47,319 nucleotides of DNA, taken from the sequence record NC_042046.1, one strand, 5' to 3'. Below are positions 1-47,319 of the stretch, one piece after another. How positions within the stretch are numbered: the stretch's first letter is position 1; each line of letters begins with the position of its first letter. Under the pieces are notes generated by a model. That model was not told the origin of the DNA. It did not search any database and saw only the letters and a program-made list of their open reading frames with translations. The position numbers were made by a program, and so were the translations under genes. The stretch comes from Escherichia phage C119.

Positions 1-190
1 GAAAAAAAAAAAAAGCCAGGATGAGATTCCTGCTGATTGGGTACGCTTTGATGCGCTACAGACGAATATCGTTGTTAATCATATCGCACTCGTATATAAA
101 GGTCGCGCAGGTATTGCTAAACTCAATCTGGACGCGGAACAGGAAAACCCGTATACTGATACCGTTCAATCAAATAAAGAGGATAAATTG

Positions 191-673
191 ATGATTAAGA
201 TTAAACTCGATGGCGAACAGGAGTTCGAAATCGCCCCGGAAGTTGCTAAGCATATCGAAGCTGTTAAGGCTGATGCGGAGCAGGCTAAAGCTAAAGCTGA
301 CACTCTGGAAGCTGAGCGCGACGCACTGAAAGCTAAAGTTGATGGCATCCCCGCTGAAATAGAAGCTGCTTTAGCCAAAGCTAAGACTGATGCTGACGAA
401 ATGGCTGCCCTGGTCGCAGTTGCCGCAGAAGCTGGCGTTAAATGTGATGGCCTGGATGCTAAAGCAATCAAAGTTGCTTACGTTAAAGAAGTGTCTGGTA
501 TTGAAGTTGCTGAGAAATCTGACGCATACATCGATGCAGCCTTTGATATCGCTAAAGATAGTGATAAAATGGCCGAAGCCCGCAAAGCAGTTGCTGCTGC
601 GGATAAATCTGACGCAGCCGACGCGCCTAAGAAATTAGACCCGCGCGCTCGCCTCGCTAAATTGAAAAAATAA
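191..673 (+). CDS. Head scaffolding-like protein (Ala/Lys/Glu-rich, predicted coiled coil)
   Basis: ATG 191 preceded by GAGG at 179-182; low-complexity A/K/E-rich product; sits between the head-morphogenesis genes and the capsid gene. The same frame is open upstream to the window start (position 2). Confidence 0.5.
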   Translation: MIKIKLDGEQEFEIAPEVAKHIEAVKADAEQAKAKADTLEAERDALKAKVDGIPAEIEAALAKAKTDADEMAALVAVAAEAGVKCDGLDAKAIKVAYVKEVSGIEVAEKSDAYIDAAFDIAKDSDKMAEARKAVAAADKSDAADAPKKLDPRARLAKLKK

Positions 674-684
674 GGAGTCTTAAT

Positions 685-1152
685 ATGGCAATTCGTCGTC
701 AAGCTACTGCTGGTATGGTTGCAGATACCTCTCTGTACAATATTGATGGTGCCTGTGTAACATCTTCGGCTCTCGTGCGCAATGTTGGCACTGCTGTTGG
801 AGTTGGTTCAGTTGTTGATGGTCACAAGGTGCTGGTAGCCCCGGCATCTGGTAACGTTTACGGCGTCCTGGTTAAGTCACACTATGAAAGCCCTCGCGGT
901 TCTTACGGTGGCGCTGTTGGCAATGTCGACAACTTCTCCGTGGCTAACGTAATGACTCACGGTCGAATCTGGATGGCAACTAGCCTTTCAGAAGCGCCTG
1001 CATTTGGTAGCGCCGTTACCGTTGATGCCAATGGGTTAGCAACAAGCGGTGATGCCTTAGGTACTAACTGGACATTCGCAGGTGGATTCCAGGCAGCTGA
1101 TGCCGCATCTGGAGAACCAGCGCTCGTTGAAGTCCAGGTCATTCAGAAGTAA
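685..1152 (+). CDS. Capsid-associated / head decoration-like protein (155 aa)
   Basis: ATG 685 with AAGGAG at 672-677; Gly/Val/Ala-rich small protein directly upstream of the capsid region; followed by a hairpin plus T-tract at 1170-1193. Confidence 0.45.
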   Translation: MAIRRQATAGMVADTSLYNIDGACVTSSALVRNVGTAVGVGSVVDGHKVLVAPASGNVYGVLVKSHYESPRGSYGGAVGNVDNFSVANVMTHGRIWMATSLSEAPAFGSAVTVDANGLATSGDALGTNWTFAGGFQAADAASGEPALVEVQVIQK

Positions 1153-1245
1153 TTATCACCTCCAAATCAAACCTCCTTCGGGAGGTTTTTTATTGCCTGT
1201 TTTCTGTTAGACTGTCAATGATCATTAACCAATCAGGAGATAGAA

Positions 1246-2691
1246 ATGGCTTACACAGAAATTGCTATGGCAGTAGGGAATTCACCTGAAATCTTAGCCA
1301 GGAACGTAAAAGTGATGATGTCATCAGGCTTTCAGCCATATGGTGATGTGCAGATGCTAAGCGGCACCCTCTTTGGCATGAAGATGGCGAAAGGAACAAC
1401 AAACAACGTTGAAGACTTCATGGTTACATCCGACACCACAATTCAGGGGCTAGTTAACATGGTTAACCGATATCTAGCGCAGGGCTGGAAAAGGTTTGGC
1501 AATGCTCACTTCGAGGATGGCGCTTATATTTCAGCTCTGGCTAAAGGTGATTTTGCAAGTGATGAAGGAGGGGGTTCAGGTGAAGCAGGTCCACAAGGTC
1601 CGGTTGGTCCGCAGGGTCCAGCAGGTCCCGCAGGCGAAGCTGGTCCGCAAGGCCCTCAAGGTCCAACTGGTGCAACTGGCCCAGCAGGTGCGGCAGGCGC
1701 CAAAGGTGACACTGGTCCGGCAGGCCCTGCAGGCCCGCAAGGTCCTCAAGGCGAGACTGGAGAAGCTGGTCCACAGGGTCCTATGGGCCCAACAGGTGCA
1801 ACAGGTCCGGCTGGCCCAAAAGGTGATAAAGGTGATGCAGGTCCAGTTGGTCCGGCAGGCTTGACATTCCGTGGGGTGTACGACGCAGCGACAGCTTACG
1901 TTAAAGATGATGTTGTTACATTCAATAACTCCAGCTGGTTTGCTACCACTGCTGTTACCGGAGAGAATCCAGATGTTAGCGATTCCTGGGAATTGCTGGC
2001 TGCACAAGGCGCCCCTGGCCCACAAGGAGCAACCGGTCCAGCAGGCCCGACTGGCCCAGCAGGCCCGGCTGGCATTCAAGGTCCTCAGGGAGAAAGAGGC
2101 CTTCAGGGTGAGCAGGGTCCGACAGGTCCGCAAGGCTTGCAAGGTGCAGCAGGTGCAGTCGGGCCTCAAGGCCCAGCAGGTCCTCAGGGTGAGCCAGGAA
2201 TACAGGGTCCTGTTGGCCATCAAGGTCCAATTGGCCCTAAAGGCGATAAGGGAGACCCGGGAATATCAAGAACCTTCATGAAAGTTAAAACATCGCCTGA
2301 TGTTGGCACTAATCATATGTTAAGACTACCAGCTCCTCTTAACAACCTATCTGTTGGTATAAGGCTTGATTCAACAGTGCTTTTTAGCATTAGAGCCTGG
2401 ATTGATGAGGGAAGCACTGCCAGGAACATAAGAGGTAATATTGAGGGCTTCAATAATACAGATAACTACTTCAATACAACAGTAAGGACAGCAATATCTT
2501 CATCTTCCGTAACTGGAACAGCATTGGTTACTGGCATTGGTGAATTTCAAAGAATAAGGCCATATGTTTTTAGCTTTTATGAAACCACAACAGGAACGGC
2601 GTGGAGAGTAACAATAAATCTATTTACAGTCGGTTATGTTGTGAGCGACAATCAAGACCTGTGTATAGAAGTTGTAAGGCTTGATGCATAA
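1246..2691 (+). CDS. Collagen-like triple-helix repeat protein (481 aa) with globular N- and C-terminal domains
   Basis: ATG 1246 with AGGAGA RBS; two long runs of Gly-X-Y repeats ([28 protein letters not shown]... and [31 protein letters not shown]...) separated by a non-collagen segment; C-terminal domain of about 140 aa. Confidence 0.8.
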
Positions 2692-2782
2692 AATCAATAG
2701 AGAAATGATTACTCTATTGTTCCAATTAAAATCTCGTGTATAATTGACACGTAAACTCATAAACAAAAGGATGCATCTTAAT

Positions 2783-3730
2783 ATGACTATCAAACTTGAC
2801 GCTTTCGAGCAAGAAAAGATCACTAACCACCTGCGAGCCATGGGCGTTGATAAGGCTGATGCAGCTGGTATCTGGACCGTGAAGCAGCTCACCGCAAGCC
2901 TGAATAAAGCTTACGAAACCGAGTACGACCAGAACTCCGTGGTAAACCTGTTCCCTGTAAGCAATGAAATTCCTGGCTACGCTAAGTACTTTGAGTATCC
3001 GGTATTTGATGGCGTTGGTATTGCTCAGATCGTGGCTGACTACACTGATGACCTGCCGCTGGTTGATGCTTTGGCAACTGAACGTCAGGGTAAAGTTTTC
3101 CGTTTCGGTAACGCGTTCCTGATTTCCATTGATGAAATTAAAGTTGGTCAGGCTACCGGTCAGTCTCTGTCTACTCGCAAGCAGTCTCTTGCTTTCGAAG
3201 CTCATGACAAGCTGCTTGATAAACTGGTGTGGTCCGGCTCTACTGCTCACGGCATCCCGAGTGTGTTCGACTACCCGAACATCAACAACGTTGTTAGCGG
3301 TGGTTCATGGTCTCAACCAACTACAGCAGTAAGCGATATTACAAGCCTGCTGGATATCATTGAGACTTCAACTAATGGTCAGCACCGTGCAACTCACCTG
3401 CTTCTGCCTACTACCGCCCGTCGTATTATGCAGAACCTGGTGCCTGGCACTTCTGTTAGCTACGGTGAGTTCTTCCGTCAGAACAATAGCGGCGTAACCG
3501 TTGAGTTCGTTCAGTACCTGAATGATTACAATGGCACTGGTACCTCTGCAGCTATCGCTTACGAGAAAGACCCTAACAACATGGCAATCGAGATTCCGGA
3601 AGCGACTAACGCACTGCCGGCTCAGCCGCGCGACTTGCACTTCCGTGTTCCGGTAACTTCTAAAGCAACCGGTTTGATCGTGTTTAGGCCTTTAACTATG
3701 GCTGTCATGAAGGGCATTACTTTTGCTTAA
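2783..3730 (+). CDS. Major capsid protein
   Basis: About 315 aa ORF in the canonical position after scaffold/decoration genes, followed by a strong hairpin plus T-tract terminator. Start is uncertain: in-frame candidates at 2744 (TTG), 2771 and 2783 (ATG); RBS AAAGGA at 2766-2770. Confidence 0.7.
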   Translation: MTIKLDAFEQEKITNHLRAMGVDKADAAGIWTVKQLTASLNKAYETEYDQNSVVNLFPVSNEIPGYAKYFEYPVFDGVGIAQIVADYTDDLPLVDALATERQGKVFRFGNAFLISIDEIKVGQATGQSLSTRKQSLAFEAHDKLLDKLVWSGSTAHGIPSVFDYPNINNVVSGGSWSQPTTAVSDITSLLDIIETSTNGQHRATHLLLPTTARRIMQNLVPGTSVSYGEFFRQNNSGVTVEFVQYLNDYNGTGTSAAIAYEKDPNNMAIEIPEATNALPAQPRDLHFRVPVTSKATGLIVFRPLTMAVMKGITFA

Positions 3731-3751
3731 TAGCACTTTTTGACAATGACA

Positions 3752-3778
3752 AGCACCCTTCGGGGTGCTATTTTTTTG
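3752..3778 (+). terminator. Rho-independent terminator after capsid gene
   Basis: agcacccttcggggtgct hairpin followed by T7 tract. Confidence 0.7.
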
Positions 3779-3800
3779 TCTAAAGAAAAGTGGAGGGGTT

Positions 3801-4331
3801 ATGATTAAGGTAAAAGACATAATTGATCTTATAAATGTTGATAGTGAAAGTGGGGTGATAACATGGAAGCTCAGGGATTCAGCGAGGCCTCAGTGGAATG
3901 CAAGGTTTGCCGGAAAGAGGGCAGGTAACGAGTTCCAGGTTAGAACTGGTGGAAAGTACAGAAGAATAAGGTTTACTGTTAACGGAGAGACGGCTACATT
4001 ATTGGAGCATAGGATGATCTGGGAATTTGTTAATGGTGAAATACCTGATGGGATGGAGATAGATCACATAGACAAAGACTCAACGAACAACTCAATATCA
4101 AACCTTAGGGTTTGCAACAGAGCTCAGAATAGCTCAAACAAGGATAGGCATGCTGACAATACATCTGGGTATAAAGGTGTATCATACTTTAAGCAAACCG
4201 ATAAGTTCAGGGCGAGAATAATGCATAATGGTAACGACATGCATATAGGTTACTTCGATACAGCTGAAGGCGCTCACCGGGCCTACATGTTAAAGCAGGC
4301 AGAGTTGTGCGGTGAGTTTGCTAGAGGGTAG
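3801..4331 (+). CDS. HNH homing endonuclease with AP2-like DNA-binding domain (copy 1)
   Basis: ATG 3801 after GGAGGGG RBS; motifs NGEIPDGMEIDHIDKD...NLRVCNRAQN (HNH) and SGYKGVSYFKQTDKFRARI (AP2-like); paralogous to ORFs at 21437 and 31791; free-standing between capsid and neck genes. Confidence 0.8.
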   Translation: MIKVKDIIDLINVDSESGVITWKLRDSARPQWNARFAGKRAGNEFQVRTGGKYRRIRFTVNGETATLLEHRMIWEFVNGEIPDGMEIDHIDKDSTNNSISNLRVCNRAQNSSNKDRHADNTSGYKGVSYFKQTDKFRARIMHNGNDMHIGYFDTAEGAHRAYMLKQAELCGEFARG

Positions 4332-4373
4332 CTATTGAGATATAATCAAACAATCGAAACAAAGGAGGAATAA

Positions 4374-4619
4374 ATGAAACTGTTACATAAAGGTGCTTGT
4401 GTTATCCGTCTTGGCGCAAAAGATTATCTTCCAGGCGACACTATCGAGGTTGAAGAGTTATCAGTTGGATTAAAGATTCTGGTAGCTGAAGGTAAGCTTG
4501 AGGTTGAGGATGACCACAAGGCAACTAAAGAAATCGAGCAGGAAGTTAAAGCCAAGGCTAAGCCCAAGAAGCAACCAAAGACTATTGATGAAGCTGAGAA
4601 TGGCGGCGACTACAAATAA
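4374..4619 (+). CDS. Hypothetical head/neck-region protein (81 aa)
   Basis: ATG with AAAGGAGG RBS; Lys/Glu-rich C-terminus; followed by a UUCG-tetraloop hairpin at 4626-4648. Confidence 0.6.
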   Translation: MKLLHKGACVIRLGAKDYLPGDTIEVEELSVGLKILVAEGKLEVEDDHKATKEIEQEVKAKAKPKKQPKTIDEAENGGDYK

Positions 4620-4663
4620 ACCAAAAGGGCGCTTCGGCGTCCTTTATTGTATGGAGATATCAC

Positions 4664-5065
4664 ATGAATGAAGAAGTAATTGCGTACATGCGCACGCTTT
4701 ACCCGCCTCTTAAGAGTCAGCCTGATGATGTTCTTAACGCATGGATTGAGGTAGCCAAGCTATTCATCTGCTTAGACAAGTTTGGTGACAAGCAGGTTCA
4801 GGCACTGGCATTCTACACTCTTCACTTGCTTAGCCAGGATATTGCACTTAAGACTGAGAATGATTCAAGCCAGACATCATCTGAGCGGGTTAAGTCCTAC
4901 TCACTTTCAGGCGAGTACACGATTAGCTACGATACAAGCACTGCCGCAGCTAGCTCATCAAACCTTGAGGAATCCTCATGGGGTAAGCTTTACATTGATT
5001 TGATGCGTCGCAAGGTTGGCCGCTGGGGCTTGATTACCTCTGGTGGGTCGAGGTGCTGCCGATGA
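4664..5065 (+). CDS. Head-tail connector / adaptor protein (133 aa)
   Basis: Position between capsid and tail genes; GGAGA RBS; stop overlaps the next start (ATGA). Confidence 0.5.
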   Translation: MNEEVIAYMRTLYPPLKSQPDDVLNAWIEVAKLFICLDKFGDKQVQALAFYTLHLLSQDIALKTENDSSQTSSERVKSYSLSGEYTISYDTSTAAASSSNLEESSWGKLYIDLMRRKVGRWGLITSGGSRCCR

Positions 5066-5430
5066 ATCATGCACTTTTGCAGCAGCAAATTAAGGCTGGT
5101 ATTAATCTCCTGTCAGATGGTGATGGAGTTTTCGAAGCTACGACACAGCCAGCCATCTCTATCGTTAATGGCTATGAAGTGCGCACACCAGGCACTTCCT
5201 ACACTGTGCGGGGTGTTATCCGTGAATTCAAAGCGAGAGACATTGATGGTGACATCATCAAATTCGGTGACCGTCGCGGAATTTTTACTGCTGATTCAGT
5301 TGTATCGGAAGGAGACCGCATCTACATTGACCAGGAAGCATACACAGTAATTGACCCTCGACCAGTGAAGCCAACTGGCACGGTAATCGCCTACAGGCCA
5401 GTATTGCGGAGGGCTGCAACTTATGGCTAA
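5062..5430 (+). CDS. Head closure / head-tail joining protein
   Basis: Translationally coupled (ATGA overlap at 5062-5065) in the neck gene run; alternative GTG start at 5053. Confidence 0.5.
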   Translation: MNHALLQQQIKAGINLLSDGDGVFEATTQPAISIVNGYEVRTPGTSYTVRGVIREFKARDIDGDIIKFGDRRGIFTADSVVSEGDRIYIDQEAYTVIDPRPVKPTGTVIAYRPVLRRAATYG

Positions 5431-5851
5431 TGACGTTGTTAGTTTCAGGAACTCAATTAACGCATGGATTGATGGAGTCACGGAGGGTGTAGAATTGATT
5501 GTGGAAGGCACATTAACCAAGGCTGCCAACGACATCGTTAAGCTATCTCCCGTTGATACTGGTCGATTTAGAGGTAACTGGCAGGCTACTGGCAACTCAC
5601 CAGCTGCGCAGTCACTGAATAATTACGACCCTGACGGAAATGAGACTCGAAACTCTCTTCGTAGGCAGATCTACGCACTCGCCAGTGATAACAATACGAA
5701 CGTAATTTACATTACCAACCGCCTTGATTATGCGCAAGGTCTTGAGTTTGGTTCATCCAATCAGGCACCTTCTGGTGTTCTTGGAGTTGTCCAAAAGAGG
5801 CTTGGCCGTTACTTTGCTGAGGCGGTACAGGAGGCTAAACGTGCACTATGA
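5423..5851 (+). CDS. Neck / tail completion protein (HK97 gp10-like by position)
   Basis: ATG 5423 after GGAGGG; 142 aa; coupled with flanking genes. Confidence 0.45.
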   Translation: MANDVVSFRNSINAWIDGVTEGVELIVEGTLTKAANDIVKLSPVDTGRFRGNWQATGNSPAAQSLNNYDPDGNETRNSLRRQIYALASDNNTNVIYITNRLDYAQGLEFGSSNQAPSGVLGVVQKRLGRYFAEAVQEAKRAL

Positions 5852-6239
5852 AATGATGGTTGCAGCAAGGAAACTGGTTAGTGATGCGGCAGTTGATATT
5901 GCTGGCAGTCTACCAGTTGCTTACGAGAACTGCGGATTCACGCCACCCAAAAACGGAAGTTCATGGTTGAAGTTTGATTACACGGAGGTTGATAGTGTGA
6001 CATGGGGATTGCAGCGAACATGCAGGTATTACGTAGGCATGGTTCAGGTCTCTATATTCTTTTCACCAGGTGAGGGGACTGATAGACCTCGCCAATTGGC
6101 TGGGCGATTGTCAGAAGCTTTCGCCGATGGTACAATGCTTGACAGCGGATACATTTATGAAGGCGGATCCGTATTTCCTCCAGTGAAATCGCAATCCGGC
6201 TGGTTCATTCCTGTCCGATTCTACGTACGTATGGATTAA
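5841..6239 (+). CDS. Tail terminator-like protein
   Basis: GTG 5841 six nt after GAGG (the ORF track extends to 5724, probably too far upstream); immediately precedes the major tail protein gene. Confidence 0.4.
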   Translation: MHYEMMVAARKLVSDAAVDIAGSLPVAYENCGFTPPKNGSSWLKFDYTEVDSVTWGLQRTCRYYVGMVQVSIFFSPGEGTDRPRQLAGRLSEAFADGTMLDSGYIYEGGSVFPPVKSQSGWFIPVRFYVRMD

Positions 6240-6253
6240 TTAAGGAGATTTAC

Positions 6254-6904
6254 ATGGCCCATCTCAGCAATGGCACACAAATTTTTTTGCAAGGCTCTAA
6301 ATCTGAATCGGTAGCCGTAACGGCTATCACTAACGCAGCTCAGCCAGTTATGACGGTAGCTGACGCTTCAACTTTCGCAGCTGGTGACTTCATTGTTGTT
6401 GAGTCATCTTCATGGTCTAAACTTTCAGAGAAACAGTTGCGAGTAGTTACATCAACGGATACAACAATTACCGTTGAAGGCATTGACACTACTGACCCGC
6501 TTCAGTTCCCAGCTGGCGGAACGGCATCGATCTACAAGGTTCTTACCTGGTATGAAATGCCTTGTGTTCAAGACGTTTCAACTGATGGCGGAGAGCAGCA
6601 GTTCGTTACTTATCAGTGCCTGGCTGATGACCGTGAGCAGCAGATTCCAACTTATAAGTCAGCGGTAAACACGACCTATACGTTTGCTCACGAGTTCACC
6701 AACCCGATCTACCCGGTACTCCGTAACTACGACGAGTCTGGCGCGCTGATTGCGATTCGTGCATACGTTCCTAAAGCTGGCGAAGTTCGACTTTGGACTG
6801 GCACTATCGCGTTTAACGAAACTCCAAACGTTTCCGTTAACGAGATCGAAACTGTATCCGTAGCAATTACGGTACGTGGACGCTATAGCTTCCTGGCTGC
6901 ATAA
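6254..6904 (+). CDS. Major tail protein
   Basis: ATG 6254 with AAGGAGA RBS; 216 aa; directly upstream of the chaperone/tape-measure genes; strong terminator follows at 6910-6935. Confidence 0.65.
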   Translation: MAHLSNGTQIFLQGSKSESVAVTAITNAAQPVMTVADASTFAAGDFIVVESSSWSKLSEKQLRVVTSTDTTITVEGIDTTDPLQFPAGGTASIYKVLTWYEMPCVQDVSTDGGEQQFVTYQCLADDREQQIPTYKSAVNTTYTFAHEFTNPIYPVLRNYDESGALIAIRAYVPKAGEVRLWTGTIAFNETPNVSVNEIETVSVAITVRGRYSFLAA

Positions 6905-6909
6905 CAATC

Positions 6910-6935
6910 AAGCCCCTTCACAGGGGCTTTTTTTA
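6910..6935 (+). terminator. Rho-independent terminator after major tail protein gene
   Basis: agccccttcacaggggct hairpin followed by T7. Confidence 0.75.
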
Positions 6936-6977
6936 TGTTATAATTTCAACTCAAACAAACACGAGAGGATTATTTAA

Positions 6978-7292
6978 ATGGCGAAATTCAAATTAAAATT
7001 AGGCGCGCTCCCTGATTTCAAGCTTCCGGTTAAGTTCCAGATGATCAACGGCGAGGAAGCTGAGGTTATCTTCAATGCCAAGCACCGTAAGGCTAAGGAG
7101 ATTCAGGAAGTATTCCAGACCGAAGGCCTTAAGGATTTTGACTTTGTTAAAGAGATTTGCAGCGGCTGGAACCTTGAAGAAGAATTTAACGACGAGAACA
7201 TCGAAGAGCTGGTATCTCTGTTCCCCGCATCCGTTCTGGCACTGACTAATGCTTACATGCAAGCTCTGGCGGGCCAGCGCGCAAAGGTCTAA
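6978..7292 (+). CDS. Tail assembly chaperone (lambda gpG-like)
   Basis: ATG 6978 with GAGAGGA RBS; 104 aa acidic protein immediately upstream of the tape measure gene. Confidence 0.7.
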   Translation: MAKFKLKLGALPDFKLPVKFQMINGEEAEVIFNAKHRKAKEIQEVFQTEGLKDFDFVKEICSGWNLEEEFNDENIEELVSLFPASVLALTNAYMQALAGQRAKV

Positions 7293-7609
7293 AGCGCGCA
7301 GTATATCTACAGTATCAAAGAGAGCCAACGGACGCCGAACTTGAAGCCATTGGAATGCGGCGTTCCGATTACGAAGATGAGGAGCCAGAGGAGTTACACT
7401 TCGATGATGACATGATGCTGGCATGGACTGTTTATCAGGCAGCTTCAACTCAATGGCGTGTAGGTATGAACGGCGCTACCGGAATAGATTATTCAGTACT
7501 CCCTTTCCTCTTTGATGTGTATAATGTCAAGGACAAAGAGATGACTTTAAATGACTTGCGAATACTGGAGTGCAAAGCACTTGAGATGATGCAAGTAAGG
7601 CAAAAATAA
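7250..7609 (+). CDS. Tail assembly chaperone frameshift extension (gpT-like), probably expressed as a G-T fusion by -1 frameshift
   Basis: The -1 frame is open from 7250 through 7609 and overlaps the last 40 nt of the gpG-like ORF; candidate slip site at GCA AAG G (7281-7287); no good independent RBS for the ATG at 7355. Confidence 0.55.
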   Translation, partial: CLHASSGGPARKGLKRAVYLQYQREPTDAELEAIGMRRSDYEDEEPEELHFDDDMMLAWTVYQAASTQWRVGMNGATGIDYSVLPFLFDVYNVKDKEMTLNDLRILECKALEMMQVRQK

Positions 7610-7633
7610 CCTCCCTTTGTGGAGGTTTTTTTA
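7609..7633 (+). terminator. Hairpin plus T-tract between chaperone and tape measure genes
   Basis: cctccctttgtggagg followed by T7. Confidence 0.5.
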
Positions 7634-7643
7634 TGGAGGTTAC

Positions 7644-10600
7644 ATGGCAGAATTTGCAGGTATCACACTTGGCGTTGACGTTCGCCAGGTTGACCAGGGC
7701 ACAAAGTCCCTGCAAGAATTTAAACGTGCCAATGAACAGGCGGCAGCTGGAGTTAGCGAGTTCGTTAATGCTGAGCTGGTTGCGAAGAATCAGGCTCGCG
7801 ACACTGCAAGGTATCTTTCTGAGCAGAGAAGTGCTTTTCAGTCGCTTCAGTCTGCAATTGATCCAACAGCTTCAAAATTGCGAAAACTTCAAGATGCAGC
7901 AAGTTCTCTTGATAAGGCCTTCTCCGCAGGGGTTGTTCCAGAGGCTGAGTTTTACAGGCTTGGTGAAGCATTAGAAACGCAAACAAATAGGTTAATAAGG
8001 TCTAGGTCAGCATTAACTGAGGAGGGTAGGGCGGCTATAGAAGCTGCAAAAAATAAAGAGTCCGCTGAGAGGCAAGCGCAATCATTTATTAGGTCGCTTC
8101 AAGCGCAGGCTGATGCAGCGACATTAAGTAGGGATGAGTTCTTAAAGTTAAGGGCGGCACAGCTTGGAGTTAGCGATCAGGCAGCACCAATAATAGATAG
8201 AATAACACAGGCATCAAGTAACAATACTAACGCTATAGCAAATCAAAGTAGGGCGTTTCAGGCGGCTGGGATATCGGCAGGTCAGTACAATCAGGCCTTA
8301 AGGTTCCTTCCTGTACAGATCAATGATATCACCAGCTCGATTGCTAACGGTATGCCTTTATTTATGGTGCTTACCCAGCAAATACCGCAGATTACAGATT
8401 CATTTGGTGGATTTTCAAATACATTATCAGCTGCGCAAGGTGCAGTTATAGATTATGTATCATCAATAGGAGAGCTGAGAAGTTCATTTGCTGATGTTAA
8501 GACTCTTGGTGATGAGGCTATCTTAAGGTTTGGTCGTGCTGCAACTATATTTGGTGGCGCGATAGTTGCTTCATTAGCTGTTCTTGGTAAAGCCGCTTAC
8601 GACTCATTTATTGAGGTTAGGCAACTTAATAACGCAATAATTGAAACTGGAAGGTCGTCGACTTTATCAGTTGCCGCTATCAAGGATTACGCTGATCAGC
8701 TAAATGAAACATCAAGGGCAACAAAAGGTTCTATTGGTGACATTTACCAGTCGCTAGTATCAAACGGAAGGCTTACTGTTAGTCAGATTAACTTAATCGC
8801 TAAGTCTGTTGCTAACCTTTCAGCTGTTAGTTCAAGGTCTGCGGAATCAATAATATCTGACTTTGATAAGATAGCAAAAGATCCAGTTAAGGGGCTGATA
8901 GAGTTAGATAAGCAATTTAACTTTCTTAGCGAAGGGCAGTTGACCCTAGTTAACAACCTAAAAGAAACGGAAGGGCAAACAGCAGCAGTAACAGCAGCTT
9001 TAGAAATATTTGCAGCTAGAAATGAGTCAGTTACAAAGCAGATTGAAGGCTCGCTTACACCTCTTGAATTGGCTTGGGGCGATTTCCGTAAGTTCGTTTC
9101 AGACACATGGGATGCTATAGGTGACAGGACTATAGGAGCTCTAAACCTATTTACTGACGTTATAGCTGCGACTATTGAGCGAATAAGACTGATAATTGGC
9201 ACTGGCGACAAGCTAATAAATGATTTCGTAATACGCGGAATAGAGGCGTTACAAAAGATACCAGGAGCATCTGGCGTTGGTAATGGAATAGCCGAACAAC
9301 TAAGGAAGGATAATGACGCAATAGAAAAGGAAAACATAAGGCTAGCTAAATCTATCGCTGATAGGGATGCAAGGGTTCGCAGGGGCGAGACTGGTTACTT
9401 GAGTGTTGGAGAGGGTTCAGAAAGTCAAACTGGAACTTCTGATAGAGATTCAGAATCAAGAAGAAAGGCTTTGGCCGATGAGATTAAAGCAATTGAGGAG
9501 AGAAGTAAAAAGACAAAATCTGGAGCAAAAGAAGAGAGGGATTTGACTATAAGTTATGAGTCTGGCGTTCTAGCTCTTCAGGCTCAGCTTAAGGTTCTTC
9601 AGGAGCACCGCCAGATTAGTGATGTTATCAGTAACGAACGCAAGCAGCTTTTTGCGGAGGAAGCTAAGTTTGCAATCCTTAATGAAAGGCTTGCAGACGG
9701 AACCATCACAAAGCAACAGCGATCATTACTGTTGCAGCAGGATAAAATCTTAGGACTTGCTCGCGAGAAGGCTGAGATTGGCGACCAGATTGTGCTGCAA
9801 GAAAGGGCCAATAAACTTCTTGATGACAACATCAAGAAGACTCGGCAGATTAACGCTGAAGCGGCATCAATTAGTGTTGGAGCAGGATTATCTCAGCGCG
9901 AAGCGGAAAGGCGGCGTGAGTTGGCGGCGCTAGAAGCCCAGCAAATTTCTAAAGGTGGCTCCGTAGATGACACTGACTTCCAGGCTTTACTTCAGGCTCG
10001 TCAGAATTTCTACAATCAGGAAGATGCATTACGTGGTAACTGGCTGGCTGGCGTTAAATCTGCGTTTGCTGAGACGGCTGATGAATTGGCAAACTTTAAT
10101 CAGATTGGTTCCGAGCTAGCCATGAGTGCCTTTAACGGATTGACTGACCAGATAACAAACCTGGTAACTACTGGAGAAGCTAGCTTCCGTGAGTTTACCG
10201 CATCGATTCTGAAGCAGATTGCACGCATTGCAACGCAGCTACTTTTAATTAAGGCGATTGAATCAACCATCTCCAGTTTTGGCGGTAGTGGTGGTGCAAT
10301 TGGCTCTATTGGTAGCGCATTTGGTTTCGCTTCTGGCGGTTATACTGGAAACGGTGGTAAGTACGAGCCAGCTGGCACGGTGCATAAAGGTGAATTCGTC
10401 TTTACGAAGGAGGCAACCTCAAGGATTGGCGTTGATAACCTTTATAAGTTAATGCGCGGATACGCAAATGGTGGAGTGGTTGGTGCTGGTCCTGGCTATG
10501 CGACTGGCGGGCTTGTTGGTGGAAGTAACGTTAATGTTGGTGGAGTGAATGTTACCGTTCAGACAGGTCTTGGCGGTGGTGGCGGTAATGACGCTAAACA

Positions 10601-10697
10601 GTTAGAATCTGGTATCAGGGTTATCATCGCGGAAGAGATTACTCAGTCCTTCCAGCAGGGCGGAACGGCTTACCAGTTCTTGCGAGGTTATAGTTAA
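7644..10697 (+). CDS. Tail tape measure protein
   Basis: About 1017 aa, long alpha-helical Ala/Gln/Glu-rich protein with Gly-rich C-terminal region, downstream of the chaperone pair; ATG 7644 after GGAGG (ORF track starts at an alternative TTG 7617). Confidence 0.85.
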   Translation: MAEFAGITLGVDVRQVDQGTKSLQEFKRANEQAAAGVSEFVNAELVAKNQARDTARYLSEQRSAFQSLQSAIDPTASKLRKLQDAASSLDKAFSAGVVPEAEFYRLGEALETQTNRLIRSRSALTEEGRAAIEAAKNKESAERQAQSFIRSLQAQADAATLSRDEFLKLRAAQLGVSDQAAPIIDRITQASSNNTNAIANQSRAFQAAGISAGQYNQALRFLPVQINDITSSIANGMPLFMVLTQQIPQITDSFGGFSNTLSAAQGAVIDYVSSIGELRSSFADVKTLGDEAILRFGRAATIFGGAIVASLAVLGKAAYDSFIEVRQLNNAIIETGRSSTLSVAAIKDYADQLNETSRATKGSIGDIYQSLVSNGRLTVSQINLIAKSVANLSAVSSRSAESIISDFDKIAKDPVKGLIELDKQFNFLSEGQLTLVNNLKETEGQTAAVTAALEIFAARNESVTKQIEGSLTPLELAWGDFRKFVSDTWDAIGDRTIGALNLFTDVIAATIERIRLIIGTGDKLINDFVIRGIEALQKIPGASGVGNGIAEQLRKDNDAIEKENIRLAKSIADRDARVRRGETGYLSVGEGSESQTGTSDRDSESRRKALADEIKAIEERSKKTKSGAKEERDLTISYESGVLALQAQLKVLQEHRQISDVISNERKQLFAEEAKFAILNERLADGTITKQQRSLLLQQDKILGLAREKAEIGDQIVLQERANKLLDDNIKKTRQINAEAASISVGAGLSQREAERRRELAALEAQQISKGGSVDDTDFQALLQARQNFYNQEDALRGNWLAGVKSAFAETADELANFNQIGSELAMSAFNGLTDQITNLVTTGEASFREFTASILKQIARIATQLLLIKAIESTISSFGGSGGAIGSIGSAFGFASGGYTGNGGKYEPAGTVHKGEFVFTKEATSRIGVDNLYKLMRGYANGGVVGAGPGYATGGLVGGSNVNVGGVNVTVQTGLGGGGGNDAKQLESGIRVIIAEEITQSFQQGGTAYQFLRGYS

Positions 10698-10728
10698 TAA
10701 ATGGGGCTTCGGCCCCTAAGGATTTTAA

Positions 10729-11079
10729 ATGGCATTAGATACTTTTACATGGTGTACCCAAATTCAAGGTGGATCAGCAAACTTTACTAACGCGAATAAC
10801 GTTAGGGTTGTTAGCTTTGGCAATGGCTACGAGCAGCGCGGAACCGGAGGTTACAGGACCAATAAGCGCACCTACAACATGACCTACACCAACACCAGCT
10901 GGAAGGAAGTGTTGGACTTCTGCTTTGCTCACATCATCACCCCGTTCGCATGGACAACTCCGCAGGGTGAGCTTAAGCTGTTTGTTGTAGCTCAGGACAG
11001 TATCAGCGTCACACCAAACACCAAGGACGTGCAGACTGTATCAATGCAGTTTGTAGAAGTTTTCACATCTATGCAGTAA
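10729..11079 (+). CDS. Minor tail protein (lambda gpM-like)
   Basis: 116 aa ORF immediately after the tape measure gene, TAAGGA RBS; first gene of the M-L-K-I-J run. Confidence 0.65.
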   Translation: MALDTFTWCTQIQGGSANFTNANNVRVVSFGNGYEQRGTGGYRTNKRTYNMTYTNTSWKEVLDFCFAHIITPFAWTTPQGELKLFVVAQDSISVTPNTKDVQTVSMQFVEVFTSMQ

Positions 11080-11151
11080 ATAGCACTAATTGCTAAACAG
11101 AAATACCAAGGAAGGTTTACAATTAAAAAACTTAAACAAGAGGTGATTGAT

Positions 11152-11367
11152 ATGAAAATTAATTTGCTTTGCACAAATGCTGAAGTTGGTGTCTTTGATT
11201 TAAATGTTGGTCAAACTTATGTGGCATACTTCAATGATGATTATGGTCATTATGAACTTTCTGATGAAGGTTTTTCTTATGAGTTAAGCGAGGTTAGAGG
11301 TGCTCCTTTGACTTTCTACTGTAAATCTTTTAGTGGTGGATTGGTGACATTCATTAAAGTAAACTAA
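11152..11367 (+). CDS. Hypothetical small protein (72 aa) inserted between tail genes M and L
   Basis: ATG 11152 with AAGAGG RBS; preceded by cassette motif aaatagcactaattgctaaa (11078-11097) and followed by its own hairpin terminator (11368-11389); AT-rich relative to neighbours. Confidence 0.6.
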   Translation: MKINLLCTNAEVGVFDLNVGQTYVAYFNDDYGHYELSDEGFSYELSEVRGAPLTFYCKSFSGGLVTFIKVN

Positions 11368-11389
11368 GGCCCTACGGGGTCTTTTTATT
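11368..11389 (+). terminator. Rho-independent terminator after the inserted small gene
   Basis: ggccc-UACG-gggtc hairpin followed by tttttatt. Confidence 0.6.
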
Positions 11390-11400
11390 GGAGAAATATT

Positions 11401-12165
11401 ATGGCTACGCCATTGAGCACTAAGTTTGAGAATCAATTACAAAGCTTGTTCCCTGGTGAGGTTGTCACGTTGATTGAGGTTGACGGAGGAAAGTTTGGTG
11501 CACCAGTTTACCGATTTCATGGGGAGAATATCAGCTATACCCCAGAAGAAATCATGATGGCGCAATCAACAGGCCAGCCACTACCAGCAAAGACAATTAC
11601 CTTCCGTGGGCAAGAGTACGGAGCAAGGCCTTTCGGTATTCAGGGGATCAATATGACCTCTGATGGCAAGGCAAATAAGGTGACTCTAGTCGTATCCAAC
11701 GTAGACCAGAATATATCTGCGCTTATCCGCACTTACAATGGACTTGTTCAGGCCAAAGTTACTATCTGGATCACCCTCCGCGAGAATATTAACGAAGATG
11801 GCACCATTGCTGATGGGGATTACCGCAAGCTGGTTTACTTCATTGAGCGACCTAAGCAGGTTGATTACAATACAGCCTCATTTGAACTAACTAGCCCAAT
11901 GGATATGGATGGTATTTACATTCCAGCGCGACTTGTTCAGTCTGTTTGTTATTGGGCACAGCGAGGGCTTTACCGATCAGGTAATGGATGTAACTACATG
12001 GGTACTCGATATTTCGATAAGGACAACGCGCCTGTGACTGACCCATCGCAAGACTTCTGTGCCGGAACGGTTCGTGCGTGCAAGCTAAGGTTCGGAGAAA
12101 ATAATCAGTTAGACTTTGGTGGTTGCGCTGCTGCAAGCCTGCAAGCTAAAGCCAACCAAAACTAA
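11401..12165 (+). CDS. Minor tail protein L (lambda gpL-like)
   Basis: 254 aa; C-terminal Cys cluster (CYWAQ...GNGCNY...FCAGTVRACK...GGCAAAS) as in Fe-S-binding gpL-type proteins; position between M and K. Confidence 0.75.
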   Translation: MATPLSTKFENQLQSLFPGEVVTLIEVDGGKFGAPVYRFHGENISYTPEEIMMAQSTGQPLPAKTITFRGQEYGARPFGIQGINMTSDGKANKVTLVVSNVDQNISALIRTYNGLVQAKVTIWITLRENINEDGTIADGDYRKLVYFIERPKQVDYNTASFELTSPMDMDGIYIPARLVQSVCYWAQRGLYRSGNGCNYMGTRYFDKDNAPVTDPSQDFCAGTVRACKLRFGENNQLDFGGCAAASLQAKANQN

Positions 12166-12174
12166 GGAGAGGTA

Positions 12175-12921
12175 ATGTTAACGCCTAAAGTTAAGATCGA
12201 AATATTTCGCCACGCCAACGAGGTTTACCCGCAAGAATCTTGCGGGGTTGTAACTCAGAAGGGGATGGCGCAGAAGTATCACAGGATTACCAACGTATCC
12301 AAAACACCAGAGCAATCATTCATTCTCGACCCAATGGAATTCATGGAGATTTCGGACAATGAAAGCGTTGTTTATGTTGTACATTCACATACTGGTGATG
12401 GCGCTACTACTAGGCCAAGCGCAGCTGATATTTGCAGCTGCAATGAGTGCGATCTGCCTTATGTTATTGTTTCTATACCTGAAGGGGACTTGCGGATTAT
12501 TCAGCCAGAAAAGATGCCGCTTGCTGGTCGCCCATGGGGTCTTGGCAGCTTCGACTGCTGGGGTTTGGTTATGGAATTTCACAAGCTACACGGTGTTAAG
12601 CTTAACGATTATCGCGTAGATTATCAGTGGTGGACCAATGAATACCCTGACAATATCTACGATGATAATTGGGAGTTAGAAGGGTTCGAATTAGTCAGAA
12701 GCAATGATATTCCAATTGGCTCAATGGTTATGATGCAGATTCAGAGCGAGAAGACCAACCACGCCGCCATATACATTGGTGACAATAAAATCCTACACCA
12801 TTTATATGGTAAGATGAGTAAGGTTGATTTGTACGGCGATTACTATCGTGAGCGGACTGTACGAATCGTAAGGCATAAAGATTTACCGGAGGATGCTGGT
12901 TATGACCCAGAACGTGATTGA
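12175..12921 (+). CDS. Tail assembly protein K (JAB/MPN plus NlpC/P60 domains)
   Basis: JAMM-like motif HSHTGDGATTRPSAADICSC and NlpC/P60-like GSFDCWGLV...H; AAGGAGAGG RBS. Confidence 0.8.
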   Translation: MLTPKVKIEIFRHANEVYPQESCGVVTQKGMAQKYHRITNVSKTPEQSFILDPMEFMEISDNESVVYVVHSHTGDGATTRPSAADICSCNECDLPYVIVSIPEGDLRIIQPEKMPLAGRPWGLGSFDCWGLVMEFHKLHGVKLNDYRVDYQWWTNEYPDNIYDDNWELEGFELVRSNDIPIGSMVMMQIQSEKTNHAAIYIGDNKILHHLYGKMSKVDLYGDYYRERTVRIVRHKDLPEDAGYDPERD

Positions 12922-13468
12922 TGTTAAGTTGGGATTAGGTTTGGGCAGGAGGTTTGGAAAGCTACATAAGCTTTGCGTTAAAACGGTTCCAGAGGCAATG
13001 CGGGCGCTGTCTGTAAACATCCCTGAGTTTAAAGATTTCATGCGTAGCCATGTGGGCCAGAACACAAGGTTTGCTGTATTCGTTGACGGTAAGAATGTTA
13101 ACGAGCACAAGATTAATGACCTTGAGACTGTGCGTGAAATTAGGATTATGCCAATCCCGCAAGGTCGAAAATCTGGCGGCTTATTCCAGACCATCCTTGG
13201 AGGTGTACTTTTGGTGGCATCATACTTCTTTCCTGTTCTTTTGCCAGTGGCTGTAGGCCTCCTTGCTGGTGGAGTGGCTCAGTTATTGGCGCCACAAGCT
13301 ACAGGATTGAATGACCAGGCATCACAAACAAGCAACCGAGCATCATACGCATTCGGCTCAGCAGTAAATACAATTGCGGCAGGCAACCCCGTTTGCTTAC
13401 CTTATGGATATCGAACTGTTGGTGGTGCTGTATTTAGTGCAGGCTCGTATGCAGAAGACATTAGTTAA
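12893..13468 (+). CDS. Tail assembly protein I (gpI-like)
   Basis: ATG 12893 after GGAGG, overlaps the end of K; hydrophobic C-terminal half; position before J. Confidence 0.65.
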   Translation: MLVMTQNVIDVKLGLGLGRRFGKLHKLCVKTVPEAMRALSVNIPEFKDFMRSHVGQNTRFAVFVDGKNVNEHKINDLETVREIRIMPIPQGRKSGGLFQTILGGVLLVASYFFPVLLPVAVGLLAGGVAQLLAPQATGLNDQASQTSNRASYAFGSAVNTIAAGNPVCLPYGYRTVGGAVFSAGSYAEDIS

Positions 13469-13475
13469 AATCACA

Positions 13476-13500
13476 ACCCGCCTAGTGCGGGTTTTTTATT
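13476..13500 (+). terminator. Hairpin plus T-tract between gpI-like and gpJ-like genes
   Basis: cccgcctagtgcggg followed by ttttttatt. Confidence 0.5.
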
Positions 13501-13509
13501 TAGTGTAGA

Positions 13510-16500
13510 ATGGCACAAATGGTTAAACAAACAACGAGGTTATATGATATGGCCGATTTGCCAAAGATTTATGGAAGCAAGGGTGGTAGCAAGAAGCCGC
13601 ACACACCTGTAGAGCAAGAAGATAACCTGATTTCACTAAACAAGATTAAGGTGCTACTGGCTGTAGCTGATGGAGAGGTTGATTCTAGTTTCTCGCTCAA
13701 GGATGTTTACCTTGCTGACGTTCCGGTGCAAAACCAGGATAACTCATTCAACTATGAAGGTGTTACGGCAGAGTTTAGGTCTGGTACTCAGTCGCAGGAT
13801 TACATCGCAGGACTAGATGGCGCAGCTTCAGAGATTCAGGTTAGTCGTGAAATCAATAATGACACACCTTATATCATCGCAGTCAACAACAGTCAGCTAT
13901 CAGCAATTCGAGTCAAGCTGTTCTGGCCTCGACTCGTTAAGCAAGAAGAGAATGGAGATTTAAATGGCACAACATGTGAATATGCAATCGATTTATCAGT
14001 TAATGGCTCAGCGTACACTGAGTATATCAGAGGCGTGGCTAACGGTAAAACTACAACAGGTTACGACCGCAGTATCAGGGTTAACTTACCAGCCGAGTTT
14101 AGCAGCGCTCTTGTTCGTATTAGGAAGTTAACGCCAGACTCAACAAATAGCACCCTGGTTAACGGGATGCAGATCACAACCTATCAGGAAGTAATCGATG
14201 CTAAATTCCGCTACCCTCTTACGGCACTTGTTTACGTGGAGTTCAGTTCTGACCTGTTCCCTAACGGGATCCCAACTATAGCCATTAAGAAAAAGTGGAA
14301 ACTTATCCGCGTACCGACAAACTACAATCCAGAGACAAGGGCTTATAGCGGCACATGGAATGGAACTTTTAAAATGGCATGGTCTGACAACCCGGCCTGG
14401 GTTTTATATGATCTGGTGGTTAGTCAGCGCTACGGATTGGATCAGCGAGAGCTTGGTGTAGAGATTGATAAGTGGGGTCTGTATGAAGCAGCGCAATTCT
14501 GCGACCAGATGGTTCCTGATGGTAAGGGTGGAATGGAGCCGCGATATACTTGTAACGTTGTCATTCAGCAGAAAGTGGAAGCGTATCAGCTTATTCGTGA
14601 CATCTGTTCTATCTTCCGCGGTTTAACCTTCTATGATGGTGAGCAAATCGGGATTGTTGTAGACAGGCCGCGCCAGCCAAGCTATGTGTTCACTAATGAT
14701 AACGTTGTTGATGGATTGTTTAACAGGACATTCTCTAGCGACAAGAGCCTTTACACGACAGCCAACGTTCAGTTTGATGACGAGCAGAACAACTACCAGC
14801 AGGATGTCGAGCCAGTATTCGACTTAGAAGCAACACGCCGATTTGGTTACAACCCTGTAGACTTGACTGCAATTGGCTGCGTAAGGCGAAGCGAGGCTAA
14901 CCGTCGCGGGCGTTGGTTGCTGAAAACAAACCTTCGCAGTGAAACGGTAACGTTCACAACTGGCCTCGAAGGCATGATTCCTATGATTGGTGATGTAATT
15001 GCCGTTAATGACCAGGCTTGGTCAAGCAACTACACATTAAACCTTTCGGGTCGAATTGTTGAAGCTACAGGTTTGCAGGTGTTCGTGCCATTCGCTATTG
15101 ATGCTGACCCTGGCGACAGGATTTTAATCAACAAGCCAGATGGGAGCCCAGAGTACAGGACTATCGCTTCAGTATCTGCCGATAAGTTGACGCTTGAACT
15201 GAATACAGCATTCAGCTTCACACCTCAGCCGGATACGGTATTTGCAATCGACAAGCAGAATCTGGCGTTGCAGCAATACGTTGTGACAGGAATTCAAAAA
15301 GCAAACACGGACGGCGAGGATTCATTCCAGTACAGCATCACTGCGGTGCAGTATGACCCGAACAAGTATGACGAGATTGACTATGGTGTGAATATTGACG
15401 ACAGGCCAACAAGTATCGTTGACCCTGACAGGATTTTACCACCTGAAAATATCACCGTTACTAGTTACAGCAAGGTAGTTCAGGGCTTAAGCGTTGAGAC
15501 GATGGTTATTGGTTACGACAAGGTGCAGTATGCGAAAACATACAACGTACAGTGGCGCAAGAATAACGGCAACTGGATTAACGTACCTGAGACAGCTAAT
15601 ACCGAGGTTGATATTGAAGGCATTTACGCTGGCATCTACGACGTCAGGGTTCGCGCCGTAACTGACCAGAAATCAGTGTCGGCATGGTCAGATATCACGA
15701 CAGTTAGCCTGACTGGCAAGATTGGGGAACCTTCGGAGCCGCCTGTAATTACGGCTTCTGATGATGAGGTTTTCGGGATTAGGGTTAAGTGGGGCTTCCC
15801 TACTGACTCAGCTGATACCGCTTACACCGAGCTTCAGCAGGTTCCTGATAATGGTGACGGAACATATACACCGGAGAACGCGTCACTGCTTACGCTGGTT
15901 CCGTATCCTCAATACGAATATTGGCACACCACTCTACCAGCAGGTAACGTGAGGTGGTACAGGGCCAGGATTATTGACAGGATAGGTAACGTATCTCCGT
16001 GGACTGATTTTGTCAGAGGTATGGCATCCGATGATGTAAGTGCGATCATTGGTGACATCAAGGTTGATATCGAAAACTCTGATGGTTACAAGTATCTTCT
16101 CCAGAACGCCATTGATGCAAATACTGACATCCAGAATCAGGCCGAAGCTATAATCGAGAACGCCCTGGCAAATGATACTGACGTACGCGTTATGACAAAG
16201 GAGAATCTTAACAGGAAGGCGGAATATCGCCAGGCAGTAAGTTTGATTGCTGATGAAACTCAGGCCCGTGTGGACGCTCTCACGCAGCTTAAAGCGCAGA
16301 TTGATGATGAGATTGTTGGTCAGATTACGACAATTGAAACCGCACTTGCTACGGAGACCGAAGCCAGGGCTACAGCTGATACTCAATTAAGCTCAAGGCT
16401 TGGTGATAACGAGGCGGCTTTGAATCAGAAGCTTGACTCTTATGCCACGGTCGAAGGTGTTGGTGTTCAGTACGGCGTTAAGCTCGGCCTGAAGTACAAT

Positions 16501-16935
16501 GGGGTTGAGTACGGCGCTGGAATGAGCATGGAGTTAACTGGTAGTGGTGGAAATGTTCGTAGTCAGTTTATTTTTGATGCTAACAGGTTCGCAATCAGTA
16601 ACGGCATTAGTTCTGGTTCCGGTCAGTGGTCGCTACCTTTCGTTGTGGAGAATAACCAGGTGTTCATTCAGAGCGCGGTGATTCAGGATGGTTCAATTAC
16701 TAACGCGAAGATTGGTAACAGGATTCAATCAAACAACTATGTTGCTGGTAGTGCTGGTTGGGCAATTGATAAATCTGGTTTTGCTGAGTTAAGTAACGCT
16801 ACCGTTCGCGGTAGTTTGTACGCTAACAATGGTAACTTCGCGTTTAACGGAACCAACAATACTGTCGTAATAAACAATAACGGCATAACTGTTAATTTAC
16901 CAAATGGAGGTAGGGTAGTGGTTGGAGTATGGTAA
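13510..16935 (+). CDS. Host specificity / central tail fibre protein (lambda gpJ-like)
   Basis: 1141 aa, last gene of the tail-tip run, followed by a bidirectional terminator. Confidence 0.85.
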   Translation: MAQMVKQTTRLYDMADLPKIYGSKGGSKKPHTPVEQEDNLISLNKIKVLLAVADGEVDSSFSLKDVYLADVPVQNQDNSFNYEGVTAEFRSGTQSQDYIAGLDGAASEIQVSREINNDTPYIIAVNNSQLSAIRVKLFWPRLVKQEENGDLNGTTCEYAIDLSVNGSAYTEYIRGVANGKTTTGYDRSIRVNLPAEFSSALVRIRKLTPDSTNSTLVNGMQITTYQEVIDAKFRYPLTALVYVEFSSDLFPNGIPTIAIKKKWKLIRVPTNYNPETRAYSGTWNGTFKMAWSDNPAWVLYDLVVSQRYGLDQRELGVEIDKWGLYEAAQFCDQMVPDGKGGMEPRYTCNVVIQQKVEAYQLIRDICSIFRGLTFYDGEQIGIVVDRPRQPSYVFTNDNVVDGLFNRTFSSDKSLYTTANVQFDDEQNNYQQDVEPVFDLEATRRFGYNPVDLTAIGCVRRSEANRRGRWLLKTNLRSETVTFTTGLEGMIPMIGDVIAVNDQAWSSNYTLNLSGRIVEATGLQVFVPFAIDADPGDRILINKPDGSPEYRTIASVSADKLTLELNTAFSFTPQPDTVFAIDKQNLALQQYVVTGIQKANTDGEDSFQYSITAVQYDPNKYDEIDYGVNIDDRPTSIVDPDRILPPENITVTSYSKVVQGLSVETMVIGYDKVQYAKTYNVQWRKNNGNWINVPETANTEVDIEGIYAGIYDVRVRAVTDQKSVSAWSDITTVSLTGKIGEPSEPPVITASDDEVFGIRVKWGFPTDSADTAYTELQQVPDNGDGTYTPENASLLTLVPYPQYEYWHTTLPAGNVRWYRARIIDRIGNVSPWTDFVRGMASDDVSAIIGDIKVDIENSDGYKYLLQNAIDANTDIQNQAEAIIENALANDTDVRVMTKENLNRKAEYRQAVSLIADETQARVDALTQLKAQIDDEIVGQITTIETALATETEARATADTQLSSRLGDNEAALNQKLDSYATVEGVGVQYGVKLGLKYNGVEYGAGMSMELTGSGGNVRSQFIFDANRFAISNGISSGSGQWSLPFVVENNQVFIQSAVIQDGSITNAKIGNRIQSNNYVAGSAGWAIDKSGFAELSNATVRGSLYANNGNFAFNGTNNTVVINNNGITVNLPNGGRVVVGVW

Positions 16936-16958
16936 ATGATTAAGCCCCTTTCGGGGCT
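16932..16958. terminator. Bidirectional rho-independent terminator between gpJ-like gene (+) and receptor-binding gene (-)
   Basis: aagcccctttcggggctt hairpin flanked by T-rich sequence on the plus strand. Confidence 0.7.
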
Positions 16959-16965
16959 TTTTCTT

Positions 16966-17937
16966 TTAGTAGAAGTTGGGAATAAATGGAAGTGCCATTG
17001 ATATGTTTGTATCAAATGGGAATTGCGCGCCAGTTTGAGTTGAATAGTTACCTATAACAGTGCCTGGGACGGCTCTAACTGAACCTCCAGACATGCAAAC
17101 ACCCTTGTATCGTAAGTTATTATATCCACCAGTGACTCTAGTTGTCGCTCCGCATCTAAGTATTGGGAAGAACCCACCATTCACCGACTGGTAACCATTA
17201 TTAATCTGCATAAATCCACTTAGAACAAATGGCCTCCTGACGCTAGAGAAAACTATCTTCCCAGCGCTGTTTGATATCGTTAAACCCGGACCAGCTACTG
17301 GAGGTGTATTATTGAAAATAACTAACTGAACGTAAGTACTTGCAGCAACATCATCAATCCCATTGTACGTTATATCCCTACACCATATCGTACTACCATC
17401 ACTTTCAAGTGATACGTTTTGGTTATCCCATTTACCAAAAGGAATGCCGCCAACTGGCAATGATGCAGAGCCATTAACCTGGATGCCACCAACCCAAGCA
17501 GCAGTCATTAATCTGGAATTACTTGATATCGCTGTAAAGTCAGTCGAGTTCTCAACAAGGACACCGGGGCTTGATTGTGATGATGCTGGTAAAATCTCAA
17601 AGCACTGACCGCCAAACTGCAATATGCGACCATTAGCGCCGTTAAAGTTACTTAATGTAATCCTTCCAACCCCATCATTAACCTTCGAGAACCCATTCAT
17701 GTAATAAACTTCTGGTATAACATCATATGCATCAACATAAACAGCCTGAGTTGGCAGGCAGAATGCTGTTGAGCCAGGAGTCATAGTCAGACCGAAATCC
17801 CATGATGATGCTGGTGAGCTTAACCCGCTAGTGTTTATTGAACCAGTCACGGCTGGAACTCTCAAGCCAGCTGTAATTTCCATTGCTGGCCTTCCGTCAT
17901 TCAAATCTATCAAGATACCTTGAGGCATTATTTCCAC
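16966..17937 (-). CDS. Putative receptor-binding protein / tail fibre (323 aa)
   Basis: Minus-strand ORF convergent with the gpJ-like gene, Gly/Ser/Asn/Thr-rich beta-type composition, immediately downstream of a lipoprotein gene (Llp-pb5-like arrangement). Confidence 0.5.
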
Positions 17938-18173
17938 TCCTTTGAGCCGTGATCTGCAACTGAGCCGCCGTAGCCTCCACCAACCTTTGACTCAATGCCA
18001 GCATAACGAATATCAACCTCTCCAGCTGCAACAATAACACCACCTTTCCACTTAGCTACGCAAACATCACCCGCCTGAGTCGCACACCATCCGTCAGGGC
18101 GCGGACCAGAAGAACAACCTACCGTCATGATTGCTGCTGCTGCGATGATTGCTGATTTGATGAAGTTAGTCAT
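17928..18173 (-). CDS. Small lipoprotein, candidate superinfection-exclusion factor (Llp/Cor-like)
   Basis: Minus-strand ATG at 18173 with AAGGAA RBS; N-terminus [23 protein letters not shown] has a signal peptide plus lipobox; mature part about 60 aa with two further Cys; overlaps the start of the receptor-binding gene. Confidence 0.6.
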
Positions 18174-18356
18174 TTTGTATTCCTTAGTCAGTATGTTTCG
18201 TTTCGATGGAGTAACTATAGCAAAGGCTTCTGCTGTAGTCTTTAGCAAATCGTGCTATTTTATATACGCGTAACCGATGTAACTCGATGTATACAATCTC
18301 ATCCGCTGAAAATTGTATACGCTTTTTACGCGAAGATACGCATTAGTTACATTTAT

Positions 18357-18424
18357 AAATCCTTATATAATAAGGGTTTAGAGTATTATTATTATTATAT
18401 ATATTACTATGTATATCTTGTAAC
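18357..18424. repeat. AT-rich element copy A with (TTA)n microsatellite
   Basis: aaatccttatataataagggtttagagtattattattattatatatattactatg...; near-identical to the element at 38617-38686; lies in a divergent intergenic region. Confidence 0.8.
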
Positions 18425-18719
18425 TACTCTCTATAGCTATGTTGTTGTGTTTTACTAAAATACTATGTTTGATTTCCTGTTAAGGAGAAAATGCATATAT
18501 ATATAGATAGGGTGCAAATTTGGTGGATACATTGGTTACAAGGGTTACATTCAGCATTCATGCGGCGTACAGAGCATCAAAGCGTATTTATGTGAGTTTT
18601 ACAGCTATATACAAAATAGCACGAATAATCAAAAAGCATGATTCCTGATTGGTTATAGTGCACTCACCGGCAGCAGTGGTGCTGCTTTTGATGCAAAAAA
18701 TGCACCACAAAATCCGGGA

Positions 18720-19451
18720 GTGAAAATAATTCAACCCCAAAAACTAGAGATGATAGATATGAATCTGATTAATATTGATGAAAACGTAACCATGAGTAGC
18801 CTTGAAATTGCCGAGATCACGGGAAAGCGACATGACCACGTATTAAGGGATATAAGGGAGATGCTAAATGATGAAGAGGTATCCCCAGATTTGGGGACAC
18901 CATGCGTAGTTGATGATAATACAAAATTGTATTCTCAAAATGGAGGATGTGGCCTCAAATTTGAGGGCACCTACACTAACGAGCAAAACGGTCAGTCTTA
19001 CCCATGTTTTAACTTGCCATACCGTGAAACTATGATTTTGATGGTCGGTTATAACAGAAAGGTAGCCGCAAGAATTATTGACCGCTGGCTTCATCTTGAG
19101 CGGGAGAATAAATTACTAAAAGACCACATGAAGAAGATGGTTTCACTTGACGAGGTCAAAGTTTACAAGATCGAGGCTGCGTCAGCAAAAGCCGCGCAGC
19201 ACAGAGCTGAGGATAACTATTACGCGATTGAGAAGTTCATGTTTAAGAGCATGGATAAGTGTGGAAATCCTGCGGAACTTGATGAGCAATACTTCGATGT
19301 TAAGTTCGAGTCAAATCGTTACCATGACTCTCAAGAGGTGGTTTACAAATATCAGGCTCAGCTTGAGGTTGCCTGCGAAAAGTTAAAGGCTAAAGATGAG
19401 CTTATTGCTAATCTAGTTGATAAGAATAGCGAGATTCTTAAGTTGAAATAA
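18720..19451 (+). CDS. Rha-family phage regulatory protein / antirepressor-like
   Basis: N-terminal region contains SSLEIAEITGKRHDHVLRDIREML, a signature I recognise from Rha/antirepressor proteins; start ambiguous (GTG 18720 or ATG 18750/18759/18792). Confidence 0.6.
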   Translation: MKIIQPQKLEMIDMNLINIDENVTMSSLEIAEITGKRHDHVLRDIREMLNDEEVSPDLGTPCVVDDNTKLYSQNGGCGLKFEGTYTNEQNGQSYPCFNLPYRETMILMVGYNRKVAARIIDRWLHLERENKLLKDHMKKMVSLDEVKVYKIEAASAKAAQHRAEDNYYAIEKFMFKSMDKCGNPAELDEQYFDVKFESNRYHDSQEVVYKYQAQLEVACEKLKAKDELIANLVDKNSEILKLK

Positions 19452-19524
19452 TAGGCAAAACCAATTGGATAAAATTAGCCACGGATGGCATAGTTAAACC
19501 ACACAAACAAAGAGAGATATAGAA

Positions 19525-19719
19525 ATGGCATACTTCATTATTCAAGAGCGAAACAATCCTATTTTCGGCACATGTTACTACTGTGTAGATGGCTCAGGTT
19601 ACACAAGCAATAAATCAGAGGCGGCAAGATTTGATACAAAGCAGGAAGCTATTGAATACGCCCACGTGACAGATGAGGAGCTTGGTTCAGTAATGAAGAT
19701 TATTAAGGTGAAGGAATAA
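19525..19719 (+). CDS. Hypothetical protein (64 aa)
   Basis: ATG 19525 preceded by conserved leader acaaacaaagagagatatagaa, nearly identical to the leader at 20725-20747. Confidence 0.55.
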   Translation: MAYFIIQERNNPIFGTCYYCVDGSGYTSNKSEAARFDTKQEAIEYAHVTDEELGSVMKIIKVKE

Positions 19720-19722
19720 ATT

Positions 19723-20691
19723 ATGAGCTTCAAGGTTTACACTAGCGACGAGTTAACCAACGAAGCCTACCACAAGGAGTCAGACCATGTGTCTGGCTCT
19801 GGTCTGGCTCACATCTTCTCAACTTGCCCCGCTGCTTATAAGTTTGCAGAGCATGATGATAGCAATAAGGCTTTAAAGTTCGGTACATTAGCCCACACGG
19901 TTATTCTTGAAAACTCTGTATTCGATGCGACTTACTATCGCCAGCCAGCGCAAGAAGAGTTTGATGATCTGATTACTAGCAAGACTGCTTTGGCAACTCG
20001 GTTGAAGTCGATGGGTATTGCTGGAACATCTGGTAAGGATTATCCAGAATTAATGGAGATTCTGGCGCTGAGCGGTGAATCACTTAACGTATGGTGGGAT
20101 ATTCAGCGCTCTAACGAGGTTAAAGCGAACGGTCGCGAGATTGTATCAGCTAAAGACTTTGACACAGTACATGCGATGCGAGAGGTGCTGTGTGGCATTC
20201 CTGCATACAATGCGATAGTGAACAGTAAAACCGCTCAGCGAGAGTTATCAATCTTCGGTGAGATTAACGAGTGCGGCGTTAAGGTTCGTCTTGACCATGT
20301 CGATGTCGTTGATGATGTAGTTTATATCCGTGACTACAAGACGACTAGCGACGCATCTCCATCTGGATTTGGGAGATTGGCCTTCAAGCATGGTTACTTG
20401 CTAAAAATGGCGCTTCAGCATGATTTGTTTGTTCGCGCCTTTAATGAGAAGCGTCGAGTTGTTGTTCAGCTTCTTTGCCAGGAAAAGAAAAGCCCATTCC
20501 TTCCAATGTGCTACACGATAACAAAAGAGCACTTAAAGGTTGGTAGATTGCAATACATGAGCGCCCTATCCACATACAAGCAATGCAAGAAACTTGATAT
20601 TTGGCCTGGTTACGGATTTGGCGAAACAGAGATGGAACTGCAAGTTCCTGAGTATGAGATGAAGAAGTACGAAGATAGCACGAATAGCTAA
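19723..20691 (+). CDS. PD-(D/E)XK family recombination exonuclease (YqaJ/RecE/Cas4-like)
   Basis: Motif VRLDHVDVVDDVVYIRDYKTT (D...D/E-x-K core) and gene order exonuclease then annealing protein; stop codon lies inside the cassette motif. Confidence 0.6.
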   Translation: MSFKVYTSDELTNEAYHKESDHVSGSGLAHIFSTCPAAYKFAEHDDSNKALKFGTLAHTVILENSVFDATYYRQPAQEEFDDLITSKTALATRLKSMGIAGTSGKDYPELMEILALSGESLNVWWDIQRSNEVKANGREIVSAKDFDTVHAMREVLCGIPAYNAIVNSKTAQRELSIFGEINECGVKVRLDHVDVVDDVVYIRDYKTTSDASPSGFGRLAFKHGYLLKMALQHDLFVRAFNEKRRVVVQLLCQEKKSPFLPMCYTITKEHLKVGRLQYMSALSTYKQCKKLDIWPGYGFGETEMELQVPEYEMKKYEDSTNS

Positions 20692-20747
20692 AACGGTATT
20701 AAATTGATGGGGTATAGTTACCTCATCGACAACAAAGAGAGATAGAA

Positions 20748-21395
20748 ATGAAGACTTCAGAGAGTAACAAAACAGTTTTACAGGCACTATTTAAAGCTCG
20801 CACAGGATTTGCGAAGGCGGCAAGAGACAAGCAGAACAGTCACCTAAAGAATAGATACGCAACACTTGATTCCATGCTGGAGGCTGTAATCCCAGCACTT
20901 GATGATAACGACTTAATGATTATGCAGAGCATGTTAGAAACATCAACTACTGACAATCTTAACGTAGAGACGACTCTCTATCACGTTTCTGGCGAGTGGG
21001 TTAGCTTCTTCATGATTATGCCAATAGTTAAGAAAGACCCGCAAGGAGTAGGATCTGCATTTACATACGCTCGGCGTTACTCACTAGCGGCGGCTTTGGG
21101 AATTAGTCAGTCTGACGATGATGCGCAGATGGCAGTTAAGAGCGTCAAGGACTGGAAGCGCGATATTGAGAAGGCAGAAACTCGAGAAGAGCTTATCGAA
21201 ATCTACAAATCATGCAAATCACAAGCTGACACGGCAACGTGGGGTATAGTAGAGAAAGCGATAATAGATAAACAAGCAGAGATCAAAATGGCTTCCGCAA
21301 GTGGCTTCAACCCAGCTAAGCCAAAGGAAGTCGCTAAAAAAGTTGCAAACGCAACGAATGAAGTAGTAGAATCACAATCAATCGAGCAGTTCTAA
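20748..21395 (+). CDS. ERF-like single-strand annealing protein
   Basis: Segment NRYATLDSMLEAVIPAL...FTYARRYSLAAALGI is typical of ERF-family annealing proteins; located between exonuclease and SSB. Confidence 0.55.
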   Translation: MKTSESNKTVLQALFKARTGFAKAARDKQNSHLKNRYATLDSMLEAVIPALDDNDLMIMQSMLETSTTDNLNVETTLYHVSGEWVSFFMIMPIVKKDPQGVGSAFTYARRYSLAAALGISQSDDDAQMAVKSVKDWKRDIEKAETREELIEIYKSCKSQADTATWGIVEKAIIDKQAEIKMASASGFNPAKPKEVAKKVANATNEVVESQSIEQF

Positions 21396-21436
21396 ACTAA
21401 ACGGGGCTTCGGCCCCAAAATCAAACGAGATATGAA

Positions 21437-21931
21437 ATGAATTGGGACAAATACTTTGATATCGTGGATGGTAAGCTGGTGTGGAAGTATAGAGAAGAGA
21501 TGCGGCCACAGTGGAACGCAAGATATCAAGGAAAAGAGGCAGGAGCGATAAGGAATGGATACCTTCAGACCGAAATCAATGGGAAGTGTTATTTTTGCCA
21601 TAGAATTATGTGGGAAATGATTAACGGTCGTATACCGGATGGAATGTGCATAGACCACTTGAATCACAAGAGAGATGATAACAGGATTGAAAATCTTAGA
21701 GTTGTATCTCATCAAGATAATTGCAAGAATCAGAGCTTGCGATTGAAAAATAAATCAGGAGTATCGGGAGTTTACTGGAATAAGAAAGCAAATAAGTGGC
21801 TAGCTCAAATAAGTATAAAAGGAAAAAGAAAGCATGTTGGTTTCTTTTTATCAATATCTGACGCTGAGAATGCGATAAAACAAGCAAGAAAAGAAAATCT
21901 TTACCACGAAAATCATTGCTCTAATATTTGA
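21437..21931 (+). CDS. HNH homing endonuclease with AP2-like domain (copy 2)
   Basis: NGRIPDGMCIDHLNHKRDDNRIENLRVVSHQDNCKNQ (HNH) and SGVSGVYWNKKANKWLAQI (AP2-like); N-terminus MNWDKYFDIVDGKLVW parallels copy 3. Confidence 0.8.
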   Translation: MNWDKYFDIVDGKLVWKYREEMRPQWNARYQGKEAGAIRNGYLQTEINGKCYFCHRIMWEMINGRIPDGMCIDHLNHKRDDNRIENLRVVSHQDNCKNQSLRLKNKSGVSGVYWNKKANKWLAQISIKGKRKHVGFFLSISDAENAIKQARKENLYHENHCSNI

Positions 21932-21954
21932 AATAAACAAAAAGAGGTATCAAA

Positions 21955-22377
21955 ATGCACGTAATTACAGGTCAGATTCGTAAGGCTCCTTTCACTAAAG
22001 ATGGTCAGAACGCCAAGGGTAACTGGAAGATGTACGCTATCGAAATGAGCGAATCTTATAAAACACGAGATGGAGAGCGTAAGTATAGTAATTATCGAGC
22101 TACCTTCTTTGCTAGCGAGGCGCAAATTAGCTGGTATGACGAAGCATTTCAGGAAGGAAAAGTTATCTCTGTGAGCGGCGATTCATTAGCGGTTAATGAG
22201 CGCGAACATAATGGCAAGACATATATTACGCTTGAGTTGCAGAATCCTCGATTGATGTTTAGTCAGCGAGGAGGTGAATCAGAACAGCAGCAGCAGCGAC
22301 AACAAGCTCAACAGCAACAGAGACAGCAGCCGCAGCAACAAAGCCGATTTAGTGATGAAGATGATATTCCGTTTTAA
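21955..22377 (+). CDS. ssb: Single-stranded DNA-binding protein
   Basis: OB-fold-sized N-terminal domain, Gln-rich linker and canonical acidic C-terminal tail ...FSDEDDIPF. Confidence 0.85.
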   Translation: MHVITGQIRKAPFTKDGQNAKGNWKMYAIEMSESYKTRDGERKYSNYRATFFASEAQISWYDEAFQEGKVISVSGDSLAVNEREHNGKTYITLELQNPRLMFSQRGGESEQQQQRQQAQQQQRQQPQQQSRFSDEDDIPF

Positions 22378-22385
22378 TGCAAAAG

Positions 22386-22411
22386 ATAAAGCCCCTTTCG
22401 GGGCTTTTTTA
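22386..22411. terminator. Bidirectional terminator between ssb (+) and tailspike (-)
   Basis: aaagcccctttcggggcttt hairpin with A-tract upstream and T-tract downstream. Confidence 0.75.
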
Positions 22412-25126
22412 TTGTGACGTTACATCACCATTCAAACTCAAAAATACTGATTGTTTTGTCAAATCAACACCACCTTTAAGCGAATAGTATCTTGAAGCGC
22501 AATAATCAGACTCATCTGAATAGCTGCCAACGTAAACACCAAAGCCATATCCAGAGCAAGCTACATCACCAGCGCCTTGACCTGAATACATGGTTACATA
22601 GTTACCAGCTGTTGTTAGTATAGGTCTGACATCAATATCTATATACTGAGAATCAAATGACCTTCTAACTCTAAATCCAGTATTCAGGTTTAAGATGCTC
22701 CACCAAACCTTACCAGATACATCAAAACCAAGAGCAATATTGTAAGTACCACCATTGACCATTCTTGATGAGACTGGCAACACACCTGATAAAACTCTTG
22801 TTTCACCTGATGCTGATATTAACAATGAGACACTGTGTTCTCCTGATGCCATCACGTTATACTGCAAGTAAAGAGCATTACTATTAACTCCAAAACCAGT
22901 CCCTATAGCTATAAGGTTAAAGTCTTCAGCAACAGTTATGGTCGGCGATATATTGCATGTAGCGGTGAAACCTAGTGACGGGTCAAATCCAGTGCATATA
23001 ATCTTATCTTTATTTGCCTGTGAAAGCCTTAGCCAATATTGCTGCCCAACTGATGATGCCGCTGCGGCGAATACTGGTGTATTAGAGACCCCATCAAAAG
23101 CTGAAGTGTCGTTTGCTGGCTTAATTCTTGTCTTCCTTTTGTCTATCAGTCCGTTTATCTTCAGGTTTCCTGAATACTCAGCAACATAGTTAGTGTCCCC
23201 TGAGAAATTTGGGCCAAAGTAACCAGATTCAACAACCCCATCGATCACAACATCAGATCTTGAGTCAAGGAATCTGAAGTTGCCAGCGGAAGTTGGCCTT
23301 CCATCGCCATTGTTAGATACATAGTTAAGCCCAACAAAACCATAGATTCTTACAGAGCTATTTGAAAACGAAACGTTATAATCTCTGTAGTTTGAGTTTA
23401 TGCTGTTCCTGTTACTATTTAATCCATTAAATACCACATTTCTAGAGTTTACAATTCTAACACCGTCACCACCGCAATCCTGCGCCTCTATAGCTGACAT
23501 GGTGATGTTTTGGCAGTTATCAATCAGGATGCCATAAGCATCATCAAGCTCATTATAAGCCGACCAACCCGACCAAATAAACTTACCGCCAACAATCCTA
23601 CAGTTTCCGGCATTCCTAAGTATTAGACAATTTCTTCCACAGGTGTTTACCTTTATGTTATTCCATGTGAAGTCTGTTGTTTCGTTAATCAATCCGTCTT
23701 TTTTTATGTGCTGAATAAGAACATCATCAAGAACAGGAGAGTAGTTACCAGCAGCAACGAAAATTCCGTAAACATCAAACCCAGCAATGTGAGTGTTTCT
23801 TATCGTTAAGTCCCTCCTAGGGTCAGCACCAGTGTTGAATGGGTAATTGGTTGATAACCCAGTCGGCGTAGGGATGTAAATCCCAGCAGTACCATCAGTA
23901 AACGCCGTGTCTTGCTGGGCTCCAGTGCCGTAAAGAGCAATACCTTCAATATGAATGAGCGAGCAAGAATCAGAAACCTCAATTAAAGAGCCAATTGATG
24001 AACTAAGCTGAGTTATTCTTGACTTGTGCTTGCCAAAACCAATTATAGAGCAAGATTTATTTCTCATTACCAGGTTTGATGCCATGTAGTCGCTATCAAG
24101 CTTTAATGCCAGCCCGGAGTCTAGGATTTGCTGTATCTGTGTCGTTGAGTCTGATGTCGATGACTTAATGGCCCCAAGTTCGCAAGGCGACAGCTCCCCG
24201 CTACAGATTCTTTCCCAGTAATAACCTGTACTTGATTCAAAAACCAATCCTGAAGATAATCCATATGATAAAGATGACTCCGGCTTACAAACAAAGAACC
24301 CACCACCATAACCAAGACCACCAATGTAAGAATCACAATAGACAACCTCTAAGTCATAAATTCTGGCAGAGTTTGTCATTGCTGATACTGATTCAAACCT
24401 TCTTGTGTAATCCTGTTGAATCCAAAAACCAACTCCAATACCACCTGTAGACTGTGGTGATGAGTTTTGTGGTATGGATTTTGGAACGCTACCAGACCAG
24501 TAATAAACCGAAACATGATTGTCATTAAAGTAAATTGCAGGCTGAGTTCTTGAGTTTATTTCTCCACCATTTGAGAAATCAACTACAAGAGCAGATGACA
24601 CAGAAGCCGCAGCAGAGCTTGCTATTGTAGCTGAAGAGGAAGCCGAGTTAGCGCTACTTTCAGCTAACTGCCTATCAGAAGATACCTGATCTTTGTCAGA
24701 AGAAACTTGAGCAGCATCAACAGCAACTTGCTGAGATTGCATGTTGACATTATTTACGCTTTGCTGGAAAGAATCAGAATCAAATTGATTAAAAGCATCA
24801 ACTGCCGCTGCAACCTCTGTTTCACGGGACTGATAATAACGAAGTGTCTCAGCAACGTCCTGAGCAAGACCTTGGACAGTAATTCCGTCATGAGCAAGGA
24901 TTGAGTACTGAGTCCCAGCTGGCGCAGTAAAACCTTTATCATTGAATACACGAATCTCTGTATCGCTTAAAATCTCAGCGATAGTAACAATGCTTGTCGG
25001 GGTGGTGTTAAAAATCATTGTTGCGCCAACTCGGATTAGCGTTAGTGGTTGCCTCCACGTGGTGCCAACACCAGTTACAGTTCCGTCAGCTGCAAGCGAT
25101 GCAGTTCCAGCGTCATAAATTGCCAT
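22409..25126 (-). CDS. Tailspike / tail fibre with right-handed beta-helix (pectate-lyase-like) domain; candidate depolymerase
   Basis: 905 aa; N-terminal anchor-like region, Ser/Ala-rich linker, then long Asn/Gly/Ile/Val-rich repeats (...NCRIVGGKFIWSGWSAYN...GILIDNCQNITMSAIEAQDCGGDGVRIVNSRNVVFNGL...) typical of beta-helix tailspikes. Confidence 0.65.
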   Translation of the reverse strand: MAIYDAGTASLAADGTVTGVGTTWRQPLTLIRVGATMIFNTTPTSIVTIAEILSDTEIRVFNDKGFTAPAGTQYSILAHDGITVQGLAQDVAETLRYYQSRETEVAAAVDAFNQFDSDSFQQSVNNVNMQSQQVAVDAAQVSSDKDQVSSDRQLAESSANSASSSATIASSAAASVSSALVVDFSNGGEINSRTQPAIYFNDNHVSVYYWSGSVPKSIPQNSSPQSTGGIGVGFWIQQDYTRRFESVSAMTNSARIYDLEVVYCDSYIGGLGYGGGFFVCKPESSLSYGLSSGLVFESSTGYYWERICSGELSPCELGAIKSSTSDSTTQIQQILDSGLALKLDSDYMASNLVMRNKSCSIIGFGKHKSRITQLSSSIGSLIEVSDSCSLIHIEGIALYGTGAQQDTAFTDGTAGIYIPTPTGLSTNYPFNTGADPRRDLTIRNTHIAGFDVYGIFVAAGNYSPVLDDVLIQHIKKDGLINETTDFTWNNIKVNTCGRNCLILRNAGNCRIVGGKFIWSGWSAYNELDDAYGILIDNCQNITMSAIEAQDCGGDGVRIVNSRNVVFNGLNSNRNSINSNYRDYNVSFSNSSVRIYGFVGLNYVSNNGDGRPTSAGNFRFLDSRSDVVIDGVVESGYFGPNFSGDTNYVAEYSGNLKINGLIDKRKTRIKPANDTSAFDGVSNTPVFAAAASSVGQQYWLRLSQANKDKIICTGFDPSLGFTATCNISPTITVAEDFNLIAIGTGFGVNSNALYLQYNVMASGEHSVSLLISASGETRVLSGVLPVSSRMVNGGTYNIALGFDVSGKVWWSILNLNTGFRVRRSFDSQYIDIDVRPILTTAGNYVTMYSGQGAGDVACSGYGFGVYVGSYSDESDYCASRYYSLKGGVDLTKQSVFLSLNGDVTSQ

Positions 25127-25178
25127 GTTATTTCTCCTATTTGATAGATGAAACCTATTGTATCAGATTAAATGCAAT

Positions 25179-25198
25179 AAAAAACCCTCCGAAGAGGG
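25179..25198 (-). terminator. Rho-independent terminator downstream of primase gene (minus strand)
   Basis: ccctccgaagaggg hairpin; T-tract on the minus strand (plus strand aaaaaa at 25179-25184). Confidence 0.55.
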
Positions 25199-25204
25199 TG
25201 ATTG

Positions 25205-26128
25205 CTATGAATGCTTATCTATCAGATCTTGCGGGTTATATAACCTTCTTTCAAGCCCCATCTTGAAATTGCCACCTTTAGGTATTACGACTTTTAGACC
25301 TCTATCATCAGCAACATAAAGCGACTCCTTTTCATCAGCTAAGCAAGCTATCCTGCACTCTTTATTCCTGAGTTCATAAGCAACCATTTCTAAGTTGTGG
25401 TGAGTTAGGCAGTCGTAAGTTGTCCTTTTTGTGCATGCCGATACATGTAGTGCGTTAATCCAGCCAACAGTGAGGTAGATAGCGCCATCACTACATTTAC
25501 TTACCGGAACAACCGAGCCGCGAGTGTAGTCTTTTGCGAGATATGACTCATTACCCTCTTCATCTATAAACTTTACGTTACAAGGCTCATCTGATAAACC
25601 ATCCTCGTAAACCATAAAGCATTGCTCGGCTATAATTTCTTCTCCAGACCCCTTTATTCCTATTTTGTATTCCCGTTCAGTAATAATTGCTTCAAATCTC
25701 GTAAGCTGTGTCATTTCTACAGACTTGGTGCGAGAGATTACCTTCTCGATTGATTCAATGGATGCCTGAGCGCCAAAGTTATATCTCTGAACTCGGCTCG
25801 CTGCTTTGTTTGCCTTCACTATGATTTCGACGGGAGTCAAATTAAGCCAGTCGCCAAGTAAATTTATAGCTTCCACAAATCTAAGGCCGGAACATTTCAT
25901 AACCCAGCCTATTCCTGAGTCACTGCCGCACTTAGAGCAAACTGCGGCCCCATTACCTTTTTCGCTTCCTATTTCGTCTGTAAACCTGAATCTGTCAGTA
26001 CCAAAGCAATAAGGGCACGGCCCGTGCTTCTTGCTAAGGTGTCTATCATTCCAACCAAGCTCCTTTGCATAAAATGATTTCCACAATCCAGCCATTTTAG
26101 GTATTACTTCATTCTTGTCGTAATTCAT
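25205..26128 (-). CDS. DNA primase-like protein (Zn-ribbon plus Toprim-like)
   Basis: C4 zinc ribbon HGPCPYCFGTDRFRF...AAVCSKCGSD near the N-terminus followed by an acidic-residue-containing domain; location in the replication module. Confidence 0.5.
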   Translation of the reverse strand: MNYDKNEVIPKMAGLWKSFYAKELGWNDRHLSKKHGPCPYCFGTDRFRFTDEIGSEKGNGAAVCSKCGSDSGIGWVMKCSGLRFVEAINLLGDWLNLTPVEIIVKANKAASRVQRYNFGAQASIESIEKVISRTKSVEMTQLTRFEAIITEREYKIGIKGSGEEIIAEQCFMVYEDGLSDEPCNVKFIDEEGNESYLAKDYTRGSVVPVSKCSDGAIYLTVGWINALHVSACTKRTTYDCLTHHNLEMVAYELRNKECRIACLADEKESLYVADDRGLKVVIPKGGNFKMGLERRLYNPQDLIDKHS

Positions 26129-26140
26129 TTTTATTTAATC

Positions 26141-26173
26141 CAATAAAAAGGTTGTACCGATTATGGCACAACC
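26141..26173 (-). terminator. Rho-independent terminator downstream of the HTH regulator gene (minus strand)
   Basis: ggttgt...acaacc hairpin followed by a T-tract on the minus strand. Confidence 0.6.
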
Positions 26174-26180
26174 TTAATTT

Positions 26181-26654
26181 TTACTCTTTAGCTTTTCGTG
26201 CTTCTTCTCTTTCTTTCTTAACCTTTCGCCATGATTTACGCTGCGGCTTGGTTGCTAACTCAGCTTCTGTAACAACTCGAAGCATCTGACGCTTCTTGCA
26301 TCGCAGTGTTAGAGGCTTGCCGTTACCGTCGAACTGTAAATCAGGTCGGCAGAATGTAGCCCTGAACCCCTCGCCAGTTCGCTTATATCGATTATGCGCA
26401 AGCTGTGCGCCGCGAGCTGAAATCATTCCCCGCTTACACCATTCTTCTACAGCCTGGCGCGTAACCTTTAGCTGCTTAGCTAGATTGGCCTTGCTGCCGT
26501 AGAAGTCCAATACAATCTCAAGGCGCGCCCTTAATCCCGCTCTCACTTCATCCTTTAGTACATAGTAACCTGATGGACGCTTACGCGGCTTCTTGTCTTC
26601 TGTGCGAATTGTTCCGTTGTTACCATTAAGAGTACGCTTGTCAATTGAATCCAT
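26181..26654 (-). CDS. Helix-turn-helix DNA-binding protein (putative transcriptional regulator)
   Basis: HTH-like segment LAKQLKVTRQAVEEWCKRGMIS; very basic C-terminus; divergently oriented to the helicase operon. Confidence 0.55.
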   Translation of the reverse strand: MDSIDKRTLNGNNGTIRTEDKKPRKRPSGYYVLKDEVRAGLRARLEIVLDFYGSKANLAKQLKVTRQAVEEWCKRGMISARGAQLAHNRYKRTGEGFRATFCRPDLQFDGNGKPLTLRCKKRQMLRVVTEAELATKPQRKSWRKVKKEREEARKAKE

Positions 26655-26665
26655 TTTCTCACCTC

Positions 26666-26746
26666 AATAGCACTTTTTGTTAAACATTGGTTTATATGGC
26701 TGTTATTATATCGTCAATCGAACGAACATTAAAGGCATTTGATATT
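26666..26746 (+). promoter_or_regulatory. Conserved cassette copy upstream of helicase operon
   Basis: aatagcactttttgttaaa followed by tttatatgg (-10-like) and leader tcaatcgaacgaaca resembling the cassette leader. Confidence 0.5.
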
Positions 26747-28690
26747 ATGGAAAACCGATTGAAAACAATACAAAAACAGATTGAAGAATTGGGCGAAGAT
26801 AAGATTAAAGAGATTCAAACTAAATTCACCTCTTCTAACTGTATGGTTCCGTATAGCTATCAGTGTGTTATGTACAATGAGATTGCAAAGCGCATTAGTC
26901 GCTATGAGCATCCATTTATCGCAATGGCTTCAGTTTCTGCTGGTAAGACTCTGGTTTTTGGTATGGTTGCTAAGCGTTGCTCTGAGCTTGGCTTGCCTAT
27001 GCTTGTTCTTGCTCGTCAGGCAGAGCTGGTTAGCCAGAATGCTTCTGAGATTTCTGATTACGGGGTTCCTAACTCCATTTATTGCTCTGGGCTTGGAATA
27101 AAATCATCTTATTTCCCTGTGGTGGTTGGCTCTGAGGGCACAGTAGTTGGCGGGCTTAAGAAGTCACTTGGCGATTTCTGTCCTGCGGTAGTTGCTATTG
27201 ATGAGTGTCACCATATTGATGACCAGGACATAGCGGAGGCAATTGATAACAATGAGACTGCGCAACAGGCATCAGATAAGGGGCGTAGCCAGTATACGGT
27301 CATCATCCTGACTTTAATGGAGCGCTGCCGTGCTAAGTATGGCAAGAATCTTCGTATCTTTGGACTGACTGGTTCTCCTTTCCGTGGAACTACGCCAATA
27401 GTTGTTGAAAACAAAAAGGAGTTGGGATTTTGGCGTGAGACGGTCACAAATATCGATACAAACTACCTGGTAGAGTTCGGTTCCGTGGTTCCGACAAACT
27501 TTGGTGCTACTGATGGCGTTGGTTACGACCTGTCAGAGTTTGATGCATCATCTGAAGATGGTGTTCAGGATTACACTAAAGCCCAGCTTGAAGCCATGGA
27601 TAAAAAGATTCAGGCATCTGGAACAATGACAGCGGAGATAATGAAGAAAGTATGGCTTGCCGCGAAAGACAGGAATGGAGTTCTGGTAACATGCGCAGGT
27701 GAGCGCCATTGCCACGAAGCCGCAAGTTACCTTCCTGAAGGTGAAAAGTTCTGCATTATAACTGGAAAGACTGGCGAGAAGCAGCGCAAGGAGTTGCTTG
27801 ATAAGTGCTTTAGCGGGGAGATTAAATATTGCTTTCAGGTTCAGGCGCTAACCACTGGCGTAAATGTGCCTACATGGGATACAAGCGTTATTCTGCGTAA
27901 GATCGGTAGCCTTACGCTCCTGGTTCAGCTACTTGGTCGAGGAATGCGTAAGCTTAAGAAGCTCCATGAAGATAAAGGAATGGTAAAGAATGACCATTTG
28001 GTACTGGACTTCGCAGGAACGATGGACTCTATGGCATCATTGTACTTCAATCCAATTCTTGAGCAGGCTCAATATCAGCTACGAAAGAGTAATGGCAAGG
28101 AGACTAAGCAGTGTCCAGTATGCGGAACAGAGAACAGCTTCTTTGCTCGACGTTGCATGCATATTGATGAGAATAATAATCGCTGCGAATATTTCTGGGT
28201 TAGTCGCACATGTGAAGACCAGAAAGACCCACGAACCGGAAAGGTTATCGTTAAAGGCTGTGGAGTTCAGAATGACGTTGCAGCTAAGATTTGTAGGGGT
28301 TGCGATTGCACTTTGCTTGATCCAAATCTCAACTTAAGCGGCAAACATTACCGCAAGAACGACTGGTTTGATGTTGTTGACTTTAAGGTTGGGCTAACAA
28401 AGAACCAATCAGGAATCATCTACAACTACATCCTTGATGATGGCATGGGTGGGACATTCAAAGCTCATGAGGTTTTCTTTGTAGAGTCTGGCCATCGAGT
28501 ATGTAAAACGCTCTGGTTGAACAATGGAATTAAAGGTCACGTAGTCGACATGAACGCTAAGCGATATATGGCTGCATATCGCAATGCTCGCAAGATTATG
28601 GAGTATGCGCAGTACATCCATGCCCCTAAGAGGGTAACTCACCGCAAGACCGCTAAAGGTGGCGATAATATTGCTAATAAGGAGTTCTAA
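26747..28690 (+). CDS. Superfamily 2 (DEAD/DEAH-type) helicase with C-terminal Cys-rich zinc-ribbon region
   Basis: Walker A SAGKTLVFG, DEAH-like VAIDECHHID, C-terminal CPVCGT...RRCMH...CRGCDC; ATG 26747 (ORF track begins at 26687). Confidence 0.75.
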   Translation: MENRLKTIQKQIEELGEDKIKEIQTKFTSSNCMVPYSYQCVMYNEIAKRISRYEHPFIAMASVSAGKTLVFGMVAKRCSELGLPMLVLARQAELVSQNASEISDYGVPNSIYCSGLGIKSSYFPVVVGSEGTVVGGLKKSLGDFCPAVVAIDECHHIDDQDIAEAIDNNETAQQASDKGRSQYTVIILTLMERCRAKYGKNLRIFGLTGSPFRGTTPIVVENKKELGFWRETVTNIDTNYLVEFGSVVPTNFGATDGVGYDLSEFDASSEDGVQDYTKAQLEAMDKKIQASGTMTAEIMKKVWLAAKDRNGVLVTCAGERHCHEAASYLPEGEKFCIITGKTGEKQRKELLDKCFSGEIKYCFQVQALTTGVNVPTWDTSVILRKIGSLTLLVQLLGRGMRKLKKLHEDKGMVKNDHLVLDFAGTMDSMASLYFNPILEQAQYQLRKSNGKETKQCPVCGTENSFFARRCMHIDENNNRCEYFWVSRTCEDQKDPRTGKVIVKGCGVQNDVAAKICRGCDCTLLDPNLNLSGKHYRKNDWFDVVDFKVGLTKNQSGIIYNYILDDGMGGTFKAHEVFFVESGHRVCKTLWLNNGIKGHVVDMNAKRYMAAYRNARKIMEYAQYIHAPKRVTHRKTAKGGDNIANKEF

Positions 28691-29079
28691 TGGTTAAGGT
28701 TTTTCACGACAAAACAAGCACGGACAAGGCTAAAGAGGTTGTTCACCAAATAAATTCAATAGCTTGGGTTCGCCACAACCATCCAGAGATATTTGCTTTT
28801 CACGTGAAGAATGAAGGTCTCAAGTCTATCGGCACAGCAATGAAGGACAAGCAGGAGGGAGTAATTAAGGGTGTATCAGATATTCTACTGATTGGACCAA
28901 ATGGCTTTGCCGCAATAGAGCTTAAGCGAGCAATAAAATCAGATAGCAAGGTTTCAAAGGAGCAAAAGGAGTTCCTGGAAAAGGTATCAGAAACAGGAGG
29001 TTACGCAGCAATCTGTTATGGGTTTGAAATGTTTAAGTTGGCAATTACAGATTATCTATCAAATAGCACGAATTGCTAA
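28690..29079 (+). CDS. VRR-NUC domain nuclease
   Basis: Motif DILLIGPNGFAAIELKRA...KEQKEFLEKV is the PD-(D/E)XK variant typical of VRR-NUC; TAATG overlap with helicase; stop lies inside the cassette motif. Confidence 0.65.
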   Translation: MVKVFHDKTSTDKAKEVVHQINSIAWVRHNHPEIFAFHVKNEGLKSIGTAMKDKQEGVIKGVSDILLIGPNGFAAIELKRAIKSDSKVSKEQKEFLEKVSETGGYAAICYGFEMFKLAITDYLSNSTNC

Positions 29080-29137
29080 AGAGATTTCGCAAGGATGCGA
29101 TATAGTTACTTCATCGAAACGAAGAGAGAGAAACAAA
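29061..29137 (+). promoter_or_regulatory. Conserved gene-boundary cassette (reference copy)
   Basis: aaatagcacgaattgctaaa - 12 nt - ggatgcgatatagttacttcatcgaaacgaagagagag then ATG; dyad TAGCA/TGCTA; -10-like TATAGT. Confidence 0.6.
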
Positions 29138-29332
29138 ATGACTACTATCTACACTGAAAAGCTGTACAAGTCACGCAAAACTGGTTATGAATATGAATTA
29201 GCAATCACCCCTGAGGGTTATATTCTTGATGATGGAGACGGTTACTCATTCGAAGTTAGCCCAACATACAAAGATGATTTAGAGACTGTTAAAAACGCAT
29301 TCGGCGAAAAATTTGATGAGGTGTCAGAATAA
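29138..29332 (+). CDS. Hypothetical protein (64 aa)
   Basis: First ATG after the cassette leader. Confidence 0.6.
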   Translation: MTTIYTEKLYKSRKTGYEYELAITPEGYILDDGDGYSFEVSPTYKDDLETVKNAFGEKFDEVSE

Positions 29333-29550
29333 TGAAATTAACCTTTGATAAGCAATGGGAACTCTTTCAGGCAATGGTGGCGCAGGAGTTGAGTAAAGCT
29401 GGATATAAAAATGATGTTTGGGATTTAGCTTGGTGTCTTGATTATAGTTTCGAAGAGGATTATCTGAACACTGATATCGAAACATGGCGCGACCGAATGA
29501 TTGCTGATATCGAAGAAATGAAGAAAGATTGCCCGGAGGATTTTTCATGA
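29332..29550 (+). CDS. Hypothetical protein (72 aa, acidic)
   Basis: ATG 29332 coupled to the upstream stop; GAGG RBS. Confidence 0.55.
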   Translation: MKLTFDKQWELFQAMVAQELSKAGYKNDVWDLAWCLDYSFEEDYLNTDIETWRDRMIADIEEMKKDCPEDFS

Positions 29551-29747
29551 TTACTGCGACTTGCGTAATGACGAACGGCTCATTCACCCTGCTCAATGAG
29601 TATGAATTCAAACTTGACCCGATTAATGACCAGGTTGAAATAGTTAGCGATGACGGATTTGCATGGAAGTTACATAATGAATTTGATGGGTACTACGGGT
29701 GTAATGATGCGAAAGGTAAGCATGTAAGTTTTCTTGTTTATGAGTAA
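29547..29747 (+). CDS. Hypothetical protein (66 aa)
   Basis: ATG 29547 after GGAGG; overlaps upstream stop. Confidence 0.5.
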   Translation: MITATCVMTNGSFTLLNEYEFKLDPINDQVEIVSDDGFAWKLHNEFDGYYGCNDAKGKHVSFLVYE

Positions 29748-29821
29748 ATAGCACTTTTTGTTAAAACTAAAATACAAGGATGGATTATATTAATTACATC
29801 AGCAAATGAGAGGGTTAAGAG

Positions 29822-29947
29822 ATGAAAATTATAGACAAAGAGATGTTCGAGATTGCGCAGTCTTTCGCAAATGACGCAGTTAAGACTGGATCTGAATATT
29901 GCTGGATTTGCGCTCGAGAAGCTTTAAAAATGGCTTACGGCCTATGA
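29822..29947 (+). CDS. Hypothetical small protein (41 aa, CxxC)
   Basis: ATG 29822 after cassette copy at 29746-29766 and leader catcagcaaatgagaggg; contains CWIC; ATGA overlap with the next ORF. Confidence 0.4.
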   Translation: MKIIDKEMFEIAQSFANDAVKTGSEYCWICAREALKMAYGL

Positions 29948-30183
29948 TAGTTGAAACCGGACGCGCCGCTGTATGGGCGCATTGTGGAGAGGCGGGATTG
30001 CAGGATGACATCAAGATGATAGGTAAATACTTTGATATTGATGACATATCTGTAGTTTTCAATGGGAAGTTTAGTTATATGAACCAGCGGCCACGCAAGT
30101 ATGTAAGAGTTCCAGCAACGCCTAGCCTCGCAATGTATCGTGAGGAAGGTAAGAAGATATTTAAGAAAGGTGCGAAGAAATGA
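29944..30183 (+). CDS. Hypothetical protein (79 aa)
   Basis: In-frame ATG 29944 of the 29899 ORF, coupled to the preceding small ORF. Confidence 0.45.
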   Translation: MIVETGRAAVWAHCGEAGLQDDIKMIGKYFDIDDISVVFNGKFSYMNQRPRKYVRVPATPSLAMYREEGKKIFKKGAKK

Positions 30184-30437
30184 ATTTACCTGGTCTGGAT
30201 TTTGATGAGAGTAAGTATCAGGTTGTGTTTTTTGGTGAGAAGCCTTATCGGAAGATTCCTTTCTCTGAGTGGATTCCTCCGGACTACCTCGATGTACTGG
30301 TGCAAATTGAGATTGGTAAGGCTGAGTTGATGTACTACTCACCTGGCTGCAATATGATGATGCCTAGTGAGTATTCTCCAGCAATTGCTGCGCTTGAAAC
30401 TGAGTTTCTTGATTACTGGCTAAAAGAAGTTAAATAG
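30180..30437 (+). CDS. Hypothetical protein (85 aa)
   Basis: ATGA-coupled ORF; stop followed directly by a cassette motif. Confidence 0.5.
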   Translation: MNLPGLDFDESKYQVVFFGEKPYRKIPFSEWIPPDYLDVLVQIEIGKAELMYYSPGCNMMMPSEYSPAIAALETEFLDYWLKEVK

Positions 30438-30505
30438 CACTTTTTGTTAAAACACATCGCCATGGATGGCGTATAGTGTGTTCATCGAAACGAGAGACGA
30501 TTCAG

Positions 30506-30574
30506 ATGAAAACATTACTACCGTTGATGGCTATGCCATTAACCTTTATAATCATGTACTTCATAATCTGCTAA
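30506..30574 (+). CDS. Possible 22-aa hydrophobic micropeptide (MKTLLPLMAMPLTFIIMYFIIC)
   Basis: First ATG after the cassette leader ttcatcgaaacgagagacgattcag, the position other cassette-driven genes occupy. Confidence 0.3.
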   Translation: MKTLLPLMAMPLTFIIMYFIIC

Positions 30575-30588
30575 CAGGAAATTAAATA

Positions 30589-31725
30589 ATGTCTATAGCT
30601 AAAATCACCAACGAAGAGTTAAAGCAAGAACTGGCTAACGGTATGACTAACAAGGCAATCGCAGAGAAGTACGGTATGAATATTCGTAACGTAGAGCTGC
30701 GTCGCAGCAAGTTGGCTAAGGCTGGGGATGGTCACGGTCGCGATGTGAGTAACCTAATTCCTCAGGGCTACATGGTTAAAGGTGTATCTAGCCTTGTTGA
30801 TAATGATGGCAATGTGAAGTTGCAATGGGTTAAGTCCTCTATTGATGCAGAGAAGCTTGAGGAGATGATGAATCAAGCGCGAGAGGCATTCTCTAGCGAG
30901 CTACCAAAAGAAAAAGCAGTTAAATCTGAAGGTCTGAATTTTGATGAAGATACTTTAGCTATGTATCCAGTATTTGACCTTCACATTGGCGCAATGGCCC
31001 ACAAGCATGAGTGCGGAGAAAACTACGACACAGCAACGGCAGAGAAAGTAATGAACGATTATTTTGACTACGCCGTACAGAAATCTCCAAATTCAAAGAA
31101 TGCTGTACTAGTGCTAGGAGGTGATCTGCTTCATTATGATTCTTTGGAAGCCAAAACTCCAGCCAGTGGTCACATCCTGGACAGTGACAGTCGCTACGCC
31201 AAGATTGTTTATGTTTGCATTCGAGCGGTTCGCCGCGCAATTCGAAACATGCTTAGCAAACATGAAAACGTAGAGGTTAAAGTTATATCTGGTAATCATG
31301 ATGAAAGTGGTATGGTTTGGTTGCGGGCTGCGCTTGCTGCATTTTATGAGGAAGAGCCACGCGTTAGTATTGATGTTAGTCCCGCGGCAATGATGGTAAC
31401 TAAGTTTGGTTCTACAATGCTTGGTTTCACTCACGGGCATCAAATGCGTAAAGCTGATACTCGCCTTTCGGTTATGGCTACTGACTGGCGACGTGACTTT
31501 GGTTTAAGTGATTATGTATACACCCACTCAGGCCACTGGCATTCACAGAAGATTACAGAGACAAATCTTGGTATTGATGAGGTTCATGGTCAGCTTGGTT
31601 CACCAGATGCATATAGTGCGAATGGCGGGTGGCGCTCACAAAGGCAGGCTGCGGTAATCATATATCATAAAGAGTTTGGTGAGGTTGGTCGTTTTATCTG
31701 TCGCCCAGAAATGTTTAATAAATAG
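30589..31725 (+). CDS. Calcineurin-like metallophosphoesterase with N-terminal HTH-like segment
   Basis: Phosphoesterase motifs DLHIG, GGDLLHYD, GNHDE, GH.H (FTHGHQ); N-terminal EELKQELANGMTNKAIAEKYGMNIRNVELRRSKL resembles an HTH. Confidence 0.6.
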   Translation: MSIAKITNEELKQELANGMTNKAIAEKYGMNIRNVELRRSKLAKAGDGHGRDVSNLIPQGYMVKGVSSLVDNDGNVKLQWVKSSIDAEKLEEMMNQAREAFSSELPKEKAVKSEGLNFDEDTLAMYPVFDLHIGAMAHKHECGENYDTATAEKVMNDYFDYAVQKSPNSKNAVLVLGGDLLHYDSLEAKTPASGHILDSDSRYAKIVYVCIRAVRRAIRNMLSKHENVEVKVISGNHDESGMVWLRAALAAFYEEEPRVSIDVSPAAMMVTKFGSTMLGFTHGHQMRKADTRLSVMATDWRRDFGLSDYVYTHSGHWHSQKITETNLGIDEVHGQLGSPDAYSANGGWRSQRQAAVIIYHKEFGEVGRFICRPEMFNK

Positions 31726-31743
31726 CACAAATAGTCAAGAAAC

Positions 31744-31770
31744 TACCCGCGAAAGCGGGTGTTTTTGTTT
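31744..31770 (+). terminator. Hairpin plus T-tract upstream of HNH copy 3
   Basis: acccgcgaaagcgggt followed by gtttttgttt. Confidence 0.55.
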
Positions 31771-31790
31771 CACACAACTGAGGAGGTAAT

Positions 31791-32282
31791 ATGAATTGGA
31801 ATGATTTTCTCGAATATAGAGATGGAAAGCTTTACTGGACAGATCCACACTCAACAAAATTTAAGCCAGGGGATGAGGCTGGATGTAGGCATCATAGGGG
31901 TTATCATTATATAAGGAGATATAAAACCACGATGTCAAGGCATAGGATAGTATGGACAATGTTTAATGGAGAGATACCGGAAGGCATGGAGATTGATCAC
32001 ATAGACCATGACGTTGAGAATGATCGGATTGAAAACCTAAGAATGGTTACAAGGAGGCAGAACAATCAAAACAAAAAGCTAGATGAAAGAAATACTAGCG
32101 GACATGTTGGGGTTAGTTGGAACAAGAAGGCAAACAAATGGAGAGCAATGATAGGTATAAAGGGTAATGACGGGAAGCGGAAAACGGTATATGTTTATTA
32201 TGGTGACTCTTTCGACGACGCGGTATTGGCAAGGAAGAAAGCTGAATCTGAATACTCATTTCATGAAAATCACGGAAAATAG
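31791..32282 (+). CDS. HNH homing endonuclease with AP2-like domain (copy 3)
   Basis: NGEIPEGMEIDHIDHDVENDRIENLRMVTRRQNNQNK and SGHVGVSWNKKANKWRAMI; GAGGAGG RBS; stop TAG is the TAG of a cassette motif. Confidence 0.8.
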   Translation: MNWNDFLEYRDGKLYWTDPHSTKFKPGDEAGCRHHRGYHYIRRYKTTMSRHRIVWTMFNGEIPEGMEIDHIDHDVENDRIENLRMVTRRQNNQNKKLDERNTSGHVGVSWNKKANKWRAMIGIKGNDGKRKTVYVYYGDSFDDAVLARKKAESEYSFHENHGK

Positions 32283-32355
32283 CACGAATTGCTAAAACAC
32301 AAATCAAAAGATGGGGTATATTTACTCCATCAAAACAAAACGAGAGGATACAAAG

Positions 32356-32541
32356 ATGGCTAAGTTCACACAATCAGATGCACAGATTGAAGTTAAAGAT
32401 GTTGGTTTTGGTAAGACATTTCGGATTGCACAGGCTTACGGAACTAGCGAAGAAGATGTAAAGGTTGACACTATTAACCTTACTGCTAAGAATGCACGTG
32501 AGATCGCTTATGCAATCCTTGCGGCACTTGGAGAGCGTTAA
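32356..32541 (+). CDS. Hypothetical protein (61 aa)
   Basis: ATG 32356 after a complete cassette (32277-32355). Confidence 0.55.
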   Translation: MAKFTQSDAQIEVKDVGFGKTFRIAQAYGTSEEDVKVDTINLTAKNAREIAYAILAALGER

Positions 32542-32729
32542 TGTTGCAAACAATTAAAGCTGATATGGTAAAGGTGGGTGATGAGGTTTTGTTCTCAAAT
32601 TGCCAACGGCAAAAAGTTAAGGCCACAAGCCTTGAGTATTACCCTAGCTGTACGTTCGTAATGATTAAGACCATGGGCGGTAACTGCTTCCCAATTAATG
32701 TAAACACACTTATTTGCGTAAACCGTTAA
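32541..32729 (+). CDS. Hypothetical protein (62 aa)
   Basis: TAATG-coupled ORF. Confidence 0.5.
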   Translation: MLQTIKADMVKVGDEVLFSNCQRQKVKATSLEYYPSCTFVMIKTMGGNCFPINVNTLICVNR

Positions 32730-32741
32730 GAGATTATCAAA

Positions 32742-32915
32742 ATGACTAAATTATTCTGCGTTAGCAACAAATCAAAATCACTGCCTTTCACTGTAAACAA
32801 CCCTTACAGTGGTGAGTACCAGGGGGATGGTAATTACAAGATTTATGGAGATGACATGACTTGGATCTTCACCCCGATTGATGGAGAATTGGTGGAATTC
32901 ATTATCGCAGACTAA
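32742..32915 (+). CDS. Hypothetical protein (57 aa)
   Basis: ATG 32742; strong terminator follows at 32941-32970. Confidence 0.45.
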   Translation: MTKLFCVSNKSKSLPFTVNNPYSGEYQGDGNYKIYGDDMTWIFTPIDGELVEFIIAD

Positions 32916-32940
32916 CTTATAAGAAACATCAACTTGAAAA

Positions 32941-32970
32941 CAGGCGGCCTTTAAGGCTGCCTTTTTTTCG
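32941..32970 (+). terminator. Rho-independent terminator before the lysis cassette
   Basis: aggcggcctttaaggctgcct hairpin followed by T7. Confidence 0.75.
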
Positions 32971-33030
32971 TTTATGTCAAAGTTTAATATCTGGTATTAT
33001 TTAATCAAATCAACTTAAAGAGGCCGCAAC

Positions 33031-33246
33031 ATGAAGCATTTCTATGACGCAGCCGCCTTATCCGGTAGCGGAGTAGCTATGGGCGGCGGTTTATCTGACA
33101 ACACAATCATCGGCATTATCGGCTTAGTTATCGCCGTATGCTTTGGTATTTTTGGCGCATGGCTGCGATGGCGTGACAGTAAGGCGCTCCATAAAGCACT
33201 TGAGGATGGTGACATTCGAGAGGCAATGAGAATCAGGAGTAAATGA
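33031..33246 (+). CDS. Holin
   Basis: 71 aa, single hydrophobic TM segment IIGIIGLVIAVCFGIFGAWL, charged C-terminus, immediately upstream of the endolysin; AAGAGG RBS. Confidence 0.7.
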   Translation: MKHFYDAAALSGSGVAMGGGLSDNTIIGIIGLVIAVCFGIFGAWLRWRDSKALHKALEDGDIREAMRIRSK

Positions 33247-33728
33247 TGAGCTTCAAGAATAAGGTCATTGGTTCGGCTGTGGCTGGAGCCATGGCATTAG
33301 CTATTCCGTTCCTGAATGAGCATGAAGGAGTTAAGTACAGGCCTTACAGAGATATTGCTGGAGTGTGGACTGTTTGCCAGGGAATCACTGGTCCTGATGT
33401 TATTCTCGGTAAAAAGTACACCCAGAGAGAATGCGATGCACTCCTGATGAAGCACCTTTCAATTCATAGAGCTGCTGTAGATAAAGCGCTGAAGGTTAAT
33501 GTTCCAGTTAGCACCAGGGCGGCGCTGTACAGTTTTTCATTCAATGTTGGAACCAGTGCAATGCGCAATTCAACTGCTATAAGGCGCATAAATCGTGGTG
33601 ATATCAGGGGAGGATGCGAGGCGTTATCTATGTGGAATAAAATCAGCGTTGGTGGTAAGAAAGTTGTTAGCAAAGGCCTGGTTAACAGGCGTAACGCGGA
33701 GATTAAGCTATGCGTCTCGGAATTGTAG
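33243..33728 (+). CDS. Endolysin (phage lysozyme family)
   Basis: Motif NEHEGVKYRPYRDIAGVWTVCQGITG matches the catalytic E...D...T region of phage lysozymes; sits between holin and spanin. Confidence 0.75.
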   Translation: MMSFKNKVIGSAVAGAMALAIPFLNEHEGVKYRPYRDIAGVWTVCQGITGPDVILGKKYTQRECDALLMKHLSIHRAAVDKALKVNVPVSTRAALYSFSFNVGTSAMRNSTAIRRINRGDIRGGCEALSMWNKISVGGKKVVSKGLVNRRNAEIKLCVSEL

Positions 33729-34114
33729 TTCTGGTAATTGCATCACTGACTGGCTGCTCTGCTATGTCAGCCATTTCTGATTTCTTACCAGCAAAGGATG
33801 GCGTCGAGGCAACGGCGCAGGTTGGCGAGTCAAACCAGAAAACTGGCGTTGGATTATCCAGCCAGACAGACAAATCTAGCTCAACAGAGAGCGATATGCG
33901 CAACTCAACTAACAGAGATGTAGATTCATCAAGCCATAAAAAGACTGCTGCTACGGGTCTCTCAGCTAACACAATAACAGCTGAAAAGATTGAAATTCAT
34001 AGCACTGAAAACTCTGGGGTTGACTCTTTAGTCTGGGGTATTCTGGCTGGATTAGTTTCAGGTTTGCTAACTTACTTCGCTTTAAGATTCGCAGGAAACA
34101 AAAAAGGAGCCTAA
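33710..34114 (+). CDS. Unimolecular spanin (u-spanin-like)
   Basis: N-terminal lipoprotein signal MRLGIVVLVIASLTGCSA plus C-terminal TM helix LVWGILAGLVSGLLTYFAL in one polypeptide, the arrangement described for T1 gp11. Confidence 0.65.
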   Translation: MRLGIVVLVIASLTGCSAMSAISDFLPAKDGVEATAQVGESNQKTGVGLSSQTDKSSSTESDMRNSTNRDVDSSSHKKTAATGLSANTITAEKIEIHSTENSGVDSLVWGILAGLVSGLLTYFALRFAGNKKGA

Positions 34115-34130
34115 TGGCTCCTTTATTTTA
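34100..34130. terminator. Bidirectional terminator between convergent spanin (+) and minus-strand operon
   Basis: aggagcctaatggctcct hairpin flanked by A-tract and T-tract. Confidence 0.7.
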
Positions 34131-34463
34131 CGCGAACAGTTGGTCGTCTGTCATTTCTTTTATGGTCATCATCTCATTGGTGTACTTATCACTCTCACCT
34201 CCGAGGCACCTAAAGCTAAAACCGAATGGTCGCTTCGTGCTTCCTTTGCTCCAGTAACTGCCATTAACTCCATCGATGTAACCTTCAGTCATGCATCTTG
34301 CCAGAAACTCCTTTGACGCAGATGATGCAAAGTAACGCGCATTAACTCCAGCTGCCTTAGCCATTCTTTCACATTCTTTGTGGCGGTAAATGAATACCGC
34401 CAGGTGCTGCCTGTTAAACTTTTCGTAGCTCTCGCAGAACTTGAACACATCAAGGATGAACAT
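34128..34463 (-). CDS. Hypothetical protein (111 aa)
   Basis: Minus-strand ORF coupled downstream of the 529-aa gene. Confidence 0.5.
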   Translation of the reverse strand: MFILDVFKFCESYEKFNRQHLAVFIYRHKECERMAKAAGVNARYFASSASKEFLARCMTEGYIDGVNGSYWSKGSTKRPFGFSFRCLGGESDKYTNEMMTIKEMTDDQLFA

Positions 34464-34467
34464 TTAA

Positions 34468-36057
34468 TTACCCCAGCAGCCGTGGATTGATATATACCTT
34501 GTCACCAATCAGGCAGGTATAGTTTTTATCATCAAGCATCGGGAGTAAGTGGTCTTTAATTTTAGCCATAACACCAGCCTGTGACTCGAAAGGTCGAACC
34601 TTACGCGCAGCTTCATAAAGTGAGCGCAAACCCACAACTCCTTTACTGTTCTTGCCTTGCTTGATAAGGATATCAATTAACTTGTTCATCTCAGCGTTAT
34701 CGCCAGCATGACCAGCTGCGTTAGCAGAAGATAAGTAAGTCTTGCTAAGTTCTTCAAACATCAATAAAGCCTCCTGCATCGTTTCCAGTCCAATCTCCCT
34801 GGACTTCTGCGGACTACCGCCATTTGGATTAAACCAGTTACGTATGGTGTGAAGAACGGCAGCAAGGCGAATAACCTGCTTATCCATTTTACCTAGTGCG
34901 CCACGGAGCATTGTGTGTGAATACTTGCCGCCATCCGCAAGGTGTGGCTCCATTTCCTGTCGAGCACGGTTAAGGTGCTTCATTGCTGAGTTACTAATAG
35001 TCAACTTCACATCTTGCTCACTCATAATTTCATGAACAAGACGGAAGTAATCAGCCTTCAACGCTCCGTCAATCGGCTCATATGTTGACTCGCCATTATC
35101 ATCGACGAAAACACGCTCACCAAGGAATGACTTTTCACGCACAAGCAAGAAACGTTCGGATACACCAATACCGCGAGCACCAGCATTCATGATTGCGACT
35201 ATTGTTTCATCCTGCGCAATTACAGAAATACACCCCATAGCAATAAAGCTCATGTTGTTCTCTGCGTTCGCACGCGCGATAGATACGTTACCAGCATCCC
35301 AGGCCTTAAGTACCAGTTCGCTGTTTGTTTTCTTTGTTCCATCACCATAGGTCATGCCAAGCAGTGAGTTGACGCTCGTCGCCTCATCCGAGATGACAGC
35401 GAAGCTACCCTGACGATGGTTAATGCGTGCCAGACCTTCAGGAGTAGTATCAGATACAGGGAATACGATGTCGCAAAGTTTCTCGAGCTTATCTTCCAGC
35501 TCCTCCTTCTCCTCAAACAAACCAGCCATCTCAGAAGGCGACTTCTCCTGCTTCATTTCTTTAGCCAGAGCCGACAGCTTGGCCATAATCTTTTTACGGT
35601 CACGCTTACGCAGATCGTTTAGTCGCTCAGTCTCTGCAATCATTGGAGCCAGAGACAGCGAGTTAATGGCGGATTTACCAGTTGATGGAGGCTGGCTGGT
35701 CACTACATACAGTGATGTTGGTTGTTGAGTTCCGTGATACTCAACCGTAAAGCGACCTAACATAGCTGCCGAGATGCAACCAAGGAAGTGCATATAAGCA
35801 GATGATTCAGGAAACTGAACAGAACGAGCAATGTTGCTTGATAGTTTGCCAACTACATCATAGTCGTTACCAAGCGAGATAACAGGATACTTGTCGCCAG
35901 TAGAATCAATCTCAACCGGAGCTTTCCAGAATGATGCGCTCTGGCGATAACCGTTCGCATTAATAGCAACACGTAAAGGAGGTAATCCATCCTGAGCGGC
36001 AACAGCCATTACTTGTTCAACAGTCAATTTGTCATCATTAAAATCAAACATTATCAT
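34468..36057 (-). CDS. Putative P-loop NTPase of unknown function (529 aa); full-length paralog of the ORF at 39457-40017
   Basis: Walker A-like VVTSQPPSTGKSA; N-terminus (MIMFDFNDDKLTVEQVMAVAAQDGLPPLRVAINANGYRQS) and C-terminus (VVGLRSLYEAARKVRPF...CLIGDKVYINP) are shared with the 186-aa ORF. Confidence 0.6.
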   Translation of the reverse strand: MIMFDFNDDKLTVEQVMAVAAQDGLPPLRVAINANGYRQSASFWKAPVEIDSTGDKYPVISLGNDYDVVGKLSSNIARSVQFPESSAYMHFLGCISAAMLGRFTVEYHGTQQPTSLYVVTSQPPSTGKSAINSLSLAPMIAETERLNDLRKRDRKKIMAKLSALAKEMKQEKSPSEMAGLFEEKEELEDKLEKLCDIVFPVSDTTPEGLARINHRQGSFAVISDEATSVNSLLGMTYGDGTKKTNSELVLKAWDAGNVSIARANAENNMSFIAMGCISVIAQDETIVAIMNAGARGIGVSERFLLVREKSFLGERVFVDDNGESTYEPIDGALKADYFRLVHEIMSEQDVKLTISNSAMKHLNRARQEMEPHLADGGKYSHTMLRGALGKMDKQVIRLAAVLHTIRNWFNPNGGSPQKSREIGLETMQEALLMFEELSKTYLSSANAAGHAGDNAEMNKLIDILIKQGKNSKGVVGLRSLYEAARKVRPFESQAGVMAKIKDHLLPMLDDKNYTCLIGDKVYINPRLLG

Positions 36058-36091
36058 CTCTCTCTAAATGCCCCCGAAGGGGCTTGATTAT

Positions 36092-36271
36092 TTACTTGAT
36101 ACGAACTTCAATCATCTGACCTTTATGAGGAAGATACAGCTTTGCGCGACCTCTAATCATTACGGTGATGATATTCTCCTTAAGGTCAACGTGAAGTACT
36201 TTGCGGAACAGTGGCCCCATTTTTACCATCATGCCAGGTTTGATGTTTTCGATAGTAGTCATGATATCCAT
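36092..36271 (-). CDS. Hypothetical protein (59 aa)
   Basis: Minus-strand ATG 36271 downstream of cassette copy (motif 36337-36355, leader 36290-36320); just below the ORF-track size cutoff. Confidence 0.5.
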   Translation of the reverse strand: MDIMTTIENIKPGMMVKMGPLFRKVLHVDLKENIITVMIRGRAKLYLPHKGQMIEVRIK

Positions 36272-36353
36272 TTTTTAGCCCTTTTAATGTATTTCGTTTC
36301 GATGAAGAGAATATATCAATTTTTGTTGTTAAGGTCTTTAGCAAAAAGTGCCA

Positions 36354-36470
36354 TTAAAGACCAACCAGACATTTGCCAACTACAACAGCGATTGCGCCCA
36401 TGAAGCCAAAGAAACCAAACTTAATTACTTGTTCCATTACCGCATCAACTGCTTTAGAGATGTTTTTCAT
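36354..36470 (-). CDS. Small membrane protein (38 aa)
   Basis: ATG 36470 with AAGGTG RBS; hydrophobic helix FGFFGFMGAIAVVVGKCLVGL; the longer ORF-track version would span a cassette motif. Confidence 0.45.
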   Translation of the reverse strand: MKNISKAVDAVMEQVIKFGFFGFMGAIAVVVGKCLVGL

Positions 36471-36555
36471 TTTGTTCACCTTAGTGTTTGTCTTCTTGAT
36501 GGAAACAAATATACCCGCCGAAGCGGGTAGTGTCATTAGCAAAAAGTGCTATTAA

Positions 36556-36750
36556 TTAAAACCTTTCGCCAGATGATAGCTTATTACTAGGCATTTTATC
36601 TATGAAAGTTTCAAGCAACCATTTTCTAGTAATGAAATCAACCACGCAAAAATAGCCTCTATCTTTGCAGTATCTGTACTTAGTGCCGTGTTGTATAGAC
36701 TTGCAATAAATTGAATCTTTTGTTATGTAAATTCTTACTGTCTCATTCAT
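36556..36750 (-). CDS. Hypothetical protein (64 aa, Cys-containing)
   Basis: ORF-track ORF in the minus-strand small-gene array. Confidence 0.5.
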   Translation of the reverse strand: MNETVRIYITKDSIYCKSIQHGTKYRYCKDRGYFCVVDFITRKWLLETFIDKMPSNKLSSGERF

Positions 36751-37100
36751 TTGTATTGGCTCTCGAATTTATAAGTTCCGCAAACAGTTGTAAATCCAAC
36801 ATCTTCAGAGCGAATCAGCGTCCATGAGTCACCATCTTCATCAAATATTTTACCAGCGTTCTGTCCAAGAGATGCGGTCATTTCTACCTGATAGCGACGA
36901 CCTTGCTTGAATGACTTTGATACTCCTGATTTATGGTTAACAAATGTGACATAAAGAGTCTTAGTCTTGATGTAACGCCCCCGCTCAGTGAGATTTTGCC
37001 ATTTACCATGAATCTTGATTTGCTCAATACCATCTTTAACGCGAGCTTTAAACAGATTGTTATCTGAGCTGATCCAGTTTTTAGTGATAGTGGTAGCCAT
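36747..37100 (-). CDS. Hypothetical protein (117 aa)
   Basis: ORF-track ORF, coupled to the downstream gene. Confidence 0.55.
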   Translation of the reverse strand: MATTITKNWISSDNNLFKARVKDGIEQIKIHGKWQNLTERGRYIKTKTLYVTFVNHKSGVSKSFKQGRRYQVEMTASLGQNAGKIFDEDGDSWTLIRSEDVGFTTVCGTYKFESQYK

Positions 37101-37125
37101 TACTATTTTCCTTTTTGGTTTGTTA

Positions 37126-37428
37126 TTAGTTAGCGTTATGACGTTCGATATAGTCGCGGATTGTTTCGCCTACGCTTTTAGCGGCACCAAAAGTGCCCTT
37201 TGCGTGGCGTGAATCGCGGTACGTCTGGAAGAATTTACGAGCGATGTTTGCGAACATTGAACCAGTCACGCGAGCATCACCGAAATTTGTTTCGATAGCG
37301 TTGCTAATGCCATCCTTGAACTCATTTTCAGTCATGAACATCTCTGCCATGCCAGCAGTCTCGAAAAGGTTAGCTAATTCATTCATGTTGTTATGGTCTT
37401 CGGCTGTAAACAGGTTCATGTTAATCAT
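37126..37428 (-). CDS. Hypothetical protein (100 aa)
   Basis: Preceded on the minus strand by cassette leader attcatctcatcgaaacgaaactaa. Confidence 0.55.
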   Translation of the reverse strand: MINMNLFTAEDHNNMNELANLFETAGMAEMFMTENEFKDGISNAIETNFGDARVTGSMFANIARKFFQTYRDSRHAKGTFGAAKSVGETIRDYIERHNAN

Positions 37429-37502
37429 CTTCGTGATTCTTTAGTTTCGTTTCGATGAGATGAATATACAATAAAAGCCCCGAAGGGCTTTAGCAATTCG
37501 TG

Positions 37503-37655
37503 CTATTTCTTTGCTGCTTTTGCAATTGCCTTCTGGACGATGTTGAAGCTCTCAATCAAATCTTCTTTGAAGTAGTCACCAACAGGCCAACCCTTACCGC
37601 TGTACTTGGCTATGGTTTCTAGATCGTAATAGTTCAAGTCAGATGGCTTTAGCAT
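37503..37655 (-). CDS. Hypothetical protein (50 aa)
   Basis: ATG 37655 adjacent to the upstream stop (TAA-ATG); stop TAG is the TAG of a minus-strand cassette motif (37489-37507). Confidence 0.4.
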   Translation of the reverse strand: MLKPSDLNYYDLETIAKYSGKGWPVGDYFKEDLIESFNIVQKAIAKAAKK

Positions 37656-37895
37656 TTACTTAACCTCATCAAAAGTTGCAATACCAGGAATAAACACTCC
37701 AACCTTCCAGCCTGTAATGGCAATCCATCCAGAATCGTGCTTGTGTGGTCGCTCAGCGCCATTAATAACCCATTCGTTCGGGATTGCCTTGCCGTTAATG
37801 ATTAGACGCTCAGCGTCGTATAAAGAGCCTTTTACGAATGGTGTTAGTATTTTCTTGTCGGTACTTGTAATGCAATTGGTGCAGCGAATTTTCAT
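37656..37895 (-). CDS. Hypothetical protein (79 aa)
   Basis: ORF-track ORF with GAGG RBS. Confidence 0.55.
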   Translation of the reverse strand: MKIRCTNCITSTDKKILTPFVKGSLYDAERLIINGKAIPNEWVINGAERPHKHDSGWIAITGWKVGVFIPGIATFDEVK

Positions 37896-37905
37896 ATCTC
37901 AATCC

Positions 37906-38085
37906 TCAAATAAATGGTAAACATTCGACGCAGCCAAGTCCATCGCAGCACAGAAATTCATCTTCTGACTGGAATTGCTTAGCCAAATCAATGTCCAGCT
38001 TTCCGCGCAGCACAAGGTTGGTGTAAACTTCGTTAAGTCCAATCAGTGCGCATTCGTGGCGCAACTCGTCTTTATCAATCTTCAT
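37906..38085 (-). CDS. Hypothetical Cys-rich small protein (59 aa)
   Basis: Minus ATG 38085; C-terminal CCDGLGCVECLPFI; overlaps neighbours. Confidence 0.4.
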   Translation of the reverse strand: MKIDKDELRHECALIGLNEVYTNLVLRGKLDIDLAKQFQSEDEFLCCDGLGCVECLPFI

Positions 38086-38269
38086 AACGCTCTACCTCGA
38101 AGTTGTATACCATTACGTTTCTATCATGCTTGTTCTTTATCACCATTGACTCAAGCTCTTCGTATACAGCCACTACATTGTAAACACCACCAGGCTCAAG
38201 GCCGTAGAATTCGTACTCTTCATCGTCAAAACCATCCGTTTTACTTAGTGCTGTTATTTTTACCTTCAT
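38075..38269 (-). CDS. Hypothetical acidic protein (64 aa)
   Basis: First gene after minus-strand cassette copy (motif 38325-38345, leader 38270-38292). Confidence 0.55.
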   Translation of the reverse strand: MKVKITALSKTDGFDDEEYEFYGLEPGGVYNVVAVYEELESMVIKNKHDRNVMVYNFEVERYED

Positions 38270-38616
38270 ATCTATCTCCTCGTTGTTGATGAGTTTACTA
38301 TAGCCTTGCCATCCCCATTTGTCTTTAGCAAAAAGTGCTATTCGTCAGATTTATGGATTGTTGCAGGCATTGCGATGATTAGCATGACTATTACACATAA
38401 AGCAATATTTCATCGATTGCAATGATTTTCTGGACTGTTGCGAATTTATCAATGATTGATGGATTGATGGAATGAAGTGAGGGTTGTATCAACTAGTTGG
38501 TTGGTTTTAGCTTTCACAAGGAGCTTTCCTTTATGTACGCGTTATGGCTTGTTCAACCGTGTAGAGAAATTGCCATATTTACGCCATCCACGCCAGTTTA
38601 CGCGCTGGTTACAAAA

Positions 38617-38686
38617 TAAATCCCTTATATAACAACCATTTAGATTTATTATTATTATTATTATTATATATGTTATTCCGTAACCA
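38617..38686. repeat. AT-rich element copy B with (TTA)7 microsatellite
   Basis: aaatcccttatataacaaccatttagatttattattattattattatatatgttattccgtaacc; direct repeat of the element at 18357-18424. Confidence 0.8.
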
Positions 38687-38941
38687 TGATTATCTGAGAT
38701 ATTGGTGATATTTTTTGATATTGCGCGGCGCATAAAGATTTAGATAAAGAGATAGGGATGCAAGCGGGGTGGCGAAAATGGCTTAACATACCATAACGGC
38801 AATAACAGCCTTGATACGACTAGCGTCAGCATGTAACAATTTAGCATAACGTGCGATTACCGAGTTGAACGTGTAAATAACGCTTGCGACATTCACCAAT
38901 CATGGTAAGATGCTCTCACACCAAACGAGAGGAGTAGTAAA

Positions 38942-39457
38942 ATGAGTAATACAATTCGTGAAGCAAACCCGACACTTGGCGACCTGGTGCGGCACCTTGT
39001 TAAGATGGCTCTTAATTCAGAGGATGGAAGCGTAACAGTTCCCGTTAAGTTGCTTTACAAGAATCTTTACGGAGAAATTGATAACGACTATGTAGCAGCT
39101 GACTTTAGACCTGGCGGCAAATATTCACTTCCAAAGCTTAAGGCTTCCTATGTTTCAAATACAGCCAGCAGAATGCAGGAAGTTAAAGACGCAGATAAGC
39201 GCGCAAGGTTCTCTTGTGGAGAGATGGAGTATAATGGTGATGAGCATTATTGCGTAAAAATCACAATGGTCAACGGTGCTGTTAAGAATGGAACCCGAGC
39301 TAAGACAAACAGTCAATTAGAGGAGAAAGCGGTAAGCGAGTTTAAAGCTAGGCTACTTAAGCTTTCCCCCAGCGTAGCAGGAATGAGTGGAGATGAACTG
39401 AAGGGTGCGGTAGCTATGATTAACGCATATCAGGAAATGATTAAGGAGACTAAATAA
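38942..39457 (+). CDS. Hypothetical protein (171 aa)
   Basis: ATG 38942 with GAGGAG RBS; first gene of the rightward operon after the 650-bp noncoding region. Confidence 0.6.
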   Translation: MSNTIREANPTLGDLVRHLVKMALNSEDGSVTVPVKLLYKNLYGEIDNDYVAADFRPGGKYSLPKLKASYVSNTASRMQEVKDADKRARFSCGEMEYNGDEHYCVKITMVNGAVKNGTRAKTNSQLEEKAVSEFKARLLKLSPSVAGMSGDELKGAVAMINAYQEMIKETK

Positions 39458-40017
39458 TGTTTGATTTCAACGAGGATAAGTTAACTGATGACCAGGTGAT
39501 GGAAGTCGCCAGGCAAGATAACCTGCCGCCACTTCGTGTGGCAATCAGTACTAATGGATACCGCCAATCATTCAATTTCTGGCCCAGCGCCGAAGAGATG
39601 CTGTGCGTCAAGTTGAGCTACAAATACGGTGTCGTAGTTAGCAGGATTAGCCGCCATGGCTGGAATGGAGTGGTTGGCATTCGATCTCTATACGAGGCAA
39701 TACGAAATGTCCAGCCATTCGTCGGGCGCGAAGGGATTATGCATGACCTGACAAATAACATCATCCCAGAACTACAAGAGGCGGGAATTGTTTGCCTCAT
39801 TGGCGATAAGATTTATGTTCATCCGGCCCTGGTTGAGATGGATAAGGACGACGTGCAAAACTGGTGCAGTCAGTGCCGATCCGACGTGCCACGCTCAAAC
39901 TACGTGCCACCGCAAACAACAATCCATGGCTATAATGCCGATGAGGTGGAGAAGGCCATACAGTTCTACCGGAAAGCGAAAGCTCTCCCGAATGGTGAAT
40001 ATAGCACAAATTGCTAA
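39457..40017 (+). CDS. Truncated paralog (186 aa) of the 529-aa NTPase-like protein, lacking the central P-loop core
   Basis: N-terminus MFDFNEDKLTDDQVMEVARQDNLPPLRVAISTNGYRQS and C-terminal block VVGIRSLYEAIRNVQPF...CLIGDKIYVHP align to the ends of the 34468-36057 product; AAGGAG RBS; stop inside a cassette motif. Confidence 0.65.
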   Translation: MFDFNEDKLTDDQVMEVARQDNLPPLRVAISTNGYRQSFNFWPSAEEMLCVKLSYKYGVVVSRISRHGWNGVVGIRSLYEAIRNVQPFVGREGIMHDLTNNIIPELQEAGIVCLIGDKIYVHPALVEMDKDDVQNWCSQCRSDVPRSNYVPPQTTIHGYNADEVEKAIQFYRKAKALPNGEYSTNC

Positions 40018-40074
40018 ACAATAAATTGGGTAGTCAGCTATGATTACCCTATCAACAACAAAGAGGAAATAACC

Positions 40075-40305
40075 ATGAAAGCTGTAATTATTGAAGGTTT
40101 CGCAGGCGCTCGCACAGAGGTGTCAACCTCAGTACATTACGAAGGCATCGTGAGTATTGATATCAACTTCGGTAACCATGGCGACGGATGTGCGCTTGCT
40201 CACTATACTGCCTACCAAGCGCGCAAACTGGCGGCGGCGCTTATTCAGGCGGCTGAGGGGATTGAGAATGGTAAGGGTTACACTGGTCGGCGTAGAAGCG
40301 AGTAA
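40075..40305 (+). CDS. Hypothetical protein (76 aa)
   Basis: ATG after a complete cassette (39998-40074). Confidence 0.55.
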   Translation: MKAVIIEGFAGARTEVSTSVHYEGIVSIDINFGNHGDGCALAHYTAYQARKLAAALIQAAEGIENGKGYTGRRRSE

Positions 40306-40355
40306 ATTCAGTATCATAATTGAAGCAAATGACAACTAAACGATAGGAAGCTAAC

Positions 40356-40589
40356 ATGATTACCATTAACCTTTCAGAAGAGCATGCTGCCGAGATTAGG
40401 GCTATACTAATGCATTGCCTTAGCCGCAAGATGTTTAGCGCGTCAGAATCGCTTACAGAGGTTGTAAATCAGATTCGAAATCAGGAGTTTGAAGATATAC
40501 TGCCGTGGGAAGAGGACTTGGCCTGGCTTGAGTACGAGCAGATTTGCACGGCACTATCAGGCTGCCAACTGGCTAGCCAATACAAGTGA
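40356..40589 (+). CDS. Hypothetical protein (77 aa)
   Basis: AGGAAG RBS. Confidence 0.5.
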   Translation: MITINLSEEHAAEIRAILMHCLSRKMFSASESLTEVVNQIRNQEFEDILPWEEDLAWLEYEQICTALSGCQLASQYK

Positions 40590-40707
40590 CAATCTACGAA
40601 CACAAATTCAGCAGCAGGGGTATCGATATGCTCCTGCATTACGTAGACGAGAGATACGCCATGTTAATGCAGAAGACGCATGGCGGCACAATAACGAGGA
40701 TTGAGAT

Positions 40708-40869
40708 ATGAGCTTGAATTTTTTTAAAACTAGCATAATTGAAGTTGATGAGGCAGTTTACTTTCACGAAAATCACGGATTCGACACCGAATGCCTTGCT
40801 GATGAGGGTATGGTACTTATTGTTGAGCGAGATGAGTTTTCAGAAAACGTAAAATGGAGTGAAAAATAA
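40708..40869 (+). CDS. Hypothetical protein (53 aa)
   Basis: ATG 40708 after ACGAGGA; TAATG overlap with the next gene. Confidence 0.4.
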   Translation: MSLNFFKTSIIEVDEAVYFHENHGFDTECLADEGMVLIVERDEFSENVKWSEK

Positions 40870-41120
40870 TGAGCAAGTACAACCGACAGATTGTTGGGCT
40901 GAATGGTAAAGTAACAACCATTGATGTATATCGGGTTCTGGATGCATTCCAGGTAACTGACCCCGCAACTCAACACGCCATTAAGAAAATGCTTTGTAGT
41001 GGGTTGCGTGGGCACAAGGACTATTTAACAGACCTTGATGAAGCTATTGAGTCGCTTAATAAGGCTTATGAACTTCGAAAGCAGCGTGATGAGCTTGGAT
41101 ATGTTTATTTCAGTAAATAG
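40869..41120 (+). CDS. Hypothetical protein (83 aa)
   Basis: ORF-track ORF; stop TAG is the TAG of the cassette motif at 41115-41134. Confidence 0.55.
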   Translation: MSKYNRQIVGLNGKVTTIDVYRVLDAFQVTDPATQHAIKKMLCSGLRGHKDYLTDLDEAIESLNKAYELRKQRDELGYVYFSK

Positions 41121-41192
41121 CACAAATTGCTAAACATCCATCGCAAGGATGCGTTACCATTACTTTATCGAAATTAGACGAGGAAAGATTAA

Positions 41193-41321
41193 ATGTGTGG
41201 ATATGATGAGTTGCCAAGTGAATGGTGTAAAAAAATGATGGATGAGGCTAAAGATGGGGATGAAGTAATGGCGTACTTTGAGTTGATGAACATGTGGCGC
41301 GAACGTGAGGAGAAGAAATGA
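41193..41321 (+). CDS. Hypothetical small protein (42 aa)
   Basis: ATG after cassette leader, GAGGAAAG RBS; ATGA-coupled to the next ORF. Confidence 0.4.
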   Translation: MCGYDELPSEWCKKMMDEAKDGDEVMAYFELMNMWREREEKK

Positions 41322-41611
41322 AAATTAACGTATTCACTGGCAACTTATTGGCAGCCAACGATTCTGAGGGTGGAGACGGCAAGCGAGCAATTCATATGTG
41401 GAGTAAGAAACAAACAATGAGGCGCATATCTATTGATGAGGCAATTAAAATTGGTAGCTTCGTTTGCTTGTGGGTATGTGATGGTGAGCTTCAAGCGGAA
41501 CAGGTTAGGAATGGTTACGTATATACTGGATATGATGAATATGACGATGAGAGAGAATTGTTTCAGCCTGCATTTTATCTCGACGCTGAATTTTACATCG
41601 CTGGAGAATAA
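41318..41611 (+). CDS. Hypothetical protein (97 aa)
   Basis: ORF-track ORF. Confidence 0.55.
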   Translation: MKINVFTGNLLAANDSEGGDGKRAIHMWSKKQTMRRISIDEAIKIGSFVCLWVCDGELQAEQVRNGYVYTGYDEYDDERELFQPAFYLDAEFYIAGE

Positions 41612-41614
41612 CCC

Positions 41615-41749
41615 ATGATATGGATTCACACGTACTACACTGGCAAGTTCAATAGCGTAATGCACAAACGAGTGTATGACAGCTATGAAGCGGCAAAGGC
41701 ACAGCAGGCAGTCCTGGGTGGCGATATTCAATCTTACAAGAAGGCTTAA
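41615..41749 (+). CDS. Hypothetical small protein (44 aa)
   Basis: ATG 41615 after GGAGA. Confidence 0.35.
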   Translation: MIWIHTYYTGKFNSVMHKRVYDSYEAAKAQQAVLGGDIQSYKKA

Positions 41750-41751
41750 TC

Positions 41752-41991
41752 ATGTTCGGACTTACTCAACCACAATTTAATGCAGTTCGCGCCCAAGCTA
41801 AGAAACTTAACGAGGCGGTGGATAAGCTGACAAGCAAGCAGAAGCAGGATAATGACATCATGAAGGCGATTATCTGTGAGTTTCATAGCCCAGTCAGTAC
41901 AATCATCGAGAAGATGAAGTTTGTTTGGGTTGCAGGCTATCTTGCTGGTCGCGTAGGTAAGCGTGAAGATGGGGAGCAGATTTATGACTAA
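41752..41991 (+). CDS. Hypothetical protein (79 aa)
   Basis: ORF-track ORF. Confidence 0.5.
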   Translation: MFGLTQPQFNAVRAQAKKLNEAVDKLTSKQKQDNDIMKAIICEFHSPVSTIIEKMKFVWVAGYLAGRVGKREDGEQIYD

Positions 41992-42178
41992 ATCACTAGG
42001 GAAAGTCAGATGTATTGTGTCTTACAATGATAAGAAGTTCAAAACTGGTAAATCTTACAGCATTTTGTCATCACCCGCATATGGTTGGGTTAAATGTGAG
42101 TCAGAAGATGGGTGTATAGAGATGGTTAAAGATGGCATTGACATTGAGTTTGGTTACTTTGAGGTATTTTATGACTGA
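41984..42178 (+). CDS. Hypothetical protein (64 aa, Cys-containing)
   Basis: ATG 41984 overlapping the upstream stop (ORF track begins at GTG 41963). Confidence 0.45.
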   Translation: MTKSLGKVRCIVSYNDKKFKTGKSYSILSSPAYGWVKCESEDGCIEMVKDGIDIEFGYFEVFYD

Positions 42179-42464
42179 GCTATCAATCTGGTTCCTGGCT
42201 GGCATGTTGACGTGGATTTATTTCGTCGTCATGGCTTGACGAAAATGTTAAAAGTGGTTAGTATTAACCACGTAGACGGCAATGACCGTAACGCGCATCG
42301 CGGAGATGCAAGCCGATAGCCGGGCTGGATAAAGATACGAGGCAAATAAAACCGCAGTTAGACATTGAGAACTTCGCGAAGCGAACCAATCAATGCAGTA
42401 AGTCGGGCTTGACATTCCGAGGATTGTGAAACCTCCCCGCATTCGGTAAGCGGGACTCATTCTA

Positions 42465-42540
42465 GTTCTGCTGGCGTAACAGGATAACGCAGAGACCTCC
42501 TAAGTCTCAGTTACTGGTTCGAGTCCAGTGCGGAACACCA
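42465..42540 (+). tRNA. tRNA-Arg (anticodon CCU, reads AGG) with encoded CCA
   Basis: Hand-folded cloverleaf: acceptor gttctgc/gcggaac (7 bp, one G-U), D-arm gcgt-aacaggata-acgc, anticodon arm gagac-ctCCTaa-gtctc (U33, A37 present), 4-nt variable loop, T-arm actgg-TTCGAGT-ccagt, discriminator A, CCA. Confidence 0.75.
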
Positions 42541-42556
42541 AACATGGAGCATCCTA

Positions 42557-42742
42557 GTGAATAACTACGAAGTCCGTTTAACTTCCCGCCTAATGGGTCG
42601 GCAATGCAAATCTTGCCAGCAATCCTACGAAGGTAGGTTCATTGCTAAAAGCCCTGAAGAAGCAGTTGCAGCCGCAAAGGCAGCATTTAAGATTGACCTG
42701 ACAGTCCACAAAGTCAGCGTTGATAAAGTATCCCTCGTTTGA
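42557..42742 (+). CDS. Hypothetical protein (61 aa, CxxC)
   Basis: GTG start with GGAG RBS; followed by a strong terminator. Confidence 0.45.
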   Translation: MNNYEVRLTSRLMGRQCKSCQQSYEGRFIAKSPEEAVAAAKAAFKIDLTVHKVSVDKVSLV

Positions 42743-42769
42743 GATTGGTCATCTCGCAATGCAGTACTT

Positions 42770-42795
42770 TGCCCTCCTTGTGAGGGCTTTTTTTC
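42770..42795 (+). terminator. Rho-independent terminator upstream of terS
   Basis: gccctccttgtgagggc followed by T7; then TACAAT -10-like and AGGAGG RBS for terS. Confidence 0.75.
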
Positions 42796-42841
42796 GTCCA
42801 TAGTCATGGTACAATGACTTTTAAAACAGGAGGAATATCAA

Positions 42842-43357
42842 ATGTCAGAAGAGAAAAAAATTCACCAGAAGATTGGTAACTTCAAGGAGCTTTACAATAA
42901 GAAGTATGGCGACATTGCCAATCTTAAGATTAACCACAGATACACTCCCGAGCAGGTATTCGACATGGCTGTAAGGTATTTCAGCTGGGCTGAAGAGCAG
43001 GCAATTAAAGCTATCGAGACAGCAAGCTTTCAGGGTGTCGTAACGGAAAACCTTGTTCACAAGCCGAGGGTATTTACGATAACTGGATTCCAGCTTTTCT
43101 GCGGCGTTGGTCATAATGCTATTAGCAAATGGCGCTCATCACCAGGATTCGATGAAGTTATGGAGTTCGTCGACTCAGTTATCTTTGAACAGAAGTACCA
43201 GTTGGGTGTTAACAACATCGTCAACCCTGGACTTATTAGCAAAGACCTTGGCATCGATAAGCCGCAAGAGGTTAACATCAACAACGCTTCTAATGCTGTA
43301 GTAAACGACGAGGAAGCAATGAAGTCTGCTCTGGCTTCTGTAATGGATAAACTATGA
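42842..43357 (+). CDS. Terminase small subunit
   Basis: 171 aa ORF immediately upstream of, and ATGA-coupled to, the large terminase gene. Confidence 0.65.
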   Translation: MSEEKKIHQKIGNFKELYNKKYGDIANLKINHRYTPEQVFDMAVRYFSWAEEQAIKAIETASFQGVVTENLVHKPRVFTITGFQLFCGVGHNAISKWRSSPGFDEVMEFVDSVIFEQKYQLGVNNIVNPGLISKDLGIDKPQEVNINNASNAVVNDEEAMKSALASVMDKL

Positions 43358-44922
43358 AGACATTGGTTTGGGAAGAAATGACGCCAGCCGAAAAGCTGGC
43401 AGTTAAAGTGCTGTCCACTCACAGCTTCGAGGCATTCCTTCGCGTGTGGTTTCAGCTAAGCCAGGGAGAGCGATACATCCCTAACTGGCATCACAAGTAC
43501 CTTTGCCGAATAATTGACGAGGTTATTAGTGGCGAGCGTAGGGATACCATCATTAACGTGGCTCCCGGGGCCGGGAAGACCGAGATTACTTCAATACACT
43601 TCCCTGTATACTCAATGCTTAAGCTAAAGAAGGTGCGAAATCTGAGCCTCTCATTCTCTGACAGTCTGGTGAAGCGCAACTCTAAGCGTGTTCGCGACCT
43701 TATAAAGTCAGCTGAGTTTCAGGAACTATGGCCCTGTAAGTTCGGCACGTGCAAGGATGACGAGATTCAGGTTCTTGACGAGAGTGGAAAGGTTAGGTTC
43801 GAAGCGATATCTAAGGCAATTGGCGGTCAGATTACCGGCGCTCGTGGCGGTTATATTACTGAAACCTATAGCGGTTGCTTGATGCTTGATGACCCAGACA
43901 AGCCAGACGATATGCTCAGCAAGGTAAGGCGAGAAGCTGTCCACGTTTTACTTAAAAATACCATTCGCTCACGTAGGGCGAGTAGCGTTAAAGGTAAAGC
44001 TACGCCGATTTTGTCCATCCAGCAAAGGCTTCATACGCAGGATTCGACGTGGTTCATGACTTCTGGTGGTATGGGTATCGACTTTGATGTATTGAAGATA
44101 CCGGCGCTGGTCACTGAAGAATATGTGAATGAACTTCCTGACTGGATTCGTGAGCAGTTCGAGAAGGACGTGCTTTCATCCGAGTACGTCGAGCGAGATG
44201 GTGTTAAGTATTACAGCTACTTCCCGCAGAAGGAATCTGCGCATGACTTGATGGCAATGTGGGACTCAGATCCGTACACGTTCCTAAGCCAGTACCAACA
44301 ATCTCCAGTAGCCTTAGGTGGAAACCTGATTAACGTAGATTGGTTCGTGAGGCTTGACGAGAACAACAGGCCGCCAGTCAAGTATGACTACCGCTTCATT
44401 ACAGCTGATACTGCCATGACTACGAAGAGTTACAGCGATTATTCTGTGTTCCAGCTTTGGGGTAGAAAGGATAACAAGATTTATCTTCTGGATATGGTTA
44501 GGGGTAAATGGGAGGCTCCAGAGCTTGAGCAAACTCTTCTGAACTTTGAGAGTAAGCACCGAGCAGCTAGTAAAACAGATGGTATCTTACGTAAGGTTAT
44601 TATCGAGAAGAAAGCATCTGGCATAGGGCTTATCCAGTCAGCAGGTCGAACGATGCGGACTCCTATTGAGCCTTTCGTTCCCGATACAGATAAGTTAACC
44701 AGGGTGATGAGCGCATTACCACAGATTAAGGCTGGTAACGTAGTTCTGCCAGACTCAGCGCCATGGCTTACATCTCTGCTAACTGAGTTCTCGGCGTTCA
44801 CTGCGGACGATTCACACCCCCATGATGACATTGTAGATACAACAACGATGGCAATAAACTGTGAATTGAACTTGAGTGACGACCCAAGAGCTAGGTTAAT
44901 GAGGCTAGCTGGAGTTAAGTAA
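43354..44922 (+). CDS. Terminase large subunit
   Basis: 522 aa; Walker A NVAPGAGKTE; C-terminal nuclease-type acidic residues; followed by the portal gene. Confidence 0.85.
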   Translation: MKTLVWEEMTPAEKLAVKVLSTHSFEAFLRVWFQLSQGERYIPNWHHKYLCRIIDEVISGERRDTIINVAPGAGKTEITSIHFPVYSMLKLKKVRNLSLSFSDSLVKRNSKRVRDLIKSAEFQELWPCKFGTCKDDEIQVLDESGKVRFEAISKAIGGQITGARGGYITETYSGCLMLDDPDKPDDMLSKVRREAVHVLLKNTIRSRRASSVKGKATPILSIQQRLHTQDSTWFMTSGGMGIDFDVLKIPALVTEEYVNELPDWIREQFEKDVLSSEYVERDGVKYYSYFPQKESAHDLMAMWDSDPYTFLSQYQQSPVALGGNLINVDWFVRLDENNRPPVKYDYRFITADTAMTTKSYSDYSVFQLWGRKDNKIYLLDMVRGKWEAPELEQTLLNFESKHRAASKTDGILRKVIIEKKASGIGLIQSAGRTMRTPIEPFVPDTDKLTRVMSALPQIKAGNVVLPDSAPWLTSLLTEFSAFTADDSHPHDDIVDTTTMAINCELNLSDDPRARLMRLAGVK

Positions 44923-44933
44923 TCATGATAAAC

Positions 44934-44959
44934 TGCCCCTTACTCAGGGGCTTTTTTAT
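44934..44959 (+). terminator. Hairpin plus T-tract between terL and portal
   Basis: gccccttactcaggggc followed by ttttttatt; the same cttttttattggagaaat...atg junction precedes gpL at 11380-11403. Confidence 0.55.
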
Positions 44960-44971
44960 TGGAGAAATTAC

Positions 44972-46246
44972 ATGGTAAAAGCAGACAGCTACGCAAACAT
45001 CTTTCTCAACGGGAGTGATGGTAGCGAGATTTACGGAAAGCTTGGCGGCCTTGGCCTAACAGCTCCAGCGCAGCTTGAGCAGCTTTACGTCAACAGCGCA
45101 CTGGTTCGCCGAATCATTGATATCGTGCCGGAGGTTGTACTTGGTGCTGGCTTTAACATCGAAGGCATCAGCGATGAAGGTGCTTTCTGGTCTCGATGGG
45201 ATGATTTAGACCTTTCAGATAGCGTAATTGACGCCCTGGCGTGGGCAAGGTTATACGGTGGCGCAGCTGTAGTAGCAATAGTTAAGGATGGTAGGGCGCT
45301 AACTAGCCCAGCTCGTGAAGGTGCGGAGCTCGAAACCGTTCGCGTATACGACCGGCAGCAAGTAAAAGTGCAGACTCGCGAGGAGAATCCACGAAACGCT
45401 CGATTTGGTAAGCCATTAACTTACCGCATCACGCCAAATGGTTCAGCTACGTTCTATGATGTACACTACACACGTTGCCATATCATTGATGGCGAGCGAG
45501 TGCCTAACAATTTACGTCGTAATAACGATGGTTGGGGCGCAAGCGTGCTAACTAGTGACTTAATCGACGCGATTGACGACTATCAGAACTGCGAGAGACT
45601 GGCTACTCAGTTACTGCGTCGTAAGCAGCAGGCTGTATGGAAAGCTAAAGGCCTTGCTGACTTGTGCGATGATTCGGATGGATTTGGCGCGGCTCGTTTA
45701 CGTCTGGCTCAGGTAGATAATAACAGTGGCGTTGGTCAGGCTATCGGGATTGACGCGGAGAGTGAAGAGTACAACGTTCTCAACTCAGATATTGGCGGTA
45801 TTGATACATTTCTGAGTCAGAAGTTCGATCGAATCGTTGCCCTGAGCGGCATCCATGAAATTATTCTCAAAGCCAAGAATACTGGCGGTGTATCAGCCAG
45901 CCAAAATACGGCTCTGGAAACTTTCTATGGTTACGTTGACCGCAAGCGCAAGGCTGAATTACTGCCCCTTCTTGAGTTCCTGATTTCATTCATTGTAAGT
46001 GAGCAGGAATGGTCAGTAGAATTTAACCCTCTATCGCAGATTAGCGACAAGGATAAATCTGAGATTCTTGAGAAGAACGTCAATTCAGTTGCCGCATTGA
46101 TTGCAGCTGGAATCATTGACGCAGACGAAGCAAGAGATACGTTGCGCGCAATTTCAACTGAGGTTAAGATTGGCGAAGGCTCAATTCAAACGGAGGTTGT
46201 AATTAATGAATCAGAAGACCCGCTGGATGTATCCGCAAATAATTGA
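44972..46246 (+). CDS. Portal protein
   Basis: 424 aa, directly downstream of terL, acidic C-terminus. Confidence 0.8.
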   Translation: MVKADSYANIFLNGSDGSEIYGKLGGLGLTAPAQLEQLYVNSALVRRIIDIVPEVVLGAGFNIEGISDEGAFWSRWDDLDLSDSVIDALAWARLYGGAAVVAIVKDGRALTSPAREGAELETVRVYDRQQVKVQTREENPRNARFGKPLTYRITPNGSATFYDVHYTRCHIIDGERVPNNLRRNNDGWGASVLTSDLIDAIDDYQNCERLATQLLRRKQQAVWKAKGLADLCDDSDGFGAARLRLAQVDNNSGVGQAIGIDAESEEYNVLNSDIGGIDTFLSQKFDRIVALSGIHEIILKAKNTGGVSASQNTALETFYGYVDRKRKAELLPLLEFLISFIVSEQEWSVEFNPLSQISDKDKSEILEKNVNSVAALIAAGIIDADEARDTLRAISTEVKIGEGSIQTEVVINESEDPLDVSANN

Positions 46247-46970
46247 GAGCCAGATTAATCGCAGCCTTTTGGTTGCGGTATCTGAACTTATTGAGCAAAT
46301 GAAGTTATCTGCAAAGAGGCTAAAAATTGACACAGCGCAGGAGATTGAAGAGGAAGATTCAGACCTTTCAGATGTAATCTCAGCGCTGCTATCTGGTTTT
46401 GTTTCCACTCTGCCTGCGCTGGCACTAGCAATATATCGTTATAACTCGGCGCAATTCCTTAAGGTGGCCAACAACTCCGGAGGTAAGGATAATCCTGTAG
46501 TTCTTGCGCTAGGATTGTATGGTATTAACGCGGATGAACCATGGTGGCTCGACACCAGGAACTCATGGATTGTTGGCACGCAGTTAAGTGCATCAAAGCT
46601 GCTAAACAACATCAAGGATGATTTCATAAACAACGCCATTACTGCGCAGGCTGGTAACACTGTTGACCTTGATGATAGATACCGAATCTACAGAAAGAGA
46701 ACAGCAAATATCGCTGCTGGAATTACAGGGTCTCTAAACTCAAACCTTATGCGGAGAAGGCTTGAAGATGCCGGTGTATCTCAGTATGTTTGGCGTGGTA
46801 GACTTGACGACAAAGAGCGACCATCTCACGTTTTGCGTGAGGGGGTTAGCTTTAAATCAGATGGTTCGGACGCTGGAAAACTTGACGGCCTTGCGATATT
46901 CCCCGGTCAGCAATACGGGTGTCGTTGCTGGGCTGTTCCTAAATGGGAGAATTTAATTAATGAAGAGTAA
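46206..46970 (+). CDS. Head morphogenesis protein (Mu F / SPP1 gp7-like)
   Basis: Position after portal; C-terminal ...GQQYGCRCWAVP resembles the conserved C-terminus of MuF-like minor head proteins. Confidence 0.65.
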   Translation: MNQKTRWMYPQIIESQINRSLLVAVSELIEQMKLSAKRLKIDTAQEIEEEDSDLSDVISALLSGFVSTLPALALAIYRYNSAQFLKVANNSGGKDNPVVLALGLYGINADEPWWLDTRNSWIVGTQLSASKLLNNIKDDFINNAITAQAGNTVDLDDRYRIYRKRTANIAAGITGSLNSNLMRRRLEDAGVSQYVWRGRLDDKERPSHVLREGVSFKSDGSDAGKLDGLAIFPGQQYGCRCWAVPKWENLINEE

Positions 46971-47313
46971 AATGCGTTATGATAGCGCCAAGGTAAAAGC
47001 CCGTTTCGATGAGAACGGTTTTCTCGTGGACACCCCAGTGGTTGCTCGCGTAGGTGTACAAACCTACTATATGCCAGATGGTTCAGAGCGCCGAGAGTTC
47101 CGTCCGGCTTCAGAGGTTTTTAAAGCCGATTCGCTGCAAAGTTACCAGGGTAAGCCGCTTACTCTTGGTCACGTGGTTGTAAACTCTGAAAATGCTAAAG
47201 AGGTGGTTGTTGGTTCTGTATCTGGGTCAGCAATGCGTCAGGACTCGGCAGTGATTGTTCCTCTTACCGTTTACGACAAGGAAGCAATTGAGAAGGCCAA
47301 AAGAGCCAAGTAA
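46960..47313 (+). CDS. Hypothetical head-module protein (117 aa)
   Basis: ATG 46960 overlapping the MuF-like stop; lies between the head-morphogenesis gene and the scaffold-like frame at the window edge. Confidence 0.45.
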   Translation: MKSKMRYDSAKVKARFDENGFLVDTPVVARVGVQTYYMPDGSERREFRPASEVFKADSLQSYQGKPLTLGHVVVNSENAKEVVVGSVSGSAMRQDSAVIVPLTVYDKEAIEKAKRAK

Positions 47314-47319
47314 GGAAAA

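What the first reader, a model, noticed from the sequence alone, without database searches (positions are those of the whole stretch)
36092..38269. Leftward array of nine small genes of unknown function, several with cassette promoters
Between the 529-aa gene and the noncoding region B lies a run of minus-strand ORFs of 38-117 aa, mostly translationally coupled. Three were below the ORF-track size cutoff and were found by hand (36092-36271, 37503-37655, 37906-38085). Products include a 38-aa single-pass membrane peptide, a Cys-rich 59-aa protein (CCDGLGCVECLPFI) and acidic proteins. Being the first genes transcribed from a divergent junction, they are plausible host-takeover or anti-defence factors, but no product has a recognisable motif.
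Basis: inference. Interest (0 to 1): 0.5.

Follow-up and report, generated by a model that had tools for sequence, protein, structure and literature searches.

The report
Accessory small-gene array, T1-like phage
This is the real but ordinary block of nine small genes of unknown function that T1-like coliphages carry between a divergent control region and a helicase-like gene. The genes are already annotated as hypothetical. The block mixes one family-wide gene with swappable promoter-plus-gene modules, and a gene in the equivalent block of a related phage is a known trigger of a bacterial immune protein.

Summary
The window is essentially the whole genome of Escherichia phage phiKP26 (Rogunavirus, Drexlerviridae; 99.9% identity). 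All nine minus-strand ORFs are at the stated coordinates. Eight are phiKP26 gp69-gp76 and the ninth is annotated in relatives. All are supported as genes, p7 and p8 least.

The "cassette promoters" are four copies of the published T1-family 21-nt repeat aaATAGCACnnnTTGnTAAAA. Here each lies 17-18 nt upstream of a -10-like hexamer, and two are followed by a conserved leader. They split the array into four units: p1-p4, p5-p7, p8 and p9.

The array is heterogeneous. p6 occurs in about 90% of helicase-carrying relatives. p2, p3, p4 and p9 occur in 11-19%. p1, p5, p7 and p8 occur in 3% or less. Mosaic breakpoints fall at cassettes and start codons.

The anti-defence or host-takeover reading is plausible for the rare modules but undemonstrated, and doubtful for p6. 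Ordinary; low-to-moderate interest.

The parts
38075..38269 (-). p1, 64 aa, acidic (pI 4.4), first gene after the junction. Predicted SH3/KOW-like small beta-barrel. Rare: 10 phage records.
37906..38085 (-). p2, 59 aa, acidic, with a C-terminal CC-x4-C-x2-C-x-PF cluster. Overlaps the end of p1 by 11 nt. Found in 97 records. Probably related to Bas11 gp50 (C-x-C-x6-C-x2-C-x-PF).
   Evidence: (phrog_9053)
37656..37895 (-). p3, 79 aa, basic, 71-91% conserved in 42 database clusters. Found in 140 records.
   Evidence: (phrog_4448)
37503..37655 (-). p4, 50 aa. Its start abuts the p3 stop (TAAATG). Its TAG stop lies inside the next ATAGCAC repeat. Found in 131 records.
   Evidence: (phrog_4548)
37445..37506 (-). 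Terminator-plus-promoter cassette P2: 21-nt repeat 37486-37506, hairpin 37474-37491 (-10.2 kcal/mol), -10 TATATT 37463-37468, conserved leader TCATCGAAACGAAA 37445-37458.
37126..37428 (-). p5, 100 aa, a near-orphan (26 phage records; two other 50%-identity clusters among 1.84 billion representatives). A single-gene insertion between the P2 leader and the p6 ribosome-binding site.
   Evidence: phrog_12926; absent from JK06 and Bas01 with breakpoints 37114 | 37437-37445
36747..37100 (-). p6, 117 aa, basic, predicted all-beta. Best solved-structure match is the six-stranded barrel of Gp54-Bas11. Near-universal in the family: 822 of 918 helicase-carrying records.
36556..36750 (-). p7, 64 aa, coupled to p6 by an ATGA overlap. 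Rare (7 records). Swapped together with the last ~15 codons of p6 for a different 69-aa gene in Rogue1, AHS24 and UDF157lw, and absent from e4/1c.
36508..36552 (-). Cassette P3: repeat 36532-36552, hairpin 36512-36529 (-12.5 kcal/mol) between a -35-like ATGACA and the -10 TATATT at 36508-36513.
36354..36470 (-). p8, 38-aa peptide with a hydrophobic C-terminal half. The 62-aa TTG-started version begins upstream of the predicted transcription start, so it is unlikely. Found in 19 records, all identical.
   Evidence: YqzM 0.016, below cut-off; phrog_11986
36292..36354 (-). Cassette P4: repeat 36334-36354, -10 TATATT 36310-36315, leader TCATCGAAACGAAA 36292-36305.
36092..36271 (-). p9, 59 aa, basic (pI 10.2). 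Found in 175 records, including Klebsiella phages at 46% identity, where in KLPN1 it lies among rightward small genes at the record start rather than next to a helicase.
   Evidence: (phrog_8121)
38297..38341 (-). Cassette P1, the leftward junction promoter: repeat 38321-38341, -35-like AAGACA, 17 nt, -10 TATAGT 38297-38302.
36070..36083 (-). GC hairpin between p9 and the helicase-like gene (-11.1 kcal/mol), with no U-tract on the minus strand. A weak or partial terminator.
34468..36057 (-). 529-aa DUF3987 helicase-like gene, the conserved downstream anchor of the array.
   Evidence: (918 records)
34128..34463 (-). 111-aa 'YdbL'-labelled gene, the last gene of the leftward block. A terminator hairpin follows at about 34103-34124.
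   Evidence: (phrog_2794)
38884..38911 (+). Rightward junction promoter TTGCGA-16 nt-TGgTAAGAT (extended -10) ahead of the 171-aa DUF7174 gene. Read by eye.

Best explanation
The region is the leftward accessory-gene array of a Rogunavirus, essentially phiKP26.

Shown:
- It holds nine real small genes in four units: p1-p4, p5-p7, p8 and p9.
- Each unit is headed by the Drexlerviridae promoter cassette. This is the 21-nt repeat ATAGCACnnnTTGnTAAA(A/G)nn, then 17-18 nt, then a TATAGT/TATATT -10.
- Two cassettes enclose a terminator hairpin that closes the preceding unit.
- The array runs into the conserved DUF3987 helicase-like gene.

Inferred from the Bas11 experiments: host RNA polymerase reads these cassettes without phage factors, so the genes come on as soon as the DNA enters.

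Inferred from size, lack of catalytic motifs and predicted folds: the products are not enzymes. They are small stand-alone binding modules that act stoichiometrically on host or phage proteins. They include SH3-like and Gp54-like beta-barrels, a C-terminal Cys knuckle and a membrane peptide.

The array has two layers.
- p6 is a family-wide anchor gene. It probably works with the helicase-like gene or in a universal early step.
- p2-p3-p4 form a subfamily-level conserved trio.
- p1, p5, p7 and p8, and the wandering p9, are moron-like modules. They are gained, lost and swapped by recombination at the conserved cassette and leader sequences. They are the likeliest host-interface or counter-defence genes.
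For: - Identity and annotation.
- Coding evidence.
- Cassette anatomy: a -10-like hexamer sits at offset 38-39 in 14 of 16 window copies and 15 of 20 Bas11 copies. Copies point the same way as the downstream gene and lie 67-85 nt before its start.
- The repeat is published for TLS and noted there for T1, Rtp and Rogue1 (PMC11447400).
- Promoter function in Bas11: mutations just upstream of gene 54 lower expression, and the native promoter is active on pBR322 in uninfected cells (PMC11578894). The cassette occupies that position.
- Hairpins and coupling.
- Synteny of junction, small genes, p6-like gene, helicase and YdbL-like gene in Bas11, Bas01, 2725-N35, BECP10 and Klebsiella phage Alina.
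- Two layers: prevalence is 822, 175, 140, 131, 97, 26, 19, 10 and 7 of 918 records.
- Breakpoints at cassettes and start codons.
- Folds.
- Host-interface precedent: Gp54-Bas11 binds CapRel-SJ46 directly and is dispensable. Deletions that remove gene 54 and its neighbours are viable.
- Methyltransferases sit inside the array in Bas11, Alina and others.
Against: - There are no transcription, proteomic or knockout data for this phage or any Rogunavirus.
- The cassette also heads genes all round the genome, so it does not by itself define an early class.
- The plasmid result in Bas11 does not exclude read-through.
- The -35 is weak, and the role of the conserved upstream half of the repeat is unknown.
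- I could not see which p6 residues aligned. Assigning the match to residues ~45-117 is inference from the strand pattern and from the 44-116 matches in Klebsiella phages.
- Gp54's own benefit to its phage is unknown.
- Strong conservation of p2, p3, p4 and p6 argues against an arms-race role for them.
- SH3-like folds are too generic to indicate a target.
Confidence: 0.6

Rival explanations
1. The array is a replication-accessory operon. The small proteins, especially p6 and p9, are loaders, specificity factors or regulators of the DUF3987 helicase-like protein. They would act at an origin in the adjacent AT-rich noncoding region, not on host defences.
For: - p6 co-occurs with the helicase in about 90% of records. 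It lies directly upstream of it in Bas01, 2725-N35 and Klebsiella phage Alina, and one gene away in Bas11.
- All genes are co-oriented with the helicase and separated from it only by a weak hairpin.
- p9 and p6 are basic (pI 10.2 and 9.6).
- The junction region has an AT-rich (TTA)n tract and short repeats.
Against: - Bas11 deletions covering gene 54 and neighbouring array genes are viable.
- Most array genes are absent from most helicase-carrying phages.
- The p9 homologue in KLPN1 is in a different gene block, at the record start and not next to the helicase.
- There are no nucleic-acid-binding or loader motifs.
Confidence: 0.2
2. Some of the ORFs are not genes. p7 and p8 would be chance ORFs, or the real gene over p8/p9 would be the 111-aa plus-strand ORF 36068-36403 that JK06 and UDF157lw annotate.
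For: - p7 has no PHROG family and only one informative substitution among close relatives.
- p8 is identical in all 19 records, so it carries no substitution signal.
- The plus-strand ORF is annotated as JK_51 and UDF157lw_00065. Rogue1_0067 is a shorter plus-strand ORF in the same stretch.
Against: - p7 is 69% identical at protein level in BECP10. It keeps the ATGA coupling to a p6 paralogue there.
- p8 has a Shine-Dalgarno AAGG at 8 nt, its own cassette and a PHROG family.
- p9 is conserved to 46% in Klebsiella phages, and its substitutions are all synonymous in its own frame.
- The plus-strand ORF would run antisense through two promoter cassettes.
Confidence: 0.07
3. The p6-plus-partner pair (p6-p7 here, p6-like plus a 69-aa gene in Rogue1, gp48-gp47 in Bas11) is a two-component module. 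One protein would control the other, for example an inhibitor with its specificity or neutralising partner. This pair would be the functional core of the array.
For: - The ATGA or overlapping coupling is conserved in three lineages.
- The last ~15 codons of p6 are exchanged together with the partner gene (breakpoints 36553 | 36792).
- BECP10 carries both allelic pairs in tandem, plus a third gene with only the C-terminal part of p6.
Against: - Bas01, 2725-N35 and Alina have p6-like genes with no partner between them and the helicase.
- The partners are not detectably homologous to each other.
- There is no toxicity or interaction data.
Confidence: 0.1

Closest known systems
phiKP26 gp69-gp76 and their Rogunavirus orthologues (Rogue1_0068-0074, AHS24 gp58-gp66, BECP10_00001-00014)
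   Same: The same genes at 77-100% protein identity, in the same order and orientation, annotated 'hypothetical protein'.
   Different: - p7 is unannotated in phiKP26.
- Annotators disagree on the p8 start and on a plus-strand ORF over p8/p9.
- Relatives lack p5 (JK06) or swap p1+p2 and p7 for other genes. BECP10 has 14 genes with three p6 paralogues.
Bas11 (JohannLBurckhardt) leftward array gp55-gp47, including Gp54, the CapRel-SJ46 trigger (PDB 9AXB, Pfam PF25180; PMC11578894)
   Same: - Same locus: junction, cassette-headed small genes, p6 homologue (gp48, 42% identity), DUF3987 helicase (69%) and YdbL-like gene (54%).
- The same promoter cassette lies directly upstream of gene 54.
- p2 resembles gp50 in layout and Cys motif.
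   Different: - No window protein is a sequence homologue of Gp54.
- p6 is 117 aa whereas Gp54 is a single 66-aa barrel.
- Bas11 carries a Dcm-like methyltransferase in the array; the window does not.
- CapRel activation was not tested for any window protein.
The 21-nt intergenic repeat aaATAGCACnnnTTGnTAAAA of phage TLS, also noted for T1, Rtp and Rogue1 (PMC11447400)
   Same: Same consensus, intergenic position, co-orientation with transcription and distance of about 76 nt to start codons. Both the A/T/G spacer classes appear here (TTT and GAA in the array).
   Different: - That paper left the function open: stoperator, enhancer site or UP element.
- Here the repeat is seen as the upstream part of a longer unit. 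The unit has a -10 hexamer at a fixed 17-18 nt and often a conserved leader, CATCGAAACGAAA.
- In two array copies a terminator hairpin fills the spacer.
Morons and early accessory clusters of other phages (lambdoid morons, T7 class I genes such as ocr, T5 pre-early genes, the SPO1 host-takeover module)
   Same: Small, mostly dispensable genes placed to be expressed first by host RNA polymerase. Single genes are flanked by their own promoter and terminator and vary in presence between close relatives.
   Different: - There is no sequence or fold relation to Ocr, ArdA or other characterised members.
- This is a virulent siphovirus, not a prophage.
- The promoter is a family-specific cassette that also serves non-accessory genes.
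- One member (p6) is near-core.

Membership tests
Drexlerviridae 21-nt repeat / promoter cassette | Match to aaATAGCACnnnTTGnTAAAA | tested here: met
   Four array copies with 0-1 mismatch (38341, 37506, 36552, 36354 on the minus strand). Six matches to an 18-mer core against 0.07 expected by chance.
Drexlerviridae 21-nt repeat / promoter cassette | Intergenic, co-oriented with the downstream gene, about 76 nt before its start codon | tested here: met
   Start codons lie 72-83 nt from the start of the repeat. All four copies point leftward, like the genes.
Drexlerviridae 21-nt repeat / promoter cassette | Acts as a promoter for host RNA polymerase | not testable with these tools
   Indirect only. 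A -10 hexamer lies at fixed spacing in 29 of 36 copies. Bas11 gene 54 upstream mutations lower expression, and the native promoter is active on a plasmid.
Gp54 phage antiviral trigger (Pfam PF25180) | Sequence match to the family model | tested here: not met
   Bas11 Gp54 scores 6e-34. None of the nine window proteins hits it at E up to 1. hhalign and hmmsearch of the p6 family against Gp54 give nothing. tblastn of Gp54 on the window gives nothing.
Gp54 phage antiviral trigger (Pfam PF25180) | Six-stranded small beta-barrel with a long beta1-beta2 loop | tested here: inconclusive
Gp54 phage antiviral trigger (Pfam PF25180) | Binds and activates CapRel-SJ46 | not testable with these tools
   Even close Gp54 homologues from SECphi27, Bas5, Bas8 and Bas10 do not activate it.
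Moron (autonomous promoter-gene-terminator insertion) | Own promoter, and a boundary or terminator separating it from its neighbours | tested here: met
   p8 and p9 each have their own cassette. p5 sits directly behind terminator-plus-cassette P2. A hairpin lies upstream of p8 and downstream of p9.
Moron (autonomous promoter-gene-terminator insertion) | Present or absent between otherwise collinear close relatives | tested here: met
   p5 is precisely missing from JK06 and Bas01. p7 and p1+p2 are replaced in relatives. Prevalence is 7-26 of 918 records for p1, p5, p7 and p8. This is not met for p6, p3, p4 and p2.
Known anti-defence proteins (DNA mimics such as Ocr or ArdA, anti-CRISPR and others) | Sequence or fold similarity to a characterised member | tested here: not met
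   No hits in Pfam, NCBIfam or PDB sequences. p1 is acidic but folds as an SH3-like barrel. No dedicated anti-defence HMM library was available.
Labels used in the UDF157lw record: DUF2693 (p6), 'chemotaxis protein' (p5), Fer2_BFD (p2), 'putative Gp2' (p3) | Match to the named Pfam family | tested here: not met
   No Pfam hit at E up to 1 for any of them. The p2 Cys spacing CC-x4-C-x2-C is not, as I recall it, the BFD pattern C-x-C-x30-35-C-x2-C. 'Gp2' is only the gene number in phiEB49.

The most novel reading that the evidence does not exclude
The p6 family and the Gp54-type triggers may be sequence-diverged members of one Drexlerviridae-specific superfamily of small beta-barrel host-protein binders.

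- The p6 family is near-universal in Drexlerviridae and is expanded to three paralogues in BECP10.
- On this reading the array would be the phage's 'immune interface'. Its barrels would inhibit host defences or housekeeping targets, and would in turn be what sensors such as CapRel have evolved to detect.
- The conserved promoter cassettes would act as recombination joints that shuffle these modules between phages.
Probability: 0.15. Interest if true: 0.6.

Novelty: already known. Interest (0 to 1): 0.27.

Why it matters
As it stands, little changes. The genes are already in GenBank as hypothetical proteins, and the promoter-associated repeat is published.

The useful outcomes are practical.
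- They give a corrected gene and transcription-unit map: the p8 start, p7 as a real gene, a likely spurious antisense ORF, and four over-reaching labels in one relative's record.
- They split the array into a family-wide anchor (p6), a conserved trio (p2-p4) and truly accessory modules (p1, p5, p7, p8, p9). This tells an experimenter which genes to test on defence panels and which to test for a core role.
- They provide a fold-level lead tying p6 to the only characterised protein of this locus, the CapRel trigger Gp54.

About half of the genes of T1-like phages are small ORFs of unknown function, as a recent paper on the family notes. Even a modest triage has some value.

Tried and rejected
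- **Profile libraries.** I ran Pfam, NCBIfam and PADLOC on all nine products plus the YdbL-like gene. The only hit was a sub-threshold YqzM match for p8. PHROGs gave only 'unknown function' families.
- **PDB sequence searches.** I searched with p1, p2, p4, p5, p7 and p9 and with the p3 and p6 profiles. There were no credible hits.
- **p5 against 1.84 billion representatives.** Only two real relatives appeared. The other five hits are very long or multi-stretch matches: to a eukaryote-type zinc-finger protein, and to proteins with scattered zero-stretch Pfam matches. I read these as compositional artefacts.
- **A CxxC...HxH zinc site in p3.** Rejected, because Cys8 is Val in most homologues.
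- **p1 as a Gp54 homologue** (same length, Ala7). Rejected by sequence and by fold search.
- **Sequence homology between the p6 family and Gp54.** hhalign and hmmsearch were both negative.
- **Structured RNA in the region.** No Rfam hits at E up to 1.
- **TAGCA-N5-TGCTA in the repeat as a symmetric operator.** Weakened, because about 40% of copies read TTGTTA, which breaks the symmetry.
- **TTGCTA as the -35.** It sits 22 nt from the -10, which is too far. The hexamer at the proper distance is only AAGACA/AAAACA-like.
- **Literature.** I found no transcriptomics of T1-like phages, no functional data for these genes and no T1-like phages in one accessory-gene screen.
Full report
**What the window is.** A 3.5-kb stretch around the finding is 99.9% identical to Escherichia phage phiKP26. 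This is a virulent T1-like siphovirus (Rogunavirus, Rogunavirinae, Drexlerviridae). The stretch is 92-98% identical to AHP24, AHS24, AKS96, Rogue1 and JK06. At 47.3 kb, the window is essentially the whole phage genome.

**The observation.**
- Eight are phiKP26 gp69-gp76, all 'hypothetical protein'.
- The ninth, p7 (36556-36750), is not annotated in phiKP26. Annotated features lie under its matches in phiJLA23 and JK06, and BECP10_00011 is 69% identical to it.

**Are they genes?**
- Eight of nine belong to PHROG families, at E 1e-26 to 1e-68. All those families are of unknown function.
- Against orthologues from eight relatives, substitutions concentrate at the third codon position: p1 22/15/44, p3 44/16/91, p6 66/66/138.
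- The few changes in p4, p5, p8 and p9 are almost all synonymous.
- tblastn over 50,697 phage records finds p9 at 46% identity in Klebsiella phages. It finds p4 at 60-80% in about 100 records, p2 at 70-93% in 97 records, and p7 at 69% in BECP10.
- Seven ORFs have a Shine-Dalgarno match at 6-8 nt. p7 starts in an ATGA overlap with the p6 stop. p5 has only a weak GAAG.
- p7 and p8 are the least supported, but I accept all nine.
- The 62-aa version of p8 begins upstream of the transcription start implied by its own cassette, and inside a terminator hairpin. The 38-aa form is therefore preferred.

**Transcription layout.**
- A core motif, GCACTTTTTGCTAAAGAC, occurs six times in the window against 0.07 expected by chance.
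- A looser search finds 16 good copies on both strands. Each points towards a downstream gene.
- This is the 21-nt repeat aaATAGCACnnnTTGnTAAAA reported for phage TLS. That paper found 18 intergenic copies about 76 nt before start codons, and mentioned the repeat for T1, Rtp and Rogue1. It left the function open (PMC11447400).
- A -10-like hexamer (TATAGT, TATATT, TATAAT or TATTAT) lies 17-18 nt after the repeat in 14 of 16 window copies and 15 of 20 Bas11 copies.
- A conserved leader, CATCGAAACGAAA, often follows.
- The hexamer at the proper -35 distance is only AAGACA/AAAACA-like. The better TTGCTA inside the repeat is 22 nt from the -10, which is too far.
- The cassette is therefore a -10-driven promoter with a conserved upstream element spanning about -50 to -30.

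**Cassettes inside the array.** There are four copies, starting at 38341, 37506, 36552 and 36354.
- Two enclose GC hairpins (-10.2 and -12.5 kcal/mol) that close the preceding unit.
- The units are p1-p2-p3-p4, p5-p6-p7, p8 and p9.
- A weak hairpin follows. Then come the DUF3987 helicase-like gene and a 111-aa gene, ending at a strong terminator.

**Evidence that such cassettes are promoters.** This comes from Bas11.
- The 75-nt gap before Bas11 gene 54 is filled by a cassette.
- Published CapRel escape mutants carried mutations immediately upstream of gene 54. These lowered Gp54 levels.
- The native promoter also expressed Gp54-FLAG from pBR322 in uninfected cells (PMC11578894).
- That supports host RNA polymerase acting alone, and so early expression. 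It remains an inference for this phage.
- The cassette also heads many genes outside the array.
- The junction is divergent. A separate TTGCGA-16-TGgTAAGAT promoter at 38884-38911 faces right.

**Distribution.** The table gives tblastn record counts.

| Gene | Phage records |
|---|---|
| helicase-like gene | 918 |
| p6 | 822 |
| p9 | 175 |
| p3 | 140 |
| p4 | 131 |
| p2 | 97 |
| p5 | 26 |
| p8 | 19 |
| p1 | 10 |
| p7 | 7 |

- In the 5.8-billion-protein collection, the p6, p3 and p1 families are nearly all on phage-sized or shorter contigs and carry no Pfam domain.
- p5 has two other 50%-identity clusters among 1.84 billion representatives. Its remaining hits look like compositional artefacts.

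**Synteny.** The order junction, small genes, p6-like gene, helicase, YdbL-like gene holds in Bas01, 2725-N35, Bas11 and the Klebsiella phage Alina.
- DNA methyltransferases are embedded in the arrays of Bas11 and Alina.
- BECP10 has 14 array genes with seven good cassette copies and three p6-family genes.

**Mosaic breakpoints** fall on cassettes and start codons.
- p5 is exactly absent from JK06 and Bas01, with breakpoints at 37114 | 37437-37445. The second lies inside the conserved leader.
- p7 plus the last ~15 codons of p6 are swapped at 36553 | 36792.
- p1+p2 are replaced between the p3 start codon and cassette P1.
- The p9 homologue in KLPN1 lies among rightward small genes at the record start, not next to the helicase.

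**Function.**
- No sequence method gives a function.
- The labels in the UDF157lw record (DUF2693, chemotaxis protein, Fer2_BFD, 'Gp2') are not reproduced.
- The AlphaFold model of p6 (42-sequence alignment, pLDDT 81) is all-beta with eleven strands.
- The strand pattern 47-54, long loop, 69-74, 81-86, 92-98, 102-105, 110-113 fits that description. tblastn matches in Klebsiella phages cover only residues 44-116. I therefore place the match in the C-terminal half of p6. This is inference.
- Sequence-level homology between p6 and Gp54 is undetectable.
- Gp54 is encoded by the second gene of the syntenic Bas11 array. It is non-essential and of unknown benefit. It binds the CapRel-SJ46 antitoxin domain directly.
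- The p1 model (pLDDT 82) is a generic SH3/KOW-like barrel.
- p2 keeps four C-terminal Cys. It aligns in layout with Bas11 gp50.
- p8 is a short hydrophobic peptide.

**Interpretation.** The array is an ordinary feature of the family. It is a cassette-punctuated block of small, probably early, non-enzymatic proteins.
- It has two layers: a conserved layer (p6, then p2-p4) and moron-like modules (p1, p5, p7, p8 and the wandering p9).
- The moron-like modules are the reasonable candidates for host-interface or counter-defence roles.
- Its linkage to the helicase makes a replication-associated or universal early role at least as likely for p6.
- Nothing here is categorically new. The genes are annotated and the repeat is published.
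- The incremental points are the transcription-unit map, the core-versus-accessory split, the cassette-bounded mosaicism and the p6-Gp54 fold lead.

Noticed in passing
window 39457-40017 (+): The 186-aa gene just right of the junction looks like a paralogue of the 529-aa helicase-like gene with the central DUF3987 part missing. Residues 1-48 are 69% identical to the helicase N-terminus, and residues 71-126 are about 48% identical to its C-terminus. The pairing is conserved in AHS24, e4/1c, JK06 and Bas01.
   Followed up: partly
window 36068-36403 (+): A 111-aa plus-strand ORF overlapping p9, cassette P4 and p8 is annotated as a gene in JK06 (JK_51) and UDF157lw (00065), and a shorter plus-strand ORF (Rogue1_0067) lies in the same stretch of Rogue1. 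It runs antisense through conserved genes and a promoter cassette, so it is probably spurious.
   Followed up: partly
window 37503-37506; Bas11 (L009) about 40056-40060: The ATAG at the start of the 21-nt repeat doubles as the stop codon of the upstream gene. The p4 TAG lies inside ATAGCAC, and in Bas11 the gp55 stop abuts the repeat. Coding sequence and promoter cassette are packed with no spare bases.
   Followed up: no
window 38342-38883: The roughly 540-bp noncoding core of the junction holds several features. There is a (TTA)n/AT-rich tract at 38641-38682, GATTGATGG-type short repeats at 38348-38363 and 38454-38469, and a degenerate leftward copy of the 21-nt repeat at 38857 with no -10 at the usual distance. 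A similar AT tract at 18384-18413 lies beside another leftward cassette (18258). This could be an origin or packaging region; I did not test that.
   Followed up: partly
window 38884-38911 (+): The rightward junction promoter is a conventional TTGCGA-16 nt-TGgTAAGAT (extended -10) and lacks the 21-nt repeat. The two arms of the junction therefore use different promoter types. Bas11 likewise has TTGTGG-17-CATAAT with an upstream A-tract before gp56.
   Followed up: partly
window 4007-4079, 21598-21670, 31940-32012: Three paralogous stretches, 66-78% identical at DNA level, lie inside three separate genes. The motif they encode looks like that of HNH homing endonucleases; I did not test this.
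   Followed up: no
window 1246-2691 (+): A 481-aa gene carries long collagen-like GGTCCn (Gly-X-Y) repeats at 1576-2237. It is probably a fibre or decoration protein.
   Followed up: no
L003 (UDF157lw) 4259-5597: That record labels the p6, p5, p2 and p3 orthologues 'DUF2693 domain-containing', 'chemotaxis protein', 'Fer2_BFD domain-containing' and 'putative Gp2'. None is reproduced by Pfam at E up to 1. 'Gp2' is only a gene number in phiEB49, not T7 Gp2.
   Followed up: yes
L010 (BECP10) 1-3920: BECP10 carries an expanded array of 14 genes with seven good cassette copies. It has three p6-family genes: BE06, BE10 and an 83-aa gene (BE14) that matches only the C-terminal part of p6. It also has both alternative partner genes, the 69-aa type and the p7 type, in tandem.
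   Followed up: partly

What the first reader, a model, noticed from the sequence alone, without database searches (positions are those of the whole stretch)
38346..38520. Iteron-like short repeats next to AT-rich element B
Within the 650-bp gene-free region, 38346-38470 contains reiterated related words: ATTGCGATGATT, ATTGCAATGATT, GTTGCGAATTT and a tandem GATTGATGGATTGATGG. Short reiterated words beside an AT-rich tract are the classical architecture of iteron-containing origins or multi-site operators. The corresponding region beside copy A (18250-18356) has different repeats (gtatac / tacgcg words).
Basis: seen in the sequence. Interest (0 to 1): 0.5.

Follow-up and report, generated by a model that had tools for sequence, protein, structure and literature searches.

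The report
Packaging start site of T1-like phage
The flagged short repeats are real and strongly conserved, but they most likely mark where this T1-like phage starts cutting and packaging its DNA (its pac site), not a replication origin, and they give that site a defined sequence architecture for the first time that I could find.

Summary
The window is a Rogunavirus (phiKP26/AHS24-like, T1 family). The flagged words exist at the stated coordinates and are non-random: 12 near-repeat 10-mer pairs against 1.5 expected.

They resolve into four 17-bp inverted repeats, RTTGC-N7-GCAAY (38360-76, 38390-406, 38407-23, 38437-53), spaced 30-17-30 bp and mirror-symmetric about 38406/7. A C-poor tandem GATTGATG x2.8 follows (38454-75).

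The array is indel-free in 13 Drexlerviridae. Its half-sites are more conserved than its spacers (p = 8e-7). It is non-coding and unstructured, and it occurs once per genome.

Three independent sequencing-based packaging termini (UDF157lw, MSK, SU57) map to window ~38485-38510, 30-55 bp right of the array. T1's record starts, with its 2.8-kb terminal repeat, at the homologous palindrome. TLS's restriction-mapped pac lies in the same intergenic region.

There are no direct iterons, DnaA boxes, GATC sites or a nearby initiator gene.

Best reading: this is the pac region, made of recognition sites, a G/T-rich tract and a cut zone, with packaging running rightward towards TerS/TerL about 4.4 kb away. 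Which protein binds the palindromes is unresolved: TerS of the P22-gp3 family, or the phage's candidate HTH protein. The origin reading is not supported. The "multi-site protein-binding array" reading is right in form.

The parts
38297..38341 (-). Leftward early promoter. It is adjacent to the flagged repeats, not part of them. On the minus strand: -10 TATAGT (38297-38302), -35 AAGACA (38320-38325), and the Drexlerviridae 21-nt promoter-associated direct repeat ATAGCACTTTTTGCTAAA (38324-38341).
   Evidence: The promoter scan lists AAGACA-17-TATAGT on the minus strand. The sequence matches the TLS-paper consensus aaATAGCACnnnTTGnTAAAA with 0 mismatches. That consensus has 24 matches in the window against 6.4 expected (PMC11447400).
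38348..38359 (.). Conserved left flank of the array, GATTTATGGATT.
   Evidence: It is nearly invariant in 13 phages.
38360..38376 (.). Site S1, GTTGCAGGCATTGCGAT (form RTTGC-N7-GCAAY; the right half-site reads GCGAT).
38390..38406 (.). Site S2, ATTACACATAAAGCAAT. The left half-site is degenerate (ATTAC); most relatives have ATTGC.
38407..38423 (.). Site S3, ATTTCATCGATTGCAAT. The left half-site is degenerate (ATTTC). S3 abuts S2, and the mirror axis of the whole array lies at 38406/38407.
   Evidence: The Rogue1 record ends at the equivalent of 38406, and T1 base 1 aligns to the same position.
38437..38453 (.). Site S4, GTTGCGAATTTATCAAT. The right half-site is degenerate (TCAAT).
38454..38489 (+). 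Relatives carry analogous short tandems here: GTGAGTGAGTGA in Rtp-like phages and GATTTGATTTGATT plus GTGAGTGAGT at TLS base 1.
   Evidence: Tandem Repeats Finder. A C-free run covers 38451-38489. Comparison with relatives.
38485..38510 (+). Inferred zone of the first packaging cut, with packaging proceeding rightward. The positions are the homologous points of the termini reported for three relatives: about 38484|38485 (UDF157lw), about 38488|38489 (MSK) and about 38509|38510 (SU57).
   Evidence: UDF157lw's record was re-organised by PhageTerm, and its boundary reads ...GGAGGTT|TGGATC. MSK's PhageTerm forward terminus is at 36,862. SU57's start was chosen at a PhageTerm peak with a coverage step. 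Mapping to window coordinates uses the alignment.
38487..38499 (+). Match to the IHF consensus WATCAANNNNTTR (TATCAACTAGTTG), lying on the cut zone. Among the aligned phages only phiEB49 keeps the match, so this is weak.
42842..43357 (+). Terminase small subunit gene (171 aa), 4.4 kb downstream in the direction of packaging.
   Evidence: Pfam PF16677 GP3_package, 35.7 bits against a cut-off of 29.4. phrog_606 'terminase small subunit', E = 1.8e-60.
43354..44922 (+). Terminase large subunit gene (522 aa).
   Evidence: ORF listing, the phiKP26 annotation, and 59% identity to T1 TerL.

Best explanation
The flagged interval is the packaging-initiation (pac) region of this headful-packaging T1-like phage.

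It has three parts, read left to right:
1. An array of four 17-bp dyad-symmetric sites, RTTGC-N7-GCAAY (38360-38453), spaced 30-17-30 bp. I infer that this is the sequence-specific recognition element.
2. A G/T-rich tract with a short tandem, (GATTGATG)n, at 38454-38489.
3. The zone where terminase makes the first cut on the concatemer (about 38485-38510).

From that cut, DNA is packaged rightward, through the AT-rich module and the early right-arm genes towards terS/terL, by processive headfuls.

What is shown:
- The repeats are real, non-coding, unstructured and confined to one place in the genome.
- They carry a protein-binding-type conservation footprint.
- Experimentally derived termini of three relatives map 30-55 bp to their right.

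What is inferred:
- This phage cuts at the homologous place.
- The palindromes are what the packaging machinery recognises.
- The binder is either TerS or a dimeric phage DNA-binding protein that recruits terminase. Its identity is not resolved.
For: 1. Identity and gene context. The window is 99.8% identical to phiKP26 here. The genome encodes a P22-gp3-family TerS and a TerL 4.4 kb to the right. Relatives are reported as headful pac packagers (PMC11447400; PMC8421802; PMC10838988).

2. Termini.
- UDF157lw belongs to the same genus. Its deposited sequence is the PhageTerm-reorganised one, and its boundary aligns to window about 38485.
- MSK's PhageTerm forward terminus at 36,862 aligns to about 38489.
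- SU57's start, chosen at a PhageTerm peak that coincides with a coverage step, aligns to about 38510.
- T1's record opens, together with its 2.8-kb terminal repeat_region, on the palindrome GTTGCATGGTGTGCAAC. A second site follows 30 bp later.
- TLS's restriction-mapped pac is in the same intergenic region and starts in GATTTG / GTGAGTGAGT words.
- The SU57 paper states that the pac site lies in this region in T1-like phages but was not identified.

3. Footprint.
- In 7 of the 13 phages compared (12 relatives plus the window) all 8 half-sites are exact, in an identical 9-21-9-8-9-21-9 register.
- There are no indels across the array.
- Half-site columns carry 1.87 bits against 1.40 bits for spacer columns (Mann-Whitney p = 8e-7).
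- The site cluster occurred in 1 of 1000 shuffles and the spacing chain in 0 of 1000.

4. The array occurs once per genome and only in this phage clade.

5. Other explanations excluded. The region is not coding, shows no unusual single-strand structure (z = -0.24) and matches no Rfam family.

6. Suggestive only. Phage lambda has two 14/17 matches to T1's first site, against 0.1 expected in shuffles. One of them (42838, + strand) lies between genes P and Q. From memory, Drexler (1984) mapped a T1 packaging-initiation site on lambda to that interval. I could not verify this in the held library.
Against: - No terminus data exist for this phage itself. All positional evidence comes by homology.
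- PhageTerm calls can be spurious. One relative, TR2, is reported with a start at 18,637 (+). In the deposited record that position lies between ssb and the recombinase gene, not at the array. The analysed contig may have been a different permutation, and I could not tell.
- T1's base 1 lies about 60 bp left of the position homologous to the UDF157lw and MSK cuts, so at least one of these assignments is approximate.
- Known pac sites of the P22-gp3 TerS family are single asymmetric sites inside the terS gene. Ring-shaped TerS oligomers would be expected to read direct repeats, not inverted ones. Dyad-symmetric 17-bp sites suit a dimeric HTH protein better.
- The window's own copy is the most degenerate of those compared: no site is perfect, and 5 of 8 half-sites are exact.
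- Comparing TerS and the HTH protein among the window, T1 and TLS could not identify the binder.
Confidence: 0.62

Rival explanations
1. The four palindromes are operators for a dimeric phage regulator. The candidate is the 157-aa protein next to the primase gene, which carries a weak Cro/YdaS-type HTH match. It would control transcription or another early process at the divergent early region. The pac signal proper would then be only the adjacent G/T-rich tract and cut zone, so the two elements are neighbours, not one device.
For: - 17-bp dyad-symmetric sites with half-sites about one helical turn apart are the classic target of dimeric HTH proteins (established knowledge; the lambda operators annotated are 17 bp long).
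- The phage encodes a protein of phrog_2856 'transcriptional regulator', with a weak P22_Cro/YdaS HTH match.
- In the HTH stretch, the window (TRQAV) and T1 (SNQTV) share a Q where TLS has K (NLKTV). TLS also lacks the RTTGC-N7-GCAAY sites. This is very weak.
- The array sits between divergent early promoters.
Against: - The sites do not overlap any promoter hexamers. Their centres lie about 78-155 bp upstream of the leftward start and more than 430 bp from the rightward promoter.
- No copy of the site lies near the regulator's own gene or at any of the other promoter-repeat (DR) matches in the genome (24 in all, about 15 of them close).
- The Pfam HTH matches are below the curated cut-offs (24.3 bits against 30).
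- The regulator gene is 12 kb away.
- The lambda P-Q match to T1's site, if it is esp-lambda, points to packaging.
Confidence: 0.2
2. One reading: the repeats are iterons of a phage replication origin that works together with the AT-rich tract to the right.
For: - The origin of T1-like phages is unmapped (PMC11447400 and PMC7718038).
- An AT-rich (TTA)7 tract lies in the same intergenic region.
Against: - The repeats are inverted, mirror-symmetric palindromes, not same-orientation iterons.
- There is no DnaA box and no GATC in 38270-38941.
- The AT tract starts about 165 bp from S4, with the packaging cut zone in between.
- The AT tract belongs to a separate conserved module with its own TACGC words. 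That module is duplicated at 18264-18430, where no RTTGC-N7-GCAAY site exists.
- No Rep- or O-type initiator gene is adjacent.
- Cumulative GC skew shows no turning point specific to this site beyond the change of gene orientation.
Confidence: 0.07
3. The array binds a host architectural or regulatory protein, or acts mainly through DNA shape or bending. It would organise the region without being the specificity determinant of either packaging or transcription.
For: - An IHF-consensus match lies at 38487-38499.
- TGC-N7-GCA fits the generic T-N11-A pattern of LysR-type sites (my own knowledge).
- The region is AT-rich and G/T-skewed.
Against: - The motif is not enriched elsewhere in the phage genome (40 sites against 33 expected).
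- TLS, which infects the same host species, has a different palindrome pair at the same place. That pattern fits a phage-specific binder better than a host one.
- Among the aligned phages the IHF match is kept only in phiEB49.
Confidence: 0.08

Closest known systems
Bacteriophage T1 pac site (classical genetics and physical mapping; GenBank NC_005833 is numbered from the pac end)
   Same: - Same phage family, same divergent intergenic region and same gene order, with terS several kb downstream.
- T1 has two RTTGC-N7-GCAAY sites 30 bp apart that are homologous to S3 and S4, followed by GATTGTGAGAGGGG...CTAGTG, which resembles the window's stretch after S4.
   Different: - T1 has only two sites, and GATC pairs just to their left. 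The window has four sites and no GATC.
- T1's base 1 lies at the S2|S3-equivalent junction. That is not homologous to the cut position inferred from UDF157lw and MSK.
- I found no paper that describes the sequence determinants.
SPP1 pac (pacL - pacC - pacR) (from my own knowledge)
   Same: Several short repeated TerS-binding boxes lie on the non-encapsidated side of a separate cleavage region, and packaging is unidirectional from the cut.
   Different: - SPP1's TerS belongs to a different family.
- Its boxes are not 17-bp palindromes.
- Its pac overlaps the start of the terS gene, whereas here terS is 4.4 kb away.
- No pacR-like element has been shown here.
P1 pac (from my own knowledge)
   Same: Clusters of short repeated words flank a cleavage zone, and IHF takes part. 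The window has an IHF-consensus match at the cut zone.
   Different: P1's words are TGATCA/G hexamers regulated by Dam methylation. The window's region has no GATC at all. T1 and TLS, which encode a Dam-type methylase, do have GATC clusters next to their base 1.
Lambda cosB (R3-I1-R2-R1 next to cosN) (from my own knowledge)
   Same: A multi-site array for small-terminase dimers lies beside the cut site, with inverted elements and an IHF site.
   Different: Lambda is a cos phage with precise nicking and a different TerS family (Nu1), and its R elements have a different sequence and layout.
P22 / Sf6 pac sites (same TerS family, PF16677)
   Same: The TerS protein family is the same, packaging is by headfuls, and the cuts are imprecise and spread over tens of bp. 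The three mapped termini here span 25 bp.
   Different: P22's pac is a single asymmetric 22-bp sequence inside gene 3 (quoted in PMC11447400). Here the candidate signal is four palindromes in non-coding DNA 4.4 kb upstream of terS.
Lambda OR/OL-type multi-site operators
   Same: Repeated 17-bp dyad-symmetric sites in a divergent early intergenic region.
   Different: - There is no overlap with promoter hexamers.
- The spacing is 30-17-30 with overall mirror symmetry.
- No regulator gene is adjacent.
- This is a lytic phage with no repressor/cro switch.

Membership tests
pac site (packaging initiation region of a headful-packaging phage) | The phage encodes TerS and TerL and packages by the headful mechanism. 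| tested here: met
   TerS matches PF16677 and phrog_606, and a TerL gene is present. Headful pac packaging is reported for relatives UDF157lw, MSK, TLS and T1. For this phage it is inferred by homology.
pac site (packaging initiation region of a headful-packaging phage) | A unique genomic position at which the first cut of a packaging series is made (a physical terminus). | tested here: inconclusive
   Termini of three relatives map to window about 38485, 38489 and 38510. T1 and TLS start in the same region. No read data exist for this phage, and the TR2 report is discordant.
pac site (packaging initiation region of a headful-packaging phage) | Sequence-specific binding by the small terminase (or terminase holoenzyme). 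| not testable with these tools
   Only a conservation footprint is available. The covariation attempt was uninformative.
pac site (packaging initiation region of a headful-packaging phage) | Sufficiency: foreign DNA carrying the site is packaged or transduced at high frequency. | not testable with these tools
   There is only an indirect hint: lambda has a 14/17 match to T1's site between genes P and Q. From memory, that is where T1 starts packaging lambda DNA. I could not verify this.
Iteron-containing replication origin | Three or more direct (same-orientation) repeats of about 17-22 bp. | tested here: not met
   The sites are inverted-repeat palindromes arranged mirror-symmetrically. The IMG/VR pattern matches both strands 19 nt apart at the same locus.
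Iteron-containing replication origin | An immediately adjacent AT-rich unwinding element. | tested here: not met
   The nearest AT tract (about 38620-38680) is about 165 bp from S4. It belongs to a separate module that is duplicated at 18264-18430 without these sites.
Iteron-containing replication origin | A cognate initiator gene at or next to the origin, and/or DnaA boxes or GATC clusters. | tested here: not met
   The flanking small proteins have no initiator-like family. The primase and candidate HTH genes are about 12 kb away. The region has 0 DnaA boxes and 0 GATC.
Iteron-containing replication origin | Supports replication in vivo. | not testable with these tools
   None available.
Multi-site transcriptional operator | Repeated dyad-symmetric sites of about 14-20 bp. 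| tested here: met
   Four RTTGC-N7-GCAAY sites.
Multi-site transcriptional operator | The sites overlap or closely flank promoter -35/-10 elements. | tested here: not met
   The leftward promoter hexamers are at 38297-38325, and the site centres are at 38368-38445. The rightward promoter lies beyond 38880.
Multi-site transcriptional operator | A cognate dimeric regulator is encoded and binds the sites. | tested here: inconclusive
   A candidate exists (phrog_2856, with a sub-threshold Cro/YdaS HTH match). Binding cannot be tested here.
Drexlerviridae 21-nt promoter-associated direct repeat (aaATAGCACnnnTTGnTAAAA) | A match to the consensus in an intergenic position, oriented with transcription. 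| tested here: met
   38324-38341 (-) matches with 0 mismatches, upstream of the leftward genes (PMC11447400). This element abuts the flagged words but is distinct from them.

The most novel reading that the evidence does not exclude
The four palindromes are the true pac recognition signal, but they are read by a dimeric HTH-type protein, either a dedicated phage factor or TerS acting as dimers. The mirror-symmetric 30-17-30 array would then nucleate a looped or wrapped nucleoprotein complex that positions terminase on the adjacent G/T tract. That would be a pac architecture unlike any described for the P22-gp3 TerS family. It could also couple packaging initiation to early-region regulation, because the array lies between the divergent early promoters.
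Probability: 0.2. Interest if true: 0.55.

Novelty: new member of a known kind. Interest (0 to 1): 0.38.

Why it matters
T1-like phages (Drexlerviridae) are common laboratory and fermentation contaminants. They are also candidates for phage therapy and are generalised transducers. None of the papers I could read defines their pac signal at the sequence level.
- The SU57 paper says the pac site was not identified.
- The TLS paper assigned its pac site by resemblance to P22's.

A concrete, conserved four-palindrome array next to three mapped termini gives a directly testable candidate. It could be used to:
- orient and open genome records consistently;
- remove ORF calls laid over it that do not hold up in relatives (AHS24 gp67/gp68) and re-examine similar calls in Opt-79 and CEB_EC3a;
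- predict pseudo-pac sites and transduction hot-spots;
- build packaging-competent vectors.

It also separates this element from the neighbouring duplicated AT-rich module. That module, not the flagged words, is the better place to look for the still-unmapped origin.

Tried and rejected
- **Small gene.** Rejected. The ORFs annotated here in AHS24 (gp67 = window 38306-38425; gp68 = 38497-38619) have stops or frameshifts in most relatives, and the 28-codon ORF behind the AAGGAG ribosome-binding site is intact only in Opt-79.
- **Structured RNA or ssDNA element.** Rejected. The DNA fold has z = -0.24, and there are no Rfam hits even at E <= 1.
- **Sigma-70 promoters inside the array.** Only one weak, non-conserved minus-strand match was found.
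- **Simple pentamer enrichment.** ATTGC/GCAAT reaches 4 per 135 bp, in the top 0.2% of windows. This is modest on its own. The spaced-palindrome description fits far better.
- **Covariation to identify the binder.** TerS identity among the window, T1 and TLS is 50-57%, and HTH-protein identity is 54-58%. All three lineages are equidistant for both proteins, so the test is uninformative.
- **Second copy of the sites elsewhere.** The window has none. T1 has one extra pair 30 bp apart at about 8139/8169, inside gene ST55 upstream of terS. About 0.2 such pairs are expected by chance, and both sites are imperfect and in coding DNA, so I treat it as chance.
- **Literature check of T1's esp site on lambda and of how T1 base 1 was set.** No paper on either is in the held library, and the Rtp genome paper is not held. 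The Rogue1 and AHS24 papers say nothing about pac or these repeats.
- **IMG/VR scan for the array outside Drexlerviridae.** It returned only the known isolates plus one metagenome contig.
- **ESCO41.** Its record starts at S1. I could not find how that end was set.

Full report
**What the window is.** A 1.9-kb stretch around the finding is 99.8% identical to Escherichia phage phiKP26 and 99.7% identical to AHP24 and AHS24 (Drexlerviridae, Rogunavirus; T1-like siphoviruses). The flagged interval lies in a 672-bp divergent intergenic region. The leftward genes start at 38269, and the rightward genes start at 38942 with the homologue of Rtp gene 1. By the T1/Rtp convention this gap is where genome records of the family are opened.

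**Observation check.** The four quoted words are present exactly where stated, and each is unique in the window. Tandem Repeats Finder reports GATTGATG x2.8 at 38454-38475. Near-repeats are enriched over dinucleotide-preserving shuffles. There are 12 pairs of 10-mers with at most 1 mismatch against 1.5 expected (1 of 300 shuffles reached 12), and 18 pairs of 12-mers with at most 2 mismatches against 1.8 (0 of 300).

**What the words really are.** I aligned the intergenic region of 13 Drexlerviridae. The set spans Rogunavirinae, Braunvirinae and T1. The stretch 38320-38480 is the best-conserved non-coding DNA in the region.

Its left end (38324-38341, minus strand) is a perfect copy of the family's 21-nt promoter-associated direct repeat, aaATAGCACnnnTTGnTAAAA, described for TLS (PMC11447400). 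That consensus has 24 matches in the window against 6.4 expected. It sits on a leftward AAGACA-17-TATAGT promoter.

They resolve into four 17-bp inverted repeats of the form RTTGC-N7-GCAAY:
- S1, 38360-38376
- S2, 38390-38406
- S3, 38407-38423
- S4, 38437-38453

The sites are spaced 30, 17 and 30 bp centre to centre, so the whole array is mirror-symmetric about 38406/38407.

In 7 of the 13 phages compared (12 relatives plus the window) all eight half-sites are exact, in an identical register (GC-centre differences 9-21-9-8-9-21-9). There is not one indel across the array. Half-site columns are more conserved than spacer columns: 1.87 against 1.40 bits, Mann-Whitney p = 8e-7.

The window's copy is somewhat degenerate, with 5 of 8 half-sites exact and each site one mismatch from TTGC-N7-GCAA. 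Even so, four such sites within 100 bp occurred in 1 of 1000 shuffles of the window, and the spacing chain in none.

T1 has two such sites 30 bp apart. TLS has none, but carries a different palindrome pair (AGACCGATTGGTCT x2) at the same place.

A scan of IMG/VR found the array only in this clade, and at nearly every locus on both strands 19 nt apart, as mirror symmetry predicts.

Relatives have analogous short tandems there.

**What it is not.**
- It is not coding. The ORFs annotated over it in AHS24 have stops or frameshifts in relatives.
- It is not a structured RNA or ssDNA element (z = -0.24; no Rfam match).
- It lacks the tested features of an iteron origin. The repeats are inverted, not direct.
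- The 672-bp region has no DnaA box and no GATC.
- No initiator gene is adjacent.
- The AT-rich tract is about 165 bp away and belongs to a separate module that is duplicated at 18264-18430 without these sites.

**What ties it to packaging.** The phage has a P22-gp3-family TerS (PF16677, 35.7 bits against a cut-off of 29.4; phrog_606) and a TerL 4.4 kb to the right. Three independent sequencing-based termini from relatives fall within 25 bp of each other, just right of the array and inside the flagged interval:
- UDF157lw is in the same genus. [quoted passage not shown] Its boundary...GAATGAAAGGAGGTT|TGGATCAAATAG, aligns to window about 38485.
- MSK's PhageTerm forward start at 36,862 (PMC8421802) reads ...GATGGATGGA|CTACC, which aligns to about 38489.
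- SU57's start was chosen at a PhageTerm peak that coincides with an abrupt change in read depth (PMC7718038). It reads ...CAAGTTGATTTTA|CCAATC, which aligns to about 38510.

T1's record begins, with its annotated 2.8-kb terminal repeat_region, on the palindrome GTTGCATGGTGTGCAAC. TLS's pac was restriction-mapped to the same intergenic region, and its base 1 lies in GATTTG / GTGAGTGAGT words. MSK's terminus is on the forward strand and T1's terminal repeat is at the left end, so packaging runs rightward, away from the array.

**A suggestive independent hint.** From memory, Drexler (J Virol 1984) found that T1 starts packaging on lambda DNA at a site between genes P and Q. I could not verify this in the held library. 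Lambda has two 14/17 matches to T1's first palindrome, against 0.1 expected in shuffles. One, AATGCGTGGTGTGCAAC at 42838 (+), lies in ninG between P and Q. If my recollection is right, this supports the palindrome as a packaging signal and not an operator.

**Mechanism proposed.** A phage protein recognises the four dyad-symmetric sites and assembles a complex on the non-encapsidated side. This resembles SPP1 pacL or lambda cosB. Terminase then cuts imprecisely in the 38485-38510 zone beyond the G/T tract, and packages rightward by processive headfuls.

What is shown is the repeat architecture, its conservation footprint, its uniqueness in the genome, and the position of relatives' termini. 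What is inferred is that this phage cuts at the homologous place, that the palindromes are the recognition signal, and who binds them.

The binder is open. Ring-shaped TerS of the P22/Sf6 family would be expected to read direct repeats, whereas 17-bp palindromes suit a dimeric HTH protein. The phage encodes a candidate (phrog_2856, with a weak Cro/YdaS HTH match below Pfam's cut-offs). Comparing TerS and the HTH protein among the window, T1 and TLS could not decide between them.

**Counter-evidence.**
- There are no reads for this phage itself.
- One relative, TR2, is reported with a PhageTerm start at 18,637 (+). In the deposited record that lies between ssb and the recombinase gene.
- T1's base 1 is about 60 bp left of the position homologous to the UDF157lw and MSK cuts, so the assignments are not base-accurate.

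**Comparison and novelty.** This works like the multi-site pac/cos recognition regions of SPP1, P1 and lambda, and it is homologous in position to the classical T1 pac. That pac lies in this intergenic region is already known in outline. The SU57 paper says so, while noting that the site was 'not identified'.

I found the four-palindrome architecture described nowhere in the papers I could read. I file it as a new member of a known kind, of moderate interest to phage specialists. The origin reading is not supported. The 'multi-site binding array' reading is right in form.

Noticed in passing
window 38534-38690 and window 18264-18430 (also T1 L025:1-300 and L025:29851-30377): A conserved AT-rich module is duplicated at two divergent intergenic regions. 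It consists of 3-4 TACGC(G/C) words, then GGTTACA, TATATA..CAACCATTTAG and (TTA/ATT)n TATATA, closed by an inverted GTAACC (arms 38606-38619 and 38673-38686, 86% complementary). Copies A and B align at 70% identity (E = 2e-11). The genome-wide peak density of TACGC is at copy A. The module is present in all 13 phages aligned, including T1, and T1's cor/recE intergenic region has a similar AT tract flanked by GTAACA words. It lies more than 200 bp from the nearest gene-proximal promoter. It is a better origin/DUE or early-promoter candidate than the flagged words.
   Followed up: partly
window, 24 sites (for example 11080, 18241-, 26667, 29063, 29748, 30434, 32279, 37489-, 38324-, 40001, 41117): The Drexlerviridae 21-nt promoter-associated direct repeat ATAGCACnnnTTGnTAAA has 24 matches against 6.4 expected by chance. 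The close matches (0-1 mismatch) are oriented with local transcription. The TLS authors call its role unresolved (stoperator, enhancer or UP-element).
   Followed up: partly
window 38840-38857 (-); T1 L004:101-120: A second, degenerate copy of the promoter repeat (ATCGCACGTTATGCTAAA, 2 mismatches) points leftward from the right side of the same intergenic region. T1 has a perfect copy at the equivalent place. If active, it would transcribe leftward across the AT-rich module, the cut zone and the palindrome array.
   Followed up: no
window 38487-38499: TATCAACTAGTTG matches the IHF consensus WATCAANNNNTTR exactly, on the inferred cut zone. About 0.02 matches are expected in this region by chance. 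Among the aligned phages only phiEB49 keeps the match.
   Followed up: partly
lambda L027:42838-42854 and L027:33457-33473: Phage lambda has two 14/17 matches to T1's first pac-region palindrome, against 0.1 expected in shuffles. One lies in ninG between P and Q, preceded by GCAATATT. From memory, that interval is where T1's packaging site on lambda (esp) was mapped.
   Followed up: partly
T1 L005:1440-1537 and TLS L021:540-603, compared with window 38270-38941: T1 and TLS, which both encode a Dam-type methylase, have 2-3 GATC sites within 50 bp to the left of their base 1. The window's whole intergenic region has none, and phiKP26 lists no methyltransferase. This may indicate P1-like methylation control of pac in some lineages only.
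   Followed up: no
TLS L021:483-515: TLS has a tandem pair of a different palindrome (AGACCGATTGGTCT x2) at the position, relative to the promoter repeat, where other subfamilies have RTTGC-N7-GCAAY. This suggests lineage-specific recognition sites within a conserved layout.
   Followed up: partly
AHS24 L002:2207-2326 and 2398-2520; Opt-79 L019:381-923; CEB_EC3a L017:739-855: Public records annotate small 'hypothetical' or 'membrane' proteins over the palindrome array and cut zone. The two AHS24 frames have stops or frameshifts in relatives, so they look like over-calls. I did not test the Opt-79 and CEB_EC3a calls separately.
   Followed up: yes
TR2 OP251154 L024:338 (record position 18,637): The PhageTerm packaging start reported for TR2 falls at a terminator-like hairpin between ssb and the recombinase gene, not at the array (which is at about 3535-3726 in that record). 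This is either a spurious peak or a contig permuted differently from the deposited record.
   Followed up: partly
window 42465-42537: A tRNA gene (Rfam RF00005, 57.6 bits) lies among the small right-arm early genes. Rogue1-like phages are reported to carry an arginyl-tRNA.
   Followed up: no
window 1578-2073: Collagen-like 9- and 18-bp tandem repeats (GGTCCGCAG and similar) occur inside a large ORF. The Rogue1 paper notes GPVGP repeats in the corresponding tail-fibre-like protein.
   Followed up: no
window 39457-40017: The second rightward gene (186 aa, phrog_7327, unknown function) has a partial match (E = 5e-21) to the C-terminal part of a PHROG annotated as DNA helicase. The first rightward gene is DUF7174.
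   Followed up: no

Follow-up and report, generated by a model that had tools for sequence, protein, structure and literature searches.

Small-gene arms of T1-like phages

T1-like phages are notorious contaminants of laboratories and fermentations, and are candidates for the biocontrol of O157. Roughly half of their proteins, chiefly the products of small ORFs, are without known function. In T1 itself, the left arm carries 26 small rightward ORFs between the end of the terminal repeat and TerS. The arms of T1 (ST77-ST55) and Rtp (rtp1-rtp17) have a common layout, in which rightward ORFs lie between a divergent or terminal region and TerS, with copies of a 21-nt repeat interspersed among the genes. 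Most of these left-arm ORFs have no known function (PMC13164509). A paper on phage TLS places the 21-nt repeat ~76 nt upstream of start codons, likewise without known function; published candidate roles are those of a stoperator, an enhancer or an UP element (PMC11447400). The literature yielded nothing specific on the expression or function in T1-like phages of the genes considered here, and no Rogunavirus transcriptome or proteome time course was found.

The window analyzed is the whole 47,319-nucleotide sequence of Escherichia phage C119 (NC_042046.1), in which the array of interest occupies positions 40075-42178 of the plus strand. This segment is 99.7% identical to phage phiKP26 (Drexlerviridae, Rogunavirus) and its ORFs are those annotated there as gp02-gp11. 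Both gene content and gene order are shared, at 95-100% identity, by phiKP26, phiJLA23, JK06 (JK_42-45), Rogue1 (gp05-gp12), AHP24, AHP42, AHS24, AKS96, BECP10 and UDF157lw. Array CDSs in phiKP26 and its relatives are annotated only as "hypothetical protein" or "putative fusion protein." In this respect the finding is ordinary: the genes are already public as hypothetical proteins and already belong to PHROG families. Our analysis contributes to their curation by fixing the reading frame at 40586-40711, by clearing away "fusion protein," "ATPase," "CopG" and "terminase" as misleading labels that spread from one relative to another, by adding a conserved gene for a 22-aa membrane peptide, and by telling core genes apart from swappable ones.

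As in T1 and Rtp, the rightward ORFs of C119 precede TerS and are accompanied by the same 21-nt repeat, and the array is syntenic with T1 ST77-ST55. The T1 and Rtp arms are longer, with PNK and HNH genes that the C119 arm lacks. Homologs of the ORFs designated C, F, H and I below are present in Rtp, Bas01 and Bas02. The orthologs in Rtp include rtp5 (ORF E), rtp12 (ORF F), rtp9 (ORF H) and rtp15 (ORF I), the last of which is likened to T1 gp59 in the Rtp annotation. No counterpart of A, D, G or J is present in T1 or Rtp.

Organization and coding status of the array

Ten plus-strand ORFs of 41-97 aa, termed A to J, fill positions 40075-42178, and an eleventh, K, extends to 42239. The first-pass annotation had described a rightward array of about ten small ORFs upstream of the tRNA and packaging genes. 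The array proved real, and its extent was revised: the rightward arm starts at 38942, and ORF K, whose start lies within the range, had been missed. ORFs span 38942-42239 and are followed by a tRNA, an ORF at 42557 and TerS at 42842, all on the TerS strand.

Of positions 40075-42239, 93% fall within plus-strand ORFs of 40 aa or more. Dinucleotide shuffles of the sequence gave a mean coverage of 36% (sd 12%) and a maximum of 75%, and the real value was reached in 0 of 1000 shuffles. Substitution patterns relative to 14 related phages indicate purifying selection in the called frames, with pN/pS values of 0.12-0.47 for ORFs A-I (TerS, used as a benchmark, gives 0.06) and a weaker value of 0.62 for ORF J. 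All ten ORFs A-J match PHROG families, and each matches a CDS already annotated in phiKP26 or a relative. Judged from sequence, the ORFs are coding, and it is unlikely that nine or ten of the eleven lack translation.

The array consists of two blocks, A-E and F-K. Junction motifs along it are GTGA, ATGA, TAATG and ATGACTxA. Stop and start codons meet as GTGA at B/C, ATGA at C/D and F/G, and TAATG at D/E; other junctions are a 3-nt gap (G/H), a 2-nt gap (H/I) and an 8-nt overlap (I/J). The ATGA and TAATG coupling noted earlier is present, with GTGA as an additional form. A Shine-Dalgarno match precedes each ORF but C, whose start is coupled to the stop of B through GTGA. PHROG and CDS matches, purifying selection and Shine-Dalgarno sites all agree with the original view of these ORFs as short, translationally coupled genes of unknown function.

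Searches of Pfam, NCBIfam, PDB sequences and folds assigned no function to any array ORF. None contains a catalytic Pfam or NCBIfam domain, in line with the first reading of the sequence, which saw no catalytic motif. That reading also credited a few ORFs with CxxC pairs, a claim that did not hold: no ORF in 40075-42178 contains CxxC, the nearest patterns being CxxxC in G and Cx5C in J, and the only CxxC (CKSC) sits outside the array, in the ORF at 42557. The products of B, D, F and G are acidic (pI 4.3-4.6).

One copy of a repeat cassette lies 5' of each block. Copy 1 (39997-40062, plus strand) contains ATAGCACAAATTGCTAAA at 40001, a -10-like TATGAT box at a fixed distance and a conserved leader, and precedes ORF A. 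Copy 2 (41113-41178, plus strand) contains ATAGCACAAATTGCTAAA at 41117 with a -10-like TACCAT box, and precedes ORF F. The cassette core is the Drexlerviridae repeat ATAGCACnnnTTGnTAAA. Start codons of A (40075) and F (41193) are 74 and 76 nt downstream of the repeats, which bears out the earlier remark that these two ORFs directly follow cassette copies. Both copies fit the published description of a 21-nt direct repeat, aaATAGCACnnnTTGnTAAAA, ~76 nt 5' of start codons and oriented along transcription (PMC11447400). In all Rogunavirinae loci examined, copy 1 follows a U2 homolog and copy 2 follows a homolog of ORF E. The -35/-10 geometry is poor for sigma70, being TAAACA-18-TATGAT or TACCAT, or else TTGCTA with a 22-nt spacer. 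The cassettes may act as promoters.

Core and swappable genes

Five genes (C, E, F, H and I) form a core that is shared between subfamilies, and ORFs A, D, G and J are exchangeable cargo. Purifying selection across subfamilies is detected for C, E, F, H, I and K. The mosaic character of the array is evident from a presence/absence matrix and from insertions at exact gene boundaries, and in the spread of individual genes (I in 825 records, G in 17). Cargo at the swap sites of relatives includes a P-loop NTPase, an HNH endonuclease and tiny membrane peptides.

ORF A (40075-40305, plus strand, 76 aa; phiKP26 gp02, phrog_13316) has an AGGA Shine-Dalgarno match. It is an accessory gene, present in JK06 and AHP42 and with diverged homologs in Bas01 and Bas02. 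Its pN/pS is 0.47 overall and 0.26 against Bas02, and its variable columns fall 13/8/29 by codon position.

ORF B (40356-40589, plus strand, 77 aa; gp03) encodes an acidic protein with an invariant N terminus, MITINLSEExA. It matches Pfam DUF7180 (30.6 bits against a cutoff of 27), and has homologs in all 14 relatives with a pN/pS of 0.36. A ribbon-helix-helix (CopG/Arc) identity was considered and found no statistical support: DUF7180 was the only Pfam match, a PDB profile search gave 0 matches, and hhalign against a CopG sequence gave a probability of 1.7%. A "CopG" label in the UDF157lw annotation is unsupported.

ORF C (40586-40711, plus strand, 41 aa; gp04) begins with a GTG that overlaps the stop of B. 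Competing frames at 40575-40707 had been left unresolved, and the comparison settles the matter for ORF C because its frame stays open in all 15 phages and the rival frame (40489-40704) is interrupted by stop codons in 8 of them. This core gene is 83-100% identical at the amino acid level in 14/14 relatives, among them Rtp, Bas01 and Bas02 of the Braunvirinae, and its pN/pS is 0.18.

The site between C and E is a swap site. In C119 it is occupied by ORF D (40708-40869, plus strand, 53 aa; gp05), which encodes an acidic product and has a single diverged homolog, in e4/1c (60% amino acid identity, pN/pS 0.30), on which its coding support rests. Replacements at this site in relatives are unrelated genes: Rogue1 gp06/07, Sf12 gp70, and a P-loop NTPase in Bas01 and Bas02.

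The second block opens with ORF F (41193-41321, plus strand; gp07, phrog_1312), a core gene for an acidic 42-aa protein that is found in 14/14 relatives with 59-98% amino acid identity and a pN/pS of 0.12. ORF G (41318-41611, plus strand, 97 aa; gp08, JK_42) is confined to Rogunavirus: tblastn found 17 full-length records, all from this genus, and the pN/pS is 0.14. Different genes of phiEB49, Sf12 and e4/1c share no more of it than the N-terminal 24-31 aa.

ORF H (41615-41749, plus strand, 44 aa; gp09) is a core gene, present in 14/14 relatives with a pN/pS of 0.15. It has been mislabeled "putative fusion protein" because of one extra T in Rogue1 (GATATTTCAATC versus GATATTCAATC). The TAA stop is kept in every other phage examined (11 further loci), so we reject H and I as one fusion or as a programmed read-through product. 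A gene is inserted between H and I in Sd1 and phiEB49. According to the Rogue1 annotation, the T1 relative of H is T1p04, which belongs to the leftward cluster at the right end of T1.

ORF I (41752-41991, plus strand, 79 aa; gp10, phrog_303) is a core Drexlerviridae gene with a pN/pS of 0.28. The 825 phage records found by tblastn come from phages of Klebsiella, Escherichia, Shigella, Salmonella and other hosts, and all are annotated as hypothetical. ORF J (41984-42178, plus strand, 64 aa; gp11, phrog_10885) is confined to Rogunavirus and has the weakest coding evidence of the set: its pN/pS of 0.62 is based on few substitutions and becomes 0.38 against e4/1c, and its variable columns fall 10/5/9.

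ORF K (42171-42239, plus strand) encodes a hydrophobic peptide of 22 aa, MTELSIWFLAGMLTWIYFVVMA (gravy +1.57), preceded by a GAGGT Shine-Dalgarno match. Its ATG overlaps the stop of J (ATGACTGA), and its variable columns fall 3/1/9 by codon position. The gene is kept in Sd1, Sf12, phiEB49, Opt79 and e4/1c, even where the upstream gene is a different one, and is missing from the annotation of phiKP26 and of the other relatives checked.

The domain encoded by ORF E

ORF E (40869-41120, plus strand, 83 aa; gp06) is the homolog of rtp5 of Rtp, and no homolog was detected in Bas01 or Bas02. Its pN/pS is 0.26. A profile search found its domain in 4417 clusters at E<=1e-3, either stand-alone or at the C terminus of larger proteins. 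An AlphaFold2 model with a pLDDT of 91 consists of a beta-hairpin and three helices; the model depends on a deep alignment, and a shallow alignment gave a pLDDT of 66.

In a Foldseek search of BFVD, the model resembles models annotated as SaV-like, DUF3310 or "nucleotide kinase" (E values 8e-3 to 4e-2), with TM scores of 0.53-0.69, which compare one prediction with another. This likeness remains one between predictions because no solved structure exists, and none of the solved structures searched is similar. With thresholds relaxed to E<=1, the DUF3310 HMM (PF11753) still matched neither E nor the 42 members of its family that were searched, and the family has no Pfam match. E is therefore rejected as a true member of Pfam DUF3310 on the sequence test, which leaves a fold-level likeness alone. 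ORF E consists of this widespread phage domain on its own, with a modeled fold that resembles DUF3310 and SaV.

Among DUF3310 proteins are a nucleotide kinase of T7, gp1.7, and an early and toxic protein of lactococcal phage, SaV, the determinant of sensitivity to AbiV. Like E, they are small, occur alone or fused, and occupy a similar niche among early or accessory phage genes. E differs in having just 83 aa and no demonstrated kinase motif, and any related activity is a candidate only.

Several other labels attach to this family. "ATPase" is borne by E homologs in Sd1, Sf12 and Opt-79 and by phrog_17613. As an identity it was rejected: E and the full-length phrog_17613 members P0125, P0183 and P0130 are without a Walker A motif or Pfam NTPase match. 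"Terminase" and "S24e" are annotation noise, and matches to TPR-like PDB entries derive from a single-helix motif.

The downstream boundary

A sigma70-like promoter, TTGACG-17-TAGTAT (42236-42264, plus strand), is conserved in 10 phages. On its 3' side is a non-coding leader of ~190 nt (plus strand) that extends to 42464 and ends in two adjacent hairpins (42419-42454, plus strand). These are directly 5' of a tRNA-Arg (CCU) gene at 42465-42540 (plus strand), detected by ARAGORN and by the Rfam tRNA model (57.6 bits). The hairpins covary: pairing holds in 117 of 117 cells over 13 distinct sequences, with compensatory double changes in 6 of 9 pairs. No Rfam family matches the double hairpin. Farther downstream, a terminator-like hairpin (42771-42787) precedes TerS; in T1, a terminator is annotated at 8322.

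The invariant block at 42240-42350 was examined for other explanations. A pac site is unlikely because T1 synteny places the packaging end at the upstream divergent region. A decayed HNH ORF is not supported, as conservation ends after 13 nt in other subfamilies, and neither is a globally stable fold (z = -1.09, not significant). The phiKP26 annotation includes a minus-strand gene, gp12 (42248-42460), that overlaps the conserved leader and is probably spurious.

Possible functions of the array

The array most likely represents two polycistronic accessory or early operons that are syntenic with the small left-arm ORFs of T1. Its eleven ORFs are genuine small genes (22-97 aa) of a T1-like arm, arranged in two polycistronic, mosaic blocks, and we consider it probable that they encode modulators of host or phage processes, not virion components. 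Within each block, ribosomes would move on to the next gene where stop and start codons overlap or abut. The products would probably be small binders or modulators that act soon after infection, in host takeover, in support of nucleotide or DNA metabolism, or in counter-defence. The biochemical roles and the early timing are inferred; "early" follows from synteny with T1 and from analogy with other virulent phages. The T5 pre-early (PMC13250531), T7 class I and T4 early clusters likewise pack very small, coupled ORFs densely toward one end of the genome; most have no assigned function, and their products are often toxic or act on the host. This resemblance concerns only how such clusters might work. 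No homology to them was found; the Rogue1 annotator likens G to T5 ORF017.

Counter-defence might instead be the main business of the array, which would then be a "moron" cargo island of restriction, Abi or toxin-antitoxin inhibitors and not a takeover or metabolism module. The exchange of accessory slots at exact gene boundaries fits such an island, as do the small, acidic products of B, D, F and G and the inclusion of SaV, through its link to AbiV, among proteins with an E-like fold. The corresponding arm in relatives also has a T4 Stp-like peptide (rtp6) and, in UDF157lw, an "antirestriction protein" label. However, that label, like "CopG" in the same phage, is unverified annotation text, and Pfam linked none of the ORFs to an established anti-defence family. 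Moreover, the best-conserved members, C, F, H and I, belong to the core in different subfamilies and hosts, as the record count for I illustrates, which is unusual for strain-specific cargo. We regard this account as rather unlikely.

Because the array is directly upstream of the terminase genes on the same strand, late co-transcription with the ORF at 42557, TerS and TerL is possible, and the ORFs could then be late accessory genes for packaging or morphogenesis. No terminator-like site or intrinsic terminator was found within 40000-42700. Nevertheless, a separate, strongly conserved promoter, a structured leader and a tRNA intervene between K and the packaging genes, with the terminator-like hairpin before TerS. 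No array ORF matches a head, tail, virion or packaging family in PHROG or Pfam, and the accessory members vary among phages whose TerS proteins are 94-99% identical, making a late role quite improbable. We give less credence still to the proposal, largely refuted by our comparisons, that the array is mostly non-coding or decayed, its ORFs being chance frames or pieces of broken genes, such as C, D and E from a P-loop NTPase. The ORFs are indeed very short, E matches just the C-terminal third of several PHROG profiles (181-253 positions), and a nucleotide match to C is annotated elsewhere as "polynucleotide kinase" or "P-loop NTPase." Yet each called frame is under purifying selection, ORF coverage is far outside that of the shuffles, and E-type domains stand alone in many clusters. 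A broken NTPase or PNK gene as the source of C, D and E was rejected, given that C stands as a separate, conserved ORF 5' of the NTPase in Bas01 and Bas02 (bas01_0068, bas02_0066) and that tblastn matched neither the NTPase nor the PNK proteins to the window.

Compatible with two operons of small modulators, though improbable in its full form, is a scheme in which the tiny core proteins are host-directed effectors and the boundary RNA, by promoting read-through in cis, would be the switch from early to late expression. Conservation of C, F, H, I and K extends over Drexlerviridae subfamilies, and their products could be new host-directed effectors. To our knowledge, no antiterminator, sigma factor or RNA polymerase has been described for Drexlerviridae. 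By analogy with HK022 put or with lambda qut/6S, the double hairpin could act in cis to let RNA polymerase pass the many intrinsic terminators of the late region. HK022 put likewise consists of two adjacent stem-loops that follow a promoter and precede terminators; the likeness to 42419-42454 is one of layout only, and no Rfam family matched there.

The small proteins most worth testing first are C, F, H, I, K and the E domain. The promoter and covarying RNA may be a more useful lead, as a handle on the control of late transcription; the double hairpin occurs across the Drexlerviridae.

Layout and coding evidence for the small-gene array

The rightward arm of phage C119 contains eleven real, coupled small genes that form two cassette-led blocks, combine a conserved core with exchangeable cargo and are syntenic with the left arm of T1. 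The first-pass annotation had proposed about ten small rightward ORFs in 40075-42178, and the ORF list and sequence give ten on the + strand: A (40075-40305, 76 aa), B (40356-40589, 77 aa), C (40586-40711, 41 aa, GTG start), D (40708-40869, 53 aa), E (40869-41120, 83 aa), F (41193-41321, 42 aa), G (41318-41611, 97 aa), H (41615-41749, 44 aa), I (41752-41991, 79 aa) and J (41984-42178, 64 aa). The ATGA and TAATG coupling it described is also present, ATGA at C/D and F/G and TAATG at D/E; B/C is joined by GTGA, G is separated from H by 3 nt and H from I by 2 nt, and I and J overlap by 8 nt (ATGACTAA). All starts but that of C, which depends on overlap with the stop of B, have a Shine-Dalgarno core of 4 nt or more, spaced by 5-9 nt. 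Of 40075-42239, 93% lies in plus-strand ORFs of 40 aa or longer, versus 36±12% (maximum 75%) in 1000 dinucleotide shuffles. The CxxC pairs reported for a few ORFs are absent from the range; CKSC occurs solely in the ORF at 42557, outside it.

A 4-kb stretch around the array is 99-100% identical in phiKP26 and phiJLA23, and 95-97% identical in JK06, BECP10, UDF157lw and the AHP/AHS/AKS phages. phiKP26 and its relatives are T1-like siphoviruses (Drexlerviridae, Rogunavirinae, Rogunavirus), and over 40030-42470 the phiKP26 record differs from the window solely at its own N positions. Its gp02-gp11 correspond to 40075-42178 and are without exception labeled "hypothetical protein" or "putative fusion protein." The array is already in public annotation and functionally blank there, and is therefore of low interest in itself. 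The useful outputs are the frame of C, an eleventh ORF (K), corrected false labels, a characterized domain family for E, and a neighboring RNA element.

The homologous arm was taken from 14 annotated relatives (Rogunavirinae and Braunvirinae), and each ORF was compared per codon. Summed pN/pS values are 0.12 (F), 0.14 (G), 0.15 (H), 0.18 (C), 0.26 (E), 0.28 (I), 0.30 (D, from one diverged homolog), 0.36 (B), 0.47 (A) and 0.62 (J, with few changes; 0.38 versus e4/1c), with TerS at 0.06 as benchmark. Competing frames do exist at 40575-40707, as had been noted, but the region can no longer be called unresolved: the frame of C is open, at 83-100% identity, in 15 of 15 phages including C119, and the rival frame (40489-40704) carries in-frame stops in Opt79, Sd1, Sf12, e4/1c, Rtp, Bas01, Bas02 and Phagiculus. 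Annotations under the nucleotide matches of C-E had raised the idea that these ORFs are pieces of a P-loop NTPase or polynucleotide kinase. This is wrong; neither the Bas01/02 NTPase nor the Rtp kinase matches the window, and the C homolog of Bas01/02 is a separate ORF of 43 aa that immediately precedes the NTPase gene.

ORF K (42171-42239), which lacks annotation in the phiKP26 record, starts with ATG, overlaps the stop of J (ATGACTGA) and encodes, in 22 codons, a hydrophobic product, MTELSIWFLAGMLTWIYFVVMA. It is kept in Sd1, Sf12, phiEB49 and Opt79, although the gene upstream is there I or another gene, not J. Across Rogunavirinae, its variable sites fall on codon positions 1/2/3 as 3/1/9 and are mostly synonymous.

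The "fusion protein" label of phiKP26 gp09/gp10 (H and I) originates from Rogue1 gp11, which joins the two. The join reflects a single extra T (GATATTTCAATC versus GATATTCAATC), all other phages retain the TAA stop, and Sd1 and phiEB49 hold a whole extra gene at the conserved GGCTTAAT..ATG junction. Thus, H and I are separate genes, and one fusion gene is ruled out. Sd1 has another tiny membrane-like ORF, MFEIIICLAIPVVLWIILDYVAAKKEY, inserted between H and I.

Conserved core, exchangeable genes and functional clues

All 14 relatives have C, F, H and I. E has a homolog in 12 of the 14, with none detected in Bas01 or Bas02, and A, D, G and J are patchily distributed. I occurs in 825 phage records from Klebsiella, Escherichia, Shigella, Salmonella and other hosts; full-length G occurs in only 17, all Rogunavirus. 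Different phages hold unrelated genes in the C-E interval. The syntenic arm of T1 carries 26 small rightward ORFs (ST77-ST55) between the terminal repeat and TerS; the 21-nt repeat that defines the cassette is interspersed among them six times. In T1, about half of the proteins, chiefly from small ORFs, remain undetermined (PMC13164509).

As had been stated, no ORF carries a recognizable catalytic motif: the only Pfam match is DUF7180 in B (30.6 bits), PHROG matches are all of "unknown function," and an NCBIfam search of the array ORFs gave no match. B has an invariant N-terminus, MITINLSEExA, with a ribbon-helix-helix-like look, and is labeled "CopG" in UDF157lw. Assignment to that fold is not supported; a profile search of PDB sequences gave no match, and the hhalign probability against CopG was 1.7%. 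B also has an internal FEDILPW at residues 45-51.

Several PHROG profiles of 181-253 positions align to E, but through their C-terminal part only. Searched as a profile against 1.84 billion representatives, the domain of E turns up in 4417 clusters (E<=1e-3), either stand-alone or C-terminal in proteins of 140-380 aa; Pfam matches neither the domain nor the N-terminal extensions of its relatives. The "ATPase" name of one profile, phrog_17613, was discarded, as there is no Walker A. An AlphaFold2 model from a diverse alignment (pLDDT 91) predicts a beta-hairpin and three helices. In a Foldseek search of viral predicted structures, this model retrieves SaV-like, DUF3310 and "nucleotide kinase" models (E ~1e-2, TM 0.53-0.69), ranked below closer, uncharacterized relatives. 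These predicted-fold matches therefore make E a fold-level relative of the DUF3310/SaV group, not a sequence member. The T7 nucleotide kinase gp1.7 carries the DUF3310 domain, as does SaV, a toxic early protein of lactococcal phage and the determinant of sensitivity to AbiV; in mycobacteriophage screens, DUF3310 genes were cytotoxic.

An acidic ...EW.DD(I/L)PW tail is found on unrelated arm proteins of relatives, namely the Bas01/02 P-loop NTPases and Sd1 gp68 (loci L007:3198-3815, L008:3008-3622 and L003:2339-2674). The C-terminal tip of E. coli SSB is DDDIPF. Given this resemblance, the tails may mimic the SSB-interaction motif.

Cassettes and operon organization

Cassette copies had been reported directly ahead of A and F, and GCACAAATTGCTAAACA is indeed perfect at 40004 and 41120; when up to 3 mismatches are allowed, the window has 8 copies, versus 0.27 expected. 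The cassette is built on a 21-nt direct repeat, aaATAGCACnnnTTGnTAAAA, known from TLS, T1, Rtp and Rogue1, where it lies ~76 nt upstream of starts, along transcription, and has been proposed as a stoperator, enhancer or UP element (PMC11447400). The repeat is part of a longer unit (~66 nt), in which a spacer separates it from a TATAGT-like hexamer, always at the same distance, and a conserved TACTYCATCGAAACGAAA-type leader follows; the spacer often holds a short hairpin of copy-specific sequence plus a GATG box. At least 11 copies fit the strict motif, on the + strand at 11080, 26667, 29063, 29748, 30434, 32279, 40001 and 41117 and on the - strand at 18258, 37506 and 38341, and degenerate examples lie near 13510, 18616, 20675, 36350 and 36550. 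The geometry fits sigma70 poorly (TAAANN-18-TATAGT, or TTGCTA with a 22-nt spacer), which suggests a phage-modified promoter or another regulatory element.

All Rogunavirinae loci have one repeat after the 186-aa upstream gene and another after the E homolog, and no terminator-like sites were found within 40000-42700. Most simply, A-E and F-K are read as two polycistronic units, each led by a cassette. Many proteins of this phage family end in ...STNC*, including the 186-aa ORF (39457-40017) and several E homologs. These ORFs run into the repeat ATAGCACAAATTGCTAA (40001-40017, 41117-41133 and homologs) and end at the TAA it contains; their common C-terminus is an artefact of the DNA motif, not a protein motif.

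The cautious reading, a rightward array of small coupled genes, is supported, and the original observation was largely right. The cassettes would drive early expression of the blocks, whose small products would modulate host or phage processes. Set against the ORF coverage and codon comparisons, non-coding or decayed sequence is largely refuted as an explanation. An island of counter-defence cargo, to which the exchangeable genes and the fold-level kinship of E to SaV would point, is a rival partly compatible with the modulator reading. Late packaging accessories, encoded just upstream of the packaging genes, are a rival to the early modulators proposed here.

The rightward arm starts at 38942 with a 171-aa DUF7174 protein, followed by the 186-aa phrog_7327 protein. 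AT-rich TATTATTATTAT... tracts (38640-38690 and 18384-18413) lie in the divergent intergenic region that separates the leftward array from this arm. By synteny with the terminal-repeat end of T1, this region is the likely neighborhood of the pac site or genome ends.

A conserved promoter and double hairpin downstream of K

Between K and tRNA-Arg, 42236-42348 is nearly invariant among phages that diverge by 15-25% in coding DNA. This block opens with a sigma70-type promoter, TTGACG-17-TAGTAT, whose -35 box contains the stop codon of K. A promoter is kept at this position in ten phages of at least four subfamilies and is followed by a conserved TAACCACGTAGAC-type initial sequence. In C119 it leads into a non-coding leader of ~190 nt (region 42236-42464). 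At the transcript end are two adjacent hairpins (42419-42454), GAGG[ATTGTGAAA]CCTC and CCCGC[ATTCGGTAA]GCGGG, with invariant 9-nt loops (ATTGTGAAA and ATTCSGTAA) and covarying stems. Other lineages have GAGC/GCTC, AGGC/GCCT, GGGC/GCCC or GUCG/CGAC in stem 1 and GCCGG/CCGGC in stem 2. Among 13 distinct sequences, in an alignment fitted to the model, standard pairs fill 117 of 117 pair cells, with compensatory double changes at 6 of 9 pairs and one-sided changes at none of the 9; slid controls were 14-44% paired. A loop-only pattern scan of IMG/VR returned true instances with perfect stems and 11 distinct chance matches (17 hits) pairing at 0-3/4 and 1-3/5. An extra 2-bp pseudoknot is possible between 42417-18 and loop 2.

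The element is shared by Rogunavirinae, Braunvirinae, T1 and other Drexlerviridae, and Rfam has no match to it. A covariance model recovers it in Bas01/02, immediately 5' of the tRNA, and in the ST58-ST57 gap of T1 (E 4e-5), which has no tRNA; some IMG/VR contigs, again without a tRNA, have it immediately ahead of a homolog of the ORF at 42557. Downstream in C119, a small ORF is followed by a terminator-like hairpin (42771-42787), beyond which lie the terminase genes, and the T1 late region has about a dozen annotated terminators. In its order of elements, from promoter through structured RNA and terminator to late genes, the region resembles lambda PR'-qut-tR' and HK022 put, as a hypothesis only. 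Placed ahead of the packaging genes, the element may serve as a cis-regulatory RNA, perhaps for antitermination or processing. phiKP26 gp12 (70 aa, - strand, 42248-42460) lies wholly on the conserved leader and hairpins, and Rogue1 gp13 (40 aa, + strand) falls in the same non-coding gap, immediately before the tRNA; neither call is likely to be a genuine gene.

Other repeats in the window

A long run of 9-nt GGTCCNGCA-type repeats (1576-2212; a 19-copy family) encodes collagen-like Gly-X-Y in a large ORF, presumably a tail-fibre gene. Three paralogous HNH-endonuclease-like segments (..IDHID..) lie at 4007-4079, 21598-21670 and 31940-32012; HNH genes occupy varying positions in relatives, and in Sf12 one is also found inside the small-ORF arm.

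What the first reader, a model, noticed from the sequence alone, without database searches (positions are those of the whole stretch)
42179..42540. Phage-encoded tRNA-Arg(CCU) preceded by ~285 bp of structured noncoding sequence
42465-42540 folds by hand into a canonical cloverleaf with anticodon CCU (rare AGG codon), conserved U8, A14, G18G19, U33, A37, a TTCGAGT T-loop and an encoded CCA. The 285 bp upstream (42179-42464) has no credible ORF (the minus-strand ORF 42248-42460 has no RBS context) but contains several stem-forming segments (tttcgtc/gacgaaa, ttcgcgaa palindrome, cccgc...gcggg). It could be a tRNA leader or promoter, a second degenerate tRNA-like element, a small RNA, or a packaging-site region given its position ~300 bp upstream of terS.
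Basis: seen in the sequence. Interest (0 to 1): 0.45.

Follow-up and report, generated by a model that had tools for sequence, protein, structure and literature searches.

The report
Phage tRNA embedded in conserved leader
A genuine, already-annotated arginine tRNA of a T1-like coliphage sits inside a previously undescribed structured leader RNA with its own apparent promoter; the leader is conserved across the T1 phage family, and the spot just after it holds different tRNA genes in different phages.

Summary
The tRNA-Arg(CCU) at 42465-42540 is real (ARAGORN; Rfam 57.6 bits). It is already annotated and published in Rogue1/JK06-like phages, and the window is 99.7% identical to phiKP26.

AGG is this phage's commonest Arg codon: 12.3 per 1000 codons, against 2.5 in an E. 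coli slice. That fits a codon-supply role.

The 285 bp upstream is not uniform noncoding DNA. It contains, in order:
- the end of a conserved 22-aa hydrophobic micro-ORF (42171-42239; 19 synonymous vs 5 non-synonymous differences);
- a sigma-70-type box (TTGACG-17-TAGTAT, 42236-42264) found at the same place in 23 of 23 loci from more than 12 Drexlerviridae genera, including T1;
- a roughly 195-nt leader whose hairpins keep their loops while their stems covary (97-100% paired, 0/500 shuffles).

The two terminal hairpins occur once per genome. In T1, AAS23 and Tlsvirus they lie next to the next gene's RBS with no tRNA. Elsewhere the same slot holds Arg-CCU, Arg-UCU, Ser-GCU, extra Trp or Val, or tRNA remnants. 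So the tRNA is a passenger in an older leader.

No Rfam family or annotation covers the leader, and its function is unknown. The packaging-site, second-tRNA and coding readings are not supported.

The parts
42171..42239 (+). Conserved 22-aa hydrophobic micro-ORF (MTELSIWFLAGMLTWIYFVVMA). Its start overlaps the stop of the upstream gene and its TGA stop lies inside the -35 box.
   Evidence: 19 synonymous vs 5 non-synonymous codon differences among 8 relatives; 9 of 13 variable columns fall at third positions; GAGG or GGAG lies 6-7 nt upstream of the ATG.
42236..42264 (+). Sigma-70-type promoter box: -35 TTGACG (42236-42241), 17-nt spacer, -10 TAGTAT (42259-42264). The inferred transcription start is near 42271.
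   Evidence: Consensus scan gives 9/12 matches. A TTGxxx-17(18)-TAxxxT box sits at the homologous place in 22/22 loci and in T1, where it is TTGACC-18-TAGTAT with an upstream TG. The hexamers and spacing are conserved while the spacer sequence varies. The start site itself is inferred, not mapped.
42265..42350 (+). Conserved 5' domain of the leader. It holds the TAACCACGTAGAC box (42265-42277), hairpin A ACGG-CAAUGA-CCGU (42276-42289), hairpin GCAUC-GCGGA-GAUGC (42295-42309) and hairpin AGCC-GAUAGCCG-GGCU (42311-42326). A predicted enclosing stem pairs 42268-42274 with 42336-42342.
   Evidence: 87% of columns are invariant among nine Rogunavirinae, more than the tRNA at 78%. RNAalifold recovers the hairpins. 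Homologous hairpins A and B covary across genera: 100% and 97% paired, with 3/3 and 4/5 pairs compensatory. The enclosing stem is invariant, so it cannot be tested.
42351..42414 (+). Lineage-specific variable insert, including a long hairpin at about 42363-42395 (CAUUGA...UCAAUG enclosing UUCGC-GAA-GCGAA).
   Evidence: Only 3 of 64 columns are invariant. The stretch is replaced or deleted in Rogue1, e4/1c, EB49, Sf12 and Opt-79.
42415..42457 (+). Two-hairpin 3' module: hairpin 1 GAGG-AUUGUGAAA-CCUC (42419-42435) and hairpin 2 CCCGC-AUUCGGUAA-GCGGG (42436-42454).
   Evidence: 100% of cells are paired, 6 of 9 pairs show compensatory changes, 0/500 shuffles reach the observed score and slid controls collapse. 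With independent genomes added it is 99.1% paired. The covariance model finds one copy per genome: window 60 bits, T1 36 bits, ACG-M12 23 bits. In a loop-only scan of IMG/VR, all 28 true homologues form both stems and none of 44 chance hits does.
42465..42540 (+). tRNA-Arg, anticodon CCU, with encoded CCA.
   Evidence: ARAGORN; Rfam RF00005 at 57.6 bits; annotated as tRNA-Arg in Rogue1, AHP24, Sd1, Sf12 and others.
42557..42742 (+). Conserved 61-aa protein (PHROG 2919; MGR-C-x-x-C...H), the gene that the leader precedes throughout the family.
   Evidence: phrog_2919, E=7.8e-29. It is 38% identical to the AAS23 homologue, E=6e-17. A related copy hits 742 phage records by tblastn. AlphaFold2 gives pLDDT 86 with a beta-beta-alpha-beta fold, but only weak fold matches.
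42771..42795 (+). Intrinsic terminator closing the unit (GCCCUC-CUUGU-GAGGGC followed by U7). terS follows at 42842 behind its own extended -10 (TGGTACAAT, 42807-42815).
   Evidence: It is the only terminator-like site in 41700-43000. Equivalent terminators are annotated in T1 and KP36.

Best explanation
The region is one small transcription unit, conserved across Drexlerviridae: a sigma-70 promoter (42236-42264), a structured leader RNA of about 195 nt (roughly 42271-42464), tRNA-Arg(CCU) (42465-42540), a 61-aa protein (42557-42742) and an intrinsic terminator (42771-42795).

Shown:
- The tRNA is canonical.
- Its anticodon matches a strong AGG excess in this phage.
- The promoter box and the leader hairpins are conserved, and the hairpins covary, across more than 12 genera.
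- The leader exists without any tRNA in T1, AAS23 and Tlsvirus. The tRNA therefore occupies a recurrent insertion slot between the last leader hairpin and the next gene's RBS.

Inferred:
- Host RNA polymerase starts near 42271.
- RNase P cuts at the tRNA 5' end and the usual 3' trimming exposes the encoded CCA. This yields a tRNA that decodes AGG in AGG-rich late genes (tape measure, tail fibre, TerL).
- The RNase P cut also frees the leader as a separate RNA.

The terminal hairpins are equally conserved whether they abut the RBS or are cut away from it by a tRNA. I therefore think the leader acts through its own structure rather than as an RBS-proximal operator. My preferred reading, at about 45%, is a stable RNA whose invariant loops (AUUGUGAAA, AUUCSGUAA, GCGGA/GCGAUA) are recognition sites for a protein or for RNA polymerase. 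The partner and the output are unknown.
For: tRNA; annotation in relatives; published as '1 arginyl-tRNA' (PMC4070988).

Codon supply:
- AGG is 12.3 per 1000 codons and 23.8% of Arg codons in the window. The same crude ORF caller gives 2.5 per 1000 and 3.9% on 49 kb of E. coli K-12.
- The tRNAs in this slot are orthologous, with anticodon CCU or UCU.
- Codon usage tracks the anticodon. The window (CCU) has AGG 12.3 > AGA 8.7. ACG-M12 (UCU) has AGA 13.3 > AGG 8.6. T1, with no tRNA, has 5.5 and 7.4.
- No complete E. coli genome has a similar tRNA.

Promoter. No other promoter-like box or terminator lies between it and the tRNA.

Leader structure: covariation; RNAalifold. G-U pairs occur only in the + strand sense, which fits a transcript running in the gene direction.

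Single copy and fixed position.

The leader predates the tRNA:
- AAS23, L012, L017 and L018 have the hairpins about 15 nt before the homologous gene and no tRNA.
- T1 has the full leader.
- The slot holds Arg-UCU, Ser-GCU, or an extra Trp or Val.

Other points: in Webervirus the leader is about 55 nt and ends in its own terminator-like hairpin. The leader is noncoding. No Rfam family matches it. It is unannotated in the curated T1 record and absent from the TLS promoter list.
Against: - No transcript, start-site or processing data exist for any Drexlerviridae phage in the searchable literature. Transcription from this box, co-transcription and RNase P release are all inferred.
- The box matches the consensus only 9/12.
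- The window leader folds no better than shuffled sequence (z=-0.34).
- Within the window's own lineage the 5' domain is nearly invariant, so its pairs are untested there. Two singleton changes (AHP24, Opt-79) each break the outermost pair of the GCGGA hairpin.
- The link between codon usage and anticodon rests on three genomes and a crude ORF caller.
- No partner for the loops was found. There is no conserved antisense target in the phage genomes, and the linked protein has no significant fold match.
- Covariation cannot by itself separate RNA from single-stranded DNA hairpins.
Confidence: 0.6

Rival explanations
1. The leader is an ordinary 5' UTR or translational operator for the downstream 61-aa protein. 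A factor, possibly that protein itself, binds the terminal hairpins and controls ribosome access to the RBS or the stability of the mRNA.
For: In tRNA-less genera the last hairpin ends 8-11 nt before the Shine-Dalgarno of the next gene. The leader and the PHROG 2919 gene are always linked. The protein has a conserved CxxC...H motif and a small fold whose best, non-significant matches are RNA-binding ribosomal proteins.
Against: In at least six lineages a 76-90 nt tRNA separates the hairpins from the RBS, and RNase P would cut it out. The hairpins stay just as conserved there. Fold matches have E>=0.12, with none at or below 0.001. In Tlsvirus and T1 another small gene lies between the leader and the PHROG 2919 gene.
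Confidence: 0.2
2. The two adjacent hairpins are a put-like cis-acting RNA. On this reading they modify the transcribing RNA polymerase so that it reads through the terminator at 42771-42795, and the many terminators of the late region, into terS and the structural genes.
For: The layout is promoter, two abutting stem-loops with invariant loops, terminator, late genes. T1's record annotates at least 10 intrinsic terminators but one predicted promoter between terS and the tail fibre gene. The TLS re-annotation found only three sigma-70-like promoters and 21 terminators (PMC11447400). The comparison with HK022 put comes from my own knowledge, not from a test.
Against: terS has its own extended -10 promoter-like site directly after the terminator. 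The hairpins are much smaller than put. Webervirus lacks the module altogether and has a terminator-like hairpin in its place. RNase P cleavage at the tRNA would cut the link between the hairpins and the polymerase. There is no experimental support.
Confidence: 0.08
3. The conserved tract works at the DNA level, as a packaging (pac) site, a TerS or regulator binding site, or a replication element upstream of terS.
For: It lies about 380 bp upstream of terS. The 5' block is extremely conserved in sequence, which also suits protein-DNA recognition.
Against: Stems covary while pairing is kept, and wobble pairs are G-U only in the + strand sense. Double-stranded DNA recognition would not produce that pattern. 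The literature places the T1-family pac site in the UTR at the start of the early small-ORF cluster, several kb upstream of terS (PMC7718038; the TLS and T1 records open there). No direct-repeat arrays typical of TerS sites were seen.
Confidence: 0.05
4. The upstream structure is the decayed remnant of one or more older tRNA genes from a former tRNA cluster.
For: The slot does collect tRNAs and remnants: Sd1 has Trp+Arg, EB49 has Arg+Val, ESCO41 has a 26-bit partial tRNA, and SG01 has sub-threshold tmRNA-like hits. RNAalifold draws the 5' domain as a stem enclosing three hairpins, about 75 nt in all.
Against: Neither ARAGORN nor the Rfam tRNA model finds anything in 42179-42464, even at E<=10. 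The leader is conserved and under purifying selection in tRNA-less genera, unlike a decaying pseudogene. Junction lengths and loops do not match a tRNA. The extra tRNAs and remnants in relatives lie next to the tRNA after the hairpins, not within the leader.
Confidence: 0.04
5. The tract encodes a protein, either the minus-strand 70-aa ORF annotated as kp_12 in phiKP26 or one of the small + strand ORFs annotated in Rogue1 and Opt-79.
For: ORF 42248-42460 on the minus strand is open and is annotated in phiKP26. The minus strand has few stop codons in relatives.
Against: The kp_12 frame shows 7 synonymous vs 19 non-synonymous differences and no third-position excess. No frame behaves as coding. 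Two or three minus frames are open at once, which is a composition effect. Its start codon is lost in the EB49/Sf12 type, and indels are not multiples of three in several lineages. It has no Pfam or PHROG support.
Confidence: 0.02

Closest known systems
Phage-encoded tRNAs that match phage codon usage (for example the tRNA-Arg of Rogue1, JK06, AHP24 and SU57)
   Same: It is the same gene. The tRNA-Arg is annotated at the homologous position in Rogue1, AHP24, Sd1 and Sf12 and published (PMC4070988). The rare-codon rationale was proposed for the AGA-reading version in SU57 (PMC7718038).
   Different: For the tRNA itself, nothing. New here are the measured AGG excess, the CCU/UCU anticodon shift between orthologues that tracks AGG vs AGA usage, and the finding that the gene sits in a recurrent slot of an older leader.
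Small stable RNAs co-transcribed with the phage T4 tRNA cluster (species 1 and 2) and spacer-derived RNAs of bacterial tRNA operons (my own knowledge; not tested here)
   Same: A structured non-tRNA RNA shares a primary transcript with a tRNA and would be released by the tRNA-processing enzymes.
   Different: No sequence or structure relationship was tested or found (Rfam gave no hits). Here the leader exists in genomes with no tRNA at all, so it is not a by-product of tRNA processing.
HK022 put RNAs and the lambda PR'-qut-6S-tR' arrangement (my own knowledge)
   Same: A promoter-proximal RNA with two abutting stem-loops and conserved loops lies upstream of a terminator and the late genes.
   Different: The hairpins are far smaller, at 17 and 19 nt. 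terS has its own promoter-like site. Webervirus lacks the module. There is no evidence of read-through.
Curated cis-regulatory and phage RNA motifs in Rfam 15
   Same: It is the same kind of object: a short conserved RNA with covarying stems in a fixed genomic context.
   Different: No Rfam family matches the leader in the window or in 8 related loci, even at permissive E-values.

Membership tests
tRNA (Rfam RF00005) | Cloverleaf scoring above the curated threshold and called by a dedicated tRNA finder | tested here: met
   57.6 bits against a gathering score of 29, E=1.3e-11, over the full model 1-71. ARAGORN calls tRNA-Arg(cct) at 42465-42540.
tRNA (Rfam RF00005) | Seven-nt anticodon loop with U33 and a purine at 37; conserved U8, A14, G18G19, T-loop TTCRANY; 3' CCA | tested here: met
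   Read directly from the sequence and the cmscan alignment. The loop is CUCCUAA, the T-loop is TTCGAGT, and CCA is encoded.
E. coli arginine-accepting tRNA | ArgRS identity elements A20, C35 and a purine at position 73 (element list from established knowledge) | tested here: met
   The sequence shows A20 in the D-loop, C35 and A73. Actual aminoacylation cannot be tested here.
Functional phage tRNA | Expressed, processed and charged during infection | not testable with these tools
   Needs Northern blotting or tRNA-seq of infected cells.
Sigma-70 promoter | -35 and -10 hexamers with 16-18 nt spacing | tested here: met
   TTGACG-17-TAGTAT, 9/12 matches. The region as a whole has about as many such boxes as shuffles do (3 against 2.1), so this box alone is weak.
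Sigma-70 promoter | Hexamers and spacing conserved at the same position while the spacer sequence drifts | tested here: met
   22/22 loci plus T1.
Sigma-70 promoter | A mapped transcription start site | not testable with these tools
   No transcriptome for the family was found.
Conserved structured RNA element | Base pairs maintained through compensatory changes, beyond shuffle and slide controls | tested here: met
   97-100% paired, 3/3, 4/5 and 6/9 pairs compensatory, 0/500 shuffles reaching the observed score.
Conserved structured RNA element | Folding energy below that of shuffled sequence | tested here: not met
   z=-0.34; 72 of 200 shuffles fold at least as well.
Any described Rfam family (other than tRNA) | A covariance-model match to the leader | tested here: not met
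   No leader hit at E<=10 in the window or at E<=1 in 8 related loci.
HK022 put-type antiterminator RNA | Two adjacent stem-loops just downstream of a promoter and upstream of terminators | tested here: inconclusive
   The layout is compatible, but the sizes differ and no put model was available for comparison.
HK022 put-type antiterminator RNA | Confers terminator read-through on RNA polymerase in cis | not testable with these tools
   Needs transcription assays.
Headful packaging (pac) site | Position of the first packaging cut or the TerS recognition site | tested here: not met
   Literature only. The pac site of T1-like phages is placed in the UTR at the start of the small-ORF cluster (PMC7718038), and the TLS pac site was mapped by restriction analysis (PMC11447400). 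No experimental data exist for this phage.
Protein-coding gene (kp_12 of phiKP26, minus strand) | Excess of synonymous over non-synonymous change, with variation concentrated at third positions | tested here: not met
   7 synonymous vs 19 non-synonymous; variable sites 5/7/5 by codon position.
Protein-coding micro-ORF (42171-42239) | Excess of synonymous change, an RBS, and a conserved reading frame | tested here: met
   19 synonymous vs 5 non-synonymous; 9 of 13 variable columns at third positions; an SD 6-7 nt upstream in all 8 relatives.

The most novel reading that the evidence does not exclude
The promoter-proximal leader is a family-wide riboregulator of T1-type phages, not just a UTR. 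On this reading its invariant loops bind RNA polymerase or a host or phage protein, acting as a put-like antiterminator or a protein sponge/decoy. It would help set the early-to-late programme in phages that have many terminators and few recognisable promoters. The site just 3' of it would be a favoured tRNA landing pad because RNase P then gives the RNA a defined 3' end.
Probability: 0.15. Interest if true: 0.75.

Novelty: new member of a known kind. Interest (0 to 1): 0.45.

Why it matters
The tRNA itself adds nothing new beyond a clear quantitative case. AGG is the phage's top Arg codon, and an orthologous tRNA carries a CCU or UCU anticodon in step with AGG vs AGA usage.

The useful result is the leader.
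- It is a strongly covarying, single-copy RNA element with a conserved promoter box, present in more than 12 Drexlerviridae genera including the classical phage T1.
- No annotation, Rfam family or paper that I could find covers it.
- It gives a concrete, testable handle on T1-family gene regulation, which is poorly understood: few recognisable promoters, many terminators.
- It shows how phages acquire, swap and lose tRNA genes at one defined slot.
- It corrects annotations: the missing tRNA and the spurious CDS kp_12 in phiKP26, and a missed 22-aa micro-ORF.

Tried and rejected
1. HNH-endonuclease remnant. The + frame of the block reads ...INHVDGNDRNAHRGD. It has no Pfam hit at E<=1 and no coding signature.
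2. Mimicry of the 16S rRNA 3' end (AAGUCG, UAACAAGG, GUAACCG strings). Local alignment is no better than shuffles for the window (276/300) and for most leaders.
3. A leader mini-ORF (GUG in loop 1 to UAA in loop 2). It is in frame only in lineages with 9-nt loops. One-nt loop insertions put it out of frame in L027, L090 and T1.
4. A hairpin GTGGTTA-GTAT-TAACCAC over the spacer and -10 box. It is not maintained in EB49 or Opt-79, so this is promoter DNA, not RNA structure.
5. A conserved antisense target for the 5' box or the loops at phage translation-initiation regions. None is shared among the window, T1 and ACG-M12.
6. Fold of the linked 61-aa protein. The model is confident (pLDDT 86), but the best PDB matches have E>=0.12 (archaeal LX/eL20-type ribosomal proteins, PurS), so no function is assigned.
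7. Protein-alignment-driven locus search. Single-protein scans returned mostly loci already held.
8. Dispersed-repeat idea for the element before terS. It is a single-copy palindrome.
9. Transcriptome literature for Drexlerviridae. Nothing relevant was found.
10. Host origin of the tRNA. There is no match in 5,426 complete E. coli genomes.
Full report
**1. Checking the observation**

ARAGORN finds one tRNA in the window, tRNA-Arg with anticodon CCT at 42465-42540 on the + strand. The Rfam tRNA model matches full length at 57.6 bits, against a gathering score of 29, with E=1.3e-11. So are A20, C35 and A73, the E. coli ArgRS identity elements as I know them from the literature. The tRNA is real.

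**2. Which phage this is, and what was already known**

- The window is 99.7% identical to Escherichia phage phiKP26 (genus Rogunavirus, family Drexlerviridae, T1-like).
- The same tRNA-Arg is annotated in Rogue1, AHP24/AHS24/AKS96, Sd1, Sf12, Opt-79 and others.
- It is published as '1 arginyl-tRNA' (PMC4070988).
- phiKP26's own record omits it and instead annotates a minus-strand CDS, kp_12, across the upstream tract.
- No complete E. coli genome holds a similar tRNA, so it belongs to a phage lineage and is not a recent host copy.

**3. Does the tRNA make sense functionally?**

I used a crude ORF caller that found 67 ORFs and 14,103 codons in the window.

| Genome | tRNA in slot | AGG per 1000 | AGA per 1000 | AGG share of Arg |
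|---|---|---|---|---|
| Window | Arg-CCU | 12.3 | 8.7 | 23.8% |
| ACG-M12 | Arg-UCU | 8.6 | 13.3 | 17.4% |
| T1 | none | 5.5 | 7.4 | 11.1% |
| E. coli K-12, 49 kb slice | (host) | 2.5 | 3.9 | 3.9% |

- AGG is the commonest Arg codon in the window.
- The AGG-rich genes are late ones: a 1017-aa protein has 30 AGG, a 1141-aa protein has 24, and TerL has 11.
- Relatives carry an orthologous tRNA in the same place with anticodon UCU instead of CCU. The acceptor stem, T-arm and anticodon stem are shared.
- Usage of the two codons follows the anticodon, as the table shows.
- This rests on three genomes only, but it fits a codon-supply role with an anticodon shift.

**4. Anatomy of the 285 bp upstream**

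An alignment with nine relatives splits the tract into parts.

*(a) 42171-42239, a 22-aa hydrophobic micro-ORF (MTELSIWFLAGMLTWIYFVVMA).*
- Its ATG overlaps the stop of the upstream gene, and it has a GAGG Shine-Dalgarno.
- It shows 19 synonymous vs 5 non-synonymous codon differences, against 5:19 and 0:24 in the other frames. Nine of 13 variable columns fall at third positions.
- It is coding, so 'no credible ORF' is wrong for the first 61 bp of the finding.

*(b) 42236-42264, TTGACG-17-TAGTAT.* The -35 box overlaps the micro-ORF stop codon.

*(c) 42265-42350.* This block is 87% invariant among nine Rogunavirinae. That is more than the tRNA (78%) or the micro-ORF (81%).

*(d) 42351-42414.* This stretch is hypervariable and is replaced or deleted between lineages.

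*(e) 42415-42457, two abutting hairpins.* They are GAGG-AUUGUGAAA-CCUC and CCCGC-AUUCGGUAA-GCGGG, and they end 10 nt before the tRNA.

No frame of 42248-42352 on either strand behaves as coding. The kp_12 frame gives 7 synonymous vs 19 non-synonymous differences. The stop-poor minus strand is a composition effect, because two or three frames are open at once.

**5. The decisive comparison: the leader is older than the tRNA**

- The two-hairpin module is present in Pantoea phage AAS23 and three uncultivated contigs with no tRNA at all.
- There it ends about 15 nt before the GTG of a 61-aa protein. That protein is homologous (38% identity, E=6e-17) to the window ORF 42557-42742, which in the window lies just after the tRNA.
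- This protein (PHROG 2919) is a core Drexlerviridae gene. A related copy hits 742 phage records.
- I sampled 23 loci from more than 12 genera, including T1. Every one has a TTGxxx-17(18)-TAxxxT box right after the stop of the upstream conserved gene. The hexamers and spacing are conserved while the spacer drifts.
- Each box is followed by a homologous leader. It starts with TAACCACGTAGAC or AAACGCCGTGAAC. It then has hairpin A, an AACGCG string and hairpin B, with loop GCGAUA or RNGGA. In most genera a terminal hairpin with a CCGUAA loop lies just before a tRNA or before the next gene's RBS.
- The slot after that hairpin holds:
  - Arg-CCU in Rogunavirinae;
  - Arg-UCU in ESCO41, L027, T145P1 and ACG-M12;
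  - Ser-GCU in L090;
  - an extra Trp in Sd1 or an extra Val in EB49;
  - degenerate tRNA-like remnants in ESCO41, Opt-79 and SG01;
  - nothing in T1, AAS23, Tlsvirus, Warwickvirus and Webervirus.

The tRNA is therefore a passenger inserted into a pre-existing leader.

**6. Is the leader structured?**

The window leader alone folds no better than shuffles (z=-0.34). The comparative evidence is strong.

| Helix | Sequences | Cells paired | Pairs with compensatory change | Shuffles reaching score |
|---|---|---|---|---|
| Two-hairpin module (MAFFT alignment) | 8 distinct | 100% | 6 of 9 | 0/500 |
| Hairpin A, outer 3 pairs | 12 genera or lineages | 100% | 3 of 3 | 0/500 |
| Hairpin B | 7 lineages | 97% | 4 of 5 | 0/500 |
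| Two-hairpin module plus T1, ACG-M12, Tlsvirus, T145P1 (model-fitted alignment, so biased toward the structure) | 14 | 99.1% | 6 of 9 | 0/500 |

- Slid-partner controls collapse to 15-44% paired for the two-hairpin module.
- Wobble pairs are G-U in the + strand sense only. That fits a transcript in the direction of the genes.
- I scanned IMG/VR with only the two loops fixed and the stems free. All 28 true homologues form both stems, and none of 44 chance loop matches does.
- A covariance model built without T1 finds exactly one significant copy per genome, always at the homologous place. Scores are 60 bits in the window, 36 bits in T1 (E about 1e-8) and 23 bits in ACG-M12, with nothing else in about 160 kb.
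- RNAalifold on the window lineage independently recovers hairpin A (42276-42289), GCAUC-GCGGA-GAUGC (42295-42309), AGCC-GAUAGCCG-GGCU (42311-42326) and both terminal hairpins. It also draws an enclosing stem that never varies, so it cannot be tested.

**7. What is known about this element**

- Rfam 15 has no match to the leader, in the window at E<=10 or in eight related loci at E<=1.
- The recently re-curated T1 record annotates RBSs, promoters and terminators, but nothing in its 165-nt gap at 7591-7754.
- The TLS re-annotation lists three sigma-70-like promoters, and none of them is this one (PMC11447400).
- I found no transcriptome study of a Drexlerviridae phage.

**8. How it most likely works**

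Shown:
- a canonical tRNA;
- a codon-usage match;
- a conserved promoter box with no intervening terminator or second box;
- covarying hairpins;
- one strong terminator after the 61-aa gene, at 42771-42795;
- a separate extended -10 before terS.

Inferred:
- host RNA polymerase starts near 42271;
- the primary transcript is leader, tRNA and 61-aa mRNA;
- RNase P and 3' trimming release the tRNA, and in doing so detach the leader.

The terminal hairpins are equally conserved when they abut the RBS (T1, AAS23, Tlsvirus) and when a tRNA separates them from it (window, ESCO41, L027, L090, T145P1, ACG-M12). In Webervirus the leader is a self-contained RNA of about 55 nt with its own terminator-like hairpin. 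For both reasons I favour a role intrinsic to the leader RNA, such as a stable protein- or polymerase-binding RNA, at about 45%. The plain RBS-proximal operator gets about 20%, a put-like antiterminator about 8%, and a DNA site about 5%. The partner is unknown.

**9. Rivals and rejected ideas**

- *Packaging site.* The constraints are on pairing, not on duplex sequence, and the literature puts the T1-family pac site at the start of the early small-ORF cluster (PMC7718038).
- *Second tRNA.* Nothing was detected in the window.
- *Coding.* Rejected.
- *HNH remnant* and *16S mimicry*. Both rejected.
- *Loop-to-loop mini-ORF.* Out of frame in T1, L027 and L090.
- *Conserved antisense targets.* None found.
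- *Informative fold for the linked protein.* Not obtained. The model has pLDDT 86, but the best PDB matches have E>=0.12.

**10. Verdict**

The headline, a phage tRNA-Arg(CCU), is correct but already known. The upstream 'structured noncoding sequence' is real in a more specific and more interesting sense than proposed. It combines a micro-ORF end, a conserved promoter box, and a family-wide covarying leader RNA that is single-copy and undescribed, with a tRNA insertion slot just after it. I rate it a new member of a known kind (conserved structured leader/ncRNA) with unknown function, and of moderate interest.

Noticed in passing
window 41983-42178: The 64-aa gene 41984-42178 (phrog_10885, kp_11 of phiKP26) is absent in Sd1, EB49, Sf12 and Phagiculus. 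It is bounded by the same 9-nt start/stop-overlap string TATGACTRA at both ends. It looks like a cassette gained or lost by recombination between these junctions.
   Followed up: partly
window 42800-42821: A single-copy palindrome GTCAT-GGTACA-ATGAC containing an extended -10 (TGGTACAAT) sits between the terminator and terS. It may be an operator or promoter for the packaging/late operon.
   Followed up: partly
L001 (phiKP26) 1849-2061 and 2066-2141: The phiKP26 GenBank record lacks the tRNA-Arg. It annotates a minus-strand CDS, kp_12, over the leader that shows no coding signature. Rogue1, Opt-79 and Phagiculus records also place small CDSs over the leader.
   Followed up: yes
L002 (Rogue1) and L008 (e4/1c), about 1985-2030: These leaders carry a roughly 21-nt tandem duplication (GCCGGACCTT(T)CCGAGGATTG) that includes the 5' half of hairpin 1, in place of the window's variable insert.
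   Followed up: no
L068 1311-1370; L005 2133-2225; L080 655-848: Degenerate tRNA-like remnants sit in the same slot. ESCO41 has a partial tRNA (26 bits) after its tRNA-Arg. ARAGORN calls an odd 93-nt 'tRNA-???' in Opt-79. SG01 has sub-threshold tmRNA-like hits. This suggests repeated gain and decay of tRNAs there.
   Followed up: partly
L072 (T145P1) 795-900: The tRNA is flanked by ATTCAAG on the 5' side and ATCAAGG on the 3' side. The RBS-proximal string of tRNA-less leaders appears on both sides of the insert, like a short duplication at the insertion point.
   Followed up: no
L079 (BUCT705) 791-883; L078 (KP36) 791-894: In Webervirus the leader is only about 55 nt. It has hairpin A, then a terminator-like hairpin GCCCC-GCUUA-GGGGC-UUUUAUU immediately before the RBS. 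That is the architecture of an attenuator or a short sRNA.
   Followed up: partly
L092 (T1) 8396-29624: The curated T1 record lists at least 10 intrinsic terminators but only one predicted promoter between terS and the end of the tail genes. How late transcription passes these terminators is unexplained.
   Followed up: no
window 7644-10697, 13510-16935, 43354-44922: AGG codons are concentrated in long late genes: 30, 24 and 11 AGG respectively. Some genes (for example 26696-28690 and 34468-36057) use almost only CGN. Codon usage differs between modules.
   Followed up: no
L027 1162-1263; L007 1585-1704: Other lineages also encode a small single-helix hydrophobic peptide (33 and 39 aa) between the conserved upstream gene and the promoter box. 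Its stop codon again abuts the -35 hexamer.
   Followed up: no
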